From Acidimicrobiaceae bacterium (GTDB lineage Bacteria; Actinomycetota; Acidimicrobiia; Acidimicrobiales; JACDCH01): 42,975 nt of DNA. The position numbers and the translations under genes were made by a program. The DNA is taken from NCBI GenBank assembly GCA_041166685.1, contig JBEEGD010000001.1, positions 1 to 42,975 on the forward strand, in the 5' to 3' direction. Below, piece after piece: positions 1 to 42,975 of the stretch (the stretch's first letter is position 1; each line of letters starts with the position of its first letter). The notes under the pieces were generated by a model. The model had not been told where the DNA came from, searched no databases, and was given only the letters and a program-made list of their open reading frames with translations.

Positions 1-200
1 AGGCCGAGTTCACGATGACGGTCAGCTACGACGACTTCGCCAAGACGAGCAAGGGTGAGCTCGACGCCAACGCCGCCTTCATGCAAGGCCGTCTGAAGGT
101 CACCGGCAACATGGGCAAGTTGATGACGCTCATGCCGTTGACGCAGAGCCCCGAGTACAAGACGATCGCCGAGAAGGTGAACGCCGAAACGGAGTACTAA
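1..200 (+). CDS. SCP2 sterol-carrier-like domain protein, C-terminal fragment (5' end lies outside the window)
   Basis: The frame is open from base 3 to the TAA at 198-200. The tail ...ELDANAAFMQGRLKVTGNMGKLMTLMPL... matches the conserved C-terminal SCP2 motif (MxGKLKxxGNMxxxMKL). Confidence 0.7.
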   Translation, partial: AEFTMTVSYDDFAKTSKGELDANAAFMQGRLKVTGNMGKLMTLMPLTQSPEYKTIAEKVNAETEY

Positions 201-550
201 GCCTCGGGCGCAACCTCGATGCGGGCCGTGTGCGAGGCATCGGCACGATCGTGCAGCTCGACGGTTCCGGCCTCGGTCAGGAACACCGTCGTCGACTCGC
301 CCGGCCGCAACGTGCCCGTCTCGATCTTGTCACTCGTGAGGCCATGGTCCTTGGTGCCGCGGTTCGTCACCGAGATTGCGTCACCGACCTTCGCGTTCAT
401 CACCGCAGGCGTGATCGCGCCGTCATCAACCACGATCGTGGCCTTGATGTCGAAGTTGAGACTTGCACCGTCGTTGGGCCCGGGCTTCGCCGGTCCACTG
501 GCGCAGCCAACCAACAACGCAACGAGAACGACCGTCCAATGCCGGGTCAC
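197..550 (-). CDS. Putative secreted lipoprotein with a cupredoxin-like domain
   Basis: The GTG start overlaps the upstream stop (GTGA, 547-550). It has a signal peptide with lipobox LVALLVG-C. AKVGDAISVTNRGTKDHGLT resembles the cupredoxin strand motif, but I see no Cys/His/Met copper triad. Confidence 0.55.
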   Translation of the reverse strand: MTRHWTVVLVALLVGCASGPAKPGPNDGASLNFDIKATIVVDDGAITPAVMNAKVGDAISVTNRGTKDHGLTSDKIETGTLRPGESTTVFLTEAGTVELHDRADASHTARIEVAPEA

Positions 551-1386
551 GCGGCCGCGGCCCGCTGCACATCCCTGATTTGGCGGTACCCGATCAACGT
601 CACGCCGCTGCGTTCGATCAGCGTGCGCAAGCTTCCGTCGCGTACAACGAAGTCATGGTCGTCGACTCGTGCGGACCAGTCAGGCGCCACCGCGCGCAAC
701 TCGTCCGTGTCGACCGCAGGACGCACATACACCTCGGTGACGCCCGGTCGCAGGTCGAAGAGCGCCTTGTTGATGAATCGACGGCTGCCCACGCCGGGGA
801 TCGTTACGAAGTGGTCGGGAAAGAGCACACCTTCCTCGGCCGCGAGGCGACGGAACGGGAAGCCGATCGATCGCTCGGACGACGCGCCCGAGAGGCGCAG
901 CGGCAACCCGAAGTCGATCGCGAGCTCGAGGTAGATGTCGAAGAACTCAGGGCGCAGTTGCAGCGTGCCCATGTGGGAGTCGAGGTGGCTCACGTCGAAG
1001 CCCCACAAGATGGCCCGCTCGACTTGGGCCCGCAGCTCGCGCCGCACCTCGTCGAGGTCGGCGTGGTCCCACACGTCTTGAACGGTCCGGGGAAAGCCGC
1101 CGTCGCCGTCGAGCAACGAAGGGGCGTGTGTGATCGGGCCCCACCGGTACAGGTCGTACTCGGCATTGAGCGTGAGATGCACGCCGATGTCCTCGCCCAT
1201 GTAGCGCGACGCGGCTTCGCGGGCCCACGGCGCGGGCACCATGAGCGTGGCGCTCGTGGCCAGCCCGGTCCGCAGCGCCTCGTAGCAGCCGACATTGGCG
1301 GCATAGCTCGACCCGAGGTCGTCGCAGTTGATGATGAGCAACCGGTCGCCCGCCTGGTGACCCAGGCGCTCCGCAAGCGTCGTCAC
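547..1386 (-). CDS. YdjC/ChbG-family carbohydrate deacetylase-like protein
   Basis: Motifs LLIINCDDLG, ATLMVPAP, HLTLNAEY and LDSHMG are typical of the YdjC family. I chose GTG 1386 because it avoids overlap with the upstream gene. The maximal ORF reaches 1440, so the start is uncertain. Confidence 0.75.
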   Translation of the reverse strand: MTTLAERLGHQAGDRLLIINCDDLGSSYAANVGCYEALRTGLATSATLMVPAPWAREAASRYMGEDIGVHLTLNAEYDLYRWGPITHAPSLLDGDGGFPRTVQDVWDHADLDEVRRELRAQVERAILWGFDVSHLDSHMGTLQLRPEFFDIYLELAIDFGLPLRLSGASSERSIGFPFRRLAAEEGVLFPDHFVTIPGVGSRRFINKALFDLRPGVTEVYVRPAVDTDELRAVAPDWSARVDDHDFVVRDGSLRTLIERSGVTLIGYRQIRDVQRAAAA

Positions 1387-1397
1387 GGTTGAGCACG

Positions 1398-1907
1398 CTA
1401 TCCGCCGCTCGGCGCATGGTTGCCTCCGCACACCTGCCACAACCCTCGTCTGGCCGCTTGAGCCGCGGTGGCCGCAGCCTCGAGCTCACCGCGGTGCGCA
1501 AAGTTGGGCTTGATGGACAACGTCCCGGCGTACCCCTCGGACACCATCGTCAGGTCGATGAAGAGCCCGTCGCTGTCGCGGTACACGTAGGCGAGCAGCC
1601 GGCCGAAGCGGTCTCGCGCCTCGACATCGCGCACGAGCCGGATGGCGGTGCCAGCCGGCAGCAGCGCCGCCATTCGATCAGATGCCTCAGGCCCGTAACA
1701 CTCCACCGGCGTGTCGGGCTTGTGCGTCTCGGGGGTGTCGATGCCGAGCAACCGGATGTTCTCGTCGCGCCCGCCGATGCGCACGACGATGGTGTCGCCG
1801 TCGATGACACGCACGACGGTGGCGCGCCCGTCGGTGCTCGTCGCTTGCGGCTGCGCGCAGCCGCTCGCCAACAACACGATGCACGCGACTGCGATCGAAC
1901 GAACCAT
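1398..1907 (-). CDS. Thermonuclease (staphylococcal nuclease, SNase-like) lipoprotein
   Basis: ATG 1907 has AGAGGA about 6 nt upstream. Lipobox LLASG-C is present. VIDGDTIVV...IRLLGIDTPE...RDRFGRLLAYVY is the SNase/OB-fold signature. Confidence 0.85.
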   Translation of the reverse strand: MVRSIAVACIVLLASGCAQPQATSTDGRATVVRVIDGDTIVVRIGGRDENIRLLGIDTPETHKPDTPVECYGPEASDRMAALLPAGTAIRLVRDVEARDRFGRLLAYVYRDSDGLFIDLTMVSEGYAGTLSIKPNFAHRGELEAAATAAQAARRGLWQVCGGNHAPSGG

Positions 1908-2110
1908 GAGCGTCCTCTTCTCGACTCGATGAGGAGGACGACCGTTCACCGCCGGTCGACGAGCGTGCCTCGAGATCTTAGGAGCTGGGTGTGACGCTCA
2001 ATCGGCAGTCGGATTGCGAACGTCGGTGTCATAGCCGGTCCCGACCAGCGGCCCTGGACGATCCTCTTCGCATCGGTGCACCGCCCGGACTCCGACGGAG
2101 TCACCGACCA

Positions 2111-2794
2111 CTAGACGGACAGAGCGTGCTCCTCGAGCGGGTTCCTGCCATCGAGGCTGCCATGGACGCCGTAGGGGCGGAACCGGATGAACGCTGACTC
2201 GTGGTGGAAGTCCTTCTTCGCTTGTGCAGTGATCACGTCGCTGTGACGGGTATCGGCGTGGCCGTACGCGTACGTCGAGAGCGATCGAGTGTCTTCCCAC
2301 AATGAACACGTGGCGAGGAACGGCGGACGAGCGAGGGCCGTCGCCCAGATCAACCCGGGCGCCGTGGCCACTTTCGCCTCCGCCTTCCCGCTCGCCCGGA
2401 GGAAGCGCACCGTTTGCGTGAGGCGCAACCGCGCCAACGTGAGCACGACAGCCGGCCCGCGGTACTCGACGGAGCGCTCGCTGGGTACATCGGCGGGCAG
2501 GCCCGGCCACGCGCCGAACGCCCGCAAGGGTTCCAGTCGCACGACGAAGCCATCGGCGAGCTTCTTCGCTAGCGGATGCTGCGCCTGGAAACGGTCGAGC
2601 GCCGCGTCGTCGTCCCAGAGCGACACCAGACCGACCCGCCCCAGCATCGGTGGTTTGCGGTGTTTGCTGAACGGCGCGGCGATGCCGACGCTCGCCGTCC
2701 GCAGGCCCTCGATCGAGCCCGGCTTCGGCACCTTGCGCACGGCGGCGAGCGCAGAACGAATTCCGATGTCAGCGATATGGACGGACGCGATCAC
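2111..2794 (-). CDS. Conserved hypothetical protein with two tandem ABM/Dabb-like halves (resembles proteins annotated as spheroidene monooxygenase CrtA-like)
   Basis: The 227-aa ORF has high GC3. It has two similar halves, each ending in a ...SLWDDDAALDRF / ...SLWEDTRSLSTYAYG motif. The function call is by recollection only. Confidence 0.5.
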   Translation of the reverse strand: MIASVHIADIGIRSALAAVRKVPKPGSIEGLRTASVGIAAPFSKHRKPPMLGRVGLVSLWDDDAALDRFQAQHPLAKKLADGFVVRLEPLRAFGAWPGLPADVPSERSVEYRGPAVVLTLARLRLTQTVRFLRASGKAEAKVATAPGLIWATALARPPFLATCSLWEDTRSLSTYAYGHADTRHSDVITAQAKKDFHHESAFIRFRPYGVHGSLDGRNPLEEHALSV

Positions 2795-2882
2795 TGCCGG
2801 TCATGTTGTCGCAGTCGCCGAGACACCTCCAAGCTGCCGCTTCAGCACGGAGACCGCGAACTTCGGCGCTCGCGCGGGGAAT

Positions 2883-3290
2883 ATGTACGCAATGGCATCA
2901 AAATTCGAGCAGTCGGCGGAGCCGTTCGTCGGGAAAGTCGCGCAGATCACTCGCGGCGGCGTCGGGGCGATCGTGTCGTCTCCACCTGGACCGCCGAAAC
3001 GGATCGACGGCTACACGGTCGGGGTGATCCCCAACCTCGAAGGGCCTGCCCCACATCGGGGGGAGGTCCATCCAGACGGCGACGAACTCCTTTACCTCGT
3101 GAGCGGAGCGATCGAGGTGGTCCTCGACGACGGCGACCAACACTCGATCGGCGCCGAGACCACCGTTGTACTCCGCAAGGGCGATGCGTTCGTCGTCCCG
3201 CGCGGCGTCTGGCACCAAGTCCGAGTGATCGAGCCGGCGTACTTCGTGCACGTCACGCCGGGCCCGAACGGCAGCGCCAGACCCCTGTAG
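2883..3290 (+). CDS. Cupin-domain protein
   Basis: ATG 2883 lies inside the long shadow-extended ORF 2289-3290. HRGEVHPDGDELLYLVSG...GDAFVVPRGVWHQV is the two-motif cupin signature. Confidence 0.7.
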   Translation: MYAMASKFEQSAEPFVGKVAQITRGGVGAIVSSPPGPPKRIDGYTVGVIPNLEGPAPHRGEVHPDGDELLYLVSGAIEVVLDDGDQHSIGAETTVVLRKGDAFVVPRGVWHQVRVIEPAYFVHVTPGPNGSARPL

Positions 3291-3596
3291 TCCGACGAGC
3301 GACGCACGGCGAACGCGGGGGCGCGCGAACAGCACCTTCCGTCGTGCGACTCGACGGTCCGGTCGAGCACGACCGCAACGGTCACTCTGGGCCGGATCGT
3401 TTCGCCCGCGTCAGTCTGAGCATGGACCCGTTTGTGCACGCGTGTGCCCTCTGCAACGTTCGGCCGCTTCGAGCGCCAGGGTCAGGCCCGTTGTAGTCAT
3501 CAAAGATGACGCGTCGGGGTCATGGTGTGTACTTACTGGGTGACCGAAAGTGGTGTCACGCCCACGTAGTGTGTGCCTCGAGTTGATCGGTGTTCG

Positions 3597-6359
3597 ATGA
3601 GTGTCGCTGTCCAGCTGTTGAAGTACGCCAGCATCGCGACGTTCGGCGCGCTCACGATCGCCTGCCTTCGGCAGTGGCGACGTCAGGGCGACACGAGCAT
3701 CCGGTGGGCGACCGCCGCGTTCGGATCGCTCGCCGCGATCAGCCTGATCGGGCTCGCGCTGCAGGAGCCGGCGACGAGAGGATTCTTCCTCTGGTTCATC
3801 AAGGCGCTCCTCGTGGTCCTGCTTCTGTTCCCGTATTTTCTGTACCGCTTCGCCACCGCCTTCGAGCGACCCACGTGGCGTGTCAGCCTGCCCGCTCGGG
3901 TCTCGACGGGCGTCGTTGTCGTTTGGAGCGTGGCGGTTCCGTACTTCCCGCTGCCCGGCGCGCCGGAACCGCTGTGGTGGTCGCTGTACCGCGTTGCGAT
4001 CCTTTGTCAATGGACGATCCTGTTCGCCATCGTCGCCGCGCGACTGTGGGGCGCCGGCCGTCACGAGGTGGGCGTTGCGCGCCGTCGTATGCGGACCCTC
4101 GCGTTGGCGGCCACCGGCATGAACGCGGCCATTCTGCTGTCTGGCGTTGCCCAGGCGCCGCAGTCCGAGAGCATGGTCCTCGTCACCCAGTCGCTGTTCG
4201 TCGCGTCATCGGCCCTGTTCTTCGTAGGTCTCGCCCCGCCGGGATGGCTGCTCCGGCTCTGGCGTCGCCCAGAGGAGTTGGCCATGCAGGCAGCCATGAC
4301 CGCGCTGTTCCGCGCGGAGACGCAGAGGGAGCTGGCCGCGGTGCTTCTGCCGCGGGTCATCGGGATGGTCGGCGCTCGCGGCTCCGCGCTGGTGACGCGA
4401 TCCGGCGAGCTCCTCGGGTGCCATGGATCCACCGATGCTGACGACACGATCGTGCGGCTTGCGAACGCACCGACCGGTACGACGCTTCCCGGCGTACATC
4501 GAGTCGAGATGCGCACCGGCACATTGTTGATTTGGACCAGCCCGTATGCGCCGTTCTTCGGGCGTGACGAATTCGCGATGACCGAAAGCCTCGGGGTGTT
4601 TGCCGACATCGTCATGGAGCGCTGCGTGCTCGCCGAGCAGCGCGCACAGGCCGAAGAAGCACTCGTGTACCAGGCCCTCCACGACGCCCTCACCGGGTTG
4701 CCCAATCGGATCCTCTTCATGGATCGCCTGACCCACGCGCAGACGAGCCTCGAACGCCGCGGCGGAGCCCTGAGCGTGCTGTTCCTCGATCTCGACCGAT
4801 TCAAGCTCGTCAACGACACGATCGACCATCTTGCGGGCGACGCCCTCCTGCAAGCGGTCGCTCAACGGCTCACCGACGCCCTCCGTACGGGCGACACGGT
4901 GGCCCGGTTCGGAGGCGACGAGTTCGTGATTCTCGCCGAGGTCAGCGGGGAGCGTGAAGCGCTCGAGCTCGGCAGCCGGTTGATCGAGGCGCTCAGCACG
5001 CCCTTCTTGGTGGCCGAGCGGGAGCTGTCGGTCACCGCCAGCGTCGGCGTGGTCGTGACCCGGGATCATCAAGATCCTGTGCTTCTCGTCCGGGACGCTG
5101 ACGTCGCGATGTACCGAGCGAAAGAAGCGGGTCGTGCCCGAGTCGAGCTGTTCGACGAGCGCGTGCGCCTCGCCAGCGTCGACCGGCTGGGCATGGAGCG
5201 CGAACTCGGGCGGGCCATAGAAGAGAGATCTCTCGCTCTCCACTACCAGCCGATGGTCAGACTCGGCGACGGGGTGGTCGTGGGCGTCGAGGCCCTGCTC
5301 CGGTGGCATCACCCGAGACTCGGCATGGTCTTGCCTGGTGAGTTCATCCCGCTGGCGGAGGAGTCAGATCTCATCGTCGACGTCGGCACCTTTGCGCTGG
5401 AGGAGGCGTGCCGCCAGGCACGAGCGTGGCGCGAGACGATTCCGGGCCTGGACGAACTCGTCGTGTGGGTGAACGTGTCCGGCGCCCAGTTCAATCGGGC
5501 GGATGTGCCCGCGGCTGTCGCACGCGCGCTCGAAGCGAACGGGCTATCGCCCAGCGCGCTCGGGTTGGAGATCACCGAGTCGGTGTTCGTCAAGCAGACC
5601 GACACCCTGCGCTGTGCGCTGACGAAACTTCGTGCCCTGGGCGTTGGCATCGCCATCGACGACTTCGGGACGGGGTTCTCGTCCTTGGGTCGCCTCAAGG
5701 ACCTCCCCGCAGATGTGATCAAGATCGACGGCTGCTTCGTGCGCGGCCTCGGACAGACCGCGCAGGACTCGGCGATCGTCGCTGCCTGCGTGGCGCTGGC
5801 GGACGCGCTCGACCTCACCGCGGTTGCCGAGTGCATCGAAACGGAAGACCAGCTCGCCGCGCTGGTCGCGGAGCGGTGTCCGTACGGGCAGGGCTACTAC
5901 TTCAGCGCTCCGCTTCCCGCCGACGCGGCCACGGACTACCTGCGCCAGCACAACACAGCGACCGAATCGACGGCAGTCGGCGCCCGGGCTCGGTCCCGGC
6001 GCAGCACGCCGGTCGCGCTCATCTGCGACGACGAGTCGTCGGCCCGATTCCTGTACCGCTCGGCGCTCGAGTCGGCCGGCGCCGAGGTGCAGACGGTGGG
6101 AGACGCCGCCGCATGCATCGAATGGGCGATCGAACACCGACCCGACCTGGCTCTCGTCGACCTCTGCATGCCCGGTCACGACGGGCTATGGACCATCACG
6201 GAGCTACGCCGGCGGTGCCCGGACACCCGCGTCGTGCTCATGAGTGCTGATCCGGACCTGGAACGATTTCGGCTGGGACTCGAGTCCGGCGCCGACGAAT
6301 GCCTCGCCAAGGACGACGTCATCACGCGGCTCGACGACCTTCTGCTTCGCATCGCGTAG
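3597..6359 (+). CDS. Membrane-bound c-di-GMP turnover protein: ~7TM N-terminus, GAF-like region, GGDEF, EAL, C-terminal receiver (REC)
   Basis: About seven hydrophobic helices occupy the first ~230 aa. GGDEF domain: LTGLPNR ... RFGGDEFVIL. EAL domain: EALLRWHHP, DDFGTGFSSL, KIDGCFV. REC domain: ICDDES, LALVDLCMPGHDG, VVLMSAD, CLAKD. ATG 3597 is preferred over the upstream GTG 3573. Confidence 0.9.
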   Translation: MSVAVQLLKYASIATFGALTIACLRQWRRQGDTSIRWATAAFGSLAAISLIGLALQEPATRGFFLWFIKALLVVLLLFPYFLYRFATAFERPTWRVSLPARVSTGVVVVWSVAVPYFPLPGAPEPLWWSLYRVAILCQWTILFAIVAARLWGAGRHEVGVARRRMRTLALAATGMNAAILLSGVAQAPQSESMVLVTQSLFVASSALFFVGLAPPGWLLRLWRRPEELAMQAAMTALFRAETQRELAAVLLPRVIGMVGARGSALVTRSGELLGCHGSTDADDTIVRLANAPTGTTLPGVHRVEMRTGTLLIWTSPYAPFFGRDEFAMTESLGVFADIVMERCVLAEQRAQAEEALVYQALHDALTGLPNRILFMDRLTHAQTSLERRGGALSVLFLDLDRFKLVNDTIDHLAGDALLQAVAQRLTDALRTGDTVARFGGDEFVILAEVSGEREALELGSRLIEALSTPFLVAERELSVTASVGVVVTRDHQDPVLLVRDADVAMYRAKEAGRARVELFDERVRLASVDRLGMERELGRAIEERSLALHYQPMVRLGDGVVVGVEALLRWHHPRLGMVLPGEFIPLAEESDLIVDVGTFALEEACRQARAWRETIPGLDELVVWVNVSGAQFNRADVPAAVARALEANGLSPSALGLEITESVFVKQTDTLRCALTKLRALGVGIAIDDFGTGFSSLGRLKDLPADVIKIDGCFVRGLGQTAQDSAIVAACVALADALDLTAVAECIETEDQLAALVAERCPYGQGYYFSAPLPADAATDYLRQHNTATESTAVGARARSRRSTPVALICDDESSARFLYRSALESAGAEVQTVGDAAACIEWAIEHRPDLALVDLCMPGHDGLWTITELRRRCPDTRVVLMSADPDLERFRLGLESGADECLAKDDVITRLDDLLLRIA

Positions 6360-6485
6360 GCGCGCCATCGCGACGTCCGCAACGTCGCTGGCGTATTGAC
6401 TGCGCGTTCGCGAAACAGGTGGATCGAGATGCCGCGCTGCGCCTCGTTGGTGGGAGGGCGGGCGGCAATAGTGTCTCGGGTAGGC

Positions 6486-7928
6486 ATGGACGGGGACGCG
6501 TACCAGCAGCTACAGGCGAAGCTTGTCGCGCTCTGGCCGACGATTCGATCGCTCAGCGACGAGGAGCAGACCATCGTCGTCGTGCCCTCCATCTCGATGG
6601 TCGACCTCGCCGAGGACCTCGTTCCGCTCCTTCCGGCGTACGAGGAGCGGTACCTGTTTCTCCTGCTCTTGCTCCGACAGCGACGCGCCAATGTCGTGTA
6701 CGTCACCAGCCAGCCGGTCCTCCCTCGGCTGGTCGACTACTACCTCAGCCTCATTCCGGACGTCGACCTCGCCGACGCCCGTCGGCGCTTGTCGATGGTC
6801 TCGGTTGGGGACCCGACGTTCCGGCCGCTGAGCGCCAAGCTGCTCGATCGACCGGAGATCCTGGAGCGACTGCGCGGGCTCGTGGTCGACGTCGACCGGG
6901 CGCACCTCGTGCCGTTCACAACCAGCTCACTCGAGGCCGCCCTCGCCGTGGAGCTCGGCATCCCGATGTATGGCGCTGATCCATCGTTGCTCGACTTCGG
7001 TTCCAAGAGCGGGAGTCGTCGCGTGTTCGACGCCGTTGGCGTGCAGCATCCGCGCGGCTTCGAGAACCTGAGGAGCTTGGAGGAGGTGGCGGGTGCGCTC
7101 GCCGATCTTCCCGCCGCCGAGGCAGTCATCAAGCTGAACCACGGCATCGGTGGACTCGGAAATGCCATCGTGCACGGTGCCGACGAACGACATGTCGCGG
7201 CGCTCGTCGACCTGCTCCGCACGCAAGGCGTCGACCCTGCCCTCGTCGAGAAGGAGGGGGCGATCGTCGAAGAGCGGATCGTCGGCGACGAACTACGGAG
7301 CCCGAGCGCGCAGCTGCGCGTGACCCCCGAGGGCGACGTCGAACTGCTCTCGACCCACGATCAGTTGCTCGACCACGAACGAGCGCAGGACTACATCGGC
7401 TGCCGCTTCCCCGCTGATCCCGCGTACGTCGATGCGATCACGGATGCCAGTCGTCGTGTCGGGCGACACCTGGCGGATGCCGGCGTGCTCGGCCGGTTCG
7501 CCATCGATTTCGTCGCAGTGCGACGGGCGACGCGCGAGTGGGACACGTACGCCATCGAGATCAACCTACGCAAGGGCGGCACCACCCATCCGTTCCTCAC
7601 CATGCAGCTGCTGACCGACGGCAGCTACGACGCCGGGACCGGAACGTTCACCACATCCGCGGGGGCGGCACGGTGCTACATCGCGGTCGACCATCTGCAC
7701 GAGCCGGGATTCGAGCGGCTTGTTGCCGACGACGTTCTGGACCTCGCCGCGCGTGACGCCGCGCTGCAGTGGGACCACGCGCGGCAGGTTGGTGTGGTGT
7801 TCCACATGCTGAGCGCGCTCCCGGTCGCCGGTCGGGTCGGGCTCACTGCCATCGCGGAGACATCGGCGGCCGCTGACGCGCTGTACGAAGGGGTGCGCGA
7901 TCGACTGCTCGCCGTGTGCGGCCCGTAG
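6486..7928 (+). CDS. ATP-grasp protein related to peptide ligase PGM1 (pre-ATP-grasp plus ATP-grasp)
   Basis: ATG 6486 is the chosen start. IVVVPSISM..., YLFLLLLLRQRRANVVYVTSQPV and AIEINLRKGGTTHP are motifs I associate with the PGM1-related ligase family. Confidence 0.6.
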   Translation: MDGDAYQQLQAKLVALWPTIRSLSDEEQTIVVVPSISMVDLAEDLVPLLPAYEERYLFLLLLLRQRRANVVYVTSQPVLPRLVDYYLSLIPDVDLADARRRLSMVSVGDPTFRPLSAKLLDRPEILERLRGLVVDVDRAHLVPFTTSSLEAALAVELGIPMYGADPSLLDFGSKSGSRRVFDAVGVQHPRGFENLRSLEEVAGALADLPAAEAVIKLNHGIGGLGNAIVHGADERHVAALVDLLRTQGVDPALVEKEGAIVEERIVGDELRSPSAQLRVTPEGDVELLSTHDQLLDHERAQDYIGCRFPADPAYVDAITDASRRVGRHLADAGVLGRFAIDFVAVRRATREWDTYAIEINLRKGGTTHPFLTMQLLTDGSYDAGTGTFTTSAGAARCYIAVDHLHEPGFERLVADDVLDLAARDAALQWDHARQVGVVFHMLSALPVAGRVGLTAIAETSAAADALYEGVRDRLLAVCGP

Positions 7929-7950
7929 GTGCCGGACGTCTAGACGCGAC

Positions 7951-7980
7951 GAAGGCCCTCGACGAACAAAGAGGGCCTTC
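7951..7980. terminator. Bidirectional hairpin terminator between convergent genes
   Basis: GAAGGCCCTC gacgaacaaa GAGGGCCTTC forms a perfect 10-bp GC-rich stem. It lies 23 nt after the stop at 7928 and 88 nt after the stop at 8068. Confidence 0.7.
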
Positions 7981-8067
7981 GCGCGACAGGGAGATGCACC
8001 CTTACCTGTTCTGGTGTCGGCCGGACCGAGCCGTCAGAACAGACGCGTTCGCGCTAGGCGATCGCGA

Positions 8068-9603
8068 TCAGTAGCGGGGTTCGACGAAATCGCCCTGCGG
8101 CATCCAGCACGTGCAGGAAGAGTCGTACACCATCGTGCGGATGGCGTCGGCTCCGTCGACCTTGCCCGGTCCGTAGGAGAAGCCGCCGTACAAGGGGTAC
8201 GCGATGCGGCCGATCTGCTGCAGGCCGTCCACGTACTTGGCGCGTGTCAGTTCCGGACCCGAGGCCGTAGTCCCCCTCACCAGCAGGTCGATCAGCCCGC
8301 AGGCGGAGTCCATCGCGCTGTAGGCGTTGTCGGATCGCTGGGGATCGGTGCCCGTACCCCGGGCGTAGATCTCGCGGCAGGCCGCGTCGACCGCTGGCTC
8401 GGGGGCGCCGATCCGCCACTCGCCGGTCCTTGCAGTCGTGACAGCGACCGCTTGGAAGGACGCGGGCATGGCCATGACGGCGATGTCGTTGCTCATCGGG
8501 CCGAAGTCGGACGCGAAGTACAGAGGTTGGTACGCGCTCCTGTCGGCCTGCTGGACGAACTGCGTCCCGAGGATGAAGTCGGTGAGCACGAACACGGCGT
8601 CTACGTTCTTCGTCCGCATCTCCTGGACGGCGAGGGGGACTTCGGATGCGGCTCTCCCGTCGTCCATCGAGAAGTCGACCCGGTGGACCACCTCGTAGCC
8701 GAACTGCTGGAGGGTGGCGATCAACCCGTCTTTCACCGTCTGGACCGTGCCCGGAAAGTCTCGGACGAGGATCCCGATGCGCTTGCCCTTGAGCAGACCG
8801 CGCGCATCGAGCAGGTAGGCCAGGTTGGCCAGCGAGCGCAGTCCCGACGCGTTGATGGTGAACAGGTTGCCGCCCGACTGCTGGTACCAGGACGGCGGTG
8901 TGCCGAACGAACCGAGCGCGATGAGCGGTGTGTGATTCTGGTCGGTGAAGCACCGCGCGCCTTGCTCGTTGAGACCGCCGCCGCTGTCGATCGCCGCAAA
9001 GATTTCGTGGTCCTGCGTCGCACTGAGGCAAGCGGCCTGGGAAGACGCTTGGTTCGTCGGGTCGTAGCTCACGAACACCGGGACGATCTGGCGCCCGTAC
9101 ACGCCACCTTGGGCATTGATGTTGTCGATGAAGATCCGGATGTAGGCCTGCTGCTCCTCGACGTTGAAACCGGGAACCCCGAAACCCAGTTGGGACAGTG
9201 AGCCCAAGTCGGCGAGCAGAAACGCGATCGTGACGGTCGTGGGCGTCACGCCGTGGTCGCTGGCCGTGAGTCCGGCAACGCCCTCGGTCCCGCCGGCCAG
9301 CGCGGTCGAACCGGATGCAGTTCCGCCCGCCGCGGTCCCCGCCGCACCACCCGCTCCCGTCGGTGTCGCCTCGGCGCCCGCGGGGCCCGCGGGCCCCCCG
9401 CTTGACGATGCGCCCGACTGCGTCGCCTTGTTGGTGCCGGCGAGTGGGTTGGGCGCCGCGGTGGTGACGGAGTCGAGCGATGTCCCGAACACAAACGGGA
9501 TGCTGAGTCCGGCGGCCAACATGGCGGTGACGACGCCGATGATCAGCGTGTACGTGCGGGATCGACTCCGGAACCCGAGGTCGGGCTGTCGAGGGAGTTT
9601 CAT
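8068..9603 (-). CDS. Liv/HAAT-type ABC substrate-binding protein (locus 1), membrane-anchored
   Basis: ATG 9603 overlaps the upstream stop (ATGA). It has an N-terminal TM helix TYTLIIGVVTAMLAAGLSIPFVF and a ~90-aa Gly/Ala/Thr/Ser linker. A type-I periplasmic-binding fold follows (VTIAFLLADLG, GKRIGILVRDFPG). Confidence 0.8.
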   Translation of the reverse strand: MKLPRQPDLGFRSRSRTYTLIIGVVTAMLAAGLSIPFVFGTSLDSVTTAAPNPLAGTNKATQSGASSSGGPAGPAGAEATPTGAGGAAGTAAGGTASGSTALAGGTEGVAGLTASDHGVTPTTVTIAFLLADLGSLSQLGFGVPGFNVEEQQAYIRIFIDNINAQGGVYGRQIVPVFVSYDPTNQASSQAACLSATQDHEIFAAIDSGGGLNEQGARCFTDQNHTPLIALGSFGTPPSWYQQSGGNLFTINASGLRSLANLAYLLDARGLLKGKRIGILVRDFPGTVQTVKDGLIATLQQFGYEVVHRVDFSMDDGRAASEVPLAVQEMRTKNVDAVFVLTDFILGTQFVQQADRSAYQPLYFASDFGPMSNDIAVMAMPASFQAVAVTTARTGEWRIGAPEPAVDAACREIYARGTGTDPQRSDNAYSAMDSACGLIDLLVRGTTASGPELTRAKYVDGLQQIGRIAYPLYGGFSYGPGKVDGADAIRTMVYDSSCTCWMPQGDFVEPRY

Positions 9604-10880
9604 TGTCGGGCTCCATCATTCACGGCGACGGCGAGGACTGCCCAATGGGCAGGGTCCGCGCCAGCGCCTTCGTTGGCGACAAGGAGCTGGCCCAAGGTCA
9701 GCGCCAAAGCGGATGGCGTGTCGAGCGGGATCGGCCCCTCACCGGGCGGGCTGATCCGCCAGGACTCCGCTCCGCCCGGCGCGATCGCGACGATCGCGCC
9801 GGTGCTGCGGAGCACCACGTAGGCCGTACCACTACTACCGACGGCCAGCGGTCCCGGCTCGTCGCCGCGCGCAAACAACGCCGCGAGCGTGAGCGCGCCG
9901 GCGGTGCCGTCAGCGTTGACCGTCACCCGGTAAAGACCACCGGCGGCGGGCGCCGACGGGTCGAAGGTCGTGCCGACGGTGAACTCGACCGCGTCATCGC
10001 TCACCGCCAGCCCGTACGGTCCATCACCGGCCGCGAAGTACGGGGTCTGGTACCAGACCTCCGGAACCTGGTCGCCACGACGAAGCCGCCAGACGGTGTC
10101 TTGGGTGGGGTCGGTGACGAACAGGTCGCCGCGCGCGTCGTGCGCGGCGGCAACCGGGAACGGTTTGCGGTCGTCCGCACCCTGCTGACAGGGACTCGCT
10201 CCGAGTGAGACGAGACACGCGGGAAGGTCCGGGATCTCCGCCAAGAGCTGCTGCGCGCCAGAGATCATGTCGATGTCGAGGATGCGCGCTCCGTCCGGGT
10301 CGAGCACGGCGACATGACCCGTCACCGGATCAAGAGCCGCTCCGGTGAGTCCACGGACGTGTTCGCTCGGTTGGCCGGCGATGGTGTGGTCGACGGTTTG
10401 CTTCCCCTTGGCATCGAAGGCGAAGACGTGGGACGGGCCCTGGTCGCCGTGCGCGGTGCCGTTGTCGGTCGTGACGTAGACGGTTCCGTCGCGACCGACG
10501 GCCAGGCCGCCCGGCGCTCCCGGATGGTCGACGCGAGCGAACGTGGTGGTCGTGAGCAGAGGCGGCGCGGGTGCCGGAGCGCCGGAGATGCCTGGAGGCA
10601 GTCCCGGCGCCGTAGCCCCCCCTGGGGCGGGCGCGGCGACCGGCCGCGACGGCCGGGCGGCGACCCCGGGAGAAGGAGGAAGCGCCGCGCTCGTGGTCGT
10701 AGGAGTGACACCGGTCGTCTGCGTGCCGCGCGGGTTGAGCGGGTTGACGCCGACGCGGGCCGGCACGGTTCTGGTGCGCAGCACGGCCGGGACCCCCGCC
10801 GCGGTCAGCAGCACCGCGAGCGTGAGCGCGATGGCCGTCGTGTACGCCTGGCCTTCGGTGAGGTTGAGCCGGCGGATCAT
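9600..10880 (-). CDS. Membrane-anchored extracytoplasmic beta-propeller protein (SMP-30/gluconolactonase/NHL-like)
   Basis: ATG 10880 overlaps the stop of the LivHMG fusion (ATGA, 10877-10880). The maximal ORF up to 11039 is an Arg-rich extension. It has a TM helix AIALTLAVLLTAAGVPAV and a Pro/Ala/Thr linker. Repeated blade motifs follow: GLAVGRDGTVYVTTDNG, GHVAVLDPDGARILDID, GDLFVTDPTQDTVWRL, GGLYRVTV, GTAYVVLRSTGAIVAI. Confidence 0.65.
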   Translation of the reverse strand: MIRRLNLTEGQAYTTAIALTLAVLLTAAGVPAVLRTRTVPARVGVNPLNPRGTQTTGVTPTTTSAALPPSPGVAARPSRPVAAPAPGGATAPGLPPGISGAPAPAPPLLTTTTFARVDHPGAPGGLAVGRDGTVYVTTDNGTAHGDQGPSHVFAFDAKGKQTVDHTIAGQPSEHVRGLTGAALDPVTGHVAVLDPDGARILDIDMISGAQQLLAEIPDLPACLVSLGASPCQQGADDRKPFPVAAAHDARGDLFVTDPTQDTVWRLRRGDQVPEVWYQTPYFAAGDGPYGLAVSDDAVEFTVGTTFDPSAPAAGGLYRVTVNADGTAGALTLAALFARGDEPGPLAVGSSGTAYVVLRSTGAIVAIAPGGAESWRISPPGEGPIPLDTPSALALTLGQLLVANEGAGADPAHWAVLAVAVNDGARQ

Positions 10881-13741
10881 GACGTCGACCGAGTGGGACG
10901 TCGACGCGGCGGGCGTTTGGGTTCTCCGTTGCCGCCGGCGACGCCGCTGCGGTCGATGGCCCGTTGGTCGGTGCCGAGGTAGGCGGCGATCACCGCCGGA
11001 TCGCGTCGGACCTGCTCTGGCAGACCTTCGGCGATGCACTTGCCGGCGGCCAGGCAGTACACGCGGTCCGAGATGCTCATGACGAGCGGAATGTCGTGCT
11101 CGATGAGAACGATGGTCGCGCCGAGCTCGTCTTGAATTCGTTTGATGAGCGGTCCGAATGCTTCGGTCTCTCGCTGGGCGACGCCCGCAGTCGGCTCGTC
11201 GAGGAGGAGCAACGACGAGCTCTGCGCGAGGAGGCAGGCCATCTCGACGATGCGGCGGGTGCCGGTCGACAGCGTGCCGACGAACGCGTCGGCGTACCGG
11301 CCCAGTCCGAGAAAGTCGATGCAGTCGGCCGCGTCGCTCGCTTTGCGGAGTTCGGCGCGCCGAGATGGCGGCAGGCTCAACAACGAGGGGACCAGCTCGC
11401 TGCGCTCGTGCGTCTCGAGCGCGATCTTCACGGTCTCGCGCACCGTGAGGTCGCTGAACAGCCGGGCGTCCTGGAAGACACGACCAAGGCCGTGACGCGC
11501 TCGCTCGTGCGCGGGCAGGTCAGTTACGTCTGCGCCGGAGACGATGATGCGGCCGGCATCGGCAGCCACGAAGCCGCTGATGACGTTCAAGAGCGTCGAC
11601 TTGCCAGCACCGTTGGAACCGATGAGCCCGACCACCTCGCCGCGGTCGGCGGTGATGCTCACCGCATCGAGCGCGCTGCGACCACCGAAGCGGACGGTGA
11701 CATCGATCGCCACCAGGGCGGGGACGGTGGGATCCTCCGCTGTCGTCACGGGCCGCGCTGGCAGTTGCCGGACGGCCACCCCTGCGGCCTCGACGGGAGG
11801 TGCGGTGGGGGGGAGGCGCCGGGCGGCGAACCCGAGCAGTGCATCGCGGGCGCGATGAACGACCTCGATGAGGCCGCCCGGGAGATACAGCAGCAGGATC
11901 AGCAGACCGATCCCACTGCTGAGCAACGCAACCGTCTGCGAGTCGCCCCAGAGCGCCGGCAGGCCGACCACGTACACGGCACCGAGGATGGCGCCGGGCA
12001 CCGACCCCAGGCCACCGATCACGACCATCGCGACGACCTGCAGCGAGATCTGGGGCCCGAATGTCGTGGTGCCGACCTGGATGTCGAGCCCCGCCAGCAG
12101 GGCCCCGGCGAGCGCGGCGAAGCCGCCGCCGAGGGCAAACGCGGTGAGCTTGGCGACCGTCGGCGACACGGAGAAGGCAGACGAGCTGGCCTCGTTGTCG
12201 CGAACGGCGATCAACGAGCGCCCGATGCCAGTGCCGCGAAGATGCCCGACCATCGCAGCGCACACCAGCAGCACCGCGAGGCACAAGTAGTAGTACGTGC
12301 GCTCCGGGCTCAAGTCCATCAGGCCGAACAACTTGTCGCGCGGCATGATCAGGACACCCTGGCCGCCGGTGAGGACGTCGAGATTGAAGGCCCAGTTCGA
12401 CGCCGCGACCGCAAAGCCGAGCGTGGTGACCGCGAGGAACACGCCCTGTACTCGCAGGGCCGGGAAGCCCACGGCGACGGCGACGAACACTCCGGCGACG
12501 GTGGCGTAGGCCACGGCCACGGGAAAGCTCATCCCTCGGTTGACGAGGGCGGTCGCGGTGATGGCGCCGAGACCAACGAAGGCGAACTGGCCGAGGCTCA
12601 GCTGACCGGCCCAGCCCGACAGGATCGTCACCGACAGGCCCACGATGGCGAAGATCAACACCCGGGACAACAAGTAGGTGCGGCTCGCACTCGTGACCAC
12701 GAGCGGAAGCGCGACCGCGAACGCCACCGCAACCGCGGCGGTGAGCGGTCCGATCCGCCGCACCCACCACACCCCGCGGAGTCGTTCCGGAATCGCGGCG
12801 ATCCGCGGTGTCAGCGACCAGCCACCCTCCTCGTGCGCCGCCCGGTTGGCGCGCACGAAGACCAACACGAGCACGAGGACGAAGAAGACAGCGTCAACCA
12901 CTCCGGGAGTGCGGACATTGACGAACAGGATCGCCTCCACCACTCCGATGACGACGCCGCCCACCAACGCCCACGACACGGAGGTCAGCCCCCCGAACAG
13001 CCCAGCGGCCAGGGCGCGCAGGAGGAGGCTCGGTCCGAGCGCCTGCGAAGGCACGCCGACGATGGTGCCGCGCATCGGGTTGATGAGTACCGCGGTCATG
13101 GTCGACAACACACCCGCGATGACCCACACGAGCGTGGACACTCGCTTGGTCGAGATGCCGGACAGCTCGGCGCGGTCCGGGTTCACTGCCGCGGCCCTGA
13201 TGGCGATTCCGTACGGCGTGCGGTTCAAGAACAGCAGGAGGGCCACGATGCTCGCGGGGACGAACGCGATGATCATGAAGTGCTGGCTCGAGAGCACCAG
13301 CGAGCCCACGGTCAAGGTGCGATCGATCGGTGACGGGTAACGCCCGGGAGTGTCGATCGCGGGCAGCAGCAGCTGCGCGACGAGCGCAAGCTGCGACACG
13401 CCGATGGTCGCGACCATCAGCACTACGCGCGGCGCCTTGAACAGACGGCGCACGATCCCGAGCTCGATCGCCGCACCCACCAGCCCGCCGAGTGCGAGCA
13501 CGAGGGGGAGTGCGAGGAAGAAGTTCCAGTGCTCGTCGAGGACCAGCTTGGCGAGAACGGCAGCGCCGAATGCTCCGATCTCGCCGTGGGCGAAGTTGAT
13601 GACGCGGGTCGCGCGGTAGACGAGCACGAGTCCGGCGGCGAGGACGGCGTACGTGAGACCGGTGAGCACTCCGATGATGACGATCTCCTGGCTGATGTCC
13701 CAGCTTCCGATCGAGATCGCGATCACCGAGGAAGTGGTCAT
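10877..13741 (-). CDS. Triple fusion LivH-LivM-LivG (two HAAT permease domains plus an ABC ATPase)
   Basis: LivH-like region: VINFAHGEIGAFGA. LivM-like region: ILSGWAGQLSLGQFAFVGLGA. The NBD spans about 10877-11716, with Walker A GSNGAGKST, signature LSTGTRR and Walker B LLLDEPTAG. ATG 13741 shares one base with the upstream TGA (TGATG). Confidence 0.9.
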   Translation of the reverse strand: MTTSSVIAISIGSWDISQEIVIIGVLTGLTYAVLAAGLVLVYRATRVINFAHGEIGAFGAAVLAKLVLDEHWNFFLALPLVLALGGLVGAAIELGIVRRLFKAPRVVLMVATIGVSQLALVAQLLLPAIDTPGRYPSPIDRTLTVGSLVLSSQHFMIIAFVPASIVALLLFLNRTPYGIAIRAAAVNPDRAELSGISTKRVSTLVWVIAGVLSTMTAVLINPMRGTIVGVPSQALGPSLLLRALAAGLFGGLTSVSWALVGGVVIGVVEAILFVNVRTPGVVDAVFFVLVLVLVFVRANRAAHEEGGWSLTPRIAAIPERLRGVWWVRRIGPLTAAVAVAFAVALPLVVTSASRTYLLSRVLIFAIVGLSVTILSGWAGQLSLGQFAFVGLGAITATALVNRGMSFPVAVAYATVAGVFVAVAVGFPALRVQGVFLAVTTLGFAVAASNWAFNLDVLTGGQGVLIMPRDKLFGLMDLSPERTYYYLCLAVLLVCAAMVGHLRGTGIGRSLIAVRDNEASSSAFSVSPTVAKLTAFALGGGFAALAGALLAGLDIQVGTTTFGPQISLQVVAMVVIGGLGSVPGAILGAVYVVGLPALWGDSQTVALLSSGIGLLILLLYLPGGLIEVVHRARDALLGFAARRLPPTAPPVEAAGVAVRQLPARPVTTAEDPTVPALVAIDVTVRFGGRSALDAVSITADRGEVVGLIGSNGAGKSTLLNVISGFVAADAGRIIVSGADVTDLPAHERARHGLGRVFQDARLFSDLTVRETVKIALETHERSELVPSLLSLPPSRRAELRKASDAADCIDFLGLGRYADAFVGTLSTGTRRIVEMACLLAQSSSLLLLDEPTAGVAQRETEAFGPLIKRIQDELGATIVLIEHDIPLVMSISDRVYCLAAGKCIAEGLPEQVRRDPAVIAAYLGTDQRAIDRSGVAGGNGEPKRPPRRRPTRSTS

Positions 13742-15789
13742 CAACCGCCCTCGCCGCCGAGGAACACGGCGCGCACCAAGTCGTCGCGTTCGAGGAGGTC
13801 GGCCGCGGGCCCCTCGAAGCGCACTTCGCCCTTCTCCATGAACACCGCGCGGTCGGCTACTGCGAGCGCGACGTTGATGGACTGCTCGACGATCACAATC
13901 GTGAGCCCCGCGGCTTTGAGCTGCTCCACGATCGCGAGCAACTGCTGCACGACCACCGGCGCAAGACCGAGGCTGAGCTCGTCGATCAGCAGGATCTGCG
14001 GCTCCAGCAGCAATCCCGCTGCCAACCCGAGCATCTGCTGCTCACCGCCCGACAGCGTCTCGGCCGGTTGATCGAGGCGATCAGCCAGCACCGGGAACAG
14101 CTCGAGCACTTTGTCGATACGCGCGGCGAGCTGCTCTCTGTCCCAGATGAAGGTGTACGCGCCGGCCAACAGGTTCTCCGCGACCGACAGCGTCGGGAAG
14201 ATCGCGCTGCCGCCCGGCACTTGGACGATGCCCAGCCGCACTCGGGTGCCGGGGTCGGCGAAGGTGACAGTGCGACCGCCGAGACGCACCACCCCGCGAT
14301 CCGCGAAGCCGAGACCGCTGATCGCTCGGAGCAACGTCGACTTGCCGGCGCCGTTGGTGCCCAACAGCGCGAGCACCTCTCCCTTGCGAACATCCAGGTT
14401 GACGTCGAACAGGACCTGGACCGGCCCGTACGAATAGTCGAGGTGGCGGATCTGGAGCATGGGCACGTCCGCGCCGGCCGCCATGCGGGCGCGCTCGTCG
14501 CGCTCCTCCACGAGCTCGCTTGCGGCCATGGCCATGTCCTGACGCACGAAGCGCGCGCCGTAGGCGATGAGGGCGCCACCGATGATCGCCGCCGGTGGCG
14601 TCACCAGGACGAGCGCGGCGCGATCGCCGAGTGACTCGGCGATGGTGCCGACGACGAGGGCGCCGCCCAGCCCGCCGATCAGCGACAAGTACAGCCCGAT
14701 GGTGGCGAAGCCCATCGATCGGAGGCGGTAAGGCGTCACCGCCGCGACCAATCCGGTGAGCGGCACGAAAGCGGCGAACACCACTGCGGAACCGATCGCA
14801 CTGACGGCGGTGAACAGGACGACGTTGGGCATGAAAAGCGAGATGGGGACGAGCAATCCGAAGGCGGCGACGAGGGCTCCGCTGAGCCGCACCGCGCTCT
14901 CGGGCGCGCGGCGGAAGAGGCGGTCGCCTGCGGTTCCACCGACCACGACGCCGACGACGCCCCCGAGCGAGCCGACGCTGCCGACGACACCGCGCCCTCC
15001 CGGACCGAGGTCGAAGTGCCGCTCGAGGAACAAGTTGAAGTAGATCGGCGCGGTCACGAACGCGAGGCCCAACGCGCCGAGTGCGCACAAGAAGAAATAG
15101 AACGTCCGGATCTTTTTCAGCCTGGCGAAGGCGGCCGAGATAGGGATCCGAAGCTCACCTTCGTCCGACATCTCTTCGCCGAGCACCGACTGCATCTCGT
15201 TGCGACCACGCTTCGGCTCGGGCAGCCCGAACGCGACGAGCGCCAACAGTGCCGCCGGAATCGACAACACCACGAAGGCCCACCGCCAGCCCAAGTCTCC
15301 ACCGGCGACCGCGGCCACGCCTCCGGCCAGCACCGGACCGATCACCAGACCCACGGGTTGTGCCGCGCGGTGCAAGGCGTAGATCCGGTTGCGGCCCTCG
15401 ATCGGGTAGGCGTCGGCCAACAGTGCGCTGTGGACGGGTTGCTCGTTGGCCTTCCCGAGGCCGGCTGCACCCCACGCGACGACCAGTTGCCAAACGGCCT
15501 GCGCCGCGCCCGTCAGCATCACGAATGCGGCCCAGCCGAGAGAGCAGAGGCCGACGAGCGTGGTGCGCCGGGTCCGGTCGCCGAGATAGCCGAGTGGGAT
15601 CGCGGCCGCGAAGATCACCAGGCCCCCCAGCGCACCGACCACGCCGAGCATGAGGTCCGACATTCGGAGCGACTTCTGGATGTCGGGGCCGAGCACCGCG
15701 AACGCCGAGTTGCTCAGGTTGTCGACCAACACGAGGCCGGCGAGCACACCGATCATCGAGATCCCGCCGGCCCGCAGGACCTCATTCAT
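13741..15789 (-). CDS. Fusion of a 12-TM MFS permease with a LivF-type ABC ATPase
   Basis: The ORF is continuous. The MFS part has motif A GYLGDRTRRTTL and about 12 hydrophobic segments. The LivF NBD starts at MLQIRHL (codon 14458-14460), with Walker A GTNGAGKST, LSGGEQQML and LLIDELS. I chose ATG 15789. In-frame GTGs at 15954/15957 are possible, because the acidic 55-aa stretch between them has coding-like GC3. Confidence 0.85.
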   Translation of the reverse strand: MNEVLRAGGISMIGVLAGLVLVDNLSNSAFAVLGPDIQKSLRMSDLMLGVVGALGGLVIFAAAIPLGYLGDRTRRTTLVGLCSLGWAAFVMLTGAAQAVWQLVVAWGAAGLGKANEQPVHSALLADAYPIEGRNRIYALHRAAQPVGLVIGPVLAGGVAAVAGGDLGWRWAFVVLSIPAALLALVAFGLPEPKRGRNEMQSVLGEEMSDEGELRIPISAAFARLKKIRTFYFFLCALGALGLAFVTAPIYFNLFLERHFDLGPGGRGVVGSVGSLGGVVGVVVGGTAGDRLFRRAPESAVRLSGALVAAFGLLVPISLFMPNVVLFTAVSAIGSAVVFAAFVPLTGLVAAVTPYRLRSMGFATIGLYLSLIGGLGGALVVGTIAESLGDRAALVLVTPPAAIIGGALIAYGARFVRQDMAMAASELVEERDERARMAAGADVPMLQIRHLDYSYGPVQVLFDVNLDVRKGEVLALLGTNGAGKSTLLRAISGLGFADRGVVRLGGRTVTFADPGTRVRLGIVQVPGGSAIFPTLSVAENLLAGAYTFIWDREQLAARIDKVLELFPVLADRLDQPAETLSGGEQQMLGLAAGLLLEPQILLIDELSLGLAPVVVQQLLAIVEQLKAAGLTIVIVEQSINVALAVADRAVFMEKGEVRFEGPAADLLERDDLVRAVFLGGEGG

Positions 15790-16005
15790 CGCCAGGTCCT
15801 CTGACCCGACACCGGGGAGAAGGTCGTCGGTGATGATCGGCTGGTCGACGGCCGCCGACTGCGCGTCGTGCCGCCGAGCCTCCTCGTCGAGCACGGCGGT
15901 CGCCAACGTCGCGGGGTCCGCGCGTTGAACCGATTCTTGGTCGCTCCCCAGCACCACGATCAAGTCAACACGCTTTCTCGACGACGCGCCCCATAGGGTC
16001 TCGGC

Positions 16006-17232
16006 GTGCTGGGGATCGACGACCGACTGGTCGCAGCCGACCTGTGGCGCGACCCGTATCCACTGTTCGAACGCCTGCGCCGAGAGGCCCCTGTGTGGCG
16101 TCTGCCCGGTGAGACCGCATTCCTCGTCTCGACGTGGGCGTTGGTCACCGACGCGACCCGTCGGGTCGAGGATTTCTCCAACCACTTTCGCTACACGCTG
16201 TTCAGCAATGACGACGGAACCCTGGGCGCGCTCGAAACAGGAGCCATGGGGCCGGACGTCTTCGCCGGCGCCGACCCACCGATTCACGGACCGCAGCGCA
16301 AGATCTTCTTCGCGGAGTTGGTGCAGCAGAAGATGGCGGCCATCGAGCCCTTCGTCGGCGAGTTGACGGACGAGTTGCTCGACGGCTTACTGGCCGCGCC
16401 GCGCGGCGATGCCGCAGCCGCGTTGGCACACCCGCTACCGATGCGCGTGGTCGCGGAACGCGTCATCGGGTTCCACGATCCTGACGTCGGTCAGATCGAA
16501 CGCTGGATGTTCGACGGAGCGCGGCTCGTCGGCGGCCTCCTGACGCTCGACCAGATGTCGGCACTCAGCGGTGACGTCGCGGGAATGCTCAGCTGGACGA
16601 CCGAGCAGTTCGACCTTGCGCTCGCGTCGCCCGGCCGCGGTGGCGTCCTCAGCGCGGCAGCCGCTGCGGTTCACGACGGCAGGCTGACGCACGACGAGGC
16701 GGTCTTCACACTGATGGTGCTCGTCGGTGCCGGCGCGGAGACGACGACCAGCCTCATCGGAATCGCCATCGGACTGCTGGCGGAGCACCCCGTGCTGCAG
16801 GCCGAGCTACGCGCCGACCCCACGAAGGTGCCGGCCTTCATCGAAGAGGTGCTGCGCTTCGACTCACCCTTTCGCTATCACCCTCGCACCGCGGCACGCA
16901 CGGTGGAGTTGGGCGGCGTCGAGATCCCAGAAGGCGCGCTGGTGCTCTTGTTGTGGAGCGCGGCGAACCGCGACGAGACGGTGTTCGAGCGTCCCGACGA
17001 GCTGGTCCTCGACCGCAGCAACGTCCATCTGCATTTCGGCTTCGGTCGCGGCATTCACCACTGCGTCGGCGCCGCGCTCGCGAGGCTCGAAGCGCGGGTG
17101 GTGTTGACGAAGCTTCTGGAGCGCACCGCGTCCTTCACGCTCGACACCGACCGGCCACCGCGTTGGGCCGACAGTATTTGGATCCACCGTCACGAGGAGC
17201 TCCCGATCGTGTTCGAGACCCACGATGCCTGA
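16006..17232 (+). CDS. Cytochrome P450
   Basis: Heme loop FGFGRGIHHCVGAALA, ExxR (EEVLRF) and I-helix GAGAETTTS are present. The start is GTG 16006. Confidence 0.95.
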   Translation: MLGIDDRLVAADLWRDPYPLFERLRREAPVWRLPGETAFLVSTWALVTDATRRVEDFSNHFRYTLFSNDDGTLGALETGAMGPDVFAGADPPIHGPQRKIFFAELVQQKMAAIEPFVGELTDELLDGLLAAPRGDAAAALAHPLPMRVVAERVIGFHDPDVGQIERWMFDGARLVGGLLTLDQMSALSGDVAGMLSWTTEQFDLALASPGRGGVLSAAAAAVHDGRLTHDEAVFTLMVLVGAGAETTTSLIGIAIGLLAEHPVLQAELRADPTKVPAFIEEVLRFDSPFRYHPRTAARTVELGGVEIPEGALVLLLWSAANRDETVFERPDELVLDRSNVHLHFGFGRGIHHCVGAALARLEARVVLTKLLERTASFTLDTDRPPRWADSIWIHRHEELPIVFETHDA

Positions 17233-18034
17233 GGCGACCGTCAACGGCGTGCGGTTGGCCTACGACGTCCACGGCGAAGGCGAACCGGTTCTGCTGATCT
17301 GCGCCACGGGGCAGCCTGCGTTCGCGTGGAGCATGTCGCAGGTCCCGGCGCTCACCGGCGCGGGCTACCAGGTGATCACGTTCGACAATCGCGGCGTGGC
17401 ACCGTCGGAGGCGCCCCCTGCGCCGTACACCGTGCAAGGGATGGCCGAGGACGCCGCCGCGCTCCTCGAGCACCTCGACGTCGGGCGCTGCCGGGTCGCC
17501 GGCTATTCGCTGGGCGCCCTCATCGCGCAGGAGTTGGCCTTGGCCCGGCCTGACCTCGTGCAGGCCGCGGTGATGATGGGCACGATGGGTCGCCAGGACG
17601 TGTTTCGCACGGCGCTCACCGCGTCCTGGGTGGAGCAGGACCTCAGTGGCATCGAGTTGCCCCGGCTGTGCGACGTCGTGTCGAGCGCGTTCGCATTGTT
17701 CTCACCGCAGACGTTGTGCGACGACGACGCGATGAGCTTGTTCATCGAGGCGACCGTGGCCATGCCGCCATGGAACGGTCCGGGACGGCTCGGCCAGCAT
17801 CAGGCCGACATGGCGTACCAGGATCGGCTTGACGCGCTCGCCGGCATCCGCGTGCCGTGCCTTGTGATCGGATTCGAGCTCGACATGGGCATCGCCGCGT
17901 CGCTCTGCCGCGAGGTGGCCAGCGTGATCCCCAGATGCCAGTACATCGAGATCGCGGGTGCCGGACACAGCGGCCCCTTCGAGAAGCCCGACGAGGTCAA
18001 CTCGGCCCTCCTCGACTTCTTTCGGGACGCGTGA
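17225..18034 (+). CDS. Alpha/beta hydrolase
   Basis: ATG 17225 overlaps the P450 stop by 8 nt. It has the nucleophile elbow GYSLGA and a C-terminal GAGHSGPFEKP motif. Confidence 0.85.
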   Translation: MPEATVNGVRLAYDVHGEGEPVLLICATGQPAFAWSMSQVPALTGAGYQVITFDNRGVAPSEAPPAPYTVQGMAEDAAALLEHLDVGRCRVAGYSLGALIAQELALARPDLVQAAVMMGTMGRQDVFRTALTASWVEQDLSGIELPRLCDVVSSAFALFSPQTLCDDDAMSLFIEATVAMPPWNGPGRLGQHQADMAYQDRLDALAGIRVPCLVIGFELDMGIAASLCREVASVIPRCQYIEIAGAGHSGPFEKPDEVNSALLDFFRDA

Positions 18035-18061
18035 CGCCGAGAAGAGAGGGGCGGTCTCATC

Positions 18062-18583
18062 GTGGCCAGGTACGTCGGTTTGCTCCGAGGCATCAATGTC
18101 GGCGGTAAGAACAAGGTGGCCATGACCGAGCTGCGGACGCTCGTCGAGTCGCTCGGCTGCACCGACGTCACCACGTTCATCCAGAGCGGCAACGTGGTCT
18201 TCACGACGGGCGCGTCGATCACACCAGCTCGCTTGGAGGGCGCCATCGAGAAAAGGTTCGGGATCGACATCACCGTCGTGTTGCGAACGCCTCGCGACCT
18301 CAAGAGGATCCTGGAAGCCAATCCGTTCGCCGATGTCGATCAATCCAAAGTGCACGTCGGGTTCATGGCGAAGAATCCGGCAGCTGCAGCCGTAGCGAAC
18401 CTCGATGCAGACCGCTTCGCGCCGGAACAGTTCGCCATCCGCGGCAGGGAGCTGTACCTCCACCTTCCGAATGGCATGGGCCGGGCCAAGCTGCCGCCGT
18501 ACATCGATCGGCAGCTCAAGATCCCCACGACGATCCGCAGCTGGGCGACCGTGACGACGCTCGTGGAGCTCGCGGGCCGCTGA
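18062..18583 (+). CDS. DUF1697-family protein
   Basis: The N-terminus ARYVGLLRGINVGGKNKVAMTELR is the characteristic DUF1697 signature. The start is GTG with a GAGAGGGG SD-like run upstream. Confidence 0.8.
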   Translation: MARYVGLLRGINVGGKNKVAMTELRTLVESLGCTDVTTFIQSGNVVFTTGASITPARLEGAIEKRFGIDITVVLRTPRDLKRILEANPFADVDQSKVHVGFMAKNPAAAAVANLDADRFAPEQFAIRGRELYLHLPNGMGRAKLPPYIDRQLKIPTTIRSWATVTTLVELAGR

Positions 18584-18592
18584 CCAGCGGGA

Positions 18593-19423
18593 TCAGGCGT
18601 GGACGCGAGCGTGCACGAAATCGGACCAGGTTGCGACCCAGTCGTGCCATACCGCCGCGGGGTAGTCGTGACCCATGCCCTCGATCTCGACGTACCGCGC
18701 GCCGGGTATCAGCTCGGCGGTGCGGCGTCCTCCGCTCGGAGCGATCAGCGTGTCGCGGCTCCCGTGCATCACCAGAGCAGGAAGGGTGACCTCGCGTAGC
18801 TCGTCGGCCCGCGAGCCGTCGCGCGCCACCGCCGCCACCTGCCGAGCCTGTCCGGCGGGAGAGAAGCAGCGGTCGTAGGCCGTAACGGCGCGGGCGCGAA
18901 TGAAGTCTTCGTCGAGCCACTCGGATTTCGATCCGTAGACCCTGAGCGCGGCGACCTGATTGTCGATGTACTCGGCTCGGGATGACGCTGGTGGAGCCGT
19001 GAGAAACGCCAGTGCCTCCTCGGCGCTCTCGCCGTACTCAGGCTCGCCGGTCCTCGACATCACCGACGTGATCGAGAGCAGACGATCGGGATGATTGATC
19101 GCCAGCCGTTGCACGATCATTCCGCCCATGGAGAGACCCATCACGTGGGCGCGCTCCACGCCGATCGCGTCGAGCACTGCGATCGCGTCATCGGCCATGT
19201 CGGTGAGCCCGTACTCGATGCCGTCGAGCTTTGATGACAGTCCGACGTCACGGTTGTCGAACCGCACCACCCGGTAGCCCTCAGCGGCGAAAAGCTCGCA
19301 CCACTCGACGGCGTAGTTGATGCACTGCGAGCCCAATCCGTTGATCAGTAGCAGGGTTGGCTGCGCCGGGTCACCAAAGGACTCATAGAAGATTTCGACG
19401 TCACCGTTCCGGGTCGTGCTCAC
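18593..19423 (-). CDS. Alpha/beta hydrolase
   Basis: LLLINGLGS, the nucleophile elbow GLSMGG and GMGHDYP are present. The GTG start lies 10 nt downstream of the GntR stop, so co-transcription is likely. Confidence 0.85.
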   Translation of the reverse strand: MSTTRNGDVEIFYESFGDPAQPTLLLINGLGSQCINYAVEWCELFAAEGYRVVRFDNRDVGLSSKLDGIEYGLTDMADDAIAVLDAIGVERAHVMGLSMGGMIVQRLAINHPDRLLSITSVMSRTGEPEYGESAEEALAFLTAPPASSRAEYIDNQVAALRVYGSKSEWLDEDFIRARAVTAYDRCFSPAGQARQVAAVARDGSRADELREVTLPALVMHGSRDTLIAPSGGRRTAELIPGARYVEIEGMGHDYPAAVWHDWVATWSDFVHARVHA

Positions 19424-19433
19424 CTTGAACTCT

Positions 19434-20189
19434 TTACACCAGCTGTACGGGGTTGCGCGCCGGAATGCGCAGAGCCTTGCGCTGGATCGAGTCGAGCGAC
19501 CCGCGCAAGAAGTCCTCGACCGCGGGATCGCCGGCTTCGATCATGTCGATGACCGTTGCCGTGCTGTCGAGCACGTCGTGGGCCCGTTTCGCGCGCACGC
19601 CGGGCTTGGCTTCGAAGTAGGCGGACATCGCCACGCGGTGGGCGCGCAACACCTCGGCGAGCAACCGGCTCAGGACCGCGAGGACCGGGTTGCCTGCGAG
19701 GTCCACGATCAGCAGTGAAAACTCCGTCGACTCGTCGAGGAGTGCGCCCGCATCGTCGATCGCGGCCTCACAACGCGCGCGCTGCTCGCGGAGGCGCGCG
19801 ATGTCGTCCTTGGTATGGCGCTCGGCAAGCCGGCGCGCGCCGGTGGGCACGATGTCGAGGAATGCGTCGTAGACATGGCGGAGATCGACGTCTTGGTATT
19901 GCAGAAGGAGGCCGAGGCTGCGCGCGGTGACGGCGGGGTCGGGGGCGCAGACCTTGGGTCCGTACCGTCCGCCACGTCGAATGCTCAGTAGACCTTCGAC
20001 CTCGAGGATGCGGAACGCCTCGCGCATCGTCGGGCGCGACGTCTTGAAGAACTCGCACAGCTCCGGTTCGAGCGGCAGGTAGTCGCCGTCGGCGAGCTCA
20101 CGGCGAACGATCTGGGCACGGAGTTGTTCGGCGATGTGCTCGGCCATCTTCTGGGGACGAGGCGCTGGCGTCTTCATCGCAACGGTCAC
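19434..20189 (-). CDS. GntR/FadR-family transcriptional regulator
   Basis: The winged HTH is LPLEPELCEFFKTSRPTMREAFRILEVEGLLSIRRG, followed by an all-helical FadR-type C-terminal domain. The start is GTG 20189 or ATG 20177. Confidence 0.9.
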   Translation of the reverse strand: MTVAMKTPAPRPQKMAEHIAEQLRAQIVRRELADGDYLPLEPELCEFFKTSRPTMREAFRILEVEGLLSIRRGGRYGPKVCAPDPAVTARSLGLLLQYQDVDLRHVYDAFLDIVPTGARRLAERHTKDDIARLREQRARCEAAIDDAGALLDESTEFSLLIVDLAGNPVLAVLSRLLAEVLRAHRVAMSAYFEAKPGVRAKRAHDVLDSTATVIDMIEAGDPAVEDFLRGSLDSIQRKALRIPARNPVQLV

Positions 20190-20215
20190 TGCCGCATTCT
20201 AGGCTTGCCTTCCTC

Positions 20216-20233
20216 AACATAGTCAACTATGTT
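20216..20233. promoter_or_regulatory. Candidate GntR-family operator in a divergent promoter region
   Basis: AACATAGT-ca-ACTATGTT has 8-bp perfect inverted arms. It fits the GntR-family (N)GT(N)AC(N) core (ATAGTCAACTAT). It sits in an AT-rich island 27 nt from the GntR start and 7 nt from the amidohydrolase GTG. An extra half-site, CTATGTGTT, follows. Confidence 0.6.
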
Positions 20234-20239
20234 TGCTAT

Positions 20240-21391
20240 GTGTTCGATAGCGACAATCACTATTACGAGGCAGAAGACGCCTTCACGAGGCACGTCCCTC
20301 GGTCGATGGCGAAGCGCTGCGTGCAGTGGGCCGACGTCGGTGGTCGCAAGCACCTCCTGGTCGGCGGCCGGCTGAATGCGTTCATCCCGAACCCGACGTT
20401 CGACCCGGTGGGCCGGCCGGGCGCGCTGCAGGACTTCTTCAAGGGCAAGGCGGGCACCGACGTGAAGGCGGCGTTTGGTGAGCTCGAGCCGATTCGCGCC
20501 GAGTACCGCGACCGCGATGCTCGTCTGAAGGTGATGGACGAGCAGGGCCTCGACGGCGCGTGGTTGTTCCCGACGCTCGGCGTCGGCATCGAAGAGGCGC
20601 TGGCGGACGACGGCGCGGCGGCCATGGCGGCGTTCACCGCGTTCAACACCTGGCTGCACGAAGACTGGGGCTTCGCCTACTGCGATCGCCTCTTCGCGGC
20701 GCCGTACCTCTGCTTGATGGACGTCGATGGCGCGATCGCCGAGCTCGATCGCGTGCTTGAGCTGTCTGCCCGCGTGATCTGCATGCGCCCCGGCTCCGTG
20801 CACACACCGACTGGTACGACGTCGCCCTTCATCGAGGCGTTCGACCCGTTCTGGGCGCGCGTCGCGGAGGCTGGCATCACTGTTGCCTTTCACGGCGGTG
20901 ACTCTGGGTATTCCGCGCATGTCGATGCCTGGGAGCCCGACACCGAGGCAAAGGCCTTCTTCGCCACCCCGCTGTCTCGTGCCATCACGAGCAACCGGGC
21001 GATCACGGAGACGATGTTGGCGATGCTGTGTCACCGGCTGCTGGAACGGCACCCGCGTCTTCGCATTGCGTCGATCGAGAACGGCGCGAGCTGGGTGACA
21101 CACCTGCTCAGGCTGGTCGAGAAGTCCGCGGCGATGAGTCCCGGCTGGTTCGCCGAGCGGCCGGCCGAGCTGTTCCGTCGCCAGGTTTGGGTGTCACCCT
21201 TCTGGGAGGACAACCCGGTGACCGCGGTCGAGCTGATCGGCGACGAGCGCACGTTGTTCGGCTCTGACTGGCCGCACACCGAGGGGATCGCCGACCCGGG
21301 CTCGTATCGCGACGAGCTCGCGGGCCTACCTGATCGGACGATCGACCGCGTGATGGGCGGCAACGCGCTCGAACTCACTGCGCCCATCTGA
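20240..21391 (+). CDS. Amidohydrolase-2 (ACMSD-like metal-dependent hydrolase) family protein
   Basis: The N-terminal FDSDNHYYE and C-terminal GSDWPHTEG motifs are present. The start is GTG. Confidence 0.8.
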   Translation: MFDSDNHYYEAEDAFTRHVPRSMAKRCVQWADVGGRKHLLVGGRLNAFIPNPTFDPVGRPGALQDFFKGKAGTDVKAAFGELEPIRAEYRDRDARLKVMDEQGLDGAWLFPTLGVGIEEALADDGAAAMAAFTAFNTWLHEDWGFAYCDRLFAAPYLCLMDVDGAIAELDRVLELSARVICMRPGSVHTPTGTTSPFIEAFDPFWARVAEAGITVAFHGGDSGYSAHVDAWEPDTEAKAFFATPLSRAITSNRAITETMLAMLCHRLLERHPRLRIASIENGASWVTHLLRLVEKSAAMSPGWFAERPAELFRRQVWVSPFWEDNPVTAVELIGDERTLFGSDWPHTEGIADPGSYRDELAGLPDRTIDRVMGGNALELTAPI

Positions 21392-21906
21392 TGACCTCTC
21401 CCGCGGATTGGAGCGTGAGGTCGATATTCCACTTCACCGTCAACGCCACGAGCTTCGAGCGCTCGCTCGACTTCTACACGACGCTTGGCTTCAAGGTGCT
21501 GCGAGACAACCGGGACGTGATCTGGGGCGACCTCGTCGCTCGCAACTTCGGCATGCCCGCGGCCCAAGGGCGCGGCGCGCTGCTGGGCATCGGTGACGGC
21601 GAGCTCGAGACCCGCCTCGATCTCATCGAGTGGCTCGAACCGACCCTCGACCCTCCTCCCGATGTCCCCATCGAGCAGCGAGTGCCGCGCATCATCGCCT
21701 TGCGCACCGACAACGTGCAGGCCGCCTACGACGACCTGTCGGCGCGGGGTGTCAAGTTCGTGTCCAAACCGCAGTCGGCCCGACGCTCGGGCATCGTGAA
21801 CGTCTGCTGCTGCCGCGACCCGGACGGGCTGCTCGTCGAACTCATCGAATACGAGCCAGGTCTGCTCGGCAGTCGCATCGAGGGGCTTCCGAGGCGCGAG
21901 ACATGA
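21391..21906 (+). CDS. VOC (glyoxalase/bleomycin-resistance/dioxygenase) family protein
   Basis: FHFTVNATSFERSLDFYTTLGFKV and CCRDPDGLLVELIEY are present. The ATG shares one base with the upstream TGA. Confidence 0.75.
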   Translation: MTSPADWSVRSIFHFTVNATSFERSLDFYTTLGFKVLRDNRDVIWGDLVARNFGMPAAQGRGALLGIGDGELETRLDLIEWLEPTLDPPPDVPIEQRVPRIIALRTDNVQAAYDDLSARGVKFVSKPQSARRSGIVNVCCCRDPDGLLVELIEYEPGLLGSRIEGLPRRET

Positions 21907-22826
21907 GCGTCACGGAGGCACGAGCCGCCGAGATCTACAACGCGTGCAAGCGCTGGGGGAGATGGGGTGAAGACGACGAGCGGGGCGCGCTCAACCTGCT
22001 CACGCCCGAGCGCGTGAGCCGCGCGACGACGCTGGCGCGTGCCGGGATCGTCGTGTCGTGCGGGCGGGAGCTCGCCGTGGCCCCCGCCGTCGACAACCCG
22101 TTGCCTGCACAGCACCACATGACCCTCGCGGGGGACGTTGGTGCCCGCCGAGCCGGCCTGCAGGCGTCGGCCGACTTCGTGGGCGTTGCGTTTCACGGTA
22201 TGGCGGTGTCGCACATCGACGCGTTGTGCCACGTTTTCGTCGAAGGGCAGATGTACAACGGCTATCCAGCGGCGGACGTCACGAGCGTTGGCGCGAAGCG
22301 GAATTCGATCGCCGCGGGCTTCGATGGCATCGTCGGCCGCGGTGTTCTGCTCGATCTTCCCAGGCTGCGGGCCGTCGACTGGCTCGAGCCCGCAGACGCG
22401 ATCACGCCTGACGAGCTGGACGCCGCGTGCGCCGTGCAGCAGCTCGAGGTCGAGCAAGGCGACATCGTGCTCATCTCGACGGGTCGGGACGCTCGCCGGG
22501 CCCAGCACGGGCCGTGGGACCCGAATGCCGTCGGCCTGGCTGGGCTCGACGCCGAGTGCGTCCCTTGGTTGTACGACCGCGATCCCTCGGTGCTCGGCTG
22601 CGACGGCGTGTCCGACGTCTTGCCTCCGTATCCGCACCGCTGGCCGATGCCACTGCACGCGTGCTTGCTCGTCGGCATGGGCGTGCACTTGCTCGACAAC
22701 CTGCATCTCGGTCGCCTTGCCGCCGCGTGCGCGGACGCGCAGCGCTGGGAGTTCTTGTTCGTCGTCGCGCCGCTCCAGATCGGCGGCGGCACCGGCTCAC
22801 CGGTCAATCCGATCGCGATCCTTTGA
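21903..22826 (+). CDS. Putative cyclase-family (kynurenine-formamidase-like) hydrolase
   Basis: ATG 21903 overlaps the upstream stop (ATGA). GALNLLTPERV and the His/Asp cluster FHGMAVSHIDALCH match the HxGTHxDxPxH-type motif. Confidence 0.7.
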   Translation: MSVTEARAAEIYNACKRWGRWGEDDERGALNLLTPERVSRATTLARAGIVVSCGRELAVAPAVDNPLPAQHHMTLAGDVGARRAGLQASADFVGVAFHGMAVSHIDALCHVFVEGQMYNGYPAADVTSVGAKRNSIAAGFDGIVGRGVLLDLPRLRAVDWLEPADAITPDELDAACAVQQLEVEQGDIVLISTGRDARRAQHGPWDPNAVGLAGLDAECVPWLYDRDPSVLGCDGVSDVLPPYPHRWPMPLHACLLVGMGVHLLDNLHLGRLAAACADAQRWEFLFVVAPLQIGGGTGSPVNPIAIL

Positions 22827-22842
22827 ACTGGGAGGGTTTTCC

Positions 22843-24033
22843 TTGATCTTCGACCTCTTCAACGAGCTGCAACGACCGCACCCGACCGATGAGCACGACG
22901 TGTTCACCGGTGCTCTCGAGCACGCCGAGTTGGCGGATCAGCTTGGCTACGGGTGTTGGTGGTCCGTCGAGCACCACTGCACACCAGAGTTCTCGTACTC
23001 GGGCGCGCCCGAGCTGATGAACACCGCGATTGCCATGCGCACTCAACGGCTGCGGATCGGCCATGCCGGCGTGCTGACACCCTTCAAGATCAACCATCCG
23101 CTGCGGGCGGCGGAGCGCGCCGCGGTTCTCGATCACCTGTCGAACGGACGGGTCGAGGTCGGTTTGGCTCGATCGGGCGGAGCGGAGTGGGCGACCTTCG
23201 GCGTTGACCCCGAGGGCACACTCGCCGAACTCGAAGAGGCCGCCCGGTTGATGGTGACGGCGTGGACCCAGCCCGAGTTCGCCTGGGAGTCGGAGCGCCT
23301 CAGCATCCCGACCCGCACGATGGTGCCCAAGCCGGTGCAGCAGCCTCACCCGGGGCTGTGGCAGACCGTGTCGACCCCGGGCAGCGCGCGCATGGCGGGC
23401 GAGCTCGGCATGGGCATCTTGTGCACCACGCTGCTGTCCCCGGTATCGGTGCTCGCGACGATGATCACGGAGCACGATGCGGGTCTCGCAGCGTCGGTCG
23501 ATCCTGTCGGCAAGTTCGTCAACGACCAGCGCGGGGTGTTCACGTTCGTGCACTGCACGGAGACCGTCGACGAAGCGATCGCCAGTCGGGCTGCGGAGGC
23601 CGCCATGTGGTACGTGAATGCCGCCCCGAAGGTGTTCTCGGTGCCGCGTACCGTGTGGACGAACTTGATACGCGGCAACGTGGGCGCGGGCAAAGGCCGG
23701 GCCAAGGGAGCAGCCGACGCGGACAAGGTGTTGGTCGACCTCGACCCCGACGACCCGAACCCGATCATCCGGCTGATGAACCGCCAGCTACTCGGCCTGG
23801 AGATCGACCCTGTCGAGGCGTATGAAGCCGTCGAGGAGCAGGACTCCGTGATCATCGGCGACGTCGAAACCTGCCGGCGCAAGATCGAGAAGTTCCGCGA
23901 GGCCGGGTTCGGGCGCCTCATGTGCCTCATGCAGTTCGGCCAGCTTCGTCACGACCAGGCCACGGCCAGCATCCGTCGGGTGGGCGAGGCGCTCGTCCCC
24001 GAGTTCGCGCCAGCTGGCATGGTGGCGTCGTGA
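22843..24033 (+). CDS. LLM-class (luciferase-like) flavin-dependent monooxygenase
   Basis: TTG 22843 lies 6 nt after the SD GGGAGGG (22830-22836). EHAELADQLGYGCWWSVEHH and IGHAGVLTPFKINHPLRAAE are typical of the LLM fold. Confidence 0.75.
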   Translation: MIFDLFNELQRPHPTDEHDVFTGALEHAELADQLGYGCWWSVEHHCTPEFSYSGAPELMNTAIAMRTQRLRIGHAGVLTPFKINHPLRAAERAAVLDHLSNGRVEVGLARSGGAEWATFGVDPEGTLAELEEAARLMVTAWTQPEFAWESERLSIPTRTMVPKPVQQPHPGLWQTVSTPGSARMAGELGMGILCTTLLSPVSVLATMITEHDAGLAASVDPVGKFVNDQRGVFTFVHCTETVDEAIASRAAEAAMWYVNAAPKVFSVPRTVWTNLIRGNVGAGKGRAKGAADADKVLVDLDPDDPNPIIRLMNRQLLGLEIDPVEAYEAVEEQDSVIIGDVETCRRKIEKFREAGFGRLMCLMQFGQLRHDQATASIRRVGEALVPEFAPAGMVAS

Positions 24034-24821
24034 ACGACCGGCTTGGAGGCCGAGTAGCGATCATCACCGGCGCCGCCGGCGGCCAGGGGGCGGCGGAGGC
24101 GCGGTTGCTCGTCGAGCAAGGCGCCAACGTGCTCGTCGGCGACATCGACGATGGTGCGGGCGAGGCGCTGGCCAAGGAGCTCGGCGACGCCGCGTTCTAC
24201 CACCACCTCGACGTGTGCTCCGAGGACGACTGGCGCGCGGCGCTCGACGAGGCCCAGTCCGCGTTCGGCGTGGTCAATGCACTTGTCAACAACGCCGGCA
24301 TCAGCTTGCCGCCGAAGTCGATCATCAAGACGCCGGTCGACGAGTACCGCAAGGTCATCGAGGTCAACCAGGTCGGCGCCTACACCGGCATCCATGTGGT
24401 CGCACCCGCGATCGTCGCCGCTGGCGGCGGCAGCATCGTCAACGTGTCCTCGGTCAACGGCTTCGTCGGCGCGTGGGGGATCGCGGCGTACGCGTCGTCG
24501 AAGTTCGCGCTGCGGGGGCTGACGCGCGTCGCCCAGATCGAGTTGGCGCGCAAGGGCGTGCGCGTGAACTCGATCCACCCTGGACCGATCGACACGCCGA
24601 TGCTCCGCGGCGGTCTGCCGCCTGGTTCAGACCCCGTCGAGGCGATGGCCAGCGTGATCGCCGCAGGGCGCGTCGGCACGGCAGAGGAGGTCGCCAACAT
24701 GGTCGCGTTCTTGCTGTCCGACGAATCGTCGTACTGCTACGGCTCGGAGTTCGTGCTCGACGGCGGCTACCTGGCCGGTCCGCTCGGTTCACCCAACCTC
24801 AACCCAGGCAGCGGTCGATGA
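24030..24821 (+). CDS. Short-chain dehydrogenase/reductase (SDR)
   Basis: The GTG overlaps the upstream stop (GTGA). TGAAGGQG (TGxxxGxG), NNAG and YASSK (YxxxK) are present. Confidence 0.9.
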   Translation: MNDRLGGRVAIITGAAGGQGAAEARLLVEQGANVLVGDIDDGAGEALAKELGDAAFYHHLDVCSEDDWRAALDEAQSAFGVVNALVNNAGISLPPKSIIKTPVDEYRKVIEVNQVGAYTGIHVVAPAIVAAGGGSIVNVSSVNGFVGAWGIAAYASSKFALRGLTRVAQIELARKGVRVNSIHPGPIDTPMLRGGLPPGSDPVEAMASVIAAGRVGTAEEVANMVAFLLSDESSYCYGSEFVLDGGYLAGPLGSPNLNPGSGR

Positions 24822-25756
24822 AGATCTCGCTGCTCTTCCCGGAGACGCGCAGCGTCGATGCGGTGCGAGATCTCGCAATGCGTACCGAGGAGCAAGGCTT
24901 CACTGGCATGTGGCTCGGTGCCGCGTTCGGGTTCGACCCGATCATGGCGCTGGCCCTAGCCGGCGCATCGACCTCGAGGATCCAACTCGGGGTCGCCGTG
25001 GTGCCGACGTGGCCGAGACATCCGTTGGTGATGGCCCAACAGGGCGCGACCGCCAGCGCGGCGTGTCATGGGCGGTTTCGACTGGGCGTCGGCGCGAGCC
25101 ACGCTCCGGTCATGCAGATGTACGGCATCGATTTCGACCGGCCGATCAGCCACGTACGCGAGTACCTCACCGTGCTCCGGACGCTCCTGGCTGATGGGCA
25201 CGTTGCCCATCAAGGTGAGCGCTATCAGGTCAACGGTTTTCTCGACGTCGCCGATGCGCCCGCGCCTCCCGTGCTGCTCGGTGTGTTACGTGAGCAGATG
25301 GCGCGCCTCGCGGGTAGCCACTCGGACGGCGCGCTCTGCTGGCTCGGCCCAGCGGAGTACCTGCACAAAGTCGTGGCCCCGAACCTCGAGTCCGGCGCCG
25401 AGACAGCGGGTCGCGAGAAGCCACCGCTGATCGCCGAGCTGCCGTGCGTGCTCAGCACCGACGTCGAGGAAGTGCGCGAGGTGGCGGCGCGCGATCTCGC
25501 GATCTATCCGCAGGTGCCGTTCTACCGCGCCATGTTCGAAGCCGCCGGCGTCCCGCTCGAGGGGCGAGGTTGGAGCGACGCGATGCTCGATGCATCCGTG
25601 GTGTCCGGAGATGAGGACGGTATCGCCGCGAAGATTGAAGCGCTGTTCGAGGCGGGAGCCGACGAGGTGGCGCTGTCGCCGTTCGGTGCCGGCGCCGACC
25701 CTTCCGCTTCGCAGGACGACTGCATCCGTGTGCTCAGCGAGATCGCGAAAGGTTGA
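24818..25756 (+). CDS. LLM-class F420-dependent-type oxidoreductase
   Basis: The ATG overlaps the upstream stop (ATGA). MKISLLFPE..., EEQGFTGMWLGAAFGFDP and RFRLGVGASH are present. Confidence 0.7.
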   Translation: MKISLLFPETRSVDAVRDLAMRTEEQGFTGMWLGAAFGFDPIMALALAGASTSRIQLGVAVVPTWPRHPLVMAQQGATASAACHGRFRLGVGASHAPVMQMYGIDFDRPISHVREYLTVLRTLLADGHVAHQGERYQVNGFLDVADAPAPPVLLGVLREQMARLAGSHSDGALCWLGPAEYLHKVVAPNLESGAETAGREKPPLIAELPCVLSTDVEEVREVAARDLAIYPQVPFYRAMFEAAGVPLEGRGWSDAMLDASVVSGDEDGIAAKIEALFEAGADEVALSPFGAGADPSASQDDCIRVLSEIAKG

Positions 25757-26169
25757 TGACCGTGAAGGACCAGAAGAAGCGCGCCGCCAACAGGGACGTA
25801 GTGAGCACGGTCCTCGAAACCGTGTCAGCAGGCAAGTTCGACCAGCTGGCCGACTACGTCACCGACGACCTCGTGTTCGAACTGCCGTACGGGCCGGACT
25901 TCATGCCGAATCCGATCGAGGGCCGCGACGCGTGGAATCAGATGCAGCTGATGACGTTCAAGCTGTTCAGCTCGTTCACGCTCGACCTCGTCGAGGTGCA
26001 CGAATGCGTCGACCCCGACGAGCTGATCGCGGAATACCGCAGCGACGCCGTCGTCGAGCGCAACGGCAACGCGTACCGCAACCGCTACATCGGGGTGTTC
26101 CGCTTCCGCGACGGCAAGATCTCGCATTGGCGCGAGTTCCACAACCCCGAGGCCACCAAGGTCCTGTAG
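25756..26169 (+). CDS. SnoaL/NTF2-like (ketosteroid-isomerase-fold) protein
   Basis: ATG 25756 shares one base with the upstream TGA. RDVVSTVLETVSAGKFDQLADYVTDDLVFELPY and GKISHWREFHNP are typical of the SnoaL_2 fold. Confidence 0.7.
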   Translation: MTVKDQKKRAANRDVVSTVLETVSAGKFDQLADYVTDDLVFELPYGPDFMPNPIEGRDAWNQMQLMTFKLFSSFTLDLVEVHECVDPDELIAEYRSDAVVERNGNAYRNRYIGVFRFRDGKISHWREFHNPEATKVL

Positions 26170-27317
26170 TGGGTGACGTCTCTGGCGTGTGCGACTCGGC
26201 CTTCGCCGGTGTCCGCGACGCGTTTGCGTCGAACTTTTCCGACGGGCTCGAACTCGGTGCATCGTTGTCGATCAGCGTCGAGGGACGAAACGTCGTCGAC
26301 CTGTGGGGCGGTCACCTCGACGCCGCCAAAACCCGCGCATGGGAGCGCGACAGCCTCGTGTGCGTCTTCTCGTGCACGAAGGGTGTCGTCGCGATCGCGA
26401 CGATGTGGGCGATCGAGCGCGGGCTCGTCGATCTCGATGCGCCAGTTGCGAAGTACTGGCCTGAGTTCGCGGCCGAGGGGAAGGACGAGCTGCCGGTGCG
26501 GTGGCTGCTCACTCATGAGGCAGGTCTGCCGGCGATCGGTGTGCGGATGCCGCACGGCTCCCTGAGTGACTGGGACGCGATGACCTCGGCTCTGGCCGCC
26601 CAGGCGCCGTGGTGGGAGCCAGGCACCGCGCACGGCTACCACGGCGTCACCTACGGACACTTGATCGGCGAGGTGTTGCGTCGTGCCACCGGGCGCAGGT
26701 GCGGGACGCTCATCCACGACGAGCTGGCCGAACCGCTCGGCATCGAGTTGTGGATGCCGTTGCCCGCATCGCGCGACGGCGCTACCTCGGGGCTCATCGT
26801 CGACATGTCGTCGGAGGGCACGTTCTTCGATCGCTGGAACCCGAAGACATCGCTCGGCCCACGTGCGTTCGGCAACCCGCCCGACGCCAACGACCCTGCG
26901 CATTGCACCACCGACGAGTGGCGACGAGCCGAGATCCCCGCGGCCAACATGCATTCGAACGCACGCTCACTCGACCGGCTCTACAGCGTGTTGGCGTCCG
27001 GGGGGACGGTGCCCGGCTTCGAACTGGCATCAACCGAGCTCGTCGAAGAATTCGGACGATGCCACGTCCACGGCGACGACAAGGTGATGGAGCTCCCGAC
27101 CGCCTTCGGACTGGGCTTCGAGCACACGATCCCTGAGTGGCGGTTCGGCCCAGGGACGCGCACCTACGGCCACAACGGCAGCGGCGGCTCGCTCGGCATC
27201 GTCGATCCGGACGCGCGCCTTTCCCTCGGCTACGCGATGAACCGGCTGTGGTGGGGCCCCGACCGCACCGACCCGCGCTGGGCCCCCATCTTCGATGCGC
27301 TCTACTCCGCACTCTGA
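26169..27317 (+). CDS. Serine hydrolase, class-C beta-lactamase/esterase family
   Basis: GTG 26169 shares one base with the upstream TAG. The SxxK motif SCTK lies in LVCVFSCTKGVVAIA. Confidence 0.8.
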   Translation: MGDVSGVCDSAFAGVRDAFASNFSDGLELGASLSISVEGRNVVDLWGGHLDAAKTRAWERDSLVCVFSCTKGVVAIATMWAIERGLVDLDAPVAKYWPEFAAEGKDELPVRWLLTHEAGLPAIGVRMPHGSLSDWDAMTSALAAQAPWWEPGTAHGYHGVTYGHLIGEVLRRATGRRCGTLIHDELAEPLGIELWMPLPASRDGATSGLIVDMSSEGTFFDRWNPKTSLGPRAFGNPPDANDPAHCTTDEWRRAEIPAANMHSNARSLDRLYSVLASGGTVPGFELASTELVEEFGRCHVHGDDKVMELPTAFGLGFEHTIPEWRFGPGTRTYGHNGSGGSLGIVDPDARLSLGYAMNRLWWGPDRTDPRWAPIFDALYSAL

Positions 27318-27329
27318 TCCGTCATTGCG

Positions 27330-28520
27330 CTACGACGTGTCGTCCTCGTCGGGTGGTGGTCGCTGGTCCGGGTCGAGTTCGGGGTGGTTTTCACGTTGGA
27401 GGTTGTGGGTGGCGCACCGGCAGCGGCCGTTTTCTTGGGTGGTGAGCCCACCGTCGACGTAACGGATGTTGTGGTCGATGTGGCAATCCTCGGCGGGTAC
27501 ATCACATTCGGAGGGATCCGTACAGTGGCGGTCGCGGACTTCGATGGCCCGGCGCAACGCTCCGGTGAAGAACCGTTGACGGACGCCGACGTCGATGACC
27601 CGGGAGGGGCTGTCGAAGATGATGCGTTCGATGTCGCCTTCACAGAGGTAGGGCACGGCTTGGCCCGGAGACACAACAGTGCCGTCGGAGAGTTCGCACA
27701 TGCGGCTGAAGGTGCCCTGGCCGACGAGGATGGTGATCAGTGGGCGGGGCAGGCGGTGGACACCGTCGCGGTAGCCGGACGATTGGCGGGCCATTATCTG
27801 CAAGGCGTCGGCCATGCGCTGAAAGGCGGTGCGGGGCAGATGCTTGGGTAACGCGTCGGGACCGTGTTCCTCGCGGGCTTCGGCCCAGTCGGCTTCGAAG
27901 AGGCGTTGTTCGATGCGGTGGAGCTCTTCGAGCACCTCGGTGCCGGCGAGGGGGTCGAGGCGGCCGCGGATGTCCACGGTGGCGCCGAAGGTGCGCACGG
28001 CTTTGAGGTGGCGGCCGTCGCGGGTGCAGTAGGGGCGGTCTTGGCCGAGTTCGTCGTAGGCGGCGTCGATCCAGTAGGTGACGACCCGCTCGGCGTCGTC
28101 GCGCCGCAACGCGGCGACGTCGTTGATGAGCAGGGTCTCGTCGCGGGCGAACAACGCGGCCACGGCGGGATGATTGGCGGTGCGGAGCAGGTCGGCTTGG
28201 TCAATCGACAGTTTCCCTTCGTGCACCGCCACGACGGTGGCGGGCATGGTCCGCAACTTCCGGGCTCGGGCCATCTCGGCTTTCGCGTGGCTTTGGGCCA
28301 GCTGGCACTCGCGGGTCAGTCGTCCCCATCCGGCTTTGGAACCGTCGTCGGCCCACAGTTTGCGGGTGTCCCACACCGACAACACTTGAGCGCGGAGCAA
28401 CGCCAACCGGGAATCGGCCGCTTGGAGCTCGATGACCAACCGGTGCAGCTGCTCGTCGGACAGCGCGGCCGGGTCAATGGCTTCTAAGGCGCTGATCGAC
28501 TCGTTCAACAGTGCAGTCAT
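27330..28520 (-). CDS. DUF222-domain HNH endonuclease (REP13E12-like family)
   Basis: ATG 28520 has GAAGGTG upstream. The N-terminal DUF222-like region is LSDEQLHRLVIELQAADSRLALLRAQ. The C-terminal HNH motif is RDRHCTDPSECDVPAEDCHIDHNIRYVDGGLTTQENGRCRCATHN. Confidence 0.85.
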   Translation of the reverse strand: MTALLNESISALEAIDPAALSDEQLHRLVIELQAADSRLALLRAQVLSVWDTRKLWADDGSKAGWGRLTRECQLAQSHAKAEMARARKLRTMPATVVAVHEGKLSIDQADLLRTANHPAVAALFARDETLLINDVAALRRDDAERVVTYWIDAAYDELGQDRPYCTRDGRHLKAVRTFGATVDIRGRLDPLAGTEVLEELHRIEQRLFEADWAEAREEHGPDALPKHLPRTAFQRMADALQIMARQSSGYRDGVHRLPRPLITILVGQGTFSRMCELSDGTVVSPGQAVPYLCEGDIERIIFDSPSRVIDVGVRQRFFTGALRRAIEVRDRHCTDPSECDVPAEDCHIDHNIRYVDGGLTTQENGRCRCATHNLQRENHPELDPDQRPPPDEDDTS

Positions 28521-28622
28521 GGCTTCACCTTCGGATCGCCGTAGCGAGAAGGGAGCGACCGCTCCGAGCACACCGAGACTTCACGAGTCGACCGGATGTG
28601 CACAATATCGTACACATATTCG

Positions 28623-30020
28623 ATGCCGATCGCAAGCCAATCCGAAGGAAATTCTCGAGTCCGTGTGGCGGCCAGACTGACCGTGGTGGTCAAGGTTCCT
28701 GAGACGAGGTACGCGCAGGTCGGTGACGCCGATGTGGCCTACAAGGTGGGCGGTGACGGCCCGCGGGATCTCGTCTACTTCTTCGGAGTGGGATCTCACC
28801 TCGAGTTGATGTGGGACGACCGACTTTTCGGATCGACCTACACGAGGCTGGCGTCGTTCAGCCGACTGATCGCTTTCAACCGCCGCGGCACGGGCGCTTC
28901 GGACAGGGTCCTGCTGGGTGCCCTTCCAACCTGGGAGGACTGGTCCGAGGATGTGCAGGCAGTGATGGATGCCGCCGGTTCCGAGCGAGCCGCCCTCATC
29001 GCCGGGCAGGACGCGGGACCGATCGCCATGCTGTTTGCTGCATCTCATCCAGAACGGATCAGCGCGCTCGTCCTCATCAACAGCAGCGCCCGATTGCGGA
29101 TTGCCGATGACTATCCGAATGGGTTCACCCCGGAGTTCATCGATGAGTGGGTCGAGCAGGTTGCTCGCCTGTGGGGAACACCCGACCTCGTGCGAAGCCT
29201 GATGCCGAGCGCGGCGGAGGACGCCGAGTTCGTCGACCTCATGGCGATGGTTCAGCGTGCGTCGGCGACGCCGCGGAGCGCAGCTGCGCAGGCTCGGCAC
29301 ATGGCGGACATGGACGTCCGCGATGTGTTGCCGCTCATCCAGGCGCCCACGCTGATCCTTCAGGGCAGAAGTTCGTTGGCCTCCATTGAGCACGGCCGGT
29401 ACCTCGCCGCCCACATCCCAGGTGCCCGATTCATCGAAACTGCCGGCGATGACCCGATCATGAACCCCAGCGACCTCTTGGCGATCACCGACGACATTGC
29501 CGAGTTCCTGACCGGCGAGCGCCCTCAGGTCGAGGTCGAGCGCATTCTGACGACGGTGCTCTTCACCGACATCGTCGGATCAACCGAGCGCGCCGCGACG
29601 CTGGGCGACGCTCGGTGGCGAGCGCTTCTCGATTCGCACGATCGAGCGGTGCGGGAACAGTTGCGGCGGTTCCGGGGTCGCGAGATCAAGACCACGGGCG
29701 ACGGGTTCATGGTGGCATTCGACGGCCCGGCGCGCGCGATCCGTTGTGCGACCGCGATCACACAGGTGGCGCACGAGATCGGCATCGAGGCGCGCGCCGG
29801 TCTGCACACCGGCGAGTGCGAGATTCGTGGCGATGACCTCGGAGGATTGGCCGTTCACATCGCCGCGAGGGTGGGAGCGAAGGCCGGGTCGGGAGAGGTG
29901 CTGGTCTCCAGCACGGTGAAGGATCTCGTGGTGGGGTCAGGCCTCGAGTTCCGCGAACGCGGCGAACATGACCTCAAGGGCGTCCCGGGATCATGGAAGC
30001 TGTTCGCCGTCGCGAGCTGA
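28623..30020 (+). CDS. Alpha/beta-hydrolase-fold domain fused to a class III adenylate/guanylate cyclase (LipJ/Rv1900c-like architecture)
   Basis: Hydrolase part: ETRYAQVGDADVAYKV ... ALIAGQDAGPIA. Cyclase part: VLFTDIVGST, EIKTTGDGFMVAF, GLAVHIAARV. The start is uncertain: ATG 28596, ATG 28623 or in-frame GTGs near 28683. Confidence 0.85.
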   Translation: MPIASQSEGNSRVRVAARLTVVVKVPETRYAQVGDADVAYKVGGDGPRDLVYFFGVGSHLELMWDDRLFGSTYTRLASFSRLIAFNRRGTGASDRVLLGALPTWEDWSEDVQAVMDAAGSERAALIAGQDAGPIAMLFAASHPERISALVLINSSARLRIADDYPNGFTPEFIDEWVEQVARLWGTPDLVRSLMPSAAEDAEFVDLMAMVQRASATPRSAAAQARHMADMDVRDVLPLIQAPTLILQGRSSLASIEHGRYLAAHIPGARFIETAGDDPIMNPSDLLAITDDIAEFLTGERPQVEVERILTTVLFTDIVGSTERAATLGDARWRALLDSHDRAVREQLRRFRGREIKTTGDGFMVAFDGPARAIRCATAITQVAHEIGIEARAGLHTGECEIRGDDLGGLAVHIAARVGAKAGSGEVLVSSTVKDLVVGSGLEFRERGEHDLKGVPGSWKLFAVAS

Positions 30021-30820
30021 CGCGCGAGTCGCAGGGGAGGAGATCGCGAGCTCTCATCGTCCTGACGGTGGGGGCGTTGCTCGCCGGATGCGGCGGCTCG
30101 ACGGGCGCGGGCCAGCGTTCGTCCGAGAAGCCTTCGTCCGTGGCCTCCGCCGACCCGGCTGTCCCGGCAGACTGCCCGCCGTCATCCGGCGGCGGTACGC
30201 AGCCCTCGGGTCCGGCGGTCGCAGTCGACTACGTCAACTTCGTGCAGCTCGATGGTGTGAGCTACCTGGCGAGCTCATGGCCCGACGCGTTGCCGGCCGG
30301 GATCAAGCTCGGACCTCCAGTGGCCACGGTGTGCCGAGAAGTCTCGACGCTCTCGGGAATCGTTGGTCCTCGCGACAGAGACGCCGGTTTTCTTGCGCCG
30401 GGTACGAGCCTGCTTCGCATCGACGGCCACGACTCCCGCGTCGCGATCGCGGCCGAGTTCAACGGGCGGATGACATTGTTCGAGGCGGACTCGAATCCCA
30501 CCGCGAGAACCGGGGGCGAGCTCTTCGACTACAGCTCAGGACTCTCGCGTGTGCGAATCCTCGACGGAATCTCGGGCACGCACCTGGTGCGGGAGCTCAC
30601 CGACCCGGAAGCACTCGGGGACCTCGCTCGCGCGATCATGTCGGCGCGCGTCGACCAGGCGACTGAACAACCTCACCGCGACGACGATCGCTGGTTTGTC
30701 GAGCTCACGACTCCTGACGGGCTGACGACAGGCCGAGCCTTCTGGCGCTCAACGGGTGAGTTGTCACGCGGCGTCTTCCTCGACACCGCGGCCGTACACG
30801 TGCTGGAGAACGGTCACTGA
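29993..30820 (+). CDS. Hypothetical lipoprotein
   Basis: ATG 29993 overlaps the cyclase 3' end by 28 nt. A signal peptide with lipobox LLAG-C is present. I recognise no domain. Confidence 0.6.
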   Translation: MEAVRRRELTRESQGRRSRALIVLTVGALLAGCGGSTGAGQRSSEKPSSVASADPAVPADCPPSSGGGTQPSGPAVAVDYVNFVQLDGVSYLASSWPDALPAGIKLGPPVATVCREVSTLSGIVGPRDRDAGFLAPGTSLLRIDGHDSRVAIAAEFNGRMTLFEADSNPTARTGGELFDYSSGLSRVRILDGISGTHLVRELTDPEALGDLARAIMSARVDQATEQPHRDDDRWFVELTTPDGLTTGRAFWRSTGELSRGVFLDTAAVHVLENGH

Positions 30821-30844
30821 CGGGACCGATGCAGCCGAGCAGGC

Positions 30845-32104
30845 TTATTTGATCGCGTTGGGGTCCATGTCCGCGGACAGGCGCTGCAAGTCCTTCACGG
30901 GCACCTTGTCGATCGGTTGCGCGATCTCTTCGACCGTTGGGCCGTACTTCGCAGCCAGCGGCGCGAGCGCATTCAGGTCGAAGTCGTACAGCTTCGCGAC
31001 GTTGCCGGCGAGGATGTCGCGCATCTCCGACTCGGGCACCGACGAGAAGCGCGCCCGGAGATGCTCGCGGGTATAGGGCCACGTGCCCTCGTCGTGGGGA
31101 TAGTCGCTGCCCCACATGAACCGGTCAGCGCCGATCTTGTCGCGCGCGGCCACGTCGTCGGGACCCGGCTGGCTGACACCCATCCAGACGTTCTGATGGA
31201 AGTACTCGGTGGCGTCCTTCGGCAGCACGTGGTCGTCGCTGTACCGGATCTCGCCCGTCGCACCGGTGTCGCGGATGCCGCGGATCGTGTGATCGAGCCG
31301 ATTGAGGAGTGGCGGAACCCATGCACAACCCTGCTCGGTGAGCACCACCTTGAGGCGTGGGAAGCGCTCGAGGATTCCGCCGAGGATCATGTGCACGAGC
31401 GGTCGCTGGCTGTAGAACCCGACCTCGGTGATGTACAGCAACATCGAGATCGGATACGGGCCGTAGTCCGGCGCGCCGGTACCGCCGTGGACGTTGATGG
31501 GCACCTCGAGGTCCTGACACACCTCCCACAGGCGGTCGTACGCCCGGTCGTAGATCGGCGTCATCCACGTCGCCGACGGCGGGATGTTCGGCAACAACAA
31601 GCCCCCACGCAGGCCGTGTTCCTTGATCCATTTGACGTCGTCGATGGCGTCGTCGATGTCGTTGAGGAAGATCTGTCCGATGCCGGCGCGCCGTTCGGGG
31701 AACTCACCGCACCACTCCTCCAGCCAGCGGTTGTGGGCGCGAATGCCCGCCAGTCGGTGTTCGTAGTGCTCGGGCTCCGGTGGCCCGGCGAAGAGCACGA
31801 AGCTCGGGAAGAACGGTGGCACGGTGTTCGGGAAGATGACCTCGCCGACGATGCCATCCTCTTCCTGCTGGCCGTTGCGCATGTCGTTGTCCCAGTTGCG
31901 CAGCCGGCGGTTGTCGCCGAGGTCCTTGTACGGGTTCTTGTACTTCCCGCGCCAGGCGTCGAAGTCTTCGAGGTAGGCCGGATCGAGGTGTTCTCGGTAG
32001 GCGGCGTGACTGCCACCGGCGTGGCAGTCGGCCGAGCTGATCGTGTACCGCTCAGCAGTCTGGGTCCGGGGCGCAACCGCCCCGGGCGTCGTCGCAGTGG
32101 CCAT
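30845..32104 (-). CDS. Amidohydrolase-2 family metal-dependent hydrolase
   Basis: ATG 32104 is the chosen start, because the maximal ORF to 32326 runs antisense into the LivG gene. ISSADCHAG, NVHGGTGAPDYGP and WGSDYPHDEGTWP are present. Confidence 0.8.
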   Translation of the reverse strand: MATATTPGAVAPRTQTAERYTISSADCHAGGSHAAYREHLDPAYLEDFDAWRGKYKNPYKDLGDNRRLRNWDNDMRNGQQEEDGIVGEVIFPNTVPPFFPSFVLFAGPPEPEHYEHRLAGIRAHNRWLEEWCGEFPERRAGIGQIFLNDIDDAIDDVKWIKEHGLRGGLLLPNIPPSATWMTPIYDRAYDRLWEVCQDLEVPINVHGGTGAPDYGPYPISMLLYITEVGFYSQRPLVHMILGGILERFPRLKVVLTEQGCAWVPPLLNRLDHTIRGIRDTGATGEIRYSDDHVLPKDATEYFHQNVWMGVSQPGPDDVAARDKIGADRFMWGSDYPHDEGTWPYTREHLRARFSSVPESEMRDILAGNVAKLYDFDLNALAPLAAKYGPTVEEIAQPIDKVPVKDLQRLSADMDPNAIK

Positions 32105-32117
32105 GGACACAGTCTCC

Positions 32118-32135
32118 GCGAGAACGCGTTCTCGC
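32118..32135. promoter_or_regulatory. Perfect 18-bp palindrome with a KstR-like core (candidate TetR-type operator)
   Basis: GCGAGAACGCGTTCTCGC contains AGAACnnGTTCT. It lies 14 nt upstream of ATG 32104 and 46 nt upstream of GTG 32181, in a 76-bp divergent intergenic region. Confidence 0.6.
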
Positions 32136-32180
32136 GCCAGCCCGCGTTCTACAGTCTGGCCGCTGGCTCTGGGGGTTCGT

Positions 32181-32912
32181 GTGGCGCTGCTCGAGGTGAA
32201 GCAGGTCTCGGTGCACTTCGGGGGCGTCGCCGCGCTCACGGACGTCGATCTCGACGTCGAGGACGGGCAGGTCACGGGCCTCATCGGCCCGAACGGCGCG
32301 GGCAAGACCACGCTGTTCAACGTCATCTGTGGTCTTCAGGGGGCGGACCACGGCCGCGTCGTGCTCGCCGGGGCGGACATCGGTGGCCTCGCGCCGCACA
32401 AGCGAGCCCGTCTGGGGATCGGCCGGACCTTCCAGCGGCTCGAGGTGTTCGGCTCGATGACCGCGCGCGACAACATCCGAGTCGCAGGCGACGTGCGCCG
32501 CACCTGGGCATCCGACGTGCCGCCTTCCGCCGAGGTCGCTGACGAGATCCTCGACCGCGTCGGCTTGCGCCCGGTCGCCAACGAGCGGGTCGACGCGCTG
32601 CCGACGGGGCTGGCTCGGCTGGTCGAGGTGGGGCGGGCGCTGGCCAGCCGGCCGCGGGTGCTGCTGCTCGATGAGCCGTCGTCAGGCTTGAGCGAGGACG
32701 AAACCGACACCTTTGCCAACTTGCTGGACGACCTCTCGTCCGAGGGGCTCGCGATCTTGCTCGTCGAGCACGACGTGGAGTTGGTGATGCGGGCGTGCAA
32801 GCACATCTTCGTGCTCGACTTCGGTCGCATCATCGCGGTCGGAAACCCGACAGAGATCCAAAAGAACGCTCTGGTGCAAAGCGCTTACCTCGGCACGGTC
32901 GCGGGCGAGTGA
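32181..32912 (+). CDS. LivG-type ABC ATPase (locus 2)
   Basis: Walker A GPNGAGKTT, signature LPTGLARLVE and Walker B LLLDEPSSG are present. The start is GTG 32181. Confidence 0.85.
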   Translation: MALLEVKQVSVHFGGVAALTDVDLDVEDGQVTGLIGPNGAGKTTLFNVICGLQGADHGRVVLAGADIGGLAPHKRARLGIGRTFQRLEVFGSMTARDNIRVAGDVRRTWASDVPPSAEVADEILDRVGLRPVANERVDALPTGLARLVEVGRALASRPRVLLLDEPSSGLSEDETDTFANLLDDLSSEGLAILLVEHDVELVMRACKHIFVLDFGRIIAVGNPTEIQKNALVQSAYLGTVAGE

Positions 32913-33853
32913 GGGGCGCGGCGCTCGCCGCCGCGGTTGCGCTGGTCGCGTGCACCAGTACGAGCAACGGGTCACCACCGACGACGAGCGCGGCAGCGGC
33001 GGGTTCGCGCGTCGAGCTCTCACCGCTCGAGGGCAGACCTTCCGCAGTTGCGGTCGGTGCGGACGCGGTGTGGGTGACCGACGATGAGCGCGGCGTGGTG
33101 CTCCGGCTCGATCAACGCAACGGCAAACAGCTCGGTCCACCGATCGCGGTGTCGCCCCACCCGATCGCGATCGACGTCAGCGAGCACACGGTATGGGTCG
33201 CGGACCGGGCTGGCACGATCACGCGCATCGACGCCGCAAGCGCGACGGTGAGTGCTGCCCCGATCGAGGTCGGAGGACACCTCGTCGATCTGGTCGTCGA
33301 CGGCGCGGTCGTGTGGGTGGCCGACATCGAGTCGAGCGTCGTGCTGTCGTTGGATGAAGCGAGCGGCGCGCTGGGTCAGCGGGTGCCGGTGGTCGACGGT
33401 GTGGTGCGGCTCGCCGTCGGACCCGCCGGGCTGTGGGTCACGAACCGTGATCACACCGCGACGAAGATTGATCGTGCCACACGCGGGCCGGGCCCGCCCG
33501 TCGAGGTCGGCGCCGGACCGATCGGCGTCACTGTGGCAGAGAACGTGGTGTGGATCGCGAACGCGGACGACGGCACGGTCAGCCGGCTCAGCGCGGATGA
33601 CGGGCACCTGATCGGCCCGGCCATCGCCGTGGGCGGTACACCGATCAGCGTCGTGGTGGTGAACAACGACGCATTGGTGATCCAACAGGATGGCCGAGCC
33701 GCGAGCCGGATCGACGTTCGCACGGGCTCCGTAGTAGAGCGCGCGTTGGACCTGCACCTTCGACCGCGCGATGCGACATCGTCGGGCGCCGGCACATGGG
33801 TGGTCGGCATCGACCCATCGGCGGCAGTGCTCGTCAGGACGCCGGGCGCTTGA
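32909..33853 (+). CDS. Beta-propeller repeat lipoprotein (YVTN/Vgb-lyase-like blades)
   Basis: The GTG overlaps the LivG stop (GTGA, 32909-32912). Lipobox LVA-C is present. Six ~40-aa repeats end in VWVTDDERGVVLRLD, VWVADRAGTITRID, VWVADIESSVVLSLD, LWVTNRDHTATKID, VWIANADDGTVSRLS and ALVIQQDGRAASRID. Confidence 0.7.
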   Translation: MRGAALAAAVALVACTSTSNGSPPTTSAAAAGSRVELSPLEGRPSAVAVGADAVWVTDDERGVVLRLDQRNGKQLGPPIAVSPHPIAIDVSEHTVWVADRAGTITRIDAASATVSAAPIEVGGHLVDLVVDGAVVWVADIESSVVLSLDEASGALGQRVPVVDGVVRLAVGPAGLWVTNRDHTATKIDRATRGPGPPVEVGAGPIGVTVAENVVWIANADDGTVSRLSADDGHLIGPAIAVGGTPISVVVVNNDALVIQQDGRAASRIDVRTGSVVERALDLHLRPRDATSSGAGTWVVGIDPSAAVLVRTPGA

Positions 33854-34298
33854 CCCTGGCCCGACCGTTCTGCTTCTCGTTGAGTCGCGTCTCGAGCGCG
33901 GCCACGAGCTGTCGGGTCCGCTCCTCGCTCTCCGCCTGCATCTTCTTCGTCACGACGACCCAGAACGTCGACGCCAGCAGAAGGCCGCCCAGGAACACGA
34001 GCGCGAGCCCGACGAGCCCGCCCGAGATCAAGTATGGGATCTGCTCGATCTGACGAAACGTGCCGGACGCGCCGATCCAGCCAAACAACATGAAGTTGAA
34101 GCCGAGGATCACCAGAATCGACGCGGGCACGAGCATCCAGCGCAGCAGGTCGTCGGACGTGGACCGCGACGCGACGTCGTGCAACGACTGGCGGAACCGG
34201 CGACGTCTCGATGCCGCCCGCTCCGCGGTGTCGGCGTCCGTGACCGCGACGACGACCGGCACGTCCATCGCTACATCTTTCTCGCCCACATCAGTCAT
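33834..34298 (-). CDS. Hypothetical small membrane protein (2 TM helices, charged helical C-terminus)
   Basis: The ATG overlaps the upstream stop (ATGA, 34295-34298). Hydrophobic segments are MLVPASILVILGFNFMLFGWIGA and IPYLISGGLVGLALVFLGGLLLASTFWVVV. The tail is KKMQAESEERTRQLVAALETRL. Confidence 0.6.
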   Translation of the reverse strand: MTDVGEKDVAMDVPVVVAVTDADTAERAASRRRRFRQSLHDVASRSTSDDLLRWMLVPASILVILGFNFMLFGWIGASGTFRQIEQIPYLISGGLVGLALVFLGGLLLASTFWVVVTKKMQAESEERTRQLVAALETRLNEKQNGRARVKRPAS

Positions 34299-35518
34299 GT
34301 CGTGAGGACCTCCGTAAAGACACGCTCCATGTACCGGCGGATTCGTCGGCTACCGGGTATTGCCGCGAGGAAGAGGCCAAGGACGAGGACAAGCGGGACA
34401 CCGCCGAAGGTGTAACCGATCGCCGTGTTGGGCGAGGTCGGGGTTCCCGTTCTGGTCGGAATGGCCGCCGTCTGCGACGGCAGGGATGGGTTCGAGCTGA
34501 GGATCCCTCCACTGGCCGGACCCGGCGCGTGGGCGATGACGTTGGCGGCGGTCGGTGCGGGGTTGGTCGGGCCCTTGGTGGCCGTCTGGCTCTTCACCAG
34601 TGACGCGGCGGCTGCGGCCGTCGTGCTGGCGAACACCATGTTGAGGCGACCGCCGGGCGGTATCGGCGGTACCGCGGGCAACGGCACCGAGATGAGGAGT
34701 CCGCCGGTTGACCGGCTCCCCGTCGCGCCGCTGCACCCGTCGGCCGATCCGAGGGTGCGGGCCTGGATGCCGCTCGACGCGAGGAGCGCGTCCGCCGCCG
34801 CGTTGGAGTCCTTCGCGTGAATGCCGCTGTCGTCGATCTCCACTGGCGTGTCGCCGACCCTCGCGCCCGACACGACCGCGATCCCTTCGCACTTCGCCGT
34901 CACACCGTCGCTCACCGCCGTGGACGTGGTCGAGACCGAATCAATGTGCAGCACGCCCACGTTGATGCCGTTCGCCGTGCTCGTCACGGTGGACGTGATG
35001 CTCTTGGCCTCGAGCACGCTCTCGCTGACAGTTCGGATCGATCCCACGTTGACCAGACCCGGGATCAGGAAGGCGCCGTTCTCGGCCGTCGCGACGGCGT
35101 GGTCGGGTCGGACGTCGGTGGACATCGTGATGCCCGGCTGCTCGTTGTGCTTCGCGTCCTCGTACTCCTTCTGCTCGACGACCAGGGGGTAATCCGGGAG
35201 CGGTAGCCGGGTTCCGGACGCAATCTCGATGAGGGGACGGATGCCGACAAAGAGTGTTCCTGGCCACACCGTGCTGGCCCGCCCGAACCCACGACCGCCG
35301 GTGCCCAAGTTCGTGAGACCGAGTGACAACGTGCCTTCGATCGGCGTCTCCACCGGCAACAGCGCCGGCAACGATGGGCCCGCGGTGAATCCGGTCCCGG
35401 CGCTTGCCCCCGAGTAGCCACCGAAGTTCTCGCCCACCGCGCTGGCGGGCGACGATCCGGCGAGCGCAGAGAAGATGAGCAGGGCGCCGACTGCATGCAG
35501 CACGCGCGCGGGGTTCAC
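34295..35518 (-). CDS. Hypothetical secreted protein with a C-terminal membrane anchor
   Basis: The GTG overlaps the LivF stop (GTGA, 35515-35518). It has a signal peptide ...ALAGSSPASA and a Ser/Thr/Val-rich, probably beta-rich body. A Pro/Thr/Ala linker follows, then the terminal TM GGVPLVLVLGLFLAAIPG and RRIRRY. Confidence 0.65.
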   Translation of the reverse strand: MNPARVLHAVGALLIFSALAGSSPASAVGENFGGYSGASAGTGFTAGPSLPALLPVETPIEGTLSLGLTNLGTGGRGFGRASTVWPGTLFVGIRPLIEIASGTRLPLPDYPLVVEQKEYEDAKHNEQPGITMSTDVRPDHAVATAENGAFLIPGLVNVGSIRTVSESVLEAKSITSTVTSTANGINVGVLHIDSVSTTSTAVSDGVTAKCEGIAVVSGARVGDTPVEIDDSGIHAKDSNAAADALLASSGIQARTLGSADGCSGATGSRSTGGLLISVPLPAVPPIPPGGRLNMVFASTTAAAAASLVKSQTATKGPTNPAPTAANVIAHAPGPASGGILSSNPSLPSQTAAIPTRTGTPTSPNTAIGYTFGGVPLVLVLGLFLAAIPGSRRIRRYMERVFTEVLTT

Positions 35519-36252
35519 GCGCTTGTCCCGAGGTAGGCGTGCGTCAACTTGTCCGCCATGTCCTTCGGGTCGCCAAGGCCTCGGATGCGGCCTTGCACGA
35601 GGATCGCGACCTCGTCGACGAACTCGATCACGCCAGCGAACTGCTCCACCACGACGATGGTCACACCTCCCGCTGCCAGCTCGCGTACCACCTCAAAGAG
35701 CTGGCTCACCACGATAGGGGCCAAGCCCATGGACAGTTCGTCGAGGAGGATCAGGGCGGGATCCGTGGTCAGCGCTCGCGCGAGCGAAAGCATCTGTTGC
35801 TCGCCACCGGAGAGCGTGCCCGCAAGCTGATTGCGCCGTTCGCCAAGCCGCGGGAAACGCTCGTAGGTGCGGTGTTCGAGATCCTCGAGCCGTCGACCGT
35901 TCGCCGCGAACGTGTCCATCAACACGTTCTCACGAACGGTCAGGTTGGGGAACACGCCACGACCCTCAGGGATCAGGCACACGCCGGCGCGGGAGAGGTG
36001 CTCAGCGGACGCGCCGGTCACGTCGAGGCCCTCCATGCGGACGCTTCCTCCGGACGGTGCCATCACGCCGCTCACGACCTTGAGCATGGTGGTTTTCCCC
36101 GCGCCATTCGGCCCGAGCACGGCGAGCACCGATCCGCCACGGACGACCAGATCGATGCCGTGCAGTACCTCGATGTTGCCGTAGCCGGCGTGGACGCCGC
36201 GTAGCTCGAGCACCGGTACCGCGTCAGGCGGAGTGGGCGTCGCGTCAGGCAT
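35515..36252 (-). CDS. LivF-type ABC ATPase (locus 2)
   Basis: Walker A GPNGAGKTT, LSGGEQQMLSLARAL and LILLDELS are present. ATG 36252 overlaps the upstream gene by 8 nt. Confidence 0.9.
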   Translation of the reverse strand: MPDATPTPPDAVPVLELRGVHAGYGNIEVLHGIDLVVRGGSVLAVLGPNGAGKTTMLKVVSGVMAPSGGSVRMEGLDVTGASAEHLSRAGVCLIPEGRGVFPNLTVRENVLMDTFAANGRRLEDLEHRTYERFPRLGERRNQLAGTLSGGEQQMLSLARALTTDPALILLDELSMGLAPIVVSQLFEVVRELAAGGVTIVVVEQFAGVIEFVDEVAILVQGRIRGLGDPKDMADKLTHAYLGTSA

Positions 36253-38188
36253 TGACGGGTGGCCCGACGGGTTCGGCGGCAGCTGTGGGTTCGCGGCGGG
36301 TCAGGCGACGCACCACGTCGACTCGTTTGCGGACCGCGGCGCGCAGCTGTCCCGACACCCCACCCGCGTGGCGCGCCGCGTACATCGCCAACAGGCCGAT
36401 GATCAACGGCTGGAGCGCTTGCGCGCCGGAGAAGCCGCCTCCTCCGCCGCTGCCGAGACCCTGCAGCACGCGTGGCAACACGACGAAGAACAATGCACCC
36501 AACAGCGCGCCCGACACGCTCGTGATGCCGAAGATCGTCGCCACCAGAAGCACCGCCAGCGACTTGAAGTAGAAGAAGTCGAGCTGGCCGACGCGCACCT
36601 GCAGCGCGCCCAGCAGCGCCCCCGCGGCACCGGCGAGCGCCGCGGACATCCCGAACGCGACCAGCTTGATCCGCGCGAGTGACAGTCCCATCGTCTGACA
36701 GGCTGTCGGCGAGTCGCGCAAGGCGTTGAGCATGCGGCCGAGAGCACTTCGCCGCACTGCGAGGAAGACGTTGGCAAACACCGCGCAGGCGAGCGCGCAG
36801 ACGATGAACATCTGACGGTCGCCGTTGAGATCGAGCGAGACCGGACGGGGAACGGCCAGCGATTCACCCCCGCCGAACACGTTGCTGTTTCCGAAGAACA
36901 GCCCGTCCATCAGGATCGCGAACGCGAGCGTGAGGAGGGCCAAATAGATGCCTCGCAGCCGCAGTACGGGCAGCGCCACCAGGCAGCCGGCGATGCCGGT
37001 CACTCCCGCAGCGAGCGCGAAACCGACGATCCACGGAACGCCGGTGCCGAGCTCACCGATCACCACGGCGCCCACCCCGACGAATGACATCTGCATCAAC
37101 GAGACCTGGCCTGACAGGCCTGTGAGCAGTACGAGGCTGAGCGTGATGCACGTGTACACCAGCGCGTTCGAACCTGTGGTGAGGTCGGGCCGGCTGAGCT
37201 GGCCCGACAACGCCCAGGCCCCGATCACCGCGAGTCCGCCGATGCCGACCGTTGTCTGCCACCGCGGCGGGCTCGGTTCCGCATGCGTTGGCACCCGCTC
37301 TGGCAGACGGCGTTGCGCGAAGAGCAGCAGGGCGCCGAACAGCACGATGAACGGCACGGCCTGCTTCAAGTTGCGCACGATCTCGTTGTCCTGCGGCAGG
37401 TAGCCGACGAACATCGACTGGCTGACGCCCAACACCAACGCGCCGGCGAAGGTGGCGGGAAGGTTCTGCAGCCGACCGACCACCGCGGCGGCATACGCCT
37501 GCACGACGAGGAGGCTCAGACCGTTCACCTCGAGGTTCAGACCGGGGGCGATGAGGATGGCCGCGAGCCCAGCCAGCATCGAACCGAGTGCCCACGACGC
37601 GGCCGTGATCCGGTTGGGGCTCGAGCCCTTGACCGCGCACAGTTCGGGGTTGTCGACGACCGCACGCATCGCGACACCGAGGCGTGTGCGGCGAAAGAGC
37701 ACCCGCAACCCGAATGCAACCGCCAGAGCGGCGAACACCGTCGTCGCCTGATCCCAGCTGATGTTGACACCGGCCAGCCGGAACGTGCGATCGCCCCACA
37801 GCCCGGGAACAGTCCGCAGGTTCAAGTCCCACATCGCGAGCGCGAGGCCCTGGAACGACAGGAGCAGCGCAAGCGTCACGACCAACTTCGTCGCGACCGT
37901 GGTGCCCCTCAGAAGACGGCGCATCACGAGTGCGTCGAGCGTGACGCCGATCAGCGGCGCCACCACGCCCAGCGTGACGATCAACGCCAGCGGGGTCGGC
38001 CATCCGCGGTTGACCCGCAGCTCCCAGTAGACGAACGCGAGGAACATGCCGACCGCGCCGTGAGCGAAGTTGAACACGCCAGAGGTGATGTAGGTGACGA
38101 CGAGGCCAGTGGCCGAGATGGCGTAAATGGCCGCGAGCGTGACCCCGAGGACCAGAAACGTGAAGAACGTCTGCAGGTCCAAGCCCAT
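36245..38188 (-). CDS. Fused LivH-LivM HAAT-family ABC permease (locus 2)
   Basis: The LivH-like N-terminal half has GVFNFAHGAVGMFLAF. The LivM-like C-terminal half has LLTGLSGQVSLMQMSFVGVGA. There are about 18 hydrophobic segments. Confidence 0.9.
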   Translation of the reverse strand: MGLDLQTFFTFLVLGVTLAAIYAISATGLVVTYITSGVFNFAHGAVGMFLAFVYWELRVNRGWPTPLALIVTLGVVAPLIGVTLDALVMRRLLRGTTVATKLVVTLALLLSFQGLALAMWDLNLRTVPGLWGDRTFRLAGVNISWDQATTVFAALAVAFGLRVLFRRTRLGVAMRAVVDNPELCAVKGSSPNRITAASWALGSMLAGLAAILIAPGLNLEVNGLSLLVVQAYAAAVVGRLQNLPATFAGALVLGVSQSMFVGYLPQDNEIVRNLKQAVPFIVLFGALLLFAQRRLPERVPTHAEPSPPRWQTTVGIGGLAVIGAWALSGQLSRPDLTTGSNALVYTCITLSLVLLTGLSGQVSLMQMSFVGVGAVVIGELGTGVPWIVGFALAAGVTGIAGCLVALPVLRLRGIYLALLTLAFAILMDGLFFGNSNVFGGGESLAVPRPVSLDLNGDRQMFIVCALACAVFANVFLAVRRSALGRMLNALRDSPTACQTMGLSLARIKLVAFGMSAALAGAAGALLGALQVRVGQLDFFYFKSLAVLLVATIFGITSVSGALLGALFFVVLPRVLQGLGSGGGGGFSGAQALQPLIIGLLAMYAARHAGGVSGQLRAAVRKRVDVVRRLTRREPTAAAEPVGPPVNA

Positions 38189-38211
38189 CCCCCAGAGCGT
38201 GCCGACCCCGC

Positions 38212-38225
38212 TGAAACACGTTCTA
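38212..38225. promoter_or_regulatory. KstR-type operator box
   Basis: TGAAACACGTTCTA matches TnnAACnnGTTnnA at all 8 constrained positions. It lies 24 nt upstream of ATG 38188 (minus strand) and 39 nt upstream of ATG 38264 (plus strand), in a 75-bp divergent intergenic region. Confidence 0.65.
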
Positions 38226-38263
38226 GCGCGCCTGGCGATTCAGGGCTACCTTTCGCCTCGTTG

Positions 38264-39736
38264 ATGGGGGTTCGTCGCGTTGGGGTGCGGCGTGCGCTGT
38301 TGGTGATGTTGGCGTTGCTCATGCCAGCGGCGTGCGGTTCACGATTGCCCGAGAAGGTCCTCACGCGTCTCGACAACGCCGCGCTCGGTGCCAACGGCAA
38401 CGGCACGTCCGTCTCCGGCGCACCTGGCGCGGGCGGAGCCGCGGGCCCGGCGGCCGCCAATGGCTCGACGAGCGCGGCCGGCGCGACGGGAACGGGCGGC
38501 GGAGGCACCGGCGCCGGACAGACCGGTGGCGCCACCGCCGGAGCCACGGACACGGGTGCGGCAGCGGCCGCCGATTGCCACGGCGGAGCCACCGACACCG
38601 GCGTGACCGCGGACGAGATCAAGGTGGCGGCGATGGTGACGGCTTCGGGACCGTTGCCGGGCGCGACCGAGGGCCAGTACCGCGGCGCGGCGTCCTACCT
38701 CGCCAAGATCAACGCCGAGGGCGGTGTGTGCGGTCGCAAATTCACGATCGTCGAGGGGGACGACGGTCTCGACCCCCAGCGAGCACGCAGCGAGTTCCTG
38801 CGGCTCGAGCCGCAGGTCTTCGCGTTCGTGGGAAACCTCGCGGTGGCCGATTCCGGATACATCGACCTCCTCGAGTCCACCAAGGTGCCCTACGTCGGCG
38901 TGTCCGTCGACCCGAAGGGCCGGCCGATCGAGAGCGTCGTACCGCACGCCGATCCAGCGCCGGGGACACACGTGGCGAACACCGGACCGTACGTGTACAT
39001 GCTGCAGAAGCACCCCAGCGCGACCAAGGTGGCCTTCCTGTATGCGGACGTCGGCGGGGTGCGCGCCAACATCGGCGGGTCACTCGAGCCGCTCAAGAAA
39101 GCCGGCTATCAGATCGTGTACGGACCGTCGGGCGCGGGCACGACCTCGCCCGACTACACGCCCGAAGTCATCAACATGCAGAGCTCCGGTGCGCAGATGG
39201 TGTACCTGTTCGCCTTCGAAGTGAACATGCACATCCGTATGGCGCGCAGCATGCGCCAACAGAACTTCGAGCCCGAGCTCAAGGTCTCGAACATTGGTTA
39301 CAACTCACAGTTGATCAAGCTCCTCGGCGACGTGGCCAATGGCTGGCTCAACCCGATTCCGCACGTGCCGATGCTCGACGCGTCCGAACCCTCGGTGAGT
39401 CCCGCGTTGCAAGAGTTCCTGAAGTGGAACACGCAGCTGTTCCCGGACTCGTCCGTCGATCTCTTTCCTGTGAATGGATGGGCGGCCGCCGCGCAGTTCG
39501 TCAGAGGACTACGAGAGCTCGGGCCCGACGTGACACGGGCGAAACTCGTCGAAGCCATCAACGCGATACCAGAGGACGACGGCGGTGGGATGATCGGCAC
39601 GGTCTTCCCGGCGCAGCGGCAAGGATCGCCGTGCTTCGTCATCGAACGAGTCGAGCAACAGCAATGGGTGCGGGAGTACCCCGCGAGCGGGTTCGAGTGC
39701 AACCTCGGCGAATCGTTCGAGTGGAAGGATTCGTAG
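38264..39736 (+). CDS. Liv/HAAT-type ABC substrate-binding lipoprotein (locus 2)
   Basis: ATG 38264 is the chosen start; the ORF upstream of it is antisense shadow. Lipobox LLMPAA-C is present, followed by a ~90-aa Gly/Ala/Thr linker. A type-I binding fold follows (IKVAAMVTASGPLPGATEGQYRGA, GRKFTIVEGDDG). Confidence 0.8.
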   Translation: MGVRRVGVRRALLVMLALLMPAACGSRLPEKVLTRLDNAALGANGNGTSVSGAPGAGGAAGPAAANGSTSAAGATGTGGGGTGAGQTGGATAGATDTGAAAAADCHGGATDTGVTADEIKVAAMVTASGPLPGATEGQYRGAASYLAKINAEGGVCGRKFTIVEGDDGLDPQRARSEFLRLEPQVFAFVGNLAVADSGYIDLLESTKVPYVGVSVDPKGRPIESVVPHADPAPGTHVANTGPYVYMLQKHPSATKVAFLYADVGGVRANIGGSLEPLKKAGYQIVYGPSGAGTTSPDYTPEVINMQSSGAQMVYLFAFEVNMHIRMARSMRQQNFEPELKVSNIGYNSQLIKLLGDVANGWLNPIPHVPMLDASEPSVSPALQEFLKWNTQLFPDSSVDLFPVNGWAAAAQFVRGLRELGPDVTRAKLVEAINAIPEDDGGGMIGTVFPAQRQGSPCFVIERVEQQQWVREYPASGFECNLGESFEWKDS

Positions 39737-39747
39737 TCAACAGCTGC

Positions 39748-39795
39748 AAATCCCACTCAAAGCGACACATTTTTGTGTACGTCTGAGTGGGATTT
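39748..39795. repeat. Palindromic repeat element, copy A (probable bidirectional hairpin between convergent genes)
   Basis: AAATCCCACTCA-N24-TGAGTGGGATTT has 12-bp perfect arms. The spacer contains ACACATTTTTGTGT. The right arm plus flank is 24/28 identical to copy B. Confidence 0.8.
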
Positions 39796-39802
39796 GAGGT
39801 TG

Positions 39803-40939
39803 TTAGCCGTCCAGCTCCGCGCTCATGCGTTGGGTGACGTCGATGTACTCGTCGATCATCTCGAGCACGACTTGCTTGGTGGTGCGCACCGAGTTCATGC
39901 GGCTGACGATCTGACCGACGGGCATCCCCACGAGCTCCCGGGGCGGGTTCGCACCCATCTTGCGGTTGGCGTACGCGTTGAGAATGAACTGCAGCGGCAT
40001 CGGCAGCGTGCCGGGGGAGTCGGGCGAGTCCCACGCATCGGTCCACGCGGTACGCAGCTGGCGCGCGGGCTTGCCGGTGAACGCCCGCGAGCGGACAGTG
40101 TCGGTCGACGTCGCGGCCAGCAGCTTCTCGGTGACGACGCCGCCGTAGTCGTTCTCGATCGTGGTGAGCCAGCTGGACCCGGTCCACACGCCGTCGGCAC
40201 CGAGGGCCATGGCCGCGGCCATCTGCCGGCCCGAACCGACCCCGCCGGCCGCCAGCACGGGCACCGGCGCGATCGCATCCACCACGTCAGGTACGAGCAC
40301 CATCGACGCGACTTCACCTGTGTGACCGCCGGCCTCGTAGCCCTGAGCGATGATGATGTCGACGCCTTGCTGTACGTCGCGTACCGCTTGCTCGACGCGA
40401 CCGATGAGCGCCGCGATCTTGACCCCTTGCTCGTGGGCCTGGTCGATGGCCGCCTTTGGTGGCGGACCGAGCGCGGACGCCAACAGCGAGATCGGGTGCG
40501 AGAGCGCGATCTCGATCTGCGGTGCGCCGGTGGCTTCGGTCCAGCCGAGCACGCCGGCGCCCATCCCGGCACCTTCTTCGAGCACGTCTGCATCGTCTGA
40601 GACGTCGACGCCATGATCGGCCAGGATCTTGTCCACGTAGTCCCAGTGGTCCTGCGAGATGAACTCACGCAGCTTGGCCCCGATGTCGCTCACATCGTCG
40701 AGCCCCGCATCGCGGTCGACGGTTTTGACCGGCATCACGACGTCGACGCCGTACGGCCTGCCGTCCACGTGCTCGTCGATCCACTTCAGCTCGAGCTCGA
40801 GCTGTTCGGGCGAGAACGCCAGCGCGCCGAGCACACCCATGCCACCTGAGTTGGTGACGGCCGCGACGACGTCACGGCAGTGCGAGAACGCGAAGATCGG
40901 GAACTCGATCCCGAACATGTCAACGAGCCGATTCTTCAT
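39803..40939 (-). CDS. Nitronate monooxygenase (NMO / 2-nitropropane dioxygenase-like, FMN TIM barrel)
   Basis: ATG 40939 has AAGGAG 5 nt upstream. MFGIEFPIFAFSHCRDVVAAVTNSGGMGVLGA and GYEAGGHTG are present. Confidence 0.85.
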   Translation of the reverse strand: MKNRLVDMFGIEFPIFAFSHCRDVVAAVTNSGGMGVLGALAFSPEQLELELKWIDEHVDGRPYGVDVVMPVKTVDRDAGLDDVSDIGAKLREFISQDHWDYVDKILADHGVDVSDDADVLEEGAGMGAGVLGWTEATGAPQIEIALSHPISLLASALGPPPKAAIDQAHEQGVKIAALIGRVEQAVRDVQQGVDIIIAQGYEAGGHTGEVASMVLVPDVVDAIAPVPVLAAGGVGSGRQMAAAMALGADGVWTGSSWLTTIENDYGGVVTEKLLAATSTDTVRSRAFTGKPARQLRTAWTDAWDSPDSPGTLPMPLQFILNAYANRKMGANPPRELVGMPVGQIVSRMNSVRTTKQVVLEMIDEYIDVTQRMSAELDG

Positions 40940-40957
40940 GCTCACTCCTTTTCGAAT

Positions 40958-40999
40958 TCCCACTCATCCGTACACAAATTTGTGTACGGATGAGTGGGA
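40958..40999. repeat. Palindromic repeat element, copy B (perfect 42-bp palindrome)
   Basis: TCCCACTCATCCGTACACAAA|TTTGTGTACGGATGAGTGGGA lies between the FadD-like stop (41009) and the NMO SD (40945-40950). Confidence 0.85.
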
Positions 41000-41008
41000 T
41001 TTGGGGAT

Positions 41009-42604
41009 CTATTGCAATGCCTCCTCGAGGAGCTTCTTGGCTCGGGGGTAGTCGGGCTTCCCCGACGGCTGGCGTGGGATCACGTCGACGATGAGCAGTT
41101 CCCGCGGCACCTTGTACCCGGCGATGCGCGTGCGGGAGTGCTCGACGAGTTCCTCCAACGTGACCGACGTACCGGGGCGAGGTTGGACGACCGCGGTCAC
41201 CTTCTGCCCCCAGCGATCGTCGTCGATGCCGACAACGAGCACGTCGAACACACTCGCGTGCGCCTTGAGTGCGGCCTCGACTTCCTCCGGGTAGATCTTC
41301 TCGCCACCAGAGTTGATGCACTGCGACCCGCGTCCGAGCAACGTCATCGTGCCGTCGAGCTCGAGCCGCGCGAAGTCGCCGGGCACTGAGTAGCGCTTGC
41401 CCTCCACTTGGACAAAGGTCGCGGCGGTCTTGACCGGATCCTTGTAGTAACCGACCGGCACATTGCCGCCGCGCGCCATCCGTCCGGTCTCACCCGGCTG
41501 GACGGGCTTGTTGTCGTCGTCGATGACGATCGTGTCGGGACCGCGCGTCACGTTCACCAAACCCGTGTCGTTCGCGGTTGCGCCCTTCTCGAGCAGCCGC
41601 AGACCGTTGAACCCGGTTTCCGAGGATCCGACCGCCTCGCTGACGAACAGATTGGGCAACAATTCGAACAACTGGTCCTTCACCACCGGCGAGAACACCG
41701 CGGCGGTGGAGCTGACGGCGATCAGGCTGCTGGTGTCGTAAGAACGCTCCTGCAACGCGTCGATCAACGGACGCGCCATCGCATCCCCCGTGATCGCCAG
41801 CGTGGCGATGCGGTAGCGCTCGACGGCGGCCCACACGTCGTCCGCGTCGAATTTCGGGAGCAACACGAGCGACGTACCGCGAAACAAGCCGCCGAAGGTC
41901 GTCCACTGTGCGGCGCCGTGCATGAGCGGCGCCAAGATGAGCGCGTGGCTCGGCGGCGCGGCGGCCCCGTCTTGCGCCAGCTTGTGCTCCTCTTCGACCC
42001 GCTCGCCGGTCACGAAGTCGATGCCGCCGCCCAACGTGCGGAACACGTCTTCGTGCCGCCACATCACGCCCTTCGGGAAGCCGGTGGTGCCGCCGGTGTA
42101 GAGCACGTAGAGATCGCCGTCGTCGCGTGGCGCGAAGTCGCGCGCGGGCGAAGCTGTCGCCAGCGCATCCTCATACGCCACGACCTCTTCCAGCGCGCAC
42201 GGCGTGCCGTCGTCCACGACGATGAGATGCTGCAGCAATGGCAGTTTGTCGCGCACGCCCGCCATACGCGGGCAGAACTCGGCCTGGAAGACGCATGCGA
42301 CGACATCGGCGTTCTCGAAGAGGTAGATCAGCTCCTCCTCGACGTACCGGAAGTTCACGTTGATCGGTACCGCACGCAGCTTGAAGCAGGCGAGCATCGT
42401 CTCGACGAACTCGATCGAGTTGTAGGAGTAGATGGCGACGTGCTGGCGCTCACCCACGCCGCTGGCGGCGAGATGGTGGGCCAGCCGGTTCGACCGCTCC
42501 TCGAGCTCCGTGTAGGTGATCGAGCGATCTCCGCAGATGAGAGCGATGCGCTCGGGCACCAAGTCGACGGCGTGCTCGACCAGATCGGCGAGGTTGAAGG
42601 CCAT
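41009..42604 (-). CDS. Acyl-CoA synthetase, FadD19-like (AMP-binding family)
   Basis: ATG 42604 gives the N-terminus MAFNLADLVEHAVDLVPERIALICGD, typical of FadD19-type ligases. The AMP motif is LYTGGTTGFPKGVMWRHEDV. The maximal ORF begins at TTG 42640. Confidence 0.85.
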   Translation of the reverse strand: MAFNLADLVEHAVDLVPERIALICGDRSITYTELEERSNRLAHHLAASGVGERQHVAIYSYNSIEFVETMLACFKLRAVPINVNFRYVEEELIYLFENADVVACVFQAEFCPRMAGVRDKLPLLQHLIVVDDGTPCALEEVVAYEDALATASPARDFAPRDDGDLYVLYTGGTTGFPKGVMWRHEDVFRTLGGGIDFVTGERVEEEHKLAQDGAAAPPSHALILAPLMHGAAQWTTFGGLFRGTSLVLLPKFDADDVWAAVERYRIATLAITGDAMARPLIDALQERSYDTSSLIAVSSTAAVFSPVVKDQLFELLPNLFVSEAVGSSETGFNGLRLLEKGATANDTGLVNVTRGPDTIVIDDDNKPVQPGETGRMARGGNVPVGYYKDPVKTAATFVQVEGKRYSVPGDFARLELDGTMTLLGRGSQCINSGGEKIYPEEVEAALKAHASVFDVLVVGIDDDRWGQKVTAVVQPRPGTSVTLEELVEHSRTRIAGYKVPRELLIVDVIPRQPSGKPDYPRAKKLLEEALQ

Positions 42605-42612
42605 GCTCGGAG

Positions 42613-42626
42613 TAGAACACGTTCTG
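42613..42626. promoter_or_regulatory. KstR-type operator box
   Basis: TAGAACACGTTCTG matches 7 of the 8 constrained positions of TnnAACnnGTTnnA. It starts 9 nt upstream of the FadD-like ATG. Confidence 0.6.
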
Positions 42627-42674
42627 CGCGGCTGCGGCAATCAGCGCTCTGACCTGCTCGGTGGCGACCCAAAC

Positions 42675-42688
42675 GAGAATGTGTTCTA
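42675..42688. promoter_or_regulatory. Weaker KstR-like box
   Basis: GAGAATGTGTTCTA matches 6 of the 8 constrained positions. Its right half-site is an inverted copy of AGTAGAACAC from the first box. It lies 45 nt upstream of ATG 42733. Confidence 0.4.
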
Positions 42689-42732
42689 CTGCGCCGGTGA
42701 GCTCGGGGGGCGCGCGTGAGTCGATTTTCACG

Positions 42733-42975
42733 ATGGAGCTCCCGTACCGCCGGAGCGTCGGGCCGGTGGTCGGAGCGTTCTTGACCGGGCTGCGCGACCA
42801 CAAGATCGTCGCCAGCCGGACCGCCTCGGGGCGGGTGCTCTGCCCGCCGCTCGAGTACGACCCGGAGACCGGCGCCGCCGTCGACAACATCGTCGAGCTC
42901 GGCGACACCGGCACCGTGCGGAGCTGGGCGTGGGTGGCCGAGCCGTTGCGCAAGCACCCGCTCGACCGACCCTTC
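42733..42975 (+). CDS. DUF35-type OB-fold/Zn-ribbon protein, N-terminal fragment (3' end lies outside the window)
   Basis: This ORF is not in the supplied track because it has no stop. The frame stays open from ATG 42733 to the window end: MELPYRRSVGPVVGAFLTGLRDHKIVASRTASGRVLCPPLEYDPETG...GTVRSWAWV. In-frame alternative starts exist at 42697 (GTG) and 42679 (ATG). Confidence 0.6.
   Translation, partial: MELPYRRSVGPVVGAFLTGLRDHKIVASRTASGRVLCPPLEYDPETGAAVDNIVELGDTGTVRSWAWVAEPLRKHPLDRPF

Follow-up and report, generated by a model that had tools for sequence, protein, structure and literature searches.

An NHL-type beta-propeller on a conserved TEGQ membrane helix as a candidate accessory subunit of an actinobacterial Liv/HAAT-type importer

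Background

In textbooks, binding-protein-dependent ABC importers have a fixed parts list of permeases, ATPases and a binding protein. Few further partners outside the cytoplasm have been documented, AztD, ZinT and PhtD being examples for zinc. KdpF and AcrZ are known as small single-helix transporter subunits.

AztD is the periplasmic zinc metallochaperone of the aztABCD importer and passes zinc directly to the binding protein; it is soluble and eight-bladed, has two conserved His-based Zn sites and works with a cluster A-I binding protein (PMC6689063). The PknD sensor domain of Mycobacterium tuberculosis (PDB 1rwi/1rwl) is an extracellular six-bladed NHL propeller placed after a single TM helix, with a Ser/Thr kinase on the cytoplasmic side. 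The pknD gene is predicted to share an operon with the ABC binding-protein gene pstS2, and laminin is reported as a ligand of the propeller (PMC3322341). LpqB, as cited in PMC13068155, is an actinobacterial beta-propeller lipoprotein and a partner of the MtrAB two-component system. For propeller accessories of Liv/HAAT transporters, or for MFS-LivF fusions, our literature searches gave no description.

Here we analyse a propeller gene in a 42,975-nt stretch of Acidimicrobiaceae DNA (GCA_041166685.1, contig JBEEGD010000001.1), below called the window. The window protein resembles AztD as a beta-propeller from an ABC importer operon with a conserved (here probable) disulfide, and AztD is our working analogy for capture and hand-off; the window protein is however a six-bladed NHL propeller, TM-tethered, without a conserved His and with a Peripla_BP_6 partner, and no homology is implied. 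It shares with PknD the extracellular six-bladed NHL propeller after a single TM helix, but only residues 1-8 precede its helix and it has no Pkinase match. The TEGQ helix, the long P/A/T tether and the 28-residue, probably Cys-stapled insert between blades 2 and 3 belong to the window family and distinguish it from both PknD and Pizza. By the description cited in PMC13068155, LpqB is likewise an extracytoplasmic membrane-attached propeller, accessory to a membrane machine in Actinobacteria, but it partners a histidine kinase and not an ABC importer, and has a lipid anchor instead of a TM helix.

Results and discussion

Operon and translational coupling

The propeller gene lies in an operon of four genes:

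13741..15967, minus strand: the operon's first gene, an MFS_1 domain fused to a LivF-type ATPase (Pfam MFS_1 8e-36 and ABC_tran; NCBIfam LivF 7e-56)
10877..13744, minus strand: upstream partner, a LivH-LivM-LivG triple fusion (LivHMG) with two BPD_transp_2 permease domains and an ABC ATPase with a BCA_ABC_TP_C tail (Pfam, NCBIfam)
9600..10880, minus strand: the propeller gene, a 426-aa single-pass membrane protein with TEGQ helix, linker and predicted six-bladed NHL propeller (ORF, ATGA overlaps, homologues, AlphaFold2 model)
8068..9603, minus strand: downstream partner, a substrate-binding protein of 511 aa with its own N-terminal TM anchor and Gly/Ala/Thr-rich tether (homologues Peripla_BP_6)

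The propeller-gene ORF runs on the minus strand from an ATG at 10880-10878 to a TGA at 9602-9600. The LivHMG stop (TGA, 10879-10877) forms an ATGA overlap with its start, and the binding-protein start (ATG, 9603-9601) forms a second one at its stop, so that the position between LivHMG and the binding protein with 4-nt overlaps at both ends, proposed in the initial annotation, is confirmed by ORF coordinates and codon positions. As the LivF/LivHMG junction overlaps too (TGATG), all three junctions are overlapped and the four genes look translationally coupled. In a promoter and terminator scan of 7800-16400 no signal exceeded what shuffled sequence would give, and no internal terminator separates the genes. 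The coding frame is not a chance ORF, since its GC3 is 0.81 and it has homologues in both the 90% and the 50% clusters.

Two points correct the initial annotation: the upstream partner is one LivH-LivM-LivG polypeptide, and the LivF carries an N-terminal MFS domain. The start of MFS-LivF near 15967 is taken from the homologue alignment; the maximal ORF extends to 16287 and tblastn alignments begin at about residue 124.

The operon has the parts of a Liv/HAAT-type system: BPD_transp_2 permeases, a LivG with BCA_ABC_TP_C tail, a LivF and, via homologues, a Peripla_BP_6 protein. The binding protein itself is without a Pfam match, its homologues at 54-81% identity being Peripla_BP_6; in alignment A2 its anchor is conserved and six Cys are invariant. 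A PDB sequence search with the binding protein returned nothing useful, and thus no substrate clue; an Rfam scan of the whole window returned no riboswitch or other RNA family, and thus no ligand hint.

Fold of the protein

The AlphaFold2 (AF2) model of the 426-aa protein has a mean pLDDT of 84. In this model residues 9-27 are helical and 34-101 disordered, and 111-419 hold 24 strands arranged as six blades of four strands each, where the N-terminal strand closes blade 6. The protein can be divided as follows:

10782..10859, minus strand: residues 8-33, juxtamembrane motif T-E-G-Q-x-Y-T and TM helix (...IGL..A..L...G.PAVL), the transporter-associated core element
10551..10781, minus strand: residues 34-110 (77 aa), disordered Pro/Ala/Thr/Gly-rich tether (pLDDT <50 over 34-101)
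9624..10550, minus strand: residues 111-419, predicted six-bladed NHL-type beta-propeller with velcro closure (AF2 pLDDT mostly >90, 24 strands)
10152..10235, minus strand: residues 216-243, IPDLPACLVSLGASPCQQGADDRKPFP, a 28-residue insert specific to the family, between blades 2 and 3 and with two invariant Cys

Foldseek matched TRIM71-NHL, Pizza6 and PknD 1rwi with E between 3e-12 and 2e-11, and with target-normalised TM scores of 0.75-0.81 to NHL/Pizza/PknD structures. Searched against the PDB, the family profile matched Pizza (E 1e-16 to 5e-16) and PknD (6e-9), the latter being the best natural match (Foldseek E 1.5e-11). The single-sequence PDB search with the window protein gave repeat-level matches to designer propellers only; of the two sequence searches it was the profile one that reached PknD. 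In Pfam and NCBIfam scans nothing in the window protein came above threshold, and NCBIfam gave no match at all; Pfam NHL scored 15 bits against a gathering score of 20, and matched 15 of 30 homologues (best E 8e-10). From the model, the fold is confidently predicted to be a six-bladed NHL-type propeller (Pfam PF01436 type, beta-propeller clan).

The initial annotation had suggested an SGL/NHL-like propeller behind a Pro/Ala/Thr linker of ~100 aa. Structure prediction and Foldseek bear out the propeller and its NHL type, with NHL structures as the closest, but not the SGL type; Pfam SGL (PF08450) gave no match to the window protein at E<=0.1. The linker is present at about 77 residues and not ~100; its composition is 66% P/A/T/G, and its length and sequence differ among homologues. 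That canonical Liv operons lack such a part also held, as no canonical Liv component matches the protein (Pfam and NCBIfam below threshold). A Tat signal reading of 'IRRLNL' was ruled out, since the twin Arg is not kept across homologues.

Family and synteny

We found 38 homologues at 28-70% identity (90% clusters), and a profile search returned 249 representatives at E<=1e-30 (50% clusters), so that the family comprises at least 249 clusters. The family is known only from uncultured Actinomycetota and has no curated model. We define the family by [TS]-E-G-Q-x-[YW]-[TS] followed by a TM helix, a variable tether, an NHL propeller with the Cys-loop pattern C-x(5-12)-C-[EQ]-x-G, and an adjacent LivHMG; the window protein shows every one of these features. 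Among 147 newly returned representatives the strict TEGQ pattern was found in 60 and the Cys-loop pattern in 95; of the rest that have an N-terminal helix, most show near-variants of the TEGQ motif by eye. Scans of genome contigs and metagenome contigs with the family alignment gave 1 and 7 loci; these numbers are low because the scans depend on two short peptide patterns, and by profile the family is much larger.

Wherever a related locus had sufficient flanking DNA, on at least 10 distinct contigs, the propeller gene adjoins LivHMG and/or the tethered binding protein (L001/L008, L002/L003, L004/L005/L014, L006, L007, L009-L013, L015, L020 and L021), and the adjacency, which is thus not unique to this genome, survives across four gene orders. 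LivHMG was the syntenic partner of the helix/propeller gene in all loci examined. That the gene is a functionally unrelated passenger which merely sits within the operon is hardly credible: the linkage is kept down to 28% identity and through rearrangements of gene order, start and stop codons overlap those of the neighbours, and one lineage has the anchor joined to LivG. Synteny and fusion effectively refute it.

The window holds a second LivG-propeller pair at 32043-33853, missed in the initial annotation, in which LivG is accompanied by a seven-bladed, YncE-like lipoprotein propeller. An hhalign comparison of the family profile with this second propeller gave a probability of 9%, and the two are not demonstrably homologous. 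On the tentative two-receptor reading given below, this second Liv locus would have arrived independently at the same importer-propeller logic.

The TEGQ helix

T8, E9, G10, Q11, T14, L19, A22, L25, G29 and L34 are at least 90% conserved in alignment A1. The initial annotation had missed that this helix, and not the propeller, is the conserved and apparently indispensable part. LivHMG has more than 2,700 homologues; five LivHMG loci were picked from the match list irrespective of the propeller, and the helix is retained in each: with the propeller in two (L020, L021), alone as a 64-65-aa mini-protein in two (L018, L022), and fused to the C-terminus of LivG in one (L019, protein P0179). Because the helix is kept in all five and the propeller accompanies it in two, the TEGQ helix is the core, constant transporter-associated element and the propeller an optional extracytoplasmic module. 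The mini ORFs of L018 and L022 overlap both neighbour genes, and between the two the dN/dS is about 0.19 over the helix (31 codons, one sequence pair); the helix alone persists under purifying selection.

In a neighbour-joining LivHMG tree (no bootstrap) the propeller-less forms nest in the propeller-bearing clade at two separate places. It appears that the propeller was lost twice with the transporter retained, hence it is not needed for basic transport. The natural fusion after the cytoplasmic LivG further shows that the topology is N-in with the propeller outside, giving independent support to the N-in TM anchor of the initial annotation. The extracytoplasmic location is also backed by the invariance of the only two Cys of the protein and by the binding protein being tethered likewise.

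Like KdpF and AcrZ, the TEGQ mini-proteins are single-TM peptides encoded in a transporter operon, here with overlapping codons and under purifying selection. They have no sequence relation to these subunits, and the TEGQ helix differs in that it can bear an extracellular domain of 300 residues or form one chain with the ATPase; its physical association with the transporter is presumed. Two further candidates were set aside. P0037, an apparent in-frame LivG-propeller fusion, was discarded as evidence because its second half looks frameshifted, probably by sequencing error, and a 41-aa ORF between the binding protein and LivHMG in L019 is unrelated to the TEGQ motif.

The likeness to PknD raises the question of a regulatory sensor, in which the propeller would sense an external ligand as PknD does, without a kinase, and modulate the transporter via the TEGQ helix. 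The order of TM helix and extracellular six-bladed NHL propeller and the predicted operon of pknD with pstS2 fit this (PMC3322341), as do the conservation of the helix, its ability to belong to the LivG polypeptide, and the frequent fusion of relatives of the window's second propeller to adenylate cyclases and kinases. Yet the protein has just about 8-25 cytoplasmic residues and no output domain, a tether so long and disordered transmits conformational changes poorly, and the helix functions without the propeller in L018, L022 and L019. We consider a sensor quite improbable.

Conserved surface and the question of catalysis

Within the insert C222, C231, G234 and D237 are invariant in alignment A1, and across 107 family members D218, C222, C231, G234, D237, P240, D257, Q260 and W264 are at least 90% conserved. 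C222 and C231 are the sole Cys residues of the window protein, and the insert is probably a disulfide-stapled loop on the top face. The insert loop together with D257, Q260 and W264 makes up the most conserved surface, family-wide conservation being concentrated in the Cys loop and blade 3. From the topology of the D-A and B-C loops we infer that this surface (the D218...D237 loop and D257/Q260/W264/R265 of blade 3) lies on the top face; this placement, like the absence of a metal site, follows from blade register and standard propeller topology and not from measured geometry. When loop residues other than Gly and Pro are counted, conservation of at least 80% is seen at 22 of 70 top-face positions, as against 6 of 36 on the bottom face.

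The initial annotation had mentioned a lactonase or hydrolase and pre-processing of the substrate, and the propeller might accordingly be a surface enzyme (lactonase, esterase or lyase) that turns an external precursor into the form which the binding protein recognises. The protein shares its superfold with SMP30/gluconolactonase, DFPase and virginiamycin B lyase; Foldseek matched virginiamycin B lyase, DFPase and an SMP30-like lactonase at E about 1e-10, only about ten-fold weaker than the NHL matches. Weak or faint Pfam SGL matches occur in 17 of 30 homologues (best E 9e-7) and Vgb_lyase in 2 of 30, D218, D237 and D257 with Q260 and R265 could make an active site, and the genes around the operon (P450, alpha/beta-hydrolases, amidohydrolase and luciferase-like oxygenases) form a catabolic neighbourhood.

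Against this, no His is conserved above 70% in the family alignment. By blade register, based on motifs and without superposition, the residues before the strand-A Gly/Ala are G124, T179, V243, Y289, G343 and S390, which by this reading of established motifs correspond to the E/N/N/D central-tunnel ligands for a divalent metal that SMP30/DFPase-type propellers carry where their inner strands begin. The canonical tunnel-ligand positions thus read as non-polar or small by register, and the conserved site is found on the blade 2/3 loop instead. D257 we take to be the generic NHL strand-B Asp. The window protein itself reaches no Pfam enzyme family, and its closest relatives are non-catalytic NHL domains. 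Judged from the sequence, a canonical lactonase-type metal tetrad does not appear evident, though the conserved cluster of Asp, Gln, Trp and Arg might make up a catalytic or Ca2+ site of a new type. The lactonase or hydrolase proposal gained no positive evidence, and a surface enzyme seems unlikely to us. The nearest relatives in sequence and structure are binding-type NHL domains (PknD sensor, Pizza, TRIM), and we would favour binding, capture or docking over catalysis because no His is conserved and no such tetrad is evident.

A propeller that binds without touching the solute might be an envelope scaffold or adhesin, holding on to cell-wall or polymeric material and positioning the transporter or the binding protein. 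NHL domains serve generally as platforms for interaction, divergence is faster in the propeller than in the transporter core (68% vs 87% identity in L001), and binding to laminin has been reported for the PknD propeller (PMC3322341). The compact, highly conserved polar/aromatic site however suggests a specific small partner, and the strict linkage is to one transporter clade; we regard the scaffold as very unlikely.

Proposed role

We propose that the protein serves an unusual actinobacterial Liv/HAAT-type importer as an accessory subunit, acting by non-catalytic capture or docking with hand-off to the binding protein, a reading that we give an even chance of being right. Capture before hand-off had also been raised in the initial annotation and is still our best guess. 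The importer would be made up of MFS-LivF, LivH-LivM-LivG and the TM-tethered binding protein. The TEGQ motif and TM helix would insert N-in and presumably associate with the membrane part of the transporter, and the helix would carry the extracytoplasmic six-bladed NHL propeller on a flexible tether of about 77 residues. The conserved surface of the propeller may capture the solute that is transported, in this or some bulkier form, or may dock the co-tethered binding protein. Substrate would thereby be concentrated and passed to the binding protein beside the translocator, as AztD passes zinc to AztC.

Further, we speculate that the TEGQ helix, whether free, fused to LivG or carrying a domain, might be an obligatory and hitherto unrecognised fifth component in a large clade of actinobacterial Liv/HAAT importers. 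It would be the socket into which an extracellular NHL propeller plugs, and this propeller would be a second, primary receptor that feeds the tethered binding protein, making this a two-receptor importer. This extension is tentative and we hold it to be possible rather than probable.

Conclusions

A whole propeller family goes with a single clade of Liv-type importers, one which already has unusual fusions. What is new here is that the importer's constant extra part is the TEGQ helix rather than the propeller, canonical transporters of this class having no such component. Since the helix occurs with a propeller, by itself and fused to LivG, two functions can be told apart, which leads to the prediction that the helix docks on the translocator, and that the propeller modulates capture or affinity and not transport as such. 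Confirmation would add a new class of small subunit and a new receptor layer to ABC importers, and would help to annotate thousands of soil-metagenome genes now called 'hypothetical', 'YncE-like' or 'streptogramin lyase'.

A conserved propeller gene in the Liv operon

The propeller gene belongs to an operon of the Liv/HAAT type with the following genes:

13741 to about 15967 (maximal ORF to 16287), minus strand: fusion of an MFS_1 domain and a LivF-type ATPase (Pfam/NCBIfam)
10877-13744, minus strand: LivH-LivM-LivG single chain (LivHMG), 955 aa (Pfam/NCBIfam)
9600-10880, minus strand: propeller gene between LivHMG and the binding protein, 426-aa ORF from ATG 10880-10878 to TGA 9602-9600
8068-9603, minus strand: binding protein (SBP), 511 aa, with Peripla_BP_6 homologues

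The initial annotation placed this gene between LivHMG and the SBP with ATGA overlaps at both ends, and we find the ORF along with both 4-nt overlaps, one with the LivHMG stop (TGA 10879-10877) and one with the binding-protein start (ATG 9603-9601). The LivF/LivHMG junction further upstream is a TGATG overlap, and a scan for terminator-like sites between the operon genes gave none above shuffle expectation. The overlapped junctions and the lack of intergenic terminator-like sites make translational coupling across the four genes plausible. The propeller gene is genuine and conserved, with a third-position GC of 0.81 in its frame, 38 homologues (90%-identity clusters) at 28-70% identity, and 249 representatives at E<=1e-30 in an exhaustive profile search of 50%-identity clusters. 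All relatives are metagenomic or from MAGs, assigned by source names to Acidimicrobiia, Thermoleophilia and other Actinomycetota. One homologous sequence, P0037 (304 aa, on a 12,261-base ENA contig), runs in frame from a LivG C-terminus into a propeller N-terminus and then degenerates; we rejected it as a real LivG-propeller fusion, as its second half is frameshift-like and probably reflects a sequencing or assembly error.

An N-terminal TM helix anchors the binding protein too, and its tether, about 76 residues long, is rich in Gly/Ala/Thr. Pfam gave no match for the binding protein itself, though its homologues are Peripla_BP_6, and an alignment of eight loci shows a conserved anchor (RSR..TY.LI.GVV.GML.AGL.IPFVFG) and six invariant Cys in the body.

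Further we surveyed the contigs encoding propeller homologues, mapping the window proteins onto each. Wherever a locus has enough flank, the propeller adjoins the LivHMG fusion (HMG), the tethered binding protein, or both, in these orders (F, LivF-type ATPase):

HMG-propeller-SBP: L001/L008, L002/L003, L009-L013
HMG-SBP-propeller: L004/L005/L014, L006
SBP-F-HMG-propeller: L007

The LivG-propeller adjacency, for which a synteny check had been proposed, thus recurs in related loci across several gene orders. The MFS domain, of about 12 TM segments, is joined to the N-terminus of LivF. Most related loci have it; it is missing from L002 and L007, hence the propeller is independent of it. Divergence is about twice as fast in the propeller and the binding protein as in LivHMG (68%, 78% and 87% identity, respectively, for L001). 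Because the linkage persists through rearrangement down to 28% identity, it argues for a functional tie between propeller and transporter, and the idea that the propeller gene is a passenger can hardly be credited.

Fold of the propeller protein

An AlphaFold2 model built from 30 homologues (mean pLDDT 84, pTM 0.75) gave the following architecture:

Residues 9-27: helix
Residues 34-101: disordered stretch
Residues 111-419: propeller domain, 24 beta-strands in six four-stranded blades

The first strand (111-116) completes blade 6. Blades 2 and 3 are separated by an insert of 28 residues (216-243), which holds the protein's only two Cys, both invariant. The expected Pro/Ala/Thr linker is present (66% Pro/Ala/Thr/Gly), but it spans about 77 residues (34-110) instead of about 100; its length and sequence differ among homologues.

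The top Foldseek matches in the PDB were TRIM71-NHL, Pizza6 and the M. tuberculosis PknD sensor (1rwi), with E-values from 3e-12 to 2e-11, followed at about 1e-10 by virginiamycin B lyase, DFPase and an SMP30-like lactonase. The family profile matched Pizza proteins (5e-16) and PknD (6e-9). In Pfam/NCBIfam the window protein itself reached no threshold (NHL scored 15 bits, below its cutoff of 20); NHL matched 15 of 30 homologues and SGL, weakly, 17 of 30. Model, Foldseek and profile/homologue matches together confirm the predicted propeller fold as NHL-type. Of the SGL/NHL-like assignment made initially, the propeller and its NHL character are therefore borne out, and the SGL threshold was not reached, so that we do not count the protein as SGL/SMP30. 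Both fold and sequence make it a new member of the NHL propeller superfamily. Among natural proteins the PknD sensor domain is nearest to it, but PknD's kinase is missing here; that the protein acts as a kinase-less PknD-like sensor seems to us quite unlikely.

The TEGQ helix as the constant element

The N-terminus of the propeller protein, here called the TEGQ helix, is more conserved than is usual in a simple anchor, with T8, E9, G10, Q11, T14, L19, A22, L25, G29 and L34 all at least 90% conserved. To see whether the propeller is obligatory, we drew five loci from the 2,725 matches (E<1e-100) of a LivHMG search, without reference to the propeller. In L020 and L021 (LivHMG 63% and 68% identical) overlapping propeller genes of 426 and 431 aa were found, with variant motifs SEGDVWT and TPGEVST. 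In L018 and L022 (77% and 78%), which come from different samples, a small ORF lies exactly at the propeller position, overlaps both neighbours and encodes only the anchor and a short tail, e.g. MRNPVGRMARSLRCTEGQAYTLLIGLVIATLLAVGGVPAVLRTHP...:

L018, 8871-9068: TEGQ-helix mini-protein in place of the propeller gene, 65 aa
L022, 7919-8113: TEGQ-helix mini-protein in place of the propeller gene, 64 aa

L019 (71%) has no separate gene; its 1,062-aa LivHMG (P0179) ends ...GGILGCTEGQAYTLVIGLILTLTITIGGMSATLH, so that the TEGQ element is here fused to the LivG C-terminus. The helix is thus common to all five loci and the propeller to two, and in this sample the TEGQ helix, not the propeller, is the constant part of the system.

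It should be noted that ORFs as small as the mini-proteins are easily overlooked by annotation. The LivHMG fusion is common, with homologues at E<1e-100 exceeding 2,700, and P0179 and P0191 carry an extra Rho_N-like C-terminal extension.

Compared between the two mini ORFs, the helix core (31 codons) gives dS 0.52, dN 0.10 and dN/dS 0.19; all six replacements in it are conservative, and the tails are unalignable. In a neighbour-joining tree of LivHMG (no bootstrap) the mini loci form a sister pair within a propeller-bearing clade and the fused form lies beside another propeller-bearing locus. These placements, in a tree without support values, imply that the propeller was lost twice independently and the helix retained.

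As the anchor is fused to cytoplasmic LivG in L019, the topology is fixed as N-in, and the fusion together with the invariant Cys pair places the propeller outside the cell, in agreement with the N-in anchor and extracytoplasmic domain first proposed. That the propeller is an envelope scaffold we consider very unlikely.

Binding versus catalysis

In standard propeller topology the D-A and B-C loops form the top face. We used this topology and the order of the strands to assign faces and read metal sites by register. Counting non-Gly/Pro loop residues at least 80% conserved, we found 22 of 70 on the top face and 6 of 36 on the bottom face, the latter all turn-type Asp or Thr. Non-structural residues at least 90% conserved in 107 full-length members are D218, C222, C231, D237, D257 (the generic NHL strand-B Asp), Q260 and W264, and R265 and W276 reach at least 85% by residue group. 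These would form a compact patch of the Cys-stapled loop and blade 3.

The fold had been described as often that of a lactonase or hydrolase, or of a ligand-binding domain. His is essential in virginiamycin B lyase and PAL-type NHL enzymes, and no His is conserved above 70% in the propeller family. SMP30/DFPase-type enzymes have Glu/Asn/Asn/Asp just ahead of the strand-A glycine; by blade register the counterparts here are G124, T179, V243, Y289, G343 and S390, and no metal site is evident. Patch conservation, the lack of a conserved His and the unmatched SMP30/DFPase ligands therefore make a putative site for binding or docking preferable to a catalytic one of known type. An active site of a novel type, or one that holds Ca2+, is possible, and we regard a surface enzyme as rather unlikely.

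Genomic surroundings

Divergently upstream of the operon lie a P450 gene and an alpha/beta-hydrolase gene (16006-18034, plus strand), followed by genes for GntR/FCD, amidohydrolase_2, a cyclase, luciferase-like oxygenases and SDR. No riboswitch was found in the window. The context looks catabolic rather than one of amino-acid uptake. A P450 gene recurs beside the transporter in L001, L008, L009 and L018, in the last also with an Abhydrolase_1 gene; a PNP_UDP_1-P450 fusion lies downstream in L002, and adenosine-deaminase-like and PNP_UDP_1 genes upstream in both mini-protein loci. These neighbours may hint at the class of substrate.

The divergent gap is about 40 bp (15968-16005) if both the MFS-LivF start (about 15967, inferred from homologues) and the P450 start (16006, as listed) are correct; one of them may be wrongly set. 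A simple scan found no sigma-70-like promoter. Immediately past the binding-protein gene, the opposite strand carries genes for a GGDEF-EAL protein that has a receiver domain at its C-terminus (3573-6359, plus strand) and an ATP-grasp protein (IQCH-like/PGM1_C; 6396-7928, plus strand). In the ORF at 28596-30020 (plus strand) an alpha/beta-hydrolase domain is found together with an adenylate/guanylate cyclase domain of class III.

A second Liv system in the window

Another propeller gene was found in a second Liv system:

32043-32912, plus strand: LivG2, GTGA overlap with the lipoprotein gene
32909-33853, plus strand: lipoprotein propeller gene, lipobox LVAC
33834-34298, minus strand: 154-aa membrane protein
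34295-35518, minus strand: 407-aa secreted protein, signal peptide and C-terminal TM, no Pfam match
35515-36252, minus strand: LivF
36245-38188, minus strand: LivHM fusion
about 38500-39736, plus strand: divergent Peripla_BP_6 binding protein

The lipoprotein (model pLDDT 91.5) is predicted to be a YncE/YVTN-like propeller, its best Foldseek matches being seven-bladed: E. coli YncE (TM 0.79), YVTN domains and virginiamycin B lyase. Homology to the first propeller was not demonstrable (hhalign probability 9%). Relatives of the lipoprotein propeller frequently occur as fusions with adenylate cyclases or kinases, in which they serve as sensor domains. The layout, LivG-propeller convergent with LivHM-LivF and the secreted and membrane proteins, binding-protein gene alongside, is kept in L016 and L017 (45-49% identity), with the 407-aa and 154-aa proteins in conserved positions. 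Two different propeller families in one 43-kb contig, each translationally coupled to a LivG, suggest that propeller-LivG coupling is a recurrent theme in these bacteria.

Discussion

We rate the first system as an ABC importer with an extracytoplasmic accessory, known here from sequence and models. Canonical Liv operons were said to have no such component, and indeed no Pfam/NCBIfam model was matched and no literature description found. Our literature search found no Liv/HAAT importer that has an additional, conserved TM helix, nor such a helix described free, fused to LivG or bearing a propeller, nor the accompanying MFS-LivF and LivHMG fusions with a TM-tethered binding protein; no curated model exists for the TEGQ-helix/propeller family.

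We propose that the N-in TEGQ helix is a small subunit packed against the membrane portion of the LivHMG/(MFS-)LivF translocator. Here it bears the NHL propeller on its flexible tether of about 77 residues, with the likewise tethered binding protein beside it. The conserved top-face site might bind the solute or a bulkier precursor, or else the binding protein. By analogy with AztD, the propeller of the aztABCD operon, from which zinc passes directly to the binding protein AztC (PMC6689063), such binding could raise the local substrate concentration before transfer to the binding protein. AztD is not a homologue: it has eight blades and His sites, against six blades and no His sites here. Because the propeller was apparently lost twice, it would within this proposal be an enhancer or specificity module and not a requirement for transport.

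Follow-up and report, generated by a model that had tools for sequence, protein, structure and literature searches.

Two different membrane-tethered β-propellers are conserved, tightly coupled members of Liv-type transporter gene clusters in Acidimicrobiia-like actinobacteria

Introduction

ABC importers are usually described as consisting of a substrate-binding protein (SBP), permeases and ATPases. Few are known to have a further partner outside the cytoplasm, and such partners are not well understood. Among them, AztD is understood, whereas PedA2/LutB is genetically required and its mechanism is obscure.

Several of these partners, and the propellers most similar to them, have been described. 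In the pedC-pedB-pedA2-pedA1 operon, a gene for a YVTN β-propeller lies between the ATPase and SBP genes (PMC6839425), and the phenotype of a lutB mutant resembles that of the SBP mutant lutA (PMC7391723). AztD, a propeller of eight blades with two conserved zinc sites and a conserved disulfide, transfers zinc to the SBP AztC and is a predicted lipoprotein in Gram-positive bacteria, including Actinobacteria (PMC6689063). BtuG of Bacteroides is a lipid-anchored YncE-type propeller that captures vitamin B12 and is bound to the TonB-dependent transporter BtuB (PMC10404256). Deletion of yncE in E. coli gave no transport phenotype (bioRxiv 10.1101/2022.06.07.495086).

Here we analyze a stretch of 42,975 nucleotides (the window) from an Acidimicrobiaceae bacterium (GCA_041166685.1, contig JBEEGD010000001.1), in which an earlier note, made from the sequence alone, had seen a LivG-type ATPase gene coupled to a downstream β-propeller gene at two loci. 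Two different membrane-tethered propellers, which we call Prop1 and Prop2, are conserved and tightly coupled members of two Liv-type clusters in Acidimicrobiia-like actinobacteria. Propeller accessories for transporters of the Liv/HAAT type did not turn up in the literature we searched, and the conserved coupling points to an undescribed extra component at the outer face of these importers.

Results and Discussion

Two Liv-type transporter clusters in the window

In locus 2, the gene of a LivG-type ABC ATPase (32181..32912, plus strand; PF00005 and PF12399) is followed directly by the gene of Prop2 (32909..33853, plus strand). The ORF of the ATPase spans 32043..32912 and ends with the TGA stop codon at 32910-32912; its probable start is GTG 32181, which is placed after a GGGGG run and also fits the length of the homologues (246-251 aa). 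The GTGA overlap claimed for the two genes at 32909-32912 is real: bases 32900-32919 read cgcgggcgaG TGAggggcgc, with GTG 32909-32911 in frame with the ORF 32795..33853 and overlapping the LivG stop codon. As the putative start of Prop2, this GTG is supported by the same start in homologues and by an invariant lipobox cysteine. A promoter and terminator scan of 31900-34500 gave nothing above chance expectation and no such site between LivG and Prop2.

Downstream of Prop2 lies a convergent operon on the minus strand, comprising a fused LivH-LivM permease (36245..38188; two PF02653 stretches), a LivF-type ABC ATPase (35515..36252; PF00005), Unk407 (34295..35518) and, as the last gene, TM154 (33834..34298), whose 3' end overlaps that of Prop2 by 20 nt. 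Divergent from this operon is the gene of SBP2 (38264..39736, plus strand; PF13458), a lipoprotein of the Peripla_BP_6 substrate-binding type that has a long linker rich in Gly, Ala and Thr and the N-terminus MGVRRVGVRRALLVMLALLMPAAC, read from a presumed ATG start at 38264. On its other side, LivG adjoins a divergent Amidohydro_2 gene (30845..32104, minus strand), which resembles the dinuclear oxygenases PtmU3 and DitZ. We rejected an orphan status for the locus-2 LivG, since no LivG gene is present in the convergent LivHM-LivF operon itself and the arrangement as a whole is conserved. The locus-2 LivG thus supplies the ATPase (NBD) that is missing from the convergent LivHM-LivF-Unk407-TM154 operon with its divergent SBP.

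TM154 is a conserved protein of 154 residues with two putative transmembrane (TM) segments, as read from its hydrophobicity; it had no significant match in Pfam or NCBIfam and is kept at 52-88% identity in every related locus. Unk407, with 407 residues and, as its sequence suggests, a signal peptide at the N-terminus and a TM anchor at the C-terminus, had no Pfam or NCBIfam match either, and its 59 homologues, all annotated as hypothetical, are from Acidimicrobiia or Actinomycetota. We considered Unk407 as a homologue of Prop1 and rejected this, as the two have no similarity (BLASTP E > 2).

Locus 1 is encoded on the minus strand and is built of larger fusions. An MFS domain fused to a LivF-type ATPase (13741..16287, 848 aa; PF07690 and PF00005, top NCBIfam match LivF) is followed by a triple fusion of LivH, LivM and LivG (10877..13744, 955 aa; two stretches of PF02653, PF00005, PF12399), by Prop1 (9600..10880, 426 aa) and by SBP1 (8068..9603), a substrate-binding protein that has a TM anchor and a long linker. 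SBP1 itself matched no Pfam or NCBIfam family; its homologues carry PF13458. The ATGA overlap that had been claimed for this locus likewise exists, at 10880-10877 of the minus strand, where it joins the stop of the LivH-LivM-LivG protein to the start of Prop1, the LivG in question being part of the fusion. A second ATGA, at 9600-9603, overlaps the Prop1 stop with the SBP1 start.

Both partner transporters are of the Liv/HAAT type, with BPD_transp_2 permeases, LivG-type (BCA_ABC_TP_C) and LivF ATPases, and a Peripla_BP_6 SBP. The two NBDs share PF00005 and the LivG-specific C-terminal motif PF12399, and the top NCBIfam match of the locus-2 NBD is LivG, at 191.7 bits; the LivG and LivF NCBIfam matches of both transporters, this one included, all lie under the equivalog cut-offs. 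The two systems are distantly related, with 40-43% identity between their NBDs and 21% between their SBPs.

Stop/start overlaps of 4 nt occur at almost every junction of both operons. We therefore rejected the idea that the overlap is something special to LivG and a propeller: being generic in these two operons, it shows operon membership, not a LivG-specific link.

Prop2 is a seven-bladed YVTN/YncE-type propeller and predicted lipoprotein

Both propeller genes look real, given their GC3 of 0.81 each and their AlphaFold2 models. The 314 residues of Prop2 comprise a signal peptide that ends in a lipobox (MRGAALAAAVALVAC; LVAC, residues 12-15), a short S/T/P/A linker and a β-propeller. The earlier note had placed six regular blades behind a lipobox. 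The lipobox is borne out, with A14 and C15 invariant in the family alignment (A3) and the same feature in L026-L028, but the blade count has to be corrected: the AlphaFold2 model (pLDDT 90.9) and the blade alignment both give seven blades of about 40 residues, starting at approximately 43, 84, 124, 164, 203, 244 and 285, the last of them closed in the model by an N-terminal strand (34-39).

In Foldseek comparisons, the model was similar to YncE (TM 0.78) and to Vgb lyase (TM 0.78-0.83). The family profile matched the YVTN S-layer protein 1l0q with an E-value of 1e-50, YncE with 6e-14, Vgb lyase with 1e-12 and BtuG with 2e-11; its match to AztD was weak (2.8e-5) and covered about 80 residues. 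By blade count, repeat and fold, Prop2 is thus a seven-bladed propeller of the YVTN/YncE type. It matched no Pfam family at E <= 0.01 and NCBIfam only below threshold (CIS12, 32 bits against a cut-off of 860); some of its homologues carry PF24684 (Vgb_lyase) or PF21959.

The loops of the top face are better conserved in the family than those of the bottom face (0.71 vs 0.52, Mann-Whitney p = 5e-5). Many conserved residues of the top face are glycines or Asp/Asn turn residues found in each blade, which may be structural, and the invariant polar residues of the family are mostly these per-blade repeated Asp/Asn turns. The only partly conserved histidine, H84, is present in 77% of members.

Prop1 is a six-bladed NHL-type propeller

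The AlphaFold2 model of Prop1 (pLDDT 82.2) has a TM helix at residues 9-27, a disordered linker at 31-101 and a six-bladed propeller. The N-terminus carries a conserved motif, RRLxxTEGQxYT, found again throughout a large family that comprises, at E <= 1e-30, at least 236 clusters at 50% identity, and the propeller has an invariant cysteine pair (C222, C231). Conservation is equally high in the N-terminal motif with TM helix and in the propeller (0.68 each), and lower in the linker (0.40).

Foldseek matches of the model include Pizza6/PknD, the NHL domains of TRIM71, DFPase and SGL, with a target-normalised TM of 0.65-0.74 for DFPase and the SGL lactonase 2p4o. In sequence, the family profile matched Pizza/PknD at 1e-8 to 1e-10 and lactonases only at E-values of 0.16-0.4. 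The strand-A motifs GGLAV, TGAAL, YGLAV and GPLAV are without Glu or Asn where we would expect them in SGL. Prop1 is thus, by blade count and profile similarity, a six-bladed NHL propeller; it reached no Pfam or NCBIfam family threshold, and some homologues have faint matches to PF01436 or PF08450. Of the SGL/NHL-like body behind a TM anchor that had been proposed for it, the anchor and the NHL part stand, whereas the likeness to SGL is structural only and weak in sequence.

The two propellers were rightly taken to be of different subtypes, as models and profiles show. Direct BLASTP of Prop2 against Prop1 found nothing, and the two are linked solely by profile-profile comparison (hhalign 94.7%, E 6e-8), a similarity that may reflect generic propeller repeats.

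Enzymes or sensors?

The resemblance of the Prop2 model to Vgb lyase and of the Prop1 model to DFPase and the SGL lactonase suggests that the propellers might be extracytoplasmic enzymes (lyases, lactonases or esterases), which would turn an external lactone or ester into a carboxylate for the SBP and would be co-expressed with the importer without being part of it. The PF24684 matches among Prop2 homologues fit this explanation, as do the neighboring genes, which are catabolic and encode a PtmU3/DitZ-like oxygenase, ECH, ACAD, CoA ligase and NMO. We nevertheless judge it unlikely. The profile similarity of Prop1 to lactonases is marginal next to that to non-catalytic NHL proteins, no blade-specific His/Glu metal site is evident in the sequences of the Prop2 family, where H84 falls short of general conservation, and Prop2 is a lipoprotein while Vgb lyase is a cytoplasmic resistance enzyme. 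The 1:1 translational coupling to the ATPase and the TM motif of Prop1 are also a better fit to a subunit of a complex.

The match of the Prop1 profile to the sensor domain of PknD (1rwi, 2.6e-8) raises a different question, namely whether the propellers sense ligands and regulate the transporter or signal through it, in the manner of a PknD NHL domain split off as a membrane-anchored polypeptide. Fusions with adenylate/guanylate cyclase or Ser/Thr kinase domains occur in many of the more distant Prop2 relatives, and the conserved motif on the cytoplasmic side of Prop1 could, together with the TM helix, transmit a signal. Yet both propellers lack an output domain, Prop2 with only its lipid anchor cannot signal across the membrane alone, and genes coupled to those of structural transporter proteins would sooner encode parts of a stoichiometric assembly than a low-copy regulator, so that we regard a sensory role as rather improbable. 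It overlaps with a role as accessory subunit, and the two are not cleanly separable on present data.

The propellers stay with their transporters in divergent relatives

We compared the gene surroundings of both propellers in related genomes, mostly metagenome-assembled genomes of one class, Acidimicrobiia, so that common descent, and not selection, could account for some of the synteny. In the family of YVTN lipoproteins (39-75% identity), LivG lies immediately upstream of the propeller gene in 10 of 11 distinct loci. Searches that started from Unk407 arrived at three of these loci independently. The two genes overlap by 4 nt in five loci and are separated by 0-4 nt in five to six others; GTGA was read directly in the window, L001, L003 and L010, and the overlap in P0010 follows from gene-call coordinates only. 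The convergent TM154, Unk407 and LivF genes are present in all 11 Prop2 loci, and LivHM as well wherever the contig extends that far. The one relative without an upstream LivG (P0014, L023/L024) has kept the convergent transporter genes. Prop2 evolves much faster than its neighboring genes.

The surroundings of this core vary. Two acyl-CoA dehydrogenase genes are inserted downstream in L002, where LivG and Prop2 still adjoin, and upstream the Amidohydro_2 gene, conserved in L001, L003, L010, L011, L026, L027 and L028 and partially matched in L023, is replaced in some loci by an MFS gene, with LivG-Prop2 kept.

The NHL propeller lies inside an operon of MFS-LivF, LivHMG and SBP in all 10 loci, after LivHMG in eight and after the SBP in two (L007 and L008), in which the order of SBP and Prop1 is swapped. 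The junction from LivHMG or SBP to Prop1 is ATGA or GTGA in all nine cases in which it could be read. More distant propellers, with 36% identity or less, had no Liv neighbors.

This recurrence in divergent relatives (10/11 and 10/10 loci) supports the proposal of a functional module over chance adjacency. The adjacency of LivG and propeller, as originally put forward, holds for 10 of the 11 YVTN loci and is not strict, as the SBP intervenes in two of the 10 NHL loci. Because of these two loci, and of L023 without an upstream LivG, what stays constant is that the propeller gene belongs to a complete cluster of Liv-type transporter genes, and not that it adjoins LivG.

It could still be argued that the adjacency has no meaning, with unrelated cell-surface proteins sitting in operons whose arrangement was kept by descent in a narrow lineage. 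The sampling, the generic nature of stop/start overlaps in these high-GC operons and the fast evolution of Prop2 relative to its neighbors would all agree with this. Against it, the association has outlasted the SBP/Prop1 swap, the insertion in L002 and the exchange of Amidohydro_2 for MFS; it holds down to 39-41% identity; it involves two structurally different propellers with two distantly related Liv systems; and propellers outside the two subfamilies are not linked to Liv genes. We consider this explanation very improbable.

Proposed role as accessory components of the importers

Taking these results together, we lean, with some reserve, towards Prop1 and Prop2 being membrane-tethered accessory proteins that are regular components of two ABC importers of the Liv/HAAT type, themselves only distantly related. 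The propeller genes run in the same direction as the adjoining transporter genes, and the stop/start overlaps or the few bases between them leave no room for a promoter or terminator; they are therefore on the same mRNA, from which the propellers would probably be translated by termination-reinitiation. Judging from the lipobox with its invariant cysteine in Prop2 and from the TM helix and invariant cysteine pair in Prop1, both propellers very probably face outward. Each is anchored in the same mode as its cognate SBP, both being lipoproteins in locus 2 and both having a TM helix and a long linker in locus 1.

At the outer face of the membrane, the propeller would work together with the SBP, either capturing the substrate or passing it on to the SBP or the translocator, for which PedA2/LutB, acting with a lanthanide ABC importer, and AztD, which passes zinc to its SBP, could serve as models. 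In locus 1, the N-terminal motif and TM helix would probably dock Prop1 onto the fused permease; in locus 2, the lipid anchor would hold Prop2 near SBP2, itself a lipoprotein. The closest relatives (YVTN S-layer protein, YncE, the PknD sensor and BtuG) are non-enzymatic, which, together with the conservation of the top face, would favor binding rather than catalysis. The lack of a transport phenotype in the E. coli yncE deletion speaks against a role in uptake. Function cannot be transferred by homology, because neither propeller reaches any Pfam or NCBIfam family threshold.

The imported compound is probably a carboxylic acid, perhaps a terpenoid-like one, that is then broken down by a CoA-dependent route. 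A search of the window against Rfam gave neither a riboswitch nor any other RNA that might reveal it, and the SBPs give no clue, because sequence searches against PDB yielded nothing for SBP1 and, for SBP2, just Leu/Ile/Val-binding proteins of a generic kind, none with a match stronger than 1e-8.

More speculatively, and only as a tentative proposal, these clusters could represent a hitherto unrecognized architectural class of Actinomycetota Liv/HAAT importers, in which a membrane-docked propeller, either a lipid-anchored YVTN or an NHL propeller with a TEGQ motif and TM helix, is a stoichiometric extracytoplasmic subunit, joined in the locus-2 type by Unk407 and TM154. As a second receptor, the propeller would capture substrates of low solubility, such as terpenoid or alicyclic acids, and feed them to the SBP or translocator. 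Evolution would have arrived at this solution two times, with different propellers.

Should the propellers prove to be true subunits or hand-off proteins, a major transporter family would gain new components, many genes of Actinomycetota now labeled "hypothetical" or "YncE-like" could be annotated, and a tractable second example would be at hand to help explain PedA2/LutB. The conserved catabolic neighbors hint at an uptake of hydrophobic carboxylic acids, which would be relevant to carbon turnover by soil Acidimicrobiia.

Comparison with known propeller systems

Among enzymes, Vgb lyase and SGL/DFPase resemble Prop2 and Prop1, respectively, at the level of the fold, with no family threshold reached. 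A catalytic His/Glu set specific to one blade is not evident from sequence.

Among natural proteins, the Prop1 family is closest in sequence to the NHL domain of Mycobacterium tuberculosis PknD (1rwi), like Prop1 a six-bladed propeller located outside an actinobacterial membrane and attached to a single TM helix; pknD, too, lies among ABC transporter genes, those of the pst phosphate system. PknD has a cytoplasmic kinase domain, where Prop1 has no more than a conserved N-terminal stretch of about 10 residues; unlike PknD, Prop1 is translationally coupled to transporter genes.

BtuG shares with Prop2 the lipid anchor and the YncE-type propeller, in line with the profile match given above, and captures substrate for an uptake system. 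Its partner, however, is an outer-membrane TonB-dependent transporter in a diderm and not an ABC importer of the cytoplasmic membrane.

AztD is likewise an operon-encoded extracytoplasmic propeller beside an ABC transporter and, as Prop2, a predicted lipoprotein in Gram-positive bacteria. Its transporter is a cluster A-I metal ABC system, not of the Liv type, and its eight blades and zinc sites stand against the seven blades and single, partly conserved histidine of Prop2. We examined Prop2 as an AztD-type zinc chaperone and rejected this, given the blade number and the merely partial profile match.

The closest analogue is PedA2/LutB, like Prop2 a seven-bladed extracytoplasmic propeller of the YVTN/YncE type encoded in an ABC importer operon, and the gene order of the ped operon (NBD, propeller, SBP) is that of locus 1. 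Neither Prop2 nor Prop1 matches the PedA2/LutB model TIGR03866 at E <= 0.1. The ped transporter has a single permease and a single ATPase, whereas the transporters here are of the Liv/HAAT type, with a BPD_transp_2 permease, LivG and LivF. Unlike in the PedA2/LutB setting, there is no PQQ-dehydrogenase among the approximately 40 ORFs scanned in the window or the gene calls of the related loci. The host here is probably a monoderm actinobacterium with the propeller tethered to the membrane, and Prop1 differs further in being a six-bladed NHL and not a YVTN propeller. The mechanism of PedA2/LutB is as little understood as that of Prop1 and Prop2. Neither of our propellers qualifies as a member of the PedA2/LutB or AztD families; these are their nearest analogues.

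Organization of two propeller-containing Liv clusters

Each of the two Liv-type ABC importer gene clusters of the window contains a β-propeller gene, Prop1 in locus 1 (9600..10880, minus strand) and Prop2 in locus 2 (32909..33853, plus strand). In locus 2, the LivG gene (about 32181..32912, plus strand, within an ORF spanning 32043..32912) encodes ABC_tran (PF00005) and the LivG-specific C-terminal motif PF12399 and terminates at TGA 32910-32912; the 314-codon Prop2 frame starts at GTG 32909 and stops at 33853, the plus strand at 32900-32919 reading cgcgggcgaGTGAggggcgc. In locus 1, ATGA at 10880-10877 on the minus strand joins the stop of a LivH-LivM-LivG (LivHMG) fusion to the start of Prop1. 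Both propeller ORFs have a GC3 of 0.81, a codon-position GC of coding type (window GC 67%), and protein-level homologues are plentiful for both. The junction DNA, ORFs, GC3 and homologues bear out the coordinates and overlaps that the earlier note had given for both junctions. A sequence scan found no promoter-like or terminator-like site between LivG and Prop2. Four-nucleotide overlaps link almost all gene pairs within both operons, not LivG and the propeller alone.

Locus 2 is a full transporter in convergent arrangement. Its minus strand carries TM154 (33834..34298; 154 aa, apparently two hydrophobic segments), Unk407 (34295..35518; 407 aa, apparent signal peptide and C-terminal TM anchor), the ABC ATPase LivF (35515..36252) and a fused LivHM permease (36245..38188); beyond these lie the substrate-binding protein (SBP) gene SBP2, a Peripla_BP_6 lipoprotein (38264..39736, plus strand), and genes for an NMO (39803..40963) and an acyl-CoA ligase (41009..42640), both on the minus strand. 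The operon on the minus strand lacks a LivG gene, and the missing ATPase is therefore supplied by LivG-Prop2 from the opposite strand. TM154 and Unk407, neither with a significant Pfam or NCBIfam match, end the LivHM-LivF operon and occur in every examinable Prop2-type locus; the 59 homologues of Unk407 are all hypothetical proteins of Acidimicrobiia or Actinomycetota. The 3′ ends of Prop2 and TM154 overlap by 20 nt (33834-33853), where a terminator-like site is absent, and similar convergent overlaps of 4-38 nt occur in the related loci L001, L003, L011 and L026-L028. The 3′ ends of the two operons' mRNAs would therefore be complementary, and antisense or transcriptional interference could couple the operons.

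Divergent from LivG is an Amidohydro_2 gene (30845..32104, minus strand). At lower coordinates lie a gene fusing an α/β-hydrolase domain to an adenylate/guanylate cyclase catalytic domain (28596-30020, plus strand) and an overlapping gene for a 275-aa putative lipoprotein without a family match (29993-30820, plus strand). A DUF222-family protein (27330-28571, minus strand) is encoded between the cyclase gene and a β-lactamase-family gene (25590-27317); in Actinobacteria, DUF222 proteins are frequently associated with HNH endonucleases and mobile elements. A second Amidohydro_2 gene (20240-21391, plus strand) adjoins a GntR/FCD regulator (19434-20198).

Locus 1 is a single minus-strand operon in which overlaps chain all four genes: an 848-aa MFS-LivF fusion (13741..16287; MFS domain and LivF-type ATPase), the 955-aa LivHMG fusion (10877..13744; two BPD_transp_2 stretches, ABC_tran and PF12399), the 426-aa Prop1, and SBP1 (8068..9603). 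Both fusions are unusual and recur in L007, L008, L016, L017 and L019; L008 has the system twice, in tandem, together with TetR regulators. A cytochrome P450 gene (15997-17232, plus strand) diverges from the operon, and in L005 a PNP_UDP_1-P450 fusion (11018-12970) lies just 3′ of the equivalent operon; P450 could be a recurring neighbour of the Prop1-type system. On the opposite strand beside locus 1, a 928-aa GGDEF-EAL protein with a receiver domain at its C-terminus (3573-6359), whose long N-terminal region has no family match, is followed by an ATP-grasp protein with IQCH-like and PGM1_C matches (6396-7928).

Conservation of the association

On all contigs identified through Prop2 homologues of 43-75% identity (L001, L002, L003/L004, L010, L011 and the contig of P0010), LivG lies directly 5′ of the propeller, and contigs of sufficient length also carry the convergent TM154-Unk407-LivF-LivHM genes and an SBP gene. 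Three further loci, found independently via Unk407 homologues (L026-L028), have LivG followed by a 312-333-aa lipoprotein that is Prop2-like (39-49% identity, tblastn). LivG is thus tightly joined directly 5′ of Prop2 in 10 of 11 distinct loci. The exception is the locus of P0014 (39% identity, L023/L024), which keeps the convergent genes and has a divergent MFS gene in LivG's place. For propellers of at most 36% identity direct Liv linkage is absent: no Liv genes neighbour the propeller in L012, L014, L015 or L025, and the Liv operon about 4 kb from it in L013 is an unrelated one.

The junction varies within narrow bounds. As read from the DNA, it is a GTGA overlap in the window, L001, L003 and L010, TGA followed by GTG without spacer in L002, a 1-nt spacer in L026-L028 and a 4-nt spacer in L011; for the P0010 contig, a 4-nt overlap is given by gene-call coordinates only. 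The Prop2 starts in L002 and L003 were inferred by picking the one that yields a proper signal peptide.

The LivG-Prop2 pair is intact in L002 despite two acyl-CoA dehydrogenase (ACAD) genes inserted downstream, and in the P0010 contig and L026-L028, where the upstream neighbour is an MFS gene instead of Amidohydro_2; mere hitch-hiking of the propellers in these operons is disfavoured because the association outlasts gene rearrangement. Prop2 and Unk407 consistently evolve faster than the rest of the cluster (70% and 79% identity in L010, with 88-94% for the other cluster genes; 49% and 47% in L001, with 69-84%). In L026, on a 3.16-Mb genome contig, SBP, LivHM and LivF of the Prop2-type cluster are split into several frames (2600-7000), while LivG, propeller, Unk407 and TM154 are intact; the broken frames could be pseudogenization frameshifts or long-read assembly errors.

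Relatives of Prop1 (41-68% identity) were found in the same operon in all ten distinct loci (window, L005, L007, L008, L016-L020, L022). In eight they follow LivHMG, with an ATGA or GTGA junction in all seven that could be read (L020 being the other). In L007 and L008 the SBP gene precedes, and Prop1 overlaps its stop instead of that of LivHMG, so what stays constant is membership of the operon and not a position next to LivG. The divergence of Prop1 roughly keeps pace with that of SBP1. Both propeller genes are conserved in Liv-type ABC importer clusters, run in the same direction as transporter genes and are tightly coupled to them. These clusters support the functional module proposed in the earlier note, with the whole transporter cluster as its unit in place of the LivG-propeller pair.

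Two different propellers

The N-terminus of Prop2 is MRGAALAAAVALVAC, and its lipobox Ala-Cys is invariant in close homologues. Its alignment-based AlphaFold2 model (pLDDT 90.9, pTM 0.85) shows seven blades, each of four strands and about 40 residues, in place of the six counted earlier, with the N-terminal strand 34-39 closing blade 7. Top structural matches were E. coli YncE (TM 0.78), Vgb lyase (TM 0.78-0.83) and an archaeal S-layer YVTN domain; the family profile matched the latter at E 1e-50, followed by YncE (6e-14), Vgb lyase (~1e-12), the PknD sensor (6e-12), BtuG (2e-11) and AztD (3e-5), whereas Prop2 itself falls below every Pfam and NCBIfam threshold. Top-face loops (D-A, B-C) are more conserved in the family than bottom-face loops (0.71 vs 0.52, p = 5e-5), many of the conserved positions being glycines or per-blade Asp/Asn turn residues. 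Many distant relatives elsewhere are cyclase-YVTN propeller fusions of about 515 aa.

In Prop1, a disordered P/T/A-rich linker (31-101) separates an N-terminal helix (9-27) from a six-bladed propeller (model pLDDT 82). By sequence profile it is NHL-like: PknD and the designed Pizza proteins score 1e-8 to 1e-10, the NHL domains of teneurin and TRIM71 score less well, and lactonases reach only E 0.16-0.4; Foldseek matches of the model also include DFPase and SGL lactonase. Searched against 1.84 billion representative proteins, the profile matched 236 clusters (50% identity) at E <= 1e-30, a lower bound for the family. Full-length members mostly align from profile position ~4 on. Residues 1-37 (juxtamembrane segment and TM helix) carry a strongly conserved signature, RRLxCTEGQxYTMxIGL...GIPAVLR, an undescribed motif as far as we could find, which reappears with variants throughout this family. 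In the family alignment, motif and TM helix are as conserved as the propeller (both 0.68; linker 0.40). Of the newly listed members, 47 of 147 have the exact [ST]EGQ before the TM helix, and many others close variants (e.g. TDGQ, then GIPPxLR).

The two propeller families are related at profile level only (hhalign 94.7%, E 6e-8). Judged by identity (NBDs 40-43%, LivM part 35%, SBPs 21%), the two Liv systems are distant paralogues, and their propellers are of different types with different numbers of blades; the association is therefore either ancient or has arisen twice. Within each system propeller and SBP share their anchoring: both are lipoproteins in locus 2, and both have a TM helix and long low-complexity linker in locus 1.

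Proposed role

Prop1 and Prop2 are predicted to be outward-facing, membrane-tethered proteins, and we infer that they act as accessory components outside the membrane alongside the SBP, with substrate capture or hand-off as the favoured mechanism; the N-terminal motif and TM helix of Prop1 would dock its propeller onto the fused permease. We favour this reading because the nearest sequence relatives are binding or sensor propellers, not enzymes, because coupling to the ATPase gene suggests stoichiometric production, and because precedents exist (ped operon, lutB, AztD, BtuG). Extracytoplasmic processing enzymes, Vgb- or SGL-like, are a possible alternative, but a catalytic residue set specific to one blade is not evident, which also argues for capture or hand-off. 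The propellers might instead be split sensors, since cyclase and kinase fusions occur among distant relatives.

As to the substrate, the SBPs of both loci resemble generic LIV-binding proteins at most (PDB sequence search), and an Rfam search found no riboswitch in the window. The product of the Amidohydro_2 gene at 30845..32104 is most similar to PtmU3 (6omp, 3e-25), then DitZ (8uyr, 7e-23), amidohydrolase-related dinuclear oxygenases that hydroxylate diterpenoids (PMC13154177). The gene is kept beside the transporter in most related loci, with ECH, MFS, NMO, acyl-CoA ligase and ACAD genes, and is a possible clue: these conserved neighbours suggest a carboxylic acid catabolized as CoA ester, possibly terpenoid-like.

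Comparison with known systems

The general idea that an ABC importer operon may encode a propeller is familiar from PedA2/LutB and AztD. In Pseudomonas putida pedC-pedB-pedA2-pedA1, a YVTN propeller of unknown function lies between ATPase and SBP genes (PMC6839425), and in Methylorubrum loss of its homologue lutB impairs growth in the same way as loss of the SBP gene lutA (PMC7391723). The propeller AztD, also encoded in its transporter's operon and, in Gram-positives, a lipoprotein, passes zinc to the SBP AztC (PMC6689063), and BtuG has a comparable role for BtuB (PMC10404256). Prop1 and Prop2 belong to none of the PedA2/LutB, AztD or BtuG families. Neither matches the ped/lut model TIGR03866, the transporter here is of a different class, Liv-type, and no PQQ dehydrogenase context was found among the roughly 40 window ORFs scanned or the gene calls of related loci. 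AztD has eight blades and zinc sites, in contrast to the seven blades of Prop2 and six of Prop1. Our literature search found no description of propeller accessories of Liv/HAAT transporters. The concept has precedents and the accessory role is a proposed one; the propeller-Liv pattern is real, conserved and uncharacterized, and is backed by a sizeable family of the Prop1 type.
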